Source: Paragordius varius
Taxonomy: Eukaryota > Animalia > Nematomorpha
Length of the DNA: 64,000 nucleotides
Direction of reading: 5' to 3'
Assembly (NCBI GenBank): GCA_964247055.1
Contig: OZ176053.1
Coordinates: forward strand, 5,766,001 to 5,830,000
Under the pieces are notes generated by a model. The model was given only the letters and a program-made list of their open reading frames with translations, was not told the DNA's origin and searched no databases. Position numbers and translations under genes: made by a program. How positions within the stretch are numbered: position 1 is the first letter of the stretch; each line of letters begins with the position of its first letter. This document shows positions 1 through 64,000 of the stretch, piece after piece.

Positions 1-502
1 AGCTTGGCTAAAACAACAACGATAAAATTTGTAACAGATTCAGTTAGCGGGCCGCATTCGGCTTTACGCTACTTTCTCTGAGGTTCGTGAAACATTAATA
101 AAAAAGAGTGCTTTTCAGATAAAATTATCACATATACAGCATTTAGGTTTAATTGGTTCTTAAGAAATAAAATTAGTTAAAATTATTTGGCTGTATGATA
201 AAATCATAAGAATGATTTTTATTAAATGAATTTGTGGTTATTAACATAAATGAGTATTCTTATTAAACATTATCATAGCAGATAGAACATAACATGTTAG
301 TTATTCTGTTACCGATATTTTTTCAAAAAGGCTCCTTTTTAATTTTAAATTAATTTACTGAACACAAAAGTTGCTTGGACGGGTAAAGTGTTGGTCAATT
401 TTTTTATTATCCAAGTTTAAGCCCAGATCAGATAATTTCGCTTTTGTAGAAAGCTATGTAAGATTTATAAAAGAAAGGTCGATAGAAATTTAGGTAAAAA
501 TA

Positions 503-2219
503 CTATCTGGCCCTGTCACGCTTCGCTGTAACGCAGTCTCACCAATAATTATTCTTAATAATTTGCAATAAATAGAGGTAATGAAGATAAAAAAATTAAA
601 AAAAAACATATTTAATAAAAAAATGTCTTTAAATAATCTTTTACAGGTTTTTGAAAAGGCTCAAATATTGTTTACTCCATATTGACCATATTTAAACTGT
701 TCCTTATTAAAGTTAATATTCACCTATCATTGGAATTATTTTAAGATTTTCATTTTAATGAATCAGGGTTAAAAGTTTTATTTTGAAATTGTGTTTACCC
801 AATACAGGAATATAAAGTAAATCATTTGTGGTCCCTTTATAAAGGAAAGAATGATATTAGAATTGCCCAGAATATGTTTAACTGAACTCGTATGGCTTCT
901 TAAGTTTTTTAAAAATTAGCTCCAAAACCACCCCATTTTTGTATGGCTCTCAGTTCTAAACCGGTAGACTCCTACCCATAGACCTATATGGAAAAGCGCT
1001 GAGTTAAATTGTTTGCCTTTATAGAGCAAATATTTGGAATCATCTTTGATACCATCGTCTCATGGGTTATTCGAAAAAATACCTCAACACTAAATAATCG
1101 TTATATGATGGCGTTTTATGGCATAAAGGACCCAAATCGGCTAATAAAAAACTGCTGACCTTTTTTACCTAGTTACGGGTAATATTTCAAGATTTTAATG
1201 AGCTCATATGCCTTCATAAACTCTCTGTAAATTCCCAAAACAACGCAATTATATAGTGGCGCAGTTTTTGGCGGTTAGTCCTAAACCAGGGGCAGGTATA
1301 AAAAAAAGCGTTGGGCAAAATTTTTCCTTTATATGGGGAATATCTGGAATTATCATGGATTCCATATGTTCCTATTTGACTCATAGGTTTTCTGATATTT
1401 GGCTTTAAAGGCATGATGTATCGATATGGAGACGCAGTTTTACGGGGGTAGCTCCCTACCCATAGGCTGATACAAAAAAAAGCGCTTGATTAGAATTTTT
1501 TCCTTTTTGCGGAAAATGCCTGGAATCAGGATTGATTCCATATTCTTAGTTTTTGGAAAAATGCCTCAGAACTGAAAAATCATTCTATGGTGGCGCATTT
1601 TTCAGGGCGTGAAGGGCCTATTTAACGGCTAATTTTAAAAAACCGTACTACTAAATTTTTGCCTTATCGCGGGTAATATTTTAAGCACCTATTTTAAACT
1701 CATATGTGATAGGTTTTCTAATTTAGCCCTAAAGGCACGCTATTTTGATACGATGGGGCAGTTTTTAGCGAGTATCTCCCTACCCAACAGCCAAAAAAAC
1801 GCACTACTAAAATTTTTACTTTTTAACAGGGGGTATCTAGAATCCTCATTGAATTCTAACGGTCTCAACCTTGGGCGAAAAATAGATCCAAGGAATTATT
1901 TTTGTGGACTTGGTTTTTTGAAAAAAATAGCATTTTACGGTAGGAGCGGGTAATAAGAGGGCCTAAATTAAAAAAGCGAGCCGACTACGTTCGACGCAAG
2001 AAAAAAAGAAAATAAAATCATATTTGAAATTAAATAGTGTAACTCGTTTTTCGGAAAATCGTCTACACGGGGTGAGCCCGAACTGGGAGCTAAATTCAAA
2101 AAAAGGGCAAAACTATTGTCGGGGCATTCTTTGATTATATTTTTTGAGATTTGGATTTAAATGGGTTTACCTGTTTCCGGAAACAGACCCCGCATTTTCT
2201 ATTTTTATAAATATATAGA
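503..2219 (-). mobile_element. Non-autonomous Helitron with internal degenerate tandem repeats
   Basis: The minus strand begins A|TCTATATATTTATAAAAATAGAAAATGC (5' TC end at 2219). It ends with a GC-rich CAGCGAAGCGTG hairpin-like segment followed by ATAG|T (degenerate CTAG, 503). Positions 2040-2219 align by eye with the element starting at 8155. There is no RepHel ORF. Confidence 0.7.
930..1830. repeat. Degenerate tandem repeat array inside the Helitron
   Basis: The motif GCAGTTTT...CTCC(C)TACCCA...AAAAAAGCG recurs near 950, 1260, 1435 and 1765, and GGCTAAT..AAAAAC...CGGGTAATATTT recurs near 1140 and 1625. Related sequence lies near 9815-9870. Confidence 0.55.
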
Positions 2220-5200
2220 TAGATTAATAGATACTATGCAATTTTAAAAAAATCAAAGAAAATAATAAAATACAACAATTTCCACAATATTCAATGATTG
2301 TTTATATTTGGGTAAAAATGCACAAGTGTATTCACGACCATGTGTGTATCTTTCATAAATTCTAATTTAAATTTTCTGAAAACAGGGAAAACCATTCCAA
2401 ATCAACAAATTTTTTAATTATTTAGGAATTTGCCATACATAGTTGATCCAATTTTATGAATTTGCCCCAGTGAACCCCTCCACCCCGCCCCCGCTCCATA
2501 TTTTGAAATTAAACGGGGAATTAATAATAAAACTAATTTACATCAAAATGTTTTTGATTACATTTTGTCAATTTTGATTATTAATTTTAAGTCAATTCTT
2601 ATATTATAGTTTTATCTAAGATTTAGACTCTATAAGTCGCAAGAATTAAAAAATTATCCAATGTGATAAAAAATATAAAAAGAAACCAATGCTACCTTGG
2701 CAGAACTCAAATTATAACTAAAAATCGCAATTTATGGAAAAGTTTTATATATAATTTGAGAAACGACGGTACCAATACATCCCATCCAATAATGATATTT
2801 TAGCAAAAACAACTCTTATATTAATATTTTTTTATAGTTTAAAACTGTGGAACAAAATACACGCCAATATGCATCCAGTGTTTATATGATATGTTTTCAA
2901 TAATACCATCGATTAGAAGTAGATACATTTTAAAGCGTTAGGATTCCTACATGTTTATTTAGGTAGAATGTCAAATTATAGAGAGGCGCTTTCTTAACAA
3001 CCCCTTGATAAAACTTAACTTACATGGTATAGATAACTAAAAAGTTATAAATATCAGTCACAAAGGTGTGACAAAACCGCCCTATTATTTAAATCTTTTT
3101 CGAAAGTCACAGCGACGCCTGCAAAATCATTGAATTATGCGCTTTATTTATATCATTTTATTGATATATATTTGGGACTTATAAATAATCATAAGCCAAT
3201 ATTTACAAAATATTATCATTTAAATTTTGCGGTAATTTTTTATAGTTATTTTTAGCTCCTTACAAGATAGTTTAAATTCAACGATAAAAACTATACATAT
3301 TTGAAACTCTGGGTTAATATGACGAAAACAAAAATTTTATGCCAAGAGTCCATTAACTTTGGAGGTTTTTGCTTCCACCATTAAAATTTTTCAAAACAAA
3401 TCTTATTTTAAACAAATTCTTGATGCCATTAAGAACTAACCCCGTTTCCATTCAACTTATTTGGTCTAATGAAAAGATTAATGTTGGAAAAGGCTAAAAT
3501 TATTATTTTGCATCAGAAAGATATTTTCCAAGTTTTATAAACGAAAATAAATGTATTACTTTTCCACGAATTTTTACAAATTACTATCTTAATTGATTTA
3601 AAACAAAAAGTTTTTTTAAATAATTAATGGCGTTAATAAAGCAATTTCTACAATATTGCATAAATTTAACCAACCAATTTATTGAAAAAATACAATATTC
3701 CTTGAAAAATATAATGTTGCTAAAATTAGTAACATTTGCGATAAAAATATATTTTTATTATCAAAAGGTTAATGTTCTAAAGATATCGTATGCAGAGAAA
3801 GCTATTAAGAAACTATTTTTGATAGCAGCTAAATTTGGTTAAATTTATTAAAAAAATAAAATATTTTTTACAGTTAAATAAAAAATATATACCTGTCCAA
3901 GGATTAGTTTACACAATAATAGATTTAGAATGAATTTATTTGATTTTTTTGTTAGATATAAAAAATAGAATGAGAGGATTAAAAAATATAAATTTTGTAA
4001 GAATAATAATGTGTAAAAGTCACATTTTTGGCAGAAATTCGGACATTATTTCTATTTATATATATGTATCGTTTTTTTTCTATACAAAAAAATGTATATG
4101 CAATTATCAAATTAATTTATATTTAATAATTATAATGCGTTGTGCTAGCTTTTACGCCTTTTGATGAAAGTGTGTGCGCATTTTTCGCGTAAATCGTAAC
4201 GGGATAGGAGAAAGGGTGGCGTGGCAAAAATATTGATTTTTCCAAGTAATCTCTCTTCTCTGCATCTACAACATTTATAAATAATTTTTATAATTTTTGA
4301 AGTTTATTAAATTTTGTCATAATCAATTATTCAGTCTTGTTTTGAGTACAAAAAAAATTCTTGTTTAAAATATGGAAGTAAACGTAATTATGTGTGCTTA
4401 TAATAAATATGCATCTATCTTAAAATTGTGTTTGCTGCTAATTTTATGAAAGTACATGATAGTCATGAAGGTTTTTAAAAAATATACATATTTAATTTAA
4501 GTATCAAAAAATCTTTGTTTCTTTTGTAAATATACTAATGGATTAATGTTTGGGAAAGTAAGATTTCAACCTAAATAACTAATTTTGATTGGGGTTAATT
4601 GAACACTGTATTTAGTTTTCTCATTTTTAATGTAATTTAAAATAAACTCATTGCTATCAGACAATTTAATTAAAACCCTTTTAGCTATTTAAAATACCAA
4701 ATGACCAATATTAGCTCTTATACTTGGAAGATGTATAATTAGATTTTTATACCATATATCTTTCGAACCTAAGCTTTATTAAAAATCAACATGTGCGATG
4801 CGAGTTTTGTATAAAATTATGCTGCTTTTTGTAGGTAGGCCCTTGTATGGTGTAAGTTGTCTTTGAGACAAAAAATGCATTTTTTATTTTGCATTTTATT
4901 CTTTTCACATAAAAACTTGTTGGCTTTTTCGATAGTTAAACTATGATATACTTGGATCCCAAGCAAAAAATACGTCTCATCAGTGTGTGTAATATTGAAC
5001 ATTTTTTGGAACTTTTTTACACAACTAGGTGGTCTTTTTTTTGTAAGAAAAAGTAGTTGAAAAAATAGGGCTTCGCCGTAAATTCGGTATTTTTCTTATG
5101 TTACGTGATGATTGAGTGATAAAGACATTTAATAAATTCCCTACCCCTTTGATGAAAAACACGCCTTTTGTCTATTTAAAGCAGGGAAGTTGTAAACGGG

Positions 5201-7233
5201 TATGAAATATTTGCATCCATTTTGTGATAAATATTATAAATAATTTTGGCAATAATTAAGATTTAAAATTATTTAAAAAATTTTTTTATCAGAAATTAGT
5301 TTTGTTAATAGTGCTGAGAAATCTGCGATGCGCCTATTATGCAAATAATTTACCCTAGTACTGAAAGCAATTCTAATATATAATATTACTAAAATGACAT
5401 TTTAGACACCTTTCCAAATTACTTACTATTTTTTGTAGCATTGGATTGTATAATTTATTTAAGAATTTTATAAAAAAATCTGTACAAATATGTAAAAATA
5501 AAAACATTTAACTAATAAATATTTTATGATAATCTTTCAAAGGATACACCTCTTTGATTAAAAACACGTTTTTTACATAAACAGTACTCTCATCTCATGA
5601 AAAAATATTTTTTTTATTTTGCATATATTACAAATGAATGAAAGATACTTTGTCACGATATATCTATACTTTGAAATTTACGACAAATGCTTCTATAAGA
5701 AAAACTTTCTTATATATTTTTCTCTAACACGCATAAAACGCTTACATAGCGAAAATGTTAGATCTTTTAACATTTACGGAATGTGAAATTTTGGGAAAAT
5801 TTTTATGGGAATTTATAACAATTTATTGATAAAAATCCTCGTGATAGTTTCTTTTATAAATTCATAATATGTATAAATATAATTTTATTTGATACAATTA
5901 ATATTCACTCAGGACCTTTTCACTTTTTTGTCATATTGAAAGTGGTAGTTTTATATTTCAGAGTAACGTTTTTGTATATAAATCACTTTTTGAAAGATAT
6001 TTAATTAAAATATCCTATGCCAACATTTCTCCTGTATAGGATAAAGAATTTTTACAGTTTGGTAACTTCGAAAGTCTAAAATCTTCAAAACACGATTGAA
6101 CTTAACAGTAGATTTTAAAAAATAAATCAAGTTTTGCTGGTAATATGCAACCTAAAAGCTTACTAAAGCAAATTATTTACATTTTCTATACATTTTAGGG
6201 TATATTTATACCTCACAACTCAATTATGTAAATAAACTAAATAAAATTTAATTATTAAACATTGTTCATATGTATTAGATATAAAAGCTCATATTACAGT
6301 TTTGTGACTTCTAGAGTCTAAAATTGCGACAGCTCCAAAATACGATTGAAACGAACATCTGATATATATCGAACAATATCAAGTGTTTTCTGATATGTAG
6401 CCTGAACGCTTAAAAATAATATTTACATTTTCCCGTTGCATTAAAGATTAAAAATTTATAAAAAATGGCGGAAAAAAAGTTTGAGATGGGGTTTTTTTAC
6501 AATTTTACATTTTTTTAATTTTTTTGGTTGGCTTAACTTAAATACTCTTTAAGTTCAAATTTCAAATCGCTCTACGATATACAACTTCTTTAAAGGGTAA
6601 TGAAGTGTTAATAAAAGAAAAATGGCGGCGAAAAATTGAGATAAGGTTATTTTTACAATTTTGCGTTTTTTCAAAAAAATTCTCTTATGCGCCCAAATTA
6701 AGAAAGCATATTTTTAATTAAGGCTAATACCTTACATACTTTTTGAGATATTCAAGTAAATCACTCTGGAGCTATCTAAACTATATTGCATTATATTAAA
6801 AATATTTTTTATAAAATAATCCATATATTTAAAAATTTCTTTTGTCATATTTTTCCATCAGGCATTAGATTCGTTTATTTTGAATGTTTATAGTTTGTGG
6901 TTAATATCAATATATTCATAGTTTCTATAAACTTGGTTAGCTCAACATCTTATTTTATTTAGTTTGGAACTGAACCTAGAGGCCTATTCAAAATGGCGGC
7001 ATGATCGGCGCAACTCTAAAAGAATAACCATTAATATAAAACGGGCCTACACGTTTTTTATGTTTCAAAGGTACGACTTTTTCTTTTTATTATTACATAG
7101 GGTGTCCAATTTAGGGACATCGTTACGTTTGGCCTGCTAGTTTTACATATCATCAGCTTTCAGAACTCAAAAAGCTAGGAGTCCGCATAAAAAACAGCTC
7201 CTTTTCAAATTTTATAACTTTTTTTATTATACA

Positions 7234-8043
7234 CCATTTACAATTCAAATTGACCCTAAAATAAATTGTGTTTTCGGACTCAAATAAATCATTATTAACA
7301 AGAGTGTCCTTAAACACTTGAAGTTGGTCCTTAAACATTTCAAGTTGGTCCTAAAACCCATGTTCTTTGAACACTTCAAGTTCCTTATTTAAATTTTGAT
7401 TTAACCATAATTTTTGCAGTGTATTTTTTTTATTTTATTATTTTTTATCCTAATTTTTTTATTTATTATATATTTACTCATTTAAAAATAAAAATTTATA
7501 TTTAAAATCACTTTTATTTATAAAACTAAATTTTTTTCCAATTTAACAAAATAGTTAACTTTTAAATTTTTCAATGAATTGTAATTAATAACCCAGAAAC
7601 TTATATATTTTTAATTAAGTGTATTATCTTATAAATATTCAAAATAATTTTAAGAACCTAATTAAGATACACGGTTTCTGAACAATCAAAAATTGATATT
7701 GATTTCAAAATTTATGTTAAATAATAGAAAACAGGTTACAAACGATAAAATATGAATAATAGACGATTTGATTAAAAGTTAAAAACAAAAAAAAGGAACA
7801 AAAATGTTCAAAGACCAACTTGAAGTGTTCAATGACCAACTTGAAATGTTCAAAAACCAACTTGGAGTGTTCAAGGACATTGAAGTGCAAATGGTATATT
7901 TATGGTTTAGTTTATTTTTTTCTGTATTTTTTTATTTTAAAACAAAATTTTATTCTTTTAATCTAATTATTAATCTAAAATAGACATAATTTATTTTAGG
8001 GTGAATTTGAATTGTTCAAGGGTGGATTACAAAAATTAAATGG
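7234..8043. mobile_element. Nested foldback/MITE elements (family A with CCATTTACA termini containing family B with 21-bp subterminal repeats)
   Basis: Outer TIRs: CCATTTACAATTCAAATTGACCCTAAAATAAA (7234) and TTATTTTAGGGTGAATTTGAATTG...AAATGG (8043). Inner inverted arrays of the 21-bp unit TTGAACACTTCAAGTTGGTCC lie at 7305-7380 and 7805-7875, ending GTGCAAATGG|TA at 7894. Confidence 0.7.
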
Positions 8044-8154
8044 TTTGGTTATATTATACTTTGAATATCTTTTATATATAACTTCTTATTAAAAAGCTTG
8101 TCATATATTATAGGCGTACATTTCACCTCATGTGTTTATGGACTATGCTTGGAA

Positions 8155-8878
8155 TCTATATATTTATAAAAATGGAAAATGCTGGCTTTGTGATCTGGTA
8201 CAGGAAAACCGGTAGACCCAATCAAATCCAAATATCGAAAAAATATAATCATTAATAAATGTCCCGACAATAGCTTCGCCCTTTTTTTGAAATAGGCCCC
8301 CAGTTCGGGCCCACCCCGTATGAAAAACGGTTTTTTTTAAAAAACAGAAGTCCACAAAATCGTGTTTTTGAGACAATTTTCCGGAGAACGTGTTGGACCA
8401 TTCAATTTAAAATATGATTTTTGTTTACTTATTTTCGATTGCGCCGAACATAGTCGTTTTTGATTTAGGCCTCTTTTTACCCGCTCCCCCCGTAAAATGC
8501 CATTTTTTTCAAAAAAAAAAAACAAAGTCCACAAAAATATTTTTTTGATTGTATTTTTTTGCCCACGGTATGAGACTGTAAAAATTCGAGAAAGATTTTT
8601 CGTATTGCCTGTTAAAAGGCAAAAACTTTAGTCAAGCGTTTCTTTGATGATAGATGCTGAGTAAGGAGTATCTATCATATGTATAGCATGTTAAAAGATA
8701 TATGGATATTAAAACATTATTTATGGTAATCTATATATTTATAAAAATGGAAAATGCTGGCTTTGTGATCTACAGGAAAAACGGTAGATCCATTCAAATC
8801 CAAACTTCGAACCCCCCCCCCCCCCCAGAAGTCCGAAGGACTTCCTCGGGCTGCGTAGCAGCACGAGATTCACGCTAG
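8155..8878 (+). mobile_element. Composite non-autonomous Helitron (two 5' ends, one 3' end)
   Basis: A|TCTATATATTTATAAAAATGGAAAATGCTGG occurs at both 8155 and 8730. There is a 3' hairpin GCTGC-GTA-GCAGC followed by CTAG|T at 8875-8879. Positions 8155-8330 are homologous to the reverse complement of 2040-2219. Confidence 0.75.
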
Positions 8879-9000
8879 TTAGGTTATATATTATAAATGA
8901 TTGTGATGATATATCTATTATAATGATTGAACATATATTTTAGCTTATCGAATTTTTATTAATAAATAATTGTTTTACTAACGTTTTTGTTAAGCTTTAA

Positions 9001-9552
9001 CACTTCGATTCAAATTGGGGTATCTAAATACCCCAGACTAAATTTAAATTAATATTTTTTAAAAACTACTGAAGAAAACGGTCTTAATTTATGCTTCTAT
9101 CCTAATAAAAATTATATAAATATGCCAAAATATCTTAATAAAATTTTGTTTTGAAAAAAAAGTTTCATGTCAAACTACTTCGACGCCATTTTTATTTTAC
9201 AAAATTTTTGCAAAATATCGTCTTCATTTAATTTTAAGGGTAAAACTAAAGTTTATTTTTGAAATAAATTACATCTAACATTGATATAAATAGAGAAAGC
9301 GGTTTATTTTGTATTATTTTTTAATTTTATAATTTGACACATGTCACGTTGACGAAATTTTTACATTTCGGTTTTAGCTTAAAATAAGTAATATCAAGTG
9401 TTTTTGAACAAAATTTATTATATATTTCGGTTTATTAATGTTATATAAGTGCAAAATTTTGCCATGGTTTCGATTCCTTCCATACTTTTTAAAGTATTTG
9501 ATTTTAAACAGGCCTGGGGTATCCAACTACCCGAATTCGAATCGAAGGACTA
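9001..9552. mobile_element. TTAA-associated (piggyBac-like) MITE
   Basis: The left end TTAA|CACTTCGATTCAAATTGGGGTATCTAAATACCCCAG matches the reverse complement of the right end CTGGGGTATCCAACTACCCGAATTCGAATCGAAGGACTAA over ~40 bp. The right TSD is imperfect and the interior is AT-rich and non-coding. Confidence 0.55.
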
Positions 9553-10833
9553 AAATGAGTGTGTTGTATCCAAGTGTTAAAGCAACTAATATTAAAATCT
9601 AGGTAAAAGTTCCATCACTTAATTTATTTTTTCTCGAATCTTTTTCGATCAATAATATGTTGAAAATTAGCTAAACCACAAAATTCTATTATTCAATTTT
9701 TTGTAGGTATTTAAAAGGTTTATTAAAGTGTGGTCATAAGACAAGCACAAAAAATCTGATGAATGATAATATATTATGATATGCATCATTTCAAGAAAGA
9801 GGGGAGTGAACTAAAAGGCTAATTTTAAAAAACGCCCGTAGGTGCAAATATTCCTAAAAATATACCTTGAATTTAAATGGGCCTAAACTTTTCCCATGCC
9901 TTAATTTTGACAAACCTATACAAGTATGAAGTTAATTTAGAGTCTAATTTAATAAAAATGGCTCAAAGATCCTCGCATAAAGGAAATTATAAAAAATATA
10001 ACTTATTGATATTTAATAGGGTGCACTTCCGGAAACATGCCTCAAAGGATTAAAGGTGCGTCAAAATGAGGGGCGAATCGCGAGTTCTAAAAATTAAAAA
10101 AAAACCATTGTTAAACTTTAATAGGCTCACTTGTTTGGGGAAATTGCTTCCAAACCAATATTTAGAAAAAGCCAACTTTTAGAGGGGCTAAACAGATTGA
10201 CTATAAATAATTGAGTGCCCTCGCATTTATAAATAAATAAAATATTTTTTTAAATTAAATGGTTTTAAACGTTTGCCACCAACACGCATCATCCAATATT
10301 TTAAAACTCCCATTCTAATATGCGCGAGGCTGAACTACGTGGCTAGACATGGCGCTCTCCACGGCACATTCGTTGAAAATGGCAAAACCTTAAATTTTAT
10401 ATTTTTATCCGACGAGACTTAGCTGAGGAGCTAATTTAAATATCACTACTTTCGACGCCTTCGTAAAAAAATAAAAATCCCTTTTTTGAATCTCCATGTT
10501 TCCCGAAAAAAATGCTTACAAACAAATTTTAAAAGAAGTGGAGCTGTATTGTTCCTAAAACGGTTCAGTCACATTTCCAATTTGCAAAACAAAAATATAT
10601 TTAAAAAATTATTCCTGATTATCGGAGACGTGCATTAAACTCAGAAATAAGCTTAAGCCAACAACATTTGATTTCTCTCAAATTATATACTTTTTATCAT
10701 GTATTTAATGTGAATCAATTTAGCGCACCGTTAATACTAAAATATCTAATTATTTAGATGTGAAAATTATTTTTATCACATAAAATAAATATTGTTCATA
10801 CATTAGTATGCATGCTCCTCGCTTCAACTACAC

Positions 10834-27257
<16,424 letters not shown>

Positions 27258-28225
27258 ATTAATTTCCACTAAGTAATTGCCCAAATTTGCCCTATAACTT
27301 TGTTTTATGATAACAATAGTCCCAAATTTTGTTGTGTATTCAATATATTAGGGTCCATTTTGTTTATTCTGTATTTCATTTTTCCAAATAATGCAATTCA
27401 TAATAGCTTAAGAAGATAAATTTAATATTATTTTTACACAAATTATATTTGTAAAAATTCATTTTTCCTAATCAACAAATATTTTGACCAAATGTGATAA
27501 TTATAATTCCATGATTAAATCATTTATAATAAAATTTGAGTTTGCATATTACTTTTAAATGTGTAGCAAAAATGGGGAACTAAAAATAAATGTTATGAAT
27601 CATATATCATTCGATAGCTAAACGCTTTAGCATAATGAATATCGAAAAGATATATGCGGTTAAAATACTAGATTAAGGTCTTTTAATGTTTCTGATACTA
27701 GTGAAAATCCAAACCGCATTTTTATCGCAGATCTGATAAAATTATTTACAACATAGGAAAACGCGTCAACTAATTTTTATAAGTTAACGTGAGTCATAAG
27801 GATAATTAATATAGATGAAAATTTTACATTTTTTCAGAGCCTCTTAGAAAGACTTATGAGATTTAAAGCTAAAAAAATCGCGCTTTGGCATCAAATTTAG
27901 AAAAACTTTTAATGCGGTAGATGAATTTAAATTTTTTATTAACTATGTATTTACTATAATATTATAAAGTTTACCCCTATATTCTCTTAAAAAATGATTT
28001 TAGTTTAATTATAAAAGAAGTTTTTCGATGATATGACCAAAGCGAAAACAATATAATGGTGAAAAAATATTTAACGACTCAGTTTTGTATTTAGGAAGTA
28101 TTTATGCCCAGAACCGGGATCGATAGCCAAGCGCCAAAATATTTAATTACAATTTTTGGGTAACCCTAAATCAAAAAATTGAGTGATATATGTTTTTTCC
28201 CGCATCGATTGTTTGGAAAAAGTAT

Positions 28226-28261
<36 letters not shown>

Positions 28262-28263
<2 letters not shown>

Positions 28264-28725
28264 GTTTGCACTTCAAGTTGGTCCATTAACACTTCAAGTT
28301 GGTCCTTAAAATTTTTAAATTTAATTAAACCATAATTTTTGCATTTAATTTATTATTTTTAAAATAAAATTATTTATTAAAAAAACACTTTTTTGTTTTA
28401 AACTATTTTTTTCCAATTTGACAAAATTAATAATTTTATTTGAATGAAAAATTGTAAATCAGGAAACTTATTTTTTTAAATATCCAAAATAATTTAAATA
28501 AATTTATACTATTTCTGAATGAATAAAAGGTGATATTGATTTGAAATTTTAAATAATAGAAAATAGGTTAAAAATAAAAAAAAAGGTAAATGATATACAA
28601 TTTTATTGATAAAAGTTAAAAAATAAACAAAAAAGTCAAAGGACCAACTTGAAGTGTTCAAGGACTAACTTGAAATGTTCGAGGACCAACTTGAAGTGTT
28701 CAAAAACACTCTTAAAGTACAAATA
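28262..28725. mobile_element. Family B foldback element adjacent to (TA)n
   Basis: (TA)n|CCGTTTGCACTTCAAGTTGGTCC repeats on the left. Three inverted GGACCAACTTGAAGTGTTCAA units followed by CACTCTTAAAGTACAAAT lie on the right. Confidence 0.7.
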
Positions 28726-28817
28726 ACATAATAAAGTGATGTTTTGTGAAAATATACGCTACTTCTGGGTGCATTATCAACAAAGTTTGTATTTTATATA
28801 AGGCCTCATTTAAACGC

Positions 28818-28858
<41 letters not shown>

Positions 28859-30217
28859 TTTTGAAATAAAATTAAATTTATTTAATATTAACAAGTTAGT
28901 TAGTCCAAGTGCGTAGCTTGATTCATGTAAGTCTTTTTAGTGTCCACCTCAAAAAAATGTAAAAATCTATCAATTATATTTTGCGTTTAGGATTATCCTT
29001 ATGGTAAATTTTAACAAATCAATTTAGTTGGCGCGTTTTGTATTGCAATATTTAACCCAATGTGCAAATTGTGATTTTTAGATTTTGGTAATTACAAATT
29101 AAAATAACTTTTCTGGTTTTACTGAAATTTTAGCTTATAGAATTATATATGATTCAGAAACATTTTTTGTTCTGAGATGTTTAATATTTTAAAATTTTTT
29201 AAAAGGTTTAAAAACCCAAAACCAATCATCACTAAATCAGATTCATTTAAATAACCTGTCCCCATTCGAAAGATTAGTTTTGCGCTCTTTTGAATGCTAG
29301 AGAAACTAGATCAATTAGATTGATGTAAGGACAGTATGAATTTTAAAAATTTGGAAAAATTTTATGGATCAAATTATACTTCCCGTAGTGAAATGAATAA
29401 ATTTGGCATTTTCAGGTGCAGCATAAAGTCAAAATTTATTTTTAACTTTCAGGAAATTATAAAGGATACGCCTTAAACACATAATTAAACGTTAGATGCA
29501 ATTCGAATAAATTAAGTGGTTAAAAAAGAAAAACATGCTTAAAATTTATTGACTAAAGGCACTAGAAGGCGTCCCTATGTGGCCAATAGGGAAATTGATA
29601 CTACCGCCATCTGGTGTTGGCTAAATCAGGTTTGGTGTAGTAACAACAGAGTCTACTTCGCAATAAGTTATAGGGGAATGTGATAAGTAAAAACTTTGTC
29701 TTAACTCATATATTATGTATTTTATAGATCCTATTAAATCTCACCTATGATGTTTAAGCAGTGCTATCACCCCACCACCAAAACTTAAACCGAACATTAT
29801 AAATGGCTATGTCTAATAAAATATCGAAGCATATAATTCGTATAAACTTTCAGGGTTTCCAAAAGGATATTAAAAAAGAATACATCAAGGTTGTATAACA
29901 TATAATCAGTTAAAATATGTTTTATAAAACAAAAAATGTTGATGCAAAAACAACATTTTTCCAGCCAAACGCAGCATTTAAAGCAACGTCAACAATTTTT
30001 CAAGCAAAAGTAACAATTTTTTTATTTTACATTATTTATTTATTAAGTATTTTAATTTAATTTTGAGTTATGTATTAAATTTTAGGGTTGAATTATGATT
30101 ATCATTGTTTTATCAATAATTGATAAATTTGATTAAACATTTTAATTTTCCTTTTAGATTGCATTATTATGTTAATTATTTTTTTCTTTTACAACTTTAG
30201 CTTCACCTATATCACTT

Positions 30218-30582
30218 AATTTGCACTTTAAGAGTGTCTTTGAACATTCAAATTTGTACTTCTTCAATATTTTAATTTTGAATCTAACCTTTTATTAAGG
30301 AAGCAATTAAATATTCATCTATCATATGCTTTTAATCTCATTTCCTTTATTGACATAAACTTTTAAATAAATACCTACTTTTTTTCATAAGAATGTATAT
30401 CCTGTTTATAAATTTTCTTTAACTATATTAAAAAATATCTAAGTTTTGTGGGTTATTGATTGTAATATTCAGTTTAAAACCTTAATATGCTTATAATATT
30501 GTTAAAATAAAGAAAATTAGTTTAAAACAAATAAAATTGTTTTTACTATGACAACGTTGATTTTGAATGAAATTAATAAATG

Positions 30583-30632
<50 letters not shown>

Positions 30633-30742
30633 AGTAATTACATACTAAAATAACGGTTGTATACAGACCGCAAAAAATGTAAGGACCAACTTTAAGTGAG
30701 GGACAACTTTAAATGTTCAAGGACACTCTAGAAGTGCAATTA
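30218..30742. mobile_element. Degenerate family B foldback element
   Basis: Left end TTTGCACTTTAAGAGTGTCTTTGAACA; right end GGACCAACTTTAAGTG...TGTTCAAGGACACTCTAGAAGTGCAAT. There is an internal (TA)n at 30586-30626. Confidence 0.55.
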
Positions 30743-30999
30743 TATGTTGATATAGGCTAAACGTTGTAAAAAAATAATATATATAAATAATGCAATTTAT
30801 GGGCAAATTTAAAATGTTTGAAAACCAATTTACAAAAATTTTGATGACAAAACAATAAAAACCATAATTTGACGCTAAAATTTAATATAACATTAACTTA
30901 AAATTAAATAAAAACACTTATTATTTAAATTTTCATAAAATAAAAACTGTTAATTAAAATTGTTGCTTTTGCTTAAAAAAAATGTTTTTTTTGCATAAA

Positions 31000-31330
31000 A
31001 AATGGTATCTTTACAGAGTAGGAATAAGACCAGCTCTAACCTATGGATCTGAAACTTGGGCATTAAACAAAACTAATCAAGCAAAATTCCTAACTAGTAA
31101 GAATTGAGTACTCAAAAGCTGCTTCCATACACCAGAAATACCAACTTTCTTTAAAAAATCGATTGTATCATCCAAACTAATAGATTGCGTATCTACGGAC
31201 ATACTAAAAGAAGAAAAGGAACCCAACCCTTTAAAAACTATTAACATTAATATGATAGAAAAAAAAGAATCGACCACTCTTTTCTTATCATGATTATATG
31301 AAAATGGACTTGAATCAAGGTAGCTTTACG
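31000..31330 (+). mobile_element. 3' fragment of an RTE-like non-LTR retrotransposon
   Basis: It translates as YLYRVGIRPALTYGSETWALNK, matching the post-RT P-x-L-x-YG-x-ETW motif of RTE-clade LINEs, and is then interrupted by a stop. Confidence 0.65.
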
Positions 31331-31746
31331 ACAGAACAATAAAAAGATCGTAAGTTGTAGCGGGAATTTTTTTGTGGCCAGAAAATTCTGAATCCGGAGT
31401 CAACCTTACCTCCCTACTTACCCTCATTAATTAGTAAAAATTACAGAATAGTAATGTTCGAAACAGAAATTGATAAGACAGAAAAAGAAGAATGAACTTA
31501 GACATACGAGGTCTAACTAAATTAAAAGATATTTGGGATGCGAAGGCAAAAACAAAATATATTTAAAACATTGTTTACTAATGAAACCATATTTTTCATT
31601 TTTTATTTGACACCGTTTTAATACTATAACTTCATATATCGTATCCTATTTATTATATAGAATGCTTTTTCTACTAAATGTTTATAATGTTGCATTATAT
31701 CGGTCTCACATTAACATTCCATCAAAATGTCTAATCTAAAATTATA

Positions 31747-32483
31747 CTAATCTTGATAGGTCTTGTAAAGTGCCTGGCTGTACCTATCAACGGGATCCTT
31801 CAAATCATTCGAAAGAGTGTAAAGATTATTAGCCCAGTTTATGTGTAATTTCATATTTTTGACTTCATTATTTGATAACAATTCCAACTCCTTTTTCTCC
31901 GACTTAATATGTTTCCCTAGTAAATAGGCCAAAGAAGATTTAACCAATCCAACATTACACATGGAAGATATTTTTTTACTTTTGTATGGAAAATATAAAC
32001 GGCCGTTTTTTGGTTCAAAATATAGAAGTTCAGGTTTAAATGGCTGAGTAATCGTTGTATTGTTGCATAAAAAGTGATAATCATTTTTTGTAATAACAGA
32101 AGAATCAGTAAAACTAATATTAGTAATTGATTCGACTAGATCGGTAAAAACGATAGGCAGATCATCACACCGCGTATAATTTGACTCCCCTAAACAGGTA
32201 TATAGATATGGAAATTCTTTTTCATAAAATCCTGTTCTATTGAATTTCAATTGCCTAAAAAATAATGTTAAGAATTTTTGATCTTAAATAAATAAAATTT
32301 TACCTTTAAAACAAGAAGTAAAATTTTTCATCCTGGCATCATCCAAAAATAGCTTTGCATTACAAATTAGAAAACTTGTCCATTGTGATCCACATAATAA
32401 AAATACTCCCTATTTTTGCCTAATACCTGTCCTTGCTTATATGAAATTTTACGGAACACGTGTTTTGCATAAGGTGTAATCAT
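31747..32483 (-). CDS. C8orf82: UPF0598 protein C8orf82 homolog, 3 exons, 230 aa
   Basis: Exons are 32483-32376, 32352-32304 and 32282-31747. The spliced protein reads SYKQGQ...REYFYYVDHNGQ|LFLDDARMKNFTSCFK|DQKFL..FF...NRTGFYEKEFPY...CLGESNYTRCDDLPIVFT...NGRLY...VGLVKSSLAY, colinear with my recollection of the UPF0598 family. Confidence 0.9.
32283..32303 (-). other. 21-nt GT-AG intron (GTAAAATTTTATTTATTTAAG)
   Basis: Removing it restores TSCFK-D-QKFL. Retaining it reads through to an in-frame TAA. Confidence 0.8.
32353..32375 (-). other. 23-nt GT-AG intron (GTTTTCTAATTTGTAATGCAAAG)
   Basis: Removing it restores DHNGQ-LFLDD. Retaining it gives an immediate TAA and a frameshift. Confidence 0.8.
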
Positions 32484-35400
32484 AAAATGGTAATTGGCCT
32501 GTAAGTTACCTTTAAAAAATACTTAACACTGTTATCTTTTAGGGTAGTCGACACTGATTTCGAATATCTTATAACAAATTTAAATAAATCTTTAGCCCTT
32601 CAAGCACATGATTTGAAAATATATTTTAAAAATATAAAAGCAGCCATTATTTTCTATGGATAATATTGAAAGACAATACAACAGGCATATAATATATATG
32701 TAAAAAAATGAAAATATTTAACTTGCATGATGCATTTTGCAGAAATTTTTTCGACTCACATATTTTAGATCGAATTTTGGAAACACAATGGACAGAATTC
32801 AGAAAACCATAACAAATCTATTTTTATCTTGATCCGTTGATGATGCTAAAACTTGGGGCATCAACTTCCTAGTGAAATATATATCTTATACTCATGTACA
32901 TAAGAATTGTTATGTTCTTATTGAAAATGAGCCCTAAGAGGGATGCTATAGCCACCCTTGTGGTACTCACTCCATATAATAAATTGCAGAATATGCCCGC
33001 ATTCTACTAAAAAAATAATTTGTTGATAGTCAAACGCTTTATTTCAAAAATATTATAAGATACATCAAATACAGTTTCCATCGTGCGTCAAAATTGTATT
33101 ACGTACGCTTCTTCTTATAAAATTTTTGAGTTGATATTGAAATTCAGCAATATAAAATTTTTATCGCGCAATCTCGGAATTGTTTAAGATAAATAGGCCA
33201 TTTTGAAGCGAAAAGCTTAGATTTCCGACCCCACATCTAAAAATTAAATTTTTTTAAAAAAAAATGTGAATATTATAATAATTTAATCTTTAAAATCATT
33301 CAGCTTTCTCAAAATTTAAAATATTTTGATTTTCTGATATGGATCGGTTACCTTAAAAGTGGTAGTAACTTTCTTTTATCACTATAAACAAAATTAATTT
33401 TTGGTGTTTCGAAGTATTCATTAAAATGTGAAATGAAATGTGTTATCGTTGACCATAAATAGGTGTGGATAATGTTAACCCTATTTTAGCTTTTTATAAA
33501 ACCTAAAAAATTTAAACAATAGAAAATTTTTGTCATCATTGTTATTAAATTAGTTTGTTAATTTGTACTAGCAATATATTTAACGTGTTAAAAAATTAGC
33601 TAAATCCCATATTTTTTTAAAAAAAATGATTGTTTTGAACCAATTCTGTTTGGGATTATCAAATCATCAAAGTTTTAGGTTATAGCCTAGAAAGTTGTAA
33701 CATACGGATAATCTGTTTGTTGTGTTTTTTTAAATAATCGTCTATATAACGCTTGACACCCAATATATGATTACAATATGCATTGTAATGGTTGCTTATT
33801 TCACACTTAAATTGGGCAATTTGCAACACAGTAGTGTATGAAGAAAACAACAAAACGTTTAATAAACAATTATTTCCTTTCTTTTTCCTTCCTGTTTACA
33901 AATTGCCCTACTATAGTTTAAAATAAGCAACAATTAAAATGCATACCGTAAATTCTGAAAATTTATTATTGCCCCTATCTAAAATTGAGTTACCACGTAC
34001 AGATTTTTTGACGTACTATCAATATTCAATTTCAATGGTGGCTATTTGATATATTTAGCGGCATCCAATTTCGTGATAGTGTTTTCAATTATTGAGATAC
34101 AGTATTAAGAAAAATACACCAAATTGCTCCGTACTTTTGCTAAAATCTTTGCAATAAATTTATTTATATAGTAAAATTTGAATTACAATTTTTATCGTAT
34201 AAATTCGGCATTTTTACGTAAATTTTAAGGACAGGTACCAGATGCTAATAGTCAAATCAAAGGCATATATTTTTACTAAATTTTTTTATAAACTAAATCA
34301 ATACACCTGTGATCAGCTTTATTACTATTTTATATTTAATAAAATTTAAAGTTTACCGATATTCATATGATTAAACATACAGTGAAATTTTTTCTATTAC
34401 CAGATAGCAATGCAGTTAAGAAAATTATTTTAAAATAATAATTTGTATTCTCGTAAAATTTATTAAATTCAAACTATATCCAAAATTTTCGATACACTCG
34501 TTGACAATATTAAGAGAATTATTTTTGGCTACTAACAAGGATAATTAATTCTCTTTAATTTAGATACTATCTGGCAATAATTAAGGAAAATTAGCAATGC
34601 ATTACTCATACAGATTTATTATTGCACGGGTCCCTTCCCCATATTAAGATATTAAATAGTACCTATTATCTAATAAACTCGTGCTGATCCTCGTTCACTT
34701 TTCCAAGTTTTAAGGACCATATTTTTAATCGTTCAAAGTTTAAAAAATGCCTAAAAAGCTACGAGTTTATTATACTCCCGCAAATGAACCAAAAAAATAA
34801 AATTTTTCATTTTTTATTATTTTTTAAAATTCTGTAGGATTATCATTTAAAACACCAAATAATTGTCAAATTTTAATCAAATAATTTTAATTTTTATTTA
34901 TAACGCATGTTTTTTCCTTCCTCACAATCGGGTTCAATATGGGCGATGGGGGGTTTATTTGACATTCAATGAAAATGAATGTGCAGTTTTCATTTTATTT
35001 TTTCAACGATAAAATAAAACTAGAGATTTATATGCTAATGGAAATCGAAATTTTTTATGCAGGCTACTAAAATGTATAAGGTCAGCATTTAAATTTGATA
35101 TTTATTAATAAAAAGCATAATACGGAATAACCCATCCTAAAAATAACTCAATCCTTATGATCTAATTAATATAAAAACTTAAAATATCCATAATATTCAA
35201 CCCAATTTTTGTATGCAAAATATGATTTTATATAACGTTTACCATGACCTTTAGATTCAAAAATTCCCAATCTAAAAAAACTATGATGTAATAAATACAT
35301 AAAATATTTGTTTAATATATAAATGGTATTGCCTACCCTAAGTTGATTAAATGCTTAAAATAGTATGGAGGATGTATTTGAAAAAAATCAATATTTGATT

Positions 35401-35717
35401 GTTTGATATCTATATATTTGGGTTTATTATAATATGATTATAATAAATTTAAACTATGATGATATTATTAATAAAGTTTGATAGGTTAAACTTATCAAAA
35501 AATAATTTTATAAAATATTTGAAATGCGTCAATAGGTAATGTAAACATTGACAATTTTACAAGTGTTCCGGTTCAAGTAGGTATGGGGTGTATGTAACCT
35601 TTCGAGAGGCTATGTTTCAATATTTGTTTTGGCAAATATCTTGTAAATGCCTTATAATATTGACTCTGGTGAGTGAAGCTAGGCAACGATAGGTTTATAA
35701 GATATAACCAAAAAGGG

Positions 35718-35725
35718 TATAAATA
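35718..35725 (+). promoter_or_regulatory. Candidate TATA box of 8-Cys paralog A
   Basis: GGG-TATAAATA-AG lies about 75 nt upstream of the ATG at 35798, with an Inr-like CCAGT about 35 nt downstream. This is weak evidence in such AT-rich DNA. Confidence 0.35.
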
Positions 35726-35797
35726 AGAGTCATTTTTTAATCGACTTTATTTTTTCCAGTTTTTAAAATCACATCAAATTCCCCCATCTATCTTAAC

Positions 35798-36589
35798 ATG
35801 GTTGCCTACGAAAAAACGAATATGTTTATAATGTCCCTAATTATGTCAGGTAAAAATTATTATTACGCAATTTTTATTTTCTTAATACTCATACAATAAT
35901 TTTAAATTAAAAATTAACAAAAAATTCTGCCTTTTTAGTGTTCATCACACTTGGTCATGGTCAAACTTGCCAGGGGCCTGAATTCACAGGATTTCGCGCT
36001 ATCACTTGCACACGGTATGTGAATAATTTAAATGTTTTCTATCAAATTATTTTGAAAATGACAAATTATAAAATAATATTTTCATATTTTAGGCTTCTCC
36101 AAATTAATTTCATTTTCTTTTTATATACTAACTAGAGGTCAAATTGGATGCATTGACGGAGTACGATACGAACATTGTGGCTCTGTAAGACAATTATTAT
36201 TATTTATATATTGGAGAAGCTTTGTTAAAATGATTTTAATTAATAATCGCATTAATTATTTTAGTTGAATCCAATCGGCGGGCAAGAAGCCAACAATAAT
36301 TTGTGTCGTGATCAATATGATGAAGGTGATCACGTTTACGTTCCACAAAGTAAATCCATTTCTTTTTTTAAATTCGATTAGATTTTTTCTTAACAAAAAA
36401 ATAAAATTCAGAGTCTCTAATATATTGGTAAAGATAGATAAAAATGTGTAACTTTTTATAGATGATTGCACTCTTGCGTGCAGAAACACAGGGACCGGGG
36501 CAATGGAAAATTTTGGGAATGTAGTAGATGGAACCTTTGTCAATGGTGGGAGGATGTGCATTAATGGAGACATTTACGCATTTCAGTAA
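35798..36589 (+). CDS. Small secreted 8-cysteine protein, paralog A
   Basis: Exons are 35798-35849, 35939-36014, 36136-36184, 36265-36349 and 36462-36589, all phase-consistent. The protein is MVAYEKTNMFIMSLIMSVFITLGHG-QTCQGPEFTGFRAITCTRGQIGCIDGVRYEHCGSLNPIGGQEANNNLCRDQYDEGDHVYVPQNDCTLACRNTGTGAMENFGNVVDGTFVNGGRMCINGDIYAFQ*, with a hydrophobic leader. Confidence 0.8.
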
Positions 36590-38582
36590 GTCTCATCTGC
36601 ATTTCTAATATAGATGGATATGAGAACACATTTTAAATAAACAGTGTGCCCAATTTTTTTTCAGGGGACTTTAAAGGCCCTTTTAAAAATTTTGTTTTTT
36701 CGATTATTTTGCTGTTAAAGTTTCATAATATAAAACATTGTCATCTAAAATACGTTTGACATATATCAATTCTTCATTACATTTTCCTTAATTTTTATAT
36801 AAATACAGTTAGGGGCATTACAATAAATAGAGTCTTTTAGCTTTTCGTCCAAATTTTATTCATTTTGTGGTGTTTTTTATACCAAAGGCTCAATCATGGA
36901 AAGTTATGGTCAAAAAATTTTGGCCAAGCACTTCATTTTTAACCATATAACTGAAGTTTAAAATTTAGACAATTTAATTTAAAAAACAAGCCGATTTGAC
37001 ATAATTACCGAATTGTCAAAATGCATTAAAACTCTTATTATGTATTTAAAAGTATTTTTAGCCATTTGGTAAATACTAAATATAATTTTAGCGGCAAATA
37101 GCTAAAGAGGGTGAAATTATAAATATTTATGATTTTTTCTTTTAATAATGCGCCTAAAAAAGAATGCATGTTTTTTATCTGTAGTATTATGGTCATATTA
37201 TGAAATTTGAGATATAAAATCGCTATGTGATTGAAAACTACCCCCTAAATGCATATTTTTTTACCCGTAGCAAAAATTTCATACATTGTAATGTTAGATT
37301 TATACCTTTTTTTGTATTTTAGATTTGGCAATCAATTGAAAAGAGTTGGTATGTGCTTTATTATAGATATTTTTTACGAAATAATTTATATATATATATA
37401 TCAAGTTTAGTATTATTTTAAGCAAGGTGTTCTCGATGCATATATATAATAAATATAAATTATTATTTGATATACATCATAATTTTTATGGTGAATTCCC
37501 GGCATTATGCTATTAAGATCAGTTTGTATTTAATCTTGAGATTGCAAACATTGCGCGCATTTATTGTTGGTCAGATCAAATTAAATTAATTAATTACCTT
37601 TTTGAATTTTATTTAATAATAAAATCAAAACAAGCTTGTTACAAAAAACACAGTGTTCAAAAATCGCGAAAATTTATAAATTCCCCCAAGAATTTAAATT
37701 AACATGCGCTATATTTCGTAAATAAAATTAATATTTTGAGACACTTAAATGGATTCACATTCCGTTATTTATAACTTTAGATATTTGCCATAAAGTTTCC
37801 TCAAACTTTTTTAAATAATTACCCAAATTCCTAAATCTACAATAAATATTAAATTGAAATTTCGAAGCCAGCTATAAAAAAATTGCAAAACTAAACTTCA
37901 TTATAAATATATCTATATAGTTTTTTATCACTTAACGCCATTTAGTTAAAATATAAAAAATATTTTACTTGTTAATTTTTAAAAAATTTGACTAATCATA
38001 TTGAATAATTTAGGTTAAAAATAAATTTTTAAAATCTGTTTTAATTCACGATTTATCGAAAAATTACACAAATTTATATGTTGTCCTAAAATAATTGTTT
38101 AGAGTATAGATTCTGCTAATATTATATATTGTTTAAATTTATGATTGAACCAAATCAAGAAGTTGCCGTTTTGTGCTATTTAAGCTTTATTAAACAATTC
38201 TTACATAAAGTATCTTACGTTTCTTTTACTAATTATTCTAAAAACTAGGTAAAAACATAATTCATGTACAACTAAATTCTGGGAGCCGAATAAGGGAAAA
38301 ATTCAAAAGAGCTTTGACGTAGTTCTACCAGAGCGATTTTATGATAAGATCTTTGATTAACGGCTAATTTATCTTATAATTTTTATATCCAGGCGTTTTC
38401 ATAAGCAATTTTTGATCGGATCTAATATAAAAACATGGGTATTGCAACCCATAGTAATATTTTTTAGCCTTTTTAAGAAAGTAAACGTTTGAAAAGTGCC
38501 CATATTTGAAAAAAGACCCCAAATTATTGCTACACATAAATGGATTATAGATCAATAACATATTTTATGTTTTATTGTTTAG

Positions 38583-40276
38583 CTCGAAGAAGAGTGAATA
38601 ACAGACCAGGAGGCAATGGTAATGGAGGTTCTGGAGAAAGTATTTTTTTCAGAAACCTTAAATTATTTATTTTATATTTTCAAAGTTTACTTGATATTTA
38701 AAATTTTAACAAATTTCTTTTTATAAAAGGACCAAGACCTGTCCCAAGACCTGCTCCAAGAGGAGGTGTTAGAAATGATCCGATAAGATATGATGGTGTA
38801 TGCCTTGGTCTTGAAGCACAATTTAGGGCTGAGCGATGCGCTCCGGGGTAAAATTTAACCTATTGTCACATAATCAATCTTTTTATGACATGTTTTACAA
38901 TATAATATTTTTTTGCAAAATATGATAAACTTTATTTCCAAATTTTAGTGGTTATATAAAATTTAAAGTTTTTTGGTTATTGGGTCAAACGGTATCATGT
39001 AATGTATTCTAAAAACTCCTTAAAATAGTTGATAATTTTTAGGTTAATACATATACTTATAATAATATTTATATATTTAGAACGTTTAATTGTGTCCGCA
39101 ATACAAGGTACAGAGTATGCCCAACCAAAGTATGCCATCTTTATCAAATTATTTACAAAAAAATAATACAATTTTATAACTGTATATATTTATTGTTAAA
39201 CTTTGTTTTTAGGGCGGTTATCCCACAGTACCAGCATTAAATCAAATTTGTGAAGAACAAATTGGTGATGGATACATTTATGCGCCACAATGTAAGTTAT
39301 ATAATAAATATAGCGATGATAGCTAAGCAAAACAGATGTGGCGGGTTTAAGAAAGGCAAAATATTCATTTTATTTATTCTTGTTCATAGGGATTTAGATT
39401 CTCTAAAGATAAAGCTATAAACATCTGTATAAAATTATTTTATTATTAAAGTTAAATATATTTACTCCTTTCACAATGTAGGTTTGTGTATTAATAATAT
39501 TCCATTAATACTAAATTTTAAATCAATATAAAAACCATGGAGTCTTAAAAATAGAGTCTTCTTAAAATGACCTGCCTAATTAGTGACATGTATGATTTTT
39601 GAAAATTGGGTTTTTTAATTAAATTGGAACAATACATGATTTAATTATTTCACATTGGGGCTTTTAACCTTCTATTTAAATAATTGTATATTTAATATGC
39701 CCTTGTTAAGCCTTTTATTTAATACCTTATGAACAAACAATGGCTATAGTCCAACATTTTTGTATTGAATTTCTATATAATATTTGGGGGTAAACGACAT
39801 ATGTTTAAAGGCCAATAATTTAATTTTTGATGAAACATTGAACATTTATATTAGAATTAGACAAAACGTATAATTATAAAGACAAATAGTTTTTCAAAAA
39901 ACAACCATACTTTTTTAAAACCATAATTTTTCTTCCAAAAATTAGGGAATTCGTAAAATATAATTGATTGTGTTACCGATTCAAACCTTTGTTTAATACT
40001 TTGCAATTTAAAACAATGCGTTGTAGGTTAAAAAAAATAAGCTTAAAAAAATAGAGTAGCAGTCTTTTAAGAAAAATATTTGTCTTTATGTTTTTACATT
40101 TTGTCTGTATTCCATTGTTATCGTATGTAGCCGGAGAAGATGAATGCAAATTATTTTGTCGGAACGAAGAGACTGGCGACGTACAGGATTCTGGACAATA
40201 TGTGCCCGATGGTGCTGTTCATGATCTCAATTCCCGATCAGAAATTTGTATAAGGAATCGAGTTTATACGCTCTAG
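38583..40276 (+). CDS. Small 8-cysteine protein, paralog B (first exon not identified)
   Basis: Exons are 38583-38639, 38730-38847, 39081-39129, 39213-39291 and 40131-40276. It has the same 8-Cys spacing and the same intron phases (2,0,1) as paralog A: VCLGLEAQFRAERC..G|TFNCVRNTRYRVCPTK|..NQICEEQIGDGYIYAPQ|SGEDECKLFCRNEETG...VPDG...ICIRNRVYTL*. Confidence 0.8.
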
Positions 40277-41782
40277 TAAAATTTATTAATTTCTCCATAT
40301 ATAAATATAAATATGATATATATTATTGTGTGCCAAATTTTGGGTCAAACGGGATACAATTTACATGCATGTTGTCATGTGTAGAGATTCTCGTTTTTAT
40401 TAGTTAAATTTTTTAAATTGTGGACAAAAAATATCTTATAAAATGAAAAACTTCTTACGCGGCAAAAGACATGTAAAATAAATTCGCTAATAGCCAATTA
40501 AAACACCGAAATGGCCAGCCGTCGTTACTGTATTTAATTGACATTTAGATAGCTTTATTATTTTTTATAAGTTCCTATAATCATGTAATTAAACAAAGAG
40601 CATTTGGATTTAGTGAAATAAAGATCAATATGTAAAAAAATGCATTTTGCACGATATTATTTTTCAAAGTCTAATGGAATTATAGTCTATGTAGGATAAA
40701 ATATTATCTTATATTTAAATTATATTGTTTTGGCATTTTTTTGGAGAAAACCGTTTCTAATATTAAGATATTTATCAATATAATGTTTTTCATGGACTTT
40801 AGTTCTATATAATTTTATAAATAATTATAGCTACAATGATTGGACATTGAAACGGTCATAAATGCGAAGTGATTGAAAGAAAAGCAGCCAAAATTAATAT
40901 TTGATTATAAATTTAAATTAAACAATTAATAAATATGAATTATCAGGGTTAAATTTTTGTGCTATCTATTTTTAGTAAACTGGATTTTTTAGAAAATTTT
41001 AGGCTCTCCATTATTCACATATTTTATTAATTACAGAGTTTGGACACGTTAGAATATAATGAGGACATTTTCCCATTAAAACTAATCAAATATTTTGTTT
41101 TTAATTTTACAAGCTTTAAATTCATAAATATGACTAATTATATAATTAATTACAAATTGTTTTTTTAACTCATTAAATTGAGAATGGATCTAATCAAGAT
41201 AGGTGCTAGACAATGTTAGGGAGTTTGAATTTGTGTCATGGCCTTATTATATCAGTTAAAATTATCGTATCTTGCAGTAAGCACAAGAGCCACAGTAAAA
41301 ACAATATTAAATTTTACTTAGGTAATTTACGGAATCGTAGATATTTTTGTACAAAGAAATCTTTGTATTGATAATATTGATAACATAAGTCAACGAATGA
41401 TCAACCATTTATTTAAATAGTACAAATATTGGAGACATAATATTGGATATTTAGCAACATTTTTTGTTATCGCGGTATGAACTATTGGATACCCTAAACC
41501 GTATTACGATTAGAGGCAAAGAGCTATATTAAAACTTGTTTCATTAGATTATGGGTATTATTTAAACATAACATATAAATTTATATATGACCAATATCAA
41601 TTTATGTTCGATATCATGCAGTATCAAAGTGATGTAAAATCTTTTACGGTTTTCAATAAAATATAGAATGTGATACAATACGCTATCATATTCACAAAGG
41701 GCTTTATGACATAATTCTACATTCGAAACTGGATGGTTAATAAAAGGGCAAAAGGCGAAATTTCCATATAAATTGGTTTATA

Positions 41783-42910
41783 CCGGGTACAGTTATAAGT
41801 TTTTGCCGGTTTAACCACTGAGAATACGTCATTAAAAAGTACGCAAACGATTAATTTATACAGATCCCGTTTTGTTCTGACATTTAAAGGACAAACACAC
41901 ACAAGTTGAGCCAGAAACTAACGTCTAAATTTATTTATTATTTGGTCATGTCGAATTTTATGATTAAGAACCTCGTTTTGCCATCAGAAGAAAAAGGCCT
42001 GATAAATCATTTGCTGTTAGAAACATATGGTGAACATGCTCTATTGATTCATATGTAAAATATGATTTTGAAATAATCAAAGGTGAGTTTAATATGAAAA
42101 AAATACGGTGCTCTTTTGTCCACACAACTATGAAAACACCAAATGGCATTATTGTATAATAACACAACTATGAAAACACCAAATGGCATTATTGTATAAT
42201 AACCTAATTAAAAAATTATCAAAAATTGGCAGACGCTTTGCATGTATCACATAAAAAATTAAATGTCTATGAGCAATAGAAAAACCAATAAACTCGGGCA
42301 ATAGGTTCCATATAATTTGATTTAAACGACTCAAATCGAAAATCGCAAAGTATCTTGTACTTCCACGTAATAAAAAAATAATTTTTGCATCAAATTAAGT
42401 TGAGTGATGAAAAAGGACTTTATTTTGTAAATCCAAAGCGGAAAAATCGAGGCTTTTACCCTGCCAGGCCAGATCATAACACCAAGTCCAAATCGCTTCG
42501 GCAAACTATACTGTCTGATTAGAGCGATATTGTTTATGACTTATTGAAACCCGGTGACAGTAAATACAACGCTATCGCCAACAAATGATTTATTTAAACC
42601 AAGCCTCAATAGAAAACGACCGGAATATCAGATGGCAAGAAAATTTTGCTATATAACAAAGCTCCGTCTCACAGAGCAAAACCAGTGTGTGACACCTTAA
42701 AATCGCTAGATTGGGAAATTCTTTTGTATCAGTTCAATCATTTTGAACATAAAATGGCTTGATGGATGTTTATTGCTAAAGTCATTTTTCTGGCTCGGCA
42801 TTTAAATACACCTGAAAAATGGAACCAATGGAACCTATTTTGAAAATAAAAAATTATTTTCCCATAAAATTACACGTTTTATAACCAAAAACCGGTACAA
42901 TCTTATCATA
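41783..42910 (+). mobile_element. Decayed mariner (Mos1/mauritiana-like) copy 1
   Basis: Left TIR TA|CCGGGTACAGTTATAAG...CCGGTTT. Peptide remnants MSNF, ETYGEHAL, DEKGLYFVNPKRK, PNRFG, LLKPG, APSHRAKPV.DTLKSLDWEIL. Many frameshifts. Confidence 0.85.
42122..42203. repeat. Perfect 40-bp tandem duplication inside the mariner
   Basis: ACACAACTATGAAAACACCAAATGGCATTATTGTATAATA occurs twice in tandem. Confidence 0.9.
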
Positions 42911-43392
42911 AAAATTAAAATTAATACTTTTTTTAAAAAAAAAATTAAATTTCTACTAAATATTAATTTTATGGCATCATAAATAATATGATAATAGCTG
43001 TTTTGCCGATGTTATATATTTATGATAGATCAAAAAACTGATAATGGGTTGTATTTAGTAACTTTTTATTGAAACAAATTAAATAGTGTGATGTCGATCT
43101 TATTAAATATAAGTAGCTTGAATATTTCCACTTATCAAAGTTTAGTTTATCAAGAAAATATTGCGCTACCTCGCCATATTAACTACTGAACAAAATATTA
43201 TATTTATTGTATTGATATAACACTTAAGAAAAGGTTAATATTAATGAATTTAGGATTTGACAAAGATGCTATTACATAGATTGCGATTCATTTATAATCA
43301 TCAAAAAATAATATAATTTAGACATAGATTTTTCAATAATTAACGATATACATAAGTAGGGTTTATTTCATTCAATGTTATATGAAGTTTAT

Positions 43393-45989
43393 CTATTTAC
43401 AAATGAGTAGTCGACGAAATTGGGTAATCATATTATTATCCAATATTATATATACATACATAATAATGGCTCCATATATCATCTGTAAGACATTGCCTAC
43501 AGAAGAAAGATCATAGGAGAGTTGGAATTTTTTCAAAAGTAAGATACGTAAATTGCTACGCGTTATATATAATACGACATTCGGTGTCACAAATATGATA
43601 TAGATAAGAGAATAAATGAGAGCCGAATAGTTGATTAGTATACTTTGTGCCCTGTGAGCTTTACGTGATGACATTGATTTCTTAGCAACTACGTTTGAAG
43701 TGGTAGGATTGATACGATTATACCGTACCATAAGATCAATGTCTGATTTAAAAACTGCATAATAATATTGGTATGTATGTTTTTTCCGCTTAAACCAATT
43801 CCCAGTATTGGCTGATTCGTCTACTGGTACCATACATACAGATGAAGTGTTTCTCTCATCCATTTTACTTGAAGATTGAGGATTTGAAATGACTCCCGAT
43901 ATGTTATTTATAGTTGTTGGTGCATTGTTTTTATTTATGTTTATGTTTGATGTACCTGATGTCATCATCAACAAATTCCTTTTCCGATAAAAAATTATAA
44001 TTAATTGCGTCAAACAAAACCCCAAATAGATATTGAATATTAGCGGTATAATCATCATAATAATCATGCGAATGATATCGTAGGCCACCACCCTGGGTGT
44101 CAAATCCTTAAGGCCACACCGATATAGCTTTATGAGTTTTAGCGGCTTTGGATACAATGATTTAAACCCGGTCCCATTTGACACTAGAAGACAATCCTTT
44201 TGAAAACAGTTGGATAGTTGGATAAAGTATATTGGTTGTGTTCCATGCAATTCTGGTGTTATATTATAATAATTGACATAACTTTCAAACACATTAAAAA
44301 TGGCCTCATTAATCGAACTGTTTGGCTTAAGTTTGGATCTTATATTATTCCCATGTAGCGTAACGAATTCTCGATGAGGTAGGCGAACGCTTTTTGGTAT
44401 ATTTTGACTATCAAGGCCAAAGCACATTACCGGATCATACCAGAAAAATGTTGTCCAACTCAGAAAAAATGATAAAACAATTATTATCCATGGGAACCAT
44501 TTGAAATGACATGCCTTCCTTACATCATCATATTTGGTGTAAAACCTAGCCTTCAAATATCTGTCCAATAGAAGTAACACCTATAAAAAATAATGATAAC
44601 ACAGATAAAAGGTTGTTTTTGTAAATAAATTAAACATAAATATGAATAATGCAGCTTATGGGATACAAAAATTTAATTTTTTCCAATTTAATAATATCCG
44701 CTATTAACGCTAATTCTTCTAACAGGCATTTAAGTTAAGAAAAAATCATCCTCAATAATTATTAGCCCCCCATTATAGCTCTTCAGGTGGTATTTGGTTT
44801 TAAACCCCTCTTAGTTTTTACAGTTCCTCCAGTTAAAATAAAGACAAGCCGATTGAAAAAATGATAAATATATAGTATTATTGATAATAAAAAATTGGAT
44901 CGATTTTTTGTCTTTTAAGCTGTATTTTAAAAACTATTTTGCATCATCCCGGAAAAATGTCTTTTTTTTAACCAACTTTGATGCCACCAAAGATATTTGC
45001 CTTTAATTATTTTATTTGGAATTCGATTATATTGTTTGTGGGCATATGGCACAGGAATAAGTTCTGAAATAAAATTACTTTCTTTTAGATAGAAATTAAA
45101 TTATTTATGCTGCGCTTGATGACCTTACTCGTCTTCACAGGGAAACTGATAAAAAAATATTATTTTCACTTACATGATACTCTGTGGATTATATGTTACA
45201 TATTAATTATTATTACGATTTAAAATTCAAATAAAGGTTTGCTGAATGATTTTATGAATATTTAAGAGCAAAATAAAATAAACATACATTTATTAACTAG
45301 ATGACAGGGAACGACTGATATTTATTGAAAATGTTCTAATTTTAATTGAAATCAGGACCATTTTATTTTTTTTATCTGATATTAATTAAAAAAAATACCT
45401 GTATCCATATACTGGCATCAAAAAAAACATGGACCCAAATGATATCATATTTGGTGGTATATTTGACCCATCCTCGATTAGTCGTAAATTCGGATAAACG
45501 AAACCATTTATTGGCAATATCAAAGTATATGGGTATCATGAATAGGGCACTCAATAGTAAAAGCCAACCAATAAACGCTATATAATAGTAATTATTTGAG
45601 TTTTTTTTAATATTTTTGGGAATACGATGAATAATAACTAATCCTGTGATAACCCCAAATAATCCTATAACCAGGACAATCGGCATGGCTATAACATATA
45701 TTGCGCGCGTCAATGAGAATCGTTTTTCATAATTTGAAGTGCATAGAGAATCGAATAGAGGAGTTTCCACCGGATTATGGTTTGTTTGTGGAAATGAAGC
45801 GTATAAATATGATAGACCATTCCTTGACGAAGTTAATCTTTTTAAATGTTGCGATGATGGTGTAATAGGGATCGCATTAGTACTACCCGTTTGATAAATG
45901 TGATCAAGATTAGCACCAACAAATTTCATATGCATGAGATCTGTCATGCCAAACCCCGTCCCGTTTCCGTTATAATTATCTAGGCTCAT
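43393..45989 (-). CDS. Divergent class A (rhodopsin-like) 7TM GPCR, peptide-receptor-like, 2 exons
   Basis: Exons are 45989-45399 and 44580-43393, with a phase 0 intron in TM3. There are seven hydrophobic helices, DRY after TM3 (VLLLLDRY), a TM5 proline (IIPLIFN) and a TM6 proline (FVTPN). The first in-frame ATG is at 45989. Confidence 0.85.
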
Positions 45990-46519
45990 GACGACAAAAG
46001 TGAACAAATAATTTTACCAATGAGTATTAAAATCAAACCGCCATTTATTCGTAAAAAACCAATTTATTTTATTTAAATAATAATTAATTTTTAATTAGCA
46101 AAAGAAGATGGAATAATTTATATAAGTTATAATACGATATTTTAGTGTTAATTAAAATTAATCAAAAAACTATATACTTTTACAATCGTTTGTTGAGCAA
46201 CAGGGTAAGATATTGCGCCTTGGCTCATTTGTATTGCATTGTCATATCCAAGTTATCCATTGGTTATCATATAATTAAATTTATGAAATTGATCTAAATG
46301 GATGAAACGGTTTTGTTATTATGTTTATTTTTCAGTATCTTACAGAAAACTGTGTTAAAATGCGATACATATTATTAACAGAGAAAGGTTTGAAAAATAT
46401 ATTTAGAGCAGGCTACACTTTATATATTTTATACATTTGTGCGGTTTAGATATATTGTGTTCCGCTAAATTAGTAAAAGTGGCCAAAGTATGATATCTGT
46501 TTTATTTTGGTATTATAAA

Positions 46520-47650
46520 TTTGGTGTGTTCAAAATTTTCCAACGGTTTAACAAGAGCAGACCTCAGAGAAAGACGCAGACGATTAATTTGACACAGACT
46601 CCATTTTATTCATATATTAAGACCAACACACACAAGTTGACTCGACCAAAAACTAGCGTCTTATTCCTATCATCAAGTAATCATGTCGAATTTTGTGCCT
46701 GAAAAAGATTTACATCACGCATTGCCCTTCTTGTTCCATCAGAAGTAAAAAACTGTGGAAAGTCATTGTTTGCTGGTAGAAATAGTCCAAGCATGGTTAA
46801 TAATATTTAAAAATTGTTATTTTTTGAAAGCAAAAGGGCGCACTGCTACACCACACAAATGCGAACACGATAAAGTGCAAGAGTTATTGGATGATTATTC
46901 AACGCATCCTCAACGGCAATTTGCAAACTATGATATGTATCACAAAAATTCTGTAACGTCTACAAGCAGTGGGAAAAGACCAATAAACTCGGTAAATATT
47001 GAAAAAAAAAGGTAAAATCTAAAAAGTGAATTGTGTTGGCTCAAGGTTACGAAAGGAGATAATTTGAATTGTTTGGGTGATGAAAAGTGGATTGATTTTG
47101 TAATAAAAAGCCAAAAATCATGGCTTTCACCTTACCAAACTAACTGTCCATACCCCAAGGCCAAATCGTTTCGGCAAGAAAACCATGCTATGTGTCTGAT
47201 TTTGTAACCTACTGAAACCGTTACATAACGCTATCGCCCACAAATGCTAATTTAAACCATGAATTAATTGAACAACGATTGAAATTGGCCAGGAGAATGG
47301 TAAAATTATTTGGCTGCATTAAAATGATTCATCTCACGCAGAAAAACCAGTGAAAGGCACCTTGAATTCGCTTCGGGAATTTCTTCCGCATCCTTCGCAC
47401 TGACCTGGAACCATATGACTATTACCTCCTTGCATCAATGGGGCTTACGCTCGTGGAGCAGAACTTCAAACGTTGGAAAAAGATTTGACGAATGTTTGCA
47501 GAAAATCAGTTTTTTTGGTATGGCGTTCATATATTACTTACAGACGGGCGAAGTGTGTGGAACCCGTACAATATTTTGAATAAAATAATTATTGCTTTTC
47601 TATCGAAATTGCTTGTTTTTTTACCAAAAAAACTGGTAAAGATTTATAAT
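46520..47650 (+). mobile_element. Decayed mariner (Mos1/mauritiana-like) copy 2
   Basis: MSNFVPEKDLHHALPFLFHQK..ESHCLLVE, GDEKWIDFV, RPNRFGKKTMLCV and DLEPYDYYLLASMG..L.EQ.F. The TIRs are degenerate. Confidence 0.88.
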
Positions 47651-48636
47651 CAGGTAGTCTAACGCCCTTTTTTCCTAAAAAAATTTTTGGTGTGTGTAAT
47701 CGTTCCACATGGCTTTCAACGAGTTTAAATAACTGAAAGACTAAAAAGTTATAAAAGTTGGCTCTAAAATATTAGAAAAATGTAGGTGTCTCTTAGAATA
47801 CAAGAATCATTTAAAAGGTTGATATGATTTCTGAACCTGTTATTTTCCTGATACTTTTTAAAATGTTGCATGTTATTATAATAAAGCGGCCCTTAAAATA
47901 AAAATATTGACCTTTGCCTTTATAAGAATAAAATAATCTTTAGAATTCGCTCACAAATCTTAAAAATATTTTTCAGGGATTGAACAAAACTGTTTGATTG
48001 TTGTCTCTGGTTCCATTTCCACATAATAGATAAAACACAGCATGAATAAATCATAGCCATTTTCAGATAGTTTGATCAATTTAACAAACGTAAATAATTA
48101 GCACAAAAATATAATGTAAACACCAAAAATTATTCTTATCTCAAACCATATAAAAATTTATACTTTATGCAATAATAATTTATCCATTATATTAAGAATA
48201 GTTAAAAGAAAAACATCCATTATTCAAGAACGGTATGAAACCGTTGTTTTTTCCTTATATTAAAATAAACGACTCTGAAGGCAATGTTTGACGTTTATCA
48301 AATTTAATTAAATTTCATCGTAGTTATACATTTACCATGATAAATAAAACCATTTTGAAACGGTCAGGATCAATCAGAATCGGTTAAAATCCGAATCCGG
48401 TTGCTGCCGGTCCAGAGATTAAAGAACAATCTTATACCATTTTTGTGAGACCTTTTAGCCAAGTTAAATTCGGTATAGAAACGGAAGAAAAGAAAATTCT
48501 ACTAAGTATCCAATTTGAAATTAAATAAAATATTATTATTTTATGAAGCACATATCACATTTAAACCATCATTCACAAAATTTTATCGGAATTTATTATA
48601 TTAAACTTTGACAATTATGTATATATATATATATAA

Positions 48637-48677
<41 letters not shown>

Positions 48678-49036
48678 TATATAGAATATGTGAGACATAT
48701 ATTACATATTATCATAATTATATATTGCAAATAATTATTACATATAATCCAAATATTATTTAAAAAAACATTAGAAAATTTACAAAATGGTGACGCATAG
48801 AATATTTTTAGTCGAAAATTGTTGACAACAATATGTTTAGACATGTAATACATATTCAAGATATATATAAGATAGATATATTGGGCTGTGTAATGAGGAT
48901 TGGAATGTTTTTACGAATCATATTTAATAGAGAGCAATTTCAAGTCTTTTCAACACTCTGTGGACATAAATCTTAAAAATCTAGATTATCCACTTATGTT
49001 AAATTTTTAATATTACTTGCTAACTATCGTCATTGT

Positions 49037-52000
49037 TTAAATTGAATGTTGCGATGTAGGATACATGTTGTGGTTTCCTGTATTACTGAATGTCGTATTA
49101 TTGCTGAAATTTGACAAAGATTTTATCTTTGGACCTTTTTGTGACCTTATGATGGTGCCATTATCACCGTTTCCGCTCATGACGAATTTAAATTTGCGAC
49201 CCCTTCGTTTTTTCATCTCTTGACTAGTCCAAATGCTTGATTTATAATTAATCGTTTTATTACCTAACGATGAATATTTTTTTAAATTGATACCATTTAT
49301 CCCAGATTTTTCAAGCGGTTCTGGGTTCATGGTAACTTCAAACAAGGCATTTTTTTCTTTGGTATGATGTTCTAAATTATTTGTGTTGCAATCGTTACGT
49401 GTTGGTAAAACATTGGGATTATCCTTAAATTTCTTATAATCACGAAATATTTTGCGGCGACGATCAATTTTTTGAAGCGTGACAGGTAGGGGTCGAATTG
49501 CACTTTCAATCGCAGATTCTGCAATCGAAAATGAATCAGGATGAGGTGATGTAGTAAATTTTTCATTCTCTTTTAACCTTTCTTTGGGAGTATTTGTGCA
49601 TATTGCATCGATTGTTTCCGATTCGCTCATATCTCTTTTAGGTTGATCATGATTGATGCGTTTTTTAATCAGACAAGTTATAGAATTTTCTGAGTTCTTT
49701 TTGCTTATATTAGATCCAATATCTGACTTTTTGTCCGGATTTTTCAAAGGTTTATAAGAATTTAATGAGGCATTCAAATGAGGATTAAGATTTTTGTGAT
49801 TATAGTAAATTGTTTTAGTATTGTTACTCAAATTCTGAGTTTTTGCGTATTTTGGATTGGTTTGGCAAATTGGACATTTCCAAATACCTTTGAAAGATCT
49901 ATTCACACAAAATATTCAATATGTTTGATGTATAATATTATAACAAAATTATAATCCCTAAACACAAAAATATGTTTAAATTTTAAAAAAGTCCACACTT
50001 ATTCATTACACACTATAGAGAGCAATTAGATTTGGGTAGTTTCAATAGCTAAAGAGGTTCAAATTATATCTGCTGGTAAGTATTAGGCTTTTCATTTTTA
50101 TTAGTTACATATTTAAATTATAATTGTGGAGGAAATATACAGTTGCCCCTGTCATCAATGAAATATCATGTTAGCAATAATTTTAATGTAATTAAAATAA
50201 ATGAAAATTCTTATACATATCAACCGACATGTAAATTATAAATACCCTTTTAGCCATGTACAATATCGAAATGGCAAATAATAGTTCCCGTTATGATAAT
50301 ATACATACCTCTGTAAAATAGTCCTTGAATTGAAACACCTTTCATGAAAATGTCGCAGGCATTTGTCACAGCGTACTAATTTTTGTTTTGATTGTCCACA
50401 GATGGAACATAAATTTTCATTGATTGCCTATAAATAAATTTAATATATATACTTCGAATTCTAAAATGGTTTTTTTAAAAAATATTTTTTTACACAAAAA
50501 ATTTGTAAAAACCTTTGAAACACAGGAATAACAGTACCAGTCACCGGATGGAACTTTGTCTATTGCAGGCTATATTTAAACAATGAATATCATGTTAAGA
50601 ATGTAATCGACAAAAAGACTATATATATTATCCCATAAATTTATAAGTAATGATTATATTAGTACTTTAAAACAGTAGGTATGATAACCCTTATCACAGC
50701 CATCGCACAGTAATAGTAGATCTTCGTCAGAACCCAAATGACAAAATTGACAAAACTATGGAGGAAAATGATAAATTTATGTACAAATATATATACACAA
50801 TTAAAGTGTTGTTAAGTTAAAAAAATGCAGTTACCACTTTTGTGATAGATTTTTCCCAAGCAATTGCACTTTGAAGTAATTGTAGACAAATGTATATTTG
50901 GTCGGTATTTTTGGCATTGGTTAAGGCCAACTTCCATTTATATAAATTGGATGAAGTTTGGGCATACGAGTTTGTACCATTATCTTCTTGTAGGTTATTT
51001 AGATTATTTGGCTTATTTGAAACATCATTAGATTCACTGTCGCTGAATTGATTTGATGAGTTAACTATATCATCTTGAGGAACTCTAAATGGTTAAAGAG
51101 TAATGATAGGTTTATTAGTTTGTAAAATTAGTAAATTCATTAATATATTACATTATGTTTTTATCACAGTGAATATGTGTATTTTGGTCAAAATCGGTGA
51201 TTTCTTTAGGGATCATTTCTACTTTTTCTTCCATATTCTCTAATTTGCGGTCTGTAACCGTGTTTTCAAGCGTTTTTGCCCTAATATTGTCAAACTTTCC
51301 ATCTTTTTTTAAGGTATTGCTGTTATACCAATTAATTATCGCTTCATAATCTTGTAAATCTTTCGTTCTAAAAAATAGAAACAAAAAAATTTAAATATAA
51401 AAATATGATTACAAAAATTTAATGGATCATACAAAATTAAATATAAAAATAATTCAAAAATTTAATGGATCATCTTAAAGGTGGATATAACTTACGGCCT
51501 GCAAAGCGGTGAGCGTAGAAATCTTCTATCAATCCCAGAAACTAAGTCCAATAACTTTTGTCTGGTAGCGGAGAAAATTTCATCATTTCCGACATCATTG
51601 ACCAATATGTTGGGAATAGGTTTATGCGTCTTAATCCACGCCTATTGATTTATTAATAGTTTTGTTGCAAAAATTATTTATACTTAAAAAATTGTTTTTT
51701 TTAAATATATATATAATGTGAATACTACCTTGCTCATAAAATTTGACGTTATGACTTTGTCTTCGAAGCGCTGAACTGTCTTATAAGCATTTGTATGATA
51801 GATTTTAAGGAAATTTTCCGGTTCAATTTTTGCCTCATTATTACTGGACAGCTCGTGAGATTTGATATATTCTGCAACTAAACAAAAGTATTAAAATAAA
51901 TTTTAATTTTCCAAAAACTTATAATAAAATTATAAAGCCGCCACCATGATAAAAACAATAAACAAATATTATATTATGATTAATTGAAATAAAAAATTTT

Positions 52001-55000
52001 CAAATTAGTTACATTGATTGGAAATTAATTTTCCGTTTTCGCTTTTCGGTTCTAAGGGATACATTTGCAACAAAACATCCGTTATTTTTTGCATATTTTT
52101 ATACAAAATCTTTTCCCGAATACCACGCAGATTTAAACTGCTCATAAGATTATCCAATTGTTCCCGGGAATCAATATACCACCAATTGTTTTGATAATTG
52201 GACGTTAACAAATTGTTTCTGTCAGTATCTTCTATAATAATAAAATATATTAAATTATATAAAACGTTTTGAATAAAATCAATTCTAAAACAACAATTAA
52301 TATCAAAATATTTGATAAATATACCTTCTTTACCATTGTTTGTCAATACACCGTACATATTTATAAGACTTTTATCTAGATTTGCAACATTGTTTTGTTC
52401 TCGTTCATAATTAAATCCTTCAATGAGAATAGCACCGATTGAGGGCATAACCTATAACAAATGTCATTAGTAAAATGAAAATTTAATTACTAATTATTTG
52501 AATCATTAATGGGATACAAATCAAAACAAAAGCATGCTTTACCCAATATATTCTTTTATAACGGTCAGTCCCAAGTGACATACAACGTAATCGTGTGTTA
52601 ATTTCGTATAATTGCATGCGATACATGCTTAAACGATCTTCTGGATGTTGGATTTCGGATTCGCACCGTCTTTGATCAGATTGTGAGGTCTCTTCTTTTG
52701 GATGATTGGATTTTTCATCGGTTGTTATATTACTATTTACGTTCTTTCCATTATCACGCGTATCATTCTTTTCAACCATTGAATTCTTCTCTCCGTCAGT
52801 TTTTATAGTAACTGGTTTGTATTCAATTTCTGATGTGGATTTCGTCATATCTTGATCGACAAATTCTGATTTAACGCTTGGTTGATCGGCTATCTTAACG
52901 GATTCGTCGTGGGTATTTTCTTTAACAATGGTGGAAATGGGATTGGAAACAGTATTTTCTATTAAATCATCCTCAAATTTTACAGATTTTTTCGTCGATT
53001 TATCTACATCAATGTTCTCATTGTGATTTGTGGTTGACTTTTTAAAGGCAATATTATTGGTTATCGGATCAGAATACCGCTGTCTAAATATGGATAAACA
53101 AGAAAATCGAGTATAAAACCTATATGTCGGTAATATATATGTATGCAACATTTATTGGCTAAATGGAAAAAAAACAGATATTTACTTCCTTAGTTGACCG
53201 CCCTCATTAAGCCATTTGTCCTTTTTGAGATTGGCCATGATACCAAGTCTCCTATCTAACTCACGCAAAATGTCAGGATGGTCTAACAAACGATCACATA
53301 GAAAGGCTAAAAGCCAGCATTTTTGTTCAGCTTTCAATAGATGGAGCGGTTGAAGTGATAAAAAATCTGTAATCTATAAGGCACCACACAAATTGTGAAT
53401 TATATATATATATATATATATTACATCGGATGATCGATTGTATAAAGAGATAGAAAATTAATATACTTCAACGCTCATTGACGATGTTTCTCCATAGCAC
53501 GTATCATTGTATATGGTGAGATATATGCGTACGATTTCACTAATATTACTTTCACACAAGCCAAAATCTTTGACAGATTTTCCACCCAAGAATGTGAAGG
53601 TCTATGTATGCATTAAAAAATATTTTTATATCAGAACAATAAAAATACATTAGGAAGATAAAGTAAAACGACAAAAAGATTAATAATTTAAAAGCAATAA
53701 TCGATTATACTACCCCCAAGTCATAATTGTATCGTATATCTAGACTAGATGTAAAAGTCACAGTTTTAGCACATGTATCCTGGAAATTTTGTTCTTTTAC
53801 TGTCTCCTGGTTATTTTCATTTTCACGAAAATCTTCATTTTCGGTTTGAATTGTAGAGCACATATCGTTGCTATAAACACCTCCGTTGTTACAATTGCTA
53901 TTGTTAATGTTAATAAGTGTGGTGGCATTAGCTAACAGCTCATTATGTTTCAACAAAAATTGGACGAGTTTTAGAACGATTTTAATGAAAGCTTGGAAGG
54001 GCATAGCCAAAAGTAATGTATTGCTTTCATCGTTTTCATGTAATTTTTCCATAGCACAACTTTTATCAGTGATTACAGGTTCGTCTTTAACCATGTTAGA
54101 TTTGGTTTTTATATCATCCCCATTTATGATATTTTGACAACAAATTATGTTTTGGAGTTTATACAAAGTGTAATTAGTAGGACCTAATAAAATGTTATGG
54201 AATGATTTATTTAATATAATGCGCTTTAAAGTTCATAAATGATAGCAAATACTTCAAATATAATTCTTACCAATATGAAGGACATCAGAAAAACTATGCA
54301 AAAATTCGGTGACCATGACGAGATCGGAAAAGTGTTTGGGCGAAAGTTGCATATTAGGTATGATTGGGAAATCGGGCAGGGTCTATTTTATTTAAATAAT
54401 ATTATAATATGATATTGGAAACAATAAGATATAAATATTGGCGAATCAGAATTAATGTTCAATATTGGAAAAGTGTATTGAAACCTTAGAGTTTTGCATG
54501 ATTTCAAGATCATCTTTGGCTTTGTACATATCTTCAAAACTAAATCCTATGTTTTGGTGATCAGTTGGGTTTTGTGATATATCTAGACTATTATCTTTTT
54601 TGTCATTTATATTGAATGTTTCATTATTGGACATATTATTATTTGACTCGAATTCCGATGTTAAAGTAGTAATATTTTGGGTATTAATTATTGGTTCGAT
54701 TGTTGTGTTATTAGGTTTGGAATCTTGCTGGTAACAAACAATATACTTATATAATAAGTCATATTCTTTAAAGTAATTTTTCAAATATTATATTAATGAT
54801 AGGAAATTATCAAATATTTAACAAAGTTTTTACTCTGAATAATGCATATAGATTTCAATTATTTTTAATAAAAATTACCACGTCTTTTAAGGTTGAAGAT
54901 AAGTTGCGATCCATATCAGCTGCTTTATTGCATGGCGATTGAGCGTCATTTTGTTCGACTAAACTATCAGTGTGTGATTTACATTCAGAAAGGTTATCCG

Positions 55001-56683
55001 AAAAAGCAAAACTATCGTTTTTATTTAATGTTGGCTCAATTTTTACATTACCCTTAATTTGATCATTACCGTTTTTGTCATCCGAATAATTAGGTGCAGA
55101 AGTAGTAGTATTATCTTTTCCCAAAAAACTATTTCGATAAAATTTGGAATAAAACATTGCGTTACAGTTGTCATCTTTTTTCTTGGCACCATTTTCTGTT
55201 ACGTGTGAGTAAGCGATAGATGGGGCCGAAATAGATTGTGGCGGTGTGTCTGTGGGATCAAATATAGTTTTTTTGATACGGCCAGCCCGTCGTTTAACGC
55301 TAAAGAAACTGGAATGGAGTGTTTGTGATTCGGATTTTACATAAAGATCATGTCCGCTCCCGTGTGTCGAATTTGTCATGGTTGCATTTTGATTAGGAGC
55401 AAGATTATGGGCAGATGATGTATTCGTAATCATAGCGTTATCTGAGCCACAATTTTCTGCAATGAAAAACATGGAATCTGTTTCTGTCTTGACACTTGAT
55501 GACACACTATTACCATCTATATTGTGTTCAGCAGCAATGGTAAAAGGAGTACAATTTTTGTCATTATTAATGTTTCTACCAATCCTTTTTATGTGTGAAT
55601 CCATAACGTGCCCAAAAGTTGTGAAAAATGGATGGTTTGCAAAAATTTCAACTGAACTTTCCTTCTCCATGACCGCTGAAAGTTCGGTAAGATTGGTGGA
55701 GTTGAGAGATAGTGCATTCCGTTCATTCACAAATATATTATGTAAATCATCCTCCCTTATTTTAGGGGAATCGGATCCATCAACAGTATTATGTTTAGCA
55801 TCGACATTTTCAGCGCCTTTTACTTTGTTCTCACTTGCACAAAATGCGTCCAAAATGTATGTAAGTAAATCTTTGGTTTCTGACTCGGTATAAGCGATAA
55901 GGTTTTCCTATATATATATTGCAATGTTTTAAATCATAACAACTATTATTAAAAATAGACATTATAAAAATTGTCAAATGAAATATATGTATACCTCTGG
56001 ATCAAGCGGATTTTCCCGATAGAAATCACCCAACAAAGCCTTAGAACTAAAATTAAAATGTTGCCGTGAATTCAATTCGGAGATCCAATTGTAAGTCACT
56101 AAAAAGATATAAAAATATACATGTATATATATGATTATAATTTATGATTTCAAACCGTAGTCCTGAAGTATATTTGGCAAAATATGCTTTGCTAAATTAT
56201 AACCGTCTAATTATCCATCGTGTTTTACGCCAAAAAAACATTTTAAATATAATTTTTGATTTTTCCAATAATTATTTTTGGCCAAGACACAGTCCGCTTT
56301 AAAATCAATTTTTTAACAGTTTTAGGATTTACGCATGTACACTACTTATTTAAAGGTAAAATTTTAGATCATGGTGAAAAAAACTCTATTCGTGTATCTA
56401 CTTCTGTGAGATGATTCCATAAAAGCTCGAGCCTTATCAAGCCGATCCAAATATCTATCAACATCTTGGTACGATCTCAACTTTTTACCACATGGACTGA
56501 GGTATACGACTTCCCCCTTGATAGTTGCCTTCAGGCCCCGAACTAAATCCGCAGCACATGCTAACTCTTTCAATTGATCCGATGAGTTGTTATGGAATGT
56601 TAGTGGGTTAGAAAATAATCGGCGTATTTTTATCGATCTTATTATGGTTTTGCGCTGAAAACCTCCTGTATAAACATAATATA

Positions 56684-56714
<31 letters not shown>

Positions 56715-59700
56715 GTAAGCGGTAAAAATTTATTCATAAATTTTAAATAAAAAGAACAATTTAGTAATTAAAAAATTTAAACAATGTAAATAGTAAGCAT
56801 ATAATATAAAACCACATTACCTCCAAATTTTTTATCGAGAGGAACTTGACACAACTTGGTAGTATTATTTTTGGATTGTTGACTGTTTGACAATAAACTT
56901 ATGGATGTGGGAGGGGCGTCTAAATTTTTAACGGTTGACAAAGTTTTAGATCCATTCGTATTTGATTGGACAGATGCTGAAATATTTAATATGTCTTTAA
57001 TAATTTCAGAAGGACTTCCATTAGCGGCGTAGAGGTTAGGAGCATCGATATGATTTTTTGTTATTGGGGATTTTGGAGTATTAGAAGGGCTTTTCGAATC
57101 TTCAGTTAAGCCTTGGGTTTGCTGCAATTTAGTCAATAGATCTAGTTGTGATTTAATGTCCGCTAACAAAGAAACATGTTTGGCTGAATCTATGATATCG
57201 TTTCCAACGGTTCCTACATTCACGTCAGACAAATGATTATGGTGTTGTAAAATTGCTGCAGTGTAAGGTATACTTGGAGGCAAAACCATATGCTTTAAAC
57301 TGCCACGCTTTCTGCGTTTGGTTGGAGCACCTGTAAATAGAGGAATATCATAAAATAATTTTTAAAAATATAATTTACAGCCCCATTTACTTTAAAGAAA
57401 AATGACAAAACTTATTGCTAGTAGACTATGACAGTGATGATCGAAAAAATGTGACATACTTACAAAGCTCATGAGTTTAAATGGTTTAAAAGAAACATTC
57501 TGCAATCCCGCCCTCTATTTTAAAATTTAGTAATTAATTTAGCAAATATATATATGGACCTTTCGCCAAACGATTAATTTCTTCATCAATGACCAAATTA
57601 TCGAGGGGAGATCGCTCATTTGTTTCGTCGGTATTGAGTGAATGATTTTCACGTTTATGGCTTATGTAACCCTTAGTTTTAGGAAATTTACGTACAGTAT
57701 GTAACATTTCATTTTTGGGCTTGCGTTCCATAGTAAGGTGTGAAGTTTGATTGGAAACATTGGAATTCTCATCCGCTAATGTTGAGATGTTAGAAGTTGC
57801 AGTATTTTGTGACGCCGCTGATAGGAAAGGCATCAATAAATTAAAGGGAGGTGGAATAGGGAACATGGTGGCCGAGGAAGGATTGCTCATCAAAGGACCG
57901 GTGTTGCTTTGGTTAAATATATCAAGAAAAGAATTGGTACCATTGTTACTAAAGACATTATTTGTAAATATGGATGGGGGTAGGGGTGGTGGTTGCCCCA
58001 TTAAATTATTATTTAATTGTTGTCCAAAACTTTTTAATAAATTATTGAAATTATTATTATTATTATTATTGTTATTAACGTCAGTATTATTGCTGTTTGT
58101 CAAGTTAATGTTGTTATTTAACATGTGTAGATTGTTAAGGAGTGCTAAAGAATTCATAAAGTTTTGAGCATTAGCGTTATGACTATTGTTCAAATTTGGT
58201 AAAGAGGATGTTAAATTTTGTTGCAAAGCTAGCAAATTGTGTGGTGCGTTCGATGATTGATTCAATTGATTGTACAGTAGATTAGTTATATTATTTAAAT
58301 TTGTTGGATTAGGATTATTATTGTTGTTAAAATTATTGATAGTATTGGTAATGCTGTTTCCACCTTTAGATAAATTTAAGGCGGACAAATAGTCTAAACC
58401 TGTAATGTTTGATATTAGATGCGGCGGTAACATACTATTCAAAAGTTTTAATGTAGTTAATTCATCTTGAGACAAATTTTTTGTGTGATCGCTTTGATTC
58501 GCACCATTTATTATATGCAATGCATTCTCCAAATTTTTATTCGGCATGACATTTTCAATTTTTCCACCAAAGTTTGGGGATTTCGTTGAGGAAACTGAAA
58601 GTTGAGAGGCTGTTGGAAGCGATTGGTTTATGTGACCTAAAAATAGTAAAATATAGTGTAAATCATGAAAATCAAATATAAATATTAATGCTCGAATTAC
58701 GAAAACAAACACCGTTTATTAATAATAAAAATTTTCCAAAATCAAGCCTTTGCTTTTACACCGCGTAAAGATGACCAACTAATATACAGAGGTGTAGTCA
58801 TATTATTACAGGTTTAACTAGGAGAAGAGATCAGAAGAAGTCAGACTATTAATTTGATAAACTTTTGTTCATCTCACATTATACTGCAAACACACACAAT
58901 TTAAATCCACCAAAATATAGCGTTTTATTTGTATCATGTAATCATGTCGAATTTGCCTGAAAAACATCTGCGACACGGTTTGCCATTGGAAGAAAAGACT
59001 ATTGAAAGTTATCGTTTGGCACAAATATATGGTGAGTATGCTCTATCGTTTAATGCATGATATACACGGTTTCTAAGTATTAAAATTTGTTTATATGATC
59101 GAGTTCTGGTGGATCCCACTGCGAAAGTGATGTTCAAGAGTTATTGGAAGATGTGTCCGTTTAAGCATAATTGGCAGGGTTGCATGCATCACAAAAAAAT
59201 CAATAAATGTATGTGAGAAATAGAAAAGATTAATATCGGTAAATGGGCCTCAAACAATCGGAATAAAGCTCAAATCGAAAATCGCAATGTGATTTGTGAT
59301 ATCTTGATTCAAAGTCAGGAAATCATTTTTGCATTGGGACGGGTGAGGAGAAGTGGCCATTTTTTGTAAATCCAAAGCGGATAAAGCGTGGCTTTCACCA
59401 TTCTTTTCACTGTCGGTCAACACCTAGGCCAAATCGCTCCCGAAAGAAGACCATGATTTGTGTTTAAGGGACCAGAGCGGCGTTGTTTATCTTTTGATAC
59501 CCGTTGAAACCGTTAATACGCATTGCTTTCGCCAACAAATGCTCTATTTAACCATGCATTAATCGAACGATCGACCCAGATAACATGACAAAATGATTAT
59601 GCTGCATAACAATGCTCTTGCGCAGCAAAACCAGATTTAAATAGCTATGATGGGAGTTTTTTTGGCATCCGCGGAACTCCCCCGACCTGGCGCTATCTAA

Positions 59701-60329
59701 CTAATACAACTTCGCATCAATGGGGCACACCATCAGAACAACAATTCAATGATTTCGAAAAGTTGGAAAATAGTTCGACGAAAGGTTTGCCTCAAAAGTT
59801 AATCAGCAGCATTTATATATTACTTGAGTGTTGGGCGAAATGTGTAGAAGTCGATGTACTACTGTCTTTGTAATATAAATAATTGATTTCCTTTCAAAAA
59901 TAGATGTTTTGAGCAAAAAAACGAGATAAATTTATGACTACACCTGGTAGATGTGGACTCCCTTGAGTTTAATTACTATGAAAGTAGTGATTTTTTTTCT
60001 AATTTTTTATGGGTTTTAGCATCAATCACTGACTCTGGAGAACCCTTATATTGCGCTCATTAACAAAAACATTTTGACTAGTCAATTTCTGATTGTCCTA
60101 AATTAAATAATTGTTTTTGACTAAACTTTTTTGCGACAAATTTAAATAATTGATCAGAGAGTATACCATTAAAGTTAGGAAAAGCTCCGGAAAGCAGTGC
60201 GGGCGGCATTAAAAAGGGCAAACAATTCAGGAATTGATCAATATCTTGGCTATCATCATTTTCATCCTGTAAAAAATTATAAGTCTAATTTTTTTTCCAA
60301 ACATTGTTTAACATACACAAATTTTATCA

Positions 60330-60366
<37 letters not shown>

Positions 60367-61174
60367 ATATGTATGTAAAAACATTTCGTGTAAATACTTT
60401 TAACCTTGAAATTGTTAAATTAAAATAAAAAATTAAAGAAAAGACAAAAAAATAATAATTAAAATTAAGTTTACATAAGACATTAAAACTGCAACTTAAA
60501 AAATAAGTACTGATATATACAATTCTTTTAATGTATCAAATAAAATTTTATTAAAAAAATATATAATATTTTTATAATATCTAAAATTAAATTTCGTCTA
60601 AAAATTAGTATAATAAAATCAATTTTTTGACCTTGAACTTCAAAATCACATAAAATTTATATTATATATTTTTTTTCGTATTTATTATAAAAATAAAAAT
60701 ACTAAAAAAATATTTATTTATTTTTGTGACACAGAAAGCGTACAATTTTTTTGACATAAAATCAATTTTATACCTGTGCAACAAAATACATTGTAAAATT
60801 TATATTCGTCGTTTTTTATAATAATAATAATATTAATATTAAAAAATATATTGAATTACTTACTTACTATTGGGGGGTGATGCAAAAAAAAGACGAAATA
60901 GATGTAAATATTTGTTTAAGCGCCCCCTTAAATTTTTCACCTTTATATATAATTTTATATAATTTTTGTCATTTAAAGTCATTTTTTAAAACATAAAAAA
61001 ATATTTTTGACATTTAAACTAATATCATTCAAAAATATTTTTATTGAAAAATTTTAGAGTGAAAAATAATTGAGGTATTTACAACAAATGTATTTTTTTA
61101 GATTTTTTTGTGAAAAAATTATTGTGTTCGTTTTTAAAAACAAATATTCTAACAATATAATTAGCGATATTTAA

Positions 61175-61212
<38 letters not shown>

Positions 61213-61453
61213 GCTAATTATAATAAAATTTAAGATAAAAAAATATATATTATTTTATAAAAATAATTTCTTTAATAGAATATATAATAATAATAATAAT
61301 AGGCTCAGAGGTAAAAAGACGCGCATGCAATGCACATAAAAAAATAATTTTTTATTCAATTTTATTAATATATAATACAAAGGTAGAAAAATATAATATA
61401 ATTGTTTTATATTTATGTATATATGTTGAAGGTAAAGTTAAATTATATATTTT

Positions 61454-61494
<41 letters not shown>

Positions 61495-63626
61495 TTCTTC
61501 ATAAATAAAATTATTAGTAAATTTTTTGGAAAAACTTTTATATGTAGATTTTTTTCTTTATATAAAAACGCTTTGTGAGGTGCTAGCTATAATAAAAATC
61601 TACGTTAAATTAATTATATATATAATATATAATAAATTAAAATTTAATTAAAAATAAGTTACAACTCCCATTCATTTATTTACTTAAATATAATTTGAAA
61701 CTTTTTTTTCAAAAAATCATTTTTTACAGTGGTTTTGGTGATTTCAAAACTCTTTGATAAACTTAGGAATGTTATATATTAAATATCAAAAAAGCTCTGT
61801 CAATTGCAACTTTATACGAGCTCAAAATTATTATACCGCCTAATATGTGGTAAAAAACAAATGTTTTATAAAATACTAATCTTACAATTATATCCGTCCC
61901 ATCAGGAAGACCTTGATGTTGTAAACTTTTTTGATGTTTGACAAATTCCTTAAACTTTTGTTTGAAATCTGGATTTTTCCATGGTTCCAAAAAATCGATT
62001 GAATTGATTTGTGGAAAGGTAGACGGAGGCTCATTTTTATTTAGACTTATTTCGATTTCATTTATATTTTTGCCAACTTTATTATTCGAAAAACTTATAT
62101 TTTGATCAGTGTTGACATTTTTAGGGTTACTGTATGTTGTGGTGGTTGATGTTACAACAATCGCGTTATTTGCAACTGTCCCTATTGTAATTGGAATTTT
62201 AGGGACTTTAGGGGGTCTCCCTACCGATCTTTTAACAATAGGTTGTTGTGCATCAATTCCACCCTGAACAGCCGCTGGTTTTGCCTTTGAAGATTTGCCC
62301 TTTGTCCGGGAAATAGGCGATGAATTTCTGCTTGATTTTATGCCTATTTGAAAACACATATGAATAGATACTGTCATAAAATATTCCTAAAAATAATTGA
62401 GGTAAAAATGTATTTTTCAAAATATTCACCCATAATATATAACATTTACAGTTCAAATTCCCCCTTGAACAATTCAAATTTACCCTAAAATAAATAATGA
62501 GTTTTTTTCGGATTTAAAATTACCTTTATTTTTTAATATTTTTAAAATATGAAATTCTGTTTAAAATTAATATAATGCTAAAAAAATAATAAACTATGTA
62601 GTAAAAATTTATTTCATATTGATGATGAGTTATATTAGCCCAAAAACACAATATATTTAAGGTGAATTTTAATTGTTTAAGGCTGAGTTTAAATTGTAAA
62701 TGGTATATTTAAGGAATAAGGAGATGGTGGACATATTTAAATTGTTTGAAAAGCCTTTTATGTTTAAAATACGGGGCTTTAACCCATTTTCATCTTATAT
62801 TTTTATAACTAGAGCAATATACACAAATAAGAACTTATACACAAATAGATCCATATCAAAATTAAATTAAATCATTGACGTAATACTTTGTGGAGTAATT
62901 ATTTCTTTCGAATGCCTAATATCTTCATGATCTTGCGCTCTTTTAAGAGGATCAATATTTGTTACGGAAGAAAAGTTTTTAGGCACTTCATTTCGCATGT
63001 GATTGGTTATGGTTTCATTATTTTCTAAATTACCATTTCCCATGAAGTCTTGAGTTAATTTTTTGTAATTCGTATCGCTATTAATAGTCGGAGGAAGGTT
63101 AAATTGATTTGAAGATGTCGATAACATATTCATGGTTGAAGCCCAAAGGGCTAACGGGTCAAACGCATTCGCCGCCATTTTTTGCTGTACATCTTGGAAA
63201 GATGGTACAGGTGGAACTGGTGGGAATATACCTAAATATTAACCAATGAAAATAATTTTCCTACGCAAATCCATATAATAATTCTAGACTCTACACCATT
63301 AAAATTTTAAATAAGTTGCGTCTTTAATTGTAAAATTATAACTTAAAAACTAGAAAAATAGCTTTCTAATATTAATAATTGCAAAATTAACCCACCTGTA
63401 TTGTTTTGCTGAACAAATTGGAAAAATTTCATCATATCGAAATTTGAAGGATCCATAAATGACGAAAGGACAGTCGATGGGTCTTGAGAGCTGTTTAGAA
63501 CATTGGTCGTCCCCTCATTGCTATATCCAAGGTAAGGCTGATTAACCACGGACGAATTGGGGGATTTCTTAGATTTTTTCGGGTTTTTATTGCAGCTCCC
63601 TGGTGGGCGTCCTCTTGGCCTTTTTA
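49037..63626 (-). CDS. BAZ2B: BAZ2/Toutatis-like chromatin regulator (AT-hook, MBD/TAM, DDT, WHIM1-3, 2x PHD); 5' end outside the window
   Basis: Exons (minus strand): 63626-63396, 63230-62887, 62343-61886, 60266-60167, 58636-57560, 57330-56821, 56665-56402, 56098-55995, 55907-54879, 54727-54485, 54382-54271, 54183-53714, 53601-53467, 53373-53186, 53083-52543, 52451-52325, 52231-52013, 51877-51729, 51641-51496, 51367-51152, 51084-50835, 50755-50666, 50569-50513, 50427-50309, 49898-49037. Motifs: [24 protein letters not shown]...FNFSSK..LGDFY (MBD), [18 protein letters not shown] (DDT), [16 protein letters not shown]...[21 protein letters not shown]...[15 protein letters not shown]...GDWYCYSC and CSIC...CDKC...FHE.C...WKCPIC. 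A few donor sites were chosen on phase compatibility. Confidence 0.9.
58787..59947 (+). mobile_element. Decayed mariner (Mos1/mauritiana-like) copy 3, inside a BAZ2 intron
   Basis: TA|CAGAGGTGTAGTCATA ... TTTATGACTACACCTGG|TA gives TIRs with a TA TSD. Peptide remnants are [37 protein letters not shown] and FASMGH. Confidence 0.9.
62442..62703. mobile_element. Family A MITE in a BAZ2 intron
   Basis: TA|ACATTTACAGTTCAAATTCCCCCTTGAACAATTCAAATTTACCCTAAAATA ... TATTTAAGGTGAATTTTAATTGTTTAAGGCTGAGTTTAAATTGTAAATGG|TA, i.e. TIRs of about 55 bp. Confidence 0.75.
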
Positions 63627-64000
63627 CTATACAGAAGTTATGAAAAATTTAATTTTAAAGGGCATAGGTTTAATTTTCACACGAAATATAAATGTAATTT
63701 TTATAAATTTTTGCAGTTCCCTATTTTATAAATATATAGATGAGGAAAAAAAATTATAAAGGAAAAAAATGATCGGAAAGGTATATGGGGCTTTTTATTT
63801 ATACAATCGAAATAGTACAAAACATCTAAAAATTTATGCTCAAAGCAGATCTCACTAGATACATAAATTTCTTTAATATCCTGTAAATTACAGTAAAAAT
63901 ATAAATTATACAGACAAAACGTAAAAATTAAAAGGAATATTTTTATTAAAAAATCTTCATACTTTTTCAAACCTTGAATTTAATTATAAAACTATATAAT

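What the first reader, a model, noticed from the sequence alone, without database searches (positions are those of the whole stretch)
32283..32375. Two ultra-short spliceosomal introns (21 and 23 nt) in an animal gene, in a genome region where other introns are about 70 nt or longer
The conserved C8orf82 peptide REYFYYVDHNGQ|LFLDDARMKNFTSCFK|D is broken at exactly two places by GT...AG inserts of 23 nt (32353-32375) and 21 nt (32283-32303), flanking a 49-nt exon. Both give an in-frame TAA if retained, including the 3n one, so they must be removed for an intact 230-aa protein. The exons carry no other lesions. The shortest of the ~50 other introns I mapped here is 71 nt (14144-14214). Introns of 20-25 nt are known from ciliates, nucleomorphs, microsporidia and dicyemids, where they are genome-wide, and are below the usual size limit for the animal spliceosome. 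Their coexistence with conventional introns suggests a second micro-intron class with its own recognition mode, or micro-intron retention as an NMD-coupled switch (inference). The only CTAAT branch-like motif lies 6-10 nt from the 5' splice site.
Basis: partly seen in the sequence, partly recalled or inferred. Interest (0 to 1): 0.9.

Follow-up and report, generated by a model that had tools for sequence, protein, structure and literature searches.

The report
Two tiny introns in worm gene
An intact, conserved animal gene in this AT-rich worm genome is split by introns of only 23 and 21 bases, at the exact spots where corals, birds and wasps have introns of 63 to 1,448 bases. They are almost certainly real introns that shrank far below the usual animal size limit, but no RNA was available to show them being cut out.

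Summary
On the minus strand a DUF4505/UPF0598 (C8orf82) gene is read as exon 1 (32483-32376), a 23-nt GT..AG insert (32375-32353), a 49-nt exon (32352-32304), a 21-nt GT..AG insert (32303-32283) and exon 3 (32282-31750). Removing both inserts gives an intact 230-aa protein. It matches a profile of 23 orthologs with no gap at either junction (203 bits).

New evidence: a coral, a duck, a wasp and an unidentified eukaryote have introns at the same two positions and phases, with the same 49-nt middle exon. Their introns are 63-1448 nt. The worm inserts are therefore ancient introns that shrank, not lesions.

- DNA contigs of the same organism cover the site at flat depth.
- A contig from a ~96% identical relative spans both inserts without a gap, which rules out assembly collapse.
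- Four variants in exon 3 are all synonymous, which argues against a pseudogene.
- Other introns in the window are 67, 71, 93 nt and longer, so the two size classes are real here.

No RNA evidence was obtainable. A separate recognition mode and an NMD switch remain untested.

This scan has flagged the same micro-intron class on many other windows of this genome, which earlier notes call a horsehair worm. I found no publication reporting it for that phylum.

The parts
32376..32483 (-). Coding exon 1 of the DUF4505/UPF0598 (C8orf82) ortholog. It runs from the ATG at 32483-32481 and ends ...REYFYYVDHNGQ in phase 0.
   Evidence: Translation. Pfam DUF4505 profile positions 1-21. An in-frame stop lies 13 codons upstream of the ATG.
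32353..32375 (-). Micro-intron A, 23 nt, GT..AG, phase 0. It holds CTAAT at positions 6-10 and ends AAAG. It is 26% GC.
   Evidence: The coral, duck, wasp and L002 orthologs have an intron at the same position and phase, 63-1140 nt long.
32304..32352 (-). 49-nt exon 2, encoding LFLDDARMKNFTSCFK plus the first base of an Asp codon.
   Evidence: A 49-nt exon of the same content is present in the coral, duck, wasp and L002 loci. The profile match is gapless across it.
32283..32303 (-). Micro-intron B, 21 nt, GT..AG, phase 1 (G|AT). Its 5' splice site is AAG|GTAAAA and it ends TTAAG. It is 10% GC.
   Evidence: The coral, duck, wasp and L002 orthologs have an intron at the same position and phase, 64-1448 nt long.
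31747..32282 (-). Exon 3, coding to 31750, with the TAG stop at 31749-31747. It encodes the rest of the DUF4505 domain, including RCDDLPIVFT and GLVKSSLA.
   Evidence: Pfam DUF4505 profile 39-176, E 1.3e-30. Four variants in a DNA contig of the same organism are all synonymous.
31602..31654 (-). Two AATAAA hexamers (31654-31649 and 31607-31602), 93-140 nt after the stop. They are candidate polyadenylation signals; this is inferred only.
   Evidence: Sequence. No RNA support.

Best explanation
These are two genuine U2-type (GT-AG) spliceosomal introns of the single-copy-looking DUF4505/UPF0598 (C8orf82) gene. They are orthologous to the two introns this gene has carried since before cnidarians and bilaterians split. 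In this lineage they have shrunk to 23 and 21 nt, while the 49-nt exon between them stayed unchanged.

The functional mRNA must lose both to encode the conserved 230-aa protein. Removal is most likely by intron-definition splicing with minimal signals: GT at the 5' end, an A-rich stretch just before AG, and no polypyrimidine tract. This matches what is described for the tiny introns of dicyemids and myxobolids.

Shown here: the DNA, the ORF, the homology, the positional orthology, the conserved lengths in a close relative, and the size gap to the other introns in the window.

Inferred: that the spliceosome removes them, which branch point is used, and that they belong to a genome-wide class. 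That last point rests on earlier notes of this scan on other windows of this genome.
For: 1. Exact GT..AG inserts whose removal gives an intact 230-aa ORF.
2. Pfam DUF4505 positions 1-21 fall on exon 1 and 39-176 on exon 3, so the gap equals exon 2. An HMM of 23 full-length orthologs matches the spliced protein in one domain, 202.8 bits, E 2e-64, gapless at both junctions (alignment).
3. Intron positions, phases and the 49-nt exon are identical in Orbicella faveolata (introns 347/565 nt), Aythya fuligula (1140/1448), Trichogramma pretiosum (63/82) and a metagenomic eukaryote (77/64). For the coral and the duck these boundaries reproduce the annotated protein exactly.
4. DNA contigs of the same organism cover the site at flat depth, with no indel or joint listed there. 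A 212-nt contig from a ~96% identical relative spans 32203-32414 with 8 substitutions and 0 gaps.
5. Four nucleotide variants in exon 3 are all synonymous. Exon 3 is 178 codons open at 27% GC.
6. Conventional introns of 67, 71, 93 nt and over 1 kb lie in the same window.
7. Both micro-introns end in an A-run before AG. The same feature is described for the <30-nt introns of myxobolids and Dicyema (PMC13644364).
Against: There is no RNA evidence. Two RNA-labelled runs with the same species label laid nothing on 31400-37399, and no close ortholog from a transcript exists in either protein library.

Intron A has a weak 5' splice site (CAA|GTTTTC). Both 3' sites are AAG, which is disfavoured in ordinary animal introns (my knowledge).

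Intron B has no recognisable branch motif. In intron A the CTAAT branch candidate is only 8 nt from the 5' end.

The read laying tables were truncated (35 indels and 116 variants not shown), so the absence of a variant exactly in the inserts is not fully proven for the same-organism run.
Confidence: 0.85

Rival explanations
1. The introns are real, and their retention is a regulated, NMD-coupled on/off switch for this gene.
For: Keeping either intron gives an in-frame TAA. Tiny introns are spliced inefficiently in microsporidia (cited in PMC13644364).
Against: An in-frame stop within 7 AT-rich codons is expected about 46% of the time by chance, and the 23-nt intron shifts the frame anyway. No RNA data were available. 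The earlier notes describe the same size class in many housekeeping genes, which fits a general property of the genome better than a gene-specific switch.
Confidence: 0.08
2. The spliceosome mainly sees one conventional 93-nt intron (GT at 32375 to AG at 32283) and skips the 49-nt exon. The locus would then yield mostly a frameshifted, non-functional mRNA, and the tiny introns are used rarely or never.
For: 93 nt is a typical intron size in this window; SPCA intron 1 is 93 nt. A 49-nt exon is at the lower limit for exon definition (my knowledge).
Against: Exon 2 is 13/17 identical to the wasp exon and matches the family profile with full posterior support. Exon 3 is open and shows only synonymous variants. 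Neither would be maintained if exon 2 were skipped, since skipping shifts the frame.
Confidence: 0.04
3. The locus is a decaying pseudogene. The two inserts would be small insertion mutations, with an intact copy elsewhere.
For: Both inserts interrupt the frame with stops. The protein is divergent from all known orthologs, at most about 40% identity over exon 3. No transcript was found.
Against: Random insertions would not both start GT, end AG and fall on the two ancestral intron positions and phases. My estimate of the chance is of the order of 1e-10 at this base composition. There is no other lesion in 230 codons. Exon 3's 178 open codons have a chance of about 1e-7 at 27% GC. The variants seen are synonymous only. 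The insert lengths are unchanged in a relative.
Confidence: 0.03
4. It is an assembly or sequencing artefact, in which longer introns were collapsed or short junk was inserted by the assembler.
For: None specific. The region is AT-rich and low in complexity.
Against: Independent k-mer contigs of the same organism cover 32200-32399 at normal, flat depth. A contig from a different, ~96% identical organism is collinear across both inserts with 0 gaps.
Confidence: 0.01
5. The inserts are removed by a non-spliceosomal route, either IRE1/XBP1-type or tRNA-endonuclease-type RNA cleavage and ligation, or DNA-level excision in somatic cells.
For: Their size resembles the 26-nt XBP1 intron (my knowledge).
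Against: The ends are GT..AG and sit at ancestral spliceosomal intron positions. The region has no significant RNA structure, z = -0.33. There is no Rfam match in the window. No DNA joint skipping 21 or 23 nt appears in the DNA runs.
Confidence: 0.01

Closest known systems
Ultra-short (<30 nt) spliceosomal introns of dicyemids (Dicyema japonicum) and myxobolid myxozoans (PMC13644364)
   Same: The size range is the same (median 22-27 nt there, 21 and 23 nt here). The ends are GT..AG with reduced splice-site motifs. A few A residues lie directly upstream of the AG and there is no polypyrimidine tract. The introns occupy conserved positions between conserved exons. The host lineage is parasitic.
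   Different: There, tiny introns dominate compact genomes and set the median. Here they sit in a window whose other introns are 67 nt to several kb, with retrotransposon remnants inside introns. The lineage is different: an ecdysozoan according to earlier notes, which I did not test. Neither lineage in that paper is a nematomorph, and the main text of its 51-genome survey does not mention one.
Bimodal short-intron system of parasitic flatworms (Gyrodactylus salaris, tapeworms; PMC4040987)
   Same: Two intron length classes occur within one genome. The short mode is concentrated at intron ordinal positions 1 and 2 of genes. Here the two micro-introns are introns 1 and 2, within the first 160 nt of the CDS.
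   Different: The flatworm short mode is about 32-36 nt, above the 30-nt limit, against 21-23 nt here. In this gene there are no later introns, so the positional bias cannot be tested on it.
Tiny introns of ciliates (Paramecium about 25 nt, Stentor 15-16 nt) and nucleomorphs
   Same: They show that a U2-dependent spliceosome can remove introns of 15-25 nt with a branch A only about 10 nt from the 5' end (Stentor is cited in PMC13644364; the rest is my knowledge).
   Different: They are unicellular lineages in which all introns are tiny, and they are not animals.
DUF4505 / UPF0598 family (human C8orf82, Drosophila CG30010)
   Same: The host gene is a full-length member. It has the same three-exon structure as the coral and duck orthologs.
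   Different: It is divergent, at about 40% identity or less over exon 3. It has a short N-terminal leader of 15 residues before the conserved SYxQGQ. It lacks the third intron found in the wasp.

Membership tests
U2-type GT-AG spliceosomal intron | GT at the 5' end and AG at the 3' end, with boundaries that restore the reading frame | tested here: met
   For both inserts only one GT..AG choice restores the frame.
U2-type GT-AG spliceosomal intron | Same position and phase as introns of orthologous genes | tested here: met
   Coral, duck, wasp and L002 loci: phase 0 after ...DHxGQ/M, phase 1 in the Asp/Glu codon after ...CFK, and a 49-nt exon in all.
U2-type GT-AG spliceosomal intron | Branch-point motif and polypyrimidine tract upstream of the 3' splice site | tested here: inconclusive
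   Intron A has CTAAT with its branch A 14 nt from the 3' end but only 8 nt from the 5' end. Intron B has no motif. Both have A at -3 (AAG) and no real pyrimidine tract.
U2-type GT-AG spliceosomal intron | Spliced form present in RNA | tested here: inconclusive
   Two RNA-labelled runs laid nothing on 31400-37399. No transcript-derived close ortholog is in the protein libraries.
Animal ultra-short intron class (<30 nt; dicyemids, myxobolids) | Length under 30 nt | tested here: met
   23 and 21 nt.
Animal ultra-short intron class (<30 nt; dicyemids, myxobolids) | Tiny introns are the dominant class genome-wide (median under 30 nt) | tested here: not met
   Within this window every other intron I checked is 67 nt or longer. 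The genome-wide distribution cannot be tested from one window.
U12-type (minor) intron | 5' /(A|G)TATCCTT and a TCCTTAAC branch site | tested here: not met
   The 5' ends are GTTTTC and GTAAAA, with no such branch motif.
IRE1-type unconventional intron (XBP1/HAC1) | Twin stem-loops with conserved loop residues at both cut sites | tested here: not met
   The fold of 32260-32400 is no more stable than shuffles, z = -0.33. The sequence is AT-rich and lacks the G/C-containing loop motif.
DUF4505 / UPF0598 (C8orf82) protein family (host gene) | Full-length match to the family profile above the curated cut-off | tested here: met
   Exon 3 alone scores 107 bits against a cut-off of 27.3. The spliced protein scores 202.8 bits against a 23-ortholog HMM.

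The most novel reading that the evidence does not exclude
This animal, a horsehair worm according to earlier notes of the scan, has a working class of 21-31-nt spliceosomal introns at ancestral intron positions, alongside ordinary 65-nt to multi-kb introns in a transposon-rich genome. That would be a third independent origin of <30-nt introns in animals. It would also be the first outside compact genomes, so extreme intron shortening would not need genome-wide compaction. The animal spliceosome, or a lineage-specific variant of it, would be handling two very different intron geometries in one nucleus. As a side effect, such introns defeat standard gene finders. This gene is absent from two very large protein libraries. 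Part of the reported loss of universal genes and the low BUSCO scores in nematomorphs could therefore be an annotation artefact.
Probability: 0.7. Interest if true: 0.8.

Novelty: new variant of a known kind. Interest (0 to 1): 0.68.

Why it matters
Introns under about 30 nt were long held to be absent from animals. A September 2026 survey of 51 animal genomes found them only in myxobolids and one dicyemid, both with compact genomes (PMC13644364).

Here two ancestral introns, hundreds of bases long in a coral and over a kilobase in a bird, are reduced to 21 and 23 nt. The neighbouring genes keep introns of 67 nt to several kb. If splicing is confirmed, several things follow:
- The lower size limit of the animal spliceosome can be studied in an organism that carries a built-in control class of normal introns.
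- Branch-point choice can be studied at a 5' splice site to branch spacing of about 10 nt.
- It becomes testable why the tiny class sits at gene starts, as in parasitic flatworms.

There is also a practical side. Aligners and gene finders with minimum intron sizes above 20-40 nt will break such genes, which bears on claims of gene loss in this phylum.

Tried and rejected
RNA evidence:
- Both sequencing-run searches gave only DNA-like holders, plus RNA-labelled runs of the same species label holding none of the words.
- The single read-laying run laid no contig of the RNA-labelled runs X6 and X8 on 6 kb around the gene. Splicing could therefore be neither shown nor refuted.

Close orthologs from transcripts:
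- The word-indexed search and the exhaustive representative search found nothing closer than about 40% identity over exon 3. No relative's cDNA was available.
- The DNA of the best hit's contig (P0001) could not be fetched.

Scan for further micro-introns:
- I ran a naive window-wide scan for GT..AG segments of 18-32 nt joining long open frames. It gave 88 candidates, against 79-140 for control dinucleotide pairs.
- That is no enrichment. The scan is also blind to micro-exon cases like this one, so it neither finds nor excludes more.
- A tempting 39-nt GT..AG segment with TACTAAT at 52490-52452 does not fit the reading frames. A 73-nt intron does.

Upstream coding exon: I looked by eye for one spliced onto exon 1. 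None fits the frame.

Rejected explanations:
- Non-spliceosomal excision: no structure, no Rfam family.
- Assembly collapse.
- Pseudogene.

Literature: searches for nematomorph or hairworm intron sizes found nothing. The Gordionus genome preprint never mentions introns. The 2023 Current Biology nematomorph genome paper is not in the library and was not read.

Organism: I did not verify its identity myself. It rests on earlier notes, and its GC of about 27% equals the 26.93% reported for one horsehair-worm genome.

Full report
**What is there**

The window is AT-rich, 25-33% GC. A gene lies on the minus strand at 32483-31747.
- Exon 1 runs from the ATG at 32483 and ends ...REYFYYVDHNGQ at 32376.
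- A 23-nt segment follows at 32375-32353: GTTTTCTAATTTGTAATGCAAAG.
- A 49-nt exon follows at 32352-32304. It encodes LFLDDARMKNFTSCFK plus one base.
- A 21-nt segment follows at 32303-32283: GTAAAATTTTATTTATTTAAG.
- An open exon then runs from 32282 to a stop at 31749-31747.

Removing both segments gives a 230-aa ORF. Keeping either gives an in-frame TAA.

**Is it more than chance?**

Pfam DUF4505 (the UPF0598/C8orf82 family) matches exon 1 at profile positions 1-21 and exon 3 at positions 39-176. The 17 missing positions are exactly the 17 residues that exon 2 supplies.

I built an HMM from 23 full-length orthologs retrieved. It matches the spliced protein in one domain of 202.8 bits (E 2e-64), with no gap and full posterior support across both junctions (MAFFT alignment).

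**The decisive comparative test**

I fetched the genomic loci of orthologs and mapped their exons. All four have introns at the same two positions and phases as the worm: phase 0 after ...DHxGQ/M, and phase 1 inside the codon after ...CFK. All four have a middle exon of exactly 49 nt.

| Organism | Intron 1 (nt) | Exon 2 (nt) | Intron 2 (nt) |
|---|---|---|---|
| Coral, Orbicella faveolata | 347 | 49 | 565 |
| Duck, Aythya fuligula | 1140 | 49 | 1448 |
| Wasp, Trichogramma pretiosum | 63 | 49 | 82 |
| Unidentified metagenomic eukaryote (L002) | 77 | 49 | 64 |
| This worm | 23 | 49 | 21 |

For the coral and the duck, these boundaries reproduce the annotated proteins exactly. Both also share the worm's three-exon structure. 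The wasp has one extra intron that the worm lacks.

The two worm segments are therefore the ancient introns of this gene, older than the cnidarian-bilaterian split and shrunk in place. Two random insertions would both have to begin GT, end AG and hit exactly these two positions. By my estimate the probability of that is of the order of 1e-10 at this base composition.

**Is the DNA right, and is the gene alive?**

Contigs of a run of the same organism (X1) cover the whole 6-kb stretch at flat depth, about 450-900 outside repeats. That is the behaviour of DNA. No indel or joint is listed at the two segments.

A 212-nt contig from a second organism spans 32203-32414 with 8 substitutions and no gap. 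That organism (X5) shares 0.34-0.40 of the 31-mers, which corresponds to roughly 96-97% identity. Both intron lengths are therefore the same in a relative, and collapse by the assembler is excluded.

An X1 contig differs from the window at 32025, 32026, 32028 and 32038. All four changes are synonymous: F134, L138 and L139.

Exon 3 is 178 codons open in 27%-GC DNA, which I estimate has a chance of about 1e-7. A pseudogene is very unlikely.

One caveat applies. The read laying tables were truncated, so I cannot state that no minor variant exists inside the segments.

**Context in the window**

Conventional introns are present.
- SPCA intron 1 is 93 nt, at 11048-11140.
The flanking exons continue the match to human SPCA1.
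- A WSD/PHD chromatin-remodeller gene on the minus strand has a 67-nt intron at 51151-51085, and probably a 73-nt one.
- SPCA also has a multi-kb intron holding a decayed retrotransposon, with RT and RNase H remnants at 19.4-20.7 kb.

The size gap between 21-23 nt and 67 nt or more therefore holds here, with 67 rather than 71 as the lower bound. SPCA's first intron is not tiny, so the tiny class is not universal at gene starts.

**Signals**

- Intron B has a good 5' site (AAG|GTAAAA). Intron A has a weak one (CAA|GTTTTC).
- Both end in AAG after a run of A and lack a pyrimidine tract.
- Intron A holds CTAAT at +6..+10. That puts the candidate branch A 14 nt from the 3' end, which is normal, but only 8 nt from the 5' end. 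Intron B has no such motif.
- The 2026 survey of animal micro-introns describes the same reduced pattern for myxobolids and Dicyema: GTa at the 5' end, bare AG at the 3' end, and two or three A residues upstream of the AG as the proposed branch site.
- The RNA has no unusual structure, z = -0.33. The window has no Rfam match. An IRE1-type or other structured excision is therefore not supported.

**What could not be shown**

No RNA evidence was obtainable.
- The RNA-labelled runs under the same species label held none of the words.
- They laid nothing on the stretch.
- No close ortholog from a transcript exists in either protein library.

Splicing is therefore an inference, although a strong one. 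The in-frame stops that motivated the second idea are expected by chance in seven AT-rich codons about 46% of the time.

**Relation to earlier notes of this scan**

The same genome has been flagged many times for 21-31-nt introns. These are mostly near gene starts and at conserved positions. The follow-up agents call the organism a horsehair worm.
- One follow-up (s1-305267) reports RNA of the same species showing tiny introns cut out of a gene about 1 Mb away.
- Another (s1-277267) notes a floor at 21 nt, which intron B sits on.

I did not test these notes. They are leads, not support. The organism's identity was likewise not tested here. The GC content of the window matches the 26.93% reported for Gordionus montsenyensis, which is merely consistent.

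**Relation to the literature**

PMC13644364 (September 2026) states that introns under 30 nt occur among animals only in myxobolids and Dicyema japonicum. Its main text does not mention nematomorphs.

My searches found no paper on nematomorph intron sizes. The Gordionus genome preprint does not mention introns. The 2023 Current Biology nematomorph genome paper is not in the library and was not read.

The nearest two-class precedent is in parasitic flatworms. Gyrodactylus has modes at about 32 and 58 nt, and the short mode dominates intron positions 1-2 (PMC4040987).

**Verdict**

- The reading as real micro-introns is very probably right (0.85).
- The mechanistic extras are untested.
- It is a new variant of a known kind: the size is as in dicyemids and myxobolids, but the tiny introns coexist with normal and long introns.
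- This instance adds clean positional-orthology evidence, and evidence from a relative's DNA, to a phenomenon the scan has already met repeatedly in this genome.

Noticed in passing
window 33600-34000 and 34400-34600: A very high-copy repeat. Summed contig word depth is 1e5 to 4.6e5, against about 800 for the flanks. There are many 'opposite strands' joints around 33814-33913, so it looks like a hairpin or MITE-like element. It is present in both organism A and the related organism B.
   Followed up: no
window 43393-58712, minus strand: A large WSD/PHD (BAZ/Toutatis-like) chromatin-remodeller gene with N-rich low-complexity exons. Its short introns are 67-73 nt, for example 51151-51085. Several carry TACTAAT or ACTAAT branch-like motifs.
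   Followed up: partly
window 52452-52490, minus strand: A 39-nt GT..AG segment with a perfect TACTAAT and a T-run looks like an intron but is out of phase with both flanking open frames. A 73-nt intron (52490-52418) fits instead. It may be an alternative acceptor.
   Followed up: partly
window 18400-20800, plus strand: A decayed LTR-type retrotransposon (RVT_1 and RT_RNaseH_2 remnants) sits inside a multi-kb intron of the SPCA calcium-pump gene. A further RT fragment lies at 30982-31107.
   Followed up: no
L007 720-1390 (Aythya fuligula C8orf82 intron 1): Intron 1 of the duck ortholog contains at least five tandem copies of the end of exon 1 together with its 5' splice site (GTREYF.YIDHxGQ|GT...). 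It is a ladder of duplicated donor sites.
   Followed up: no
L001 1-1439 and L005 1-123: In both the wasp and the coral, a WD40 beta-propeller gene lies head-to-head just upstream of the DUF4505 gene, which may be an ancient divergent gene pair. No such neighbour is seen within 3 kb in the worm window.
   Followed up: no
L006 (Clonorchis sinensis, P0021): The annotated fluke ortholog has an unrelated 59-aa N-terminus and a 9.5-kb intron, and lacks the conserved exon 1/2 sequence. This is probably a mis-annotated gene model whose real first exons were missed.
   Followed up: no
window 31747-32483: The worm's DUF4505 protein has no counterpart closer than about 40% identity in libraries of 5.8 billion and 1.84 billion proteins, and no self-hit. 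Either the genome's annotation is not in those libraries or it has missed this gene, as would be expected if gene finders cannot model 21-23-nt introns.
   Followed up: partly
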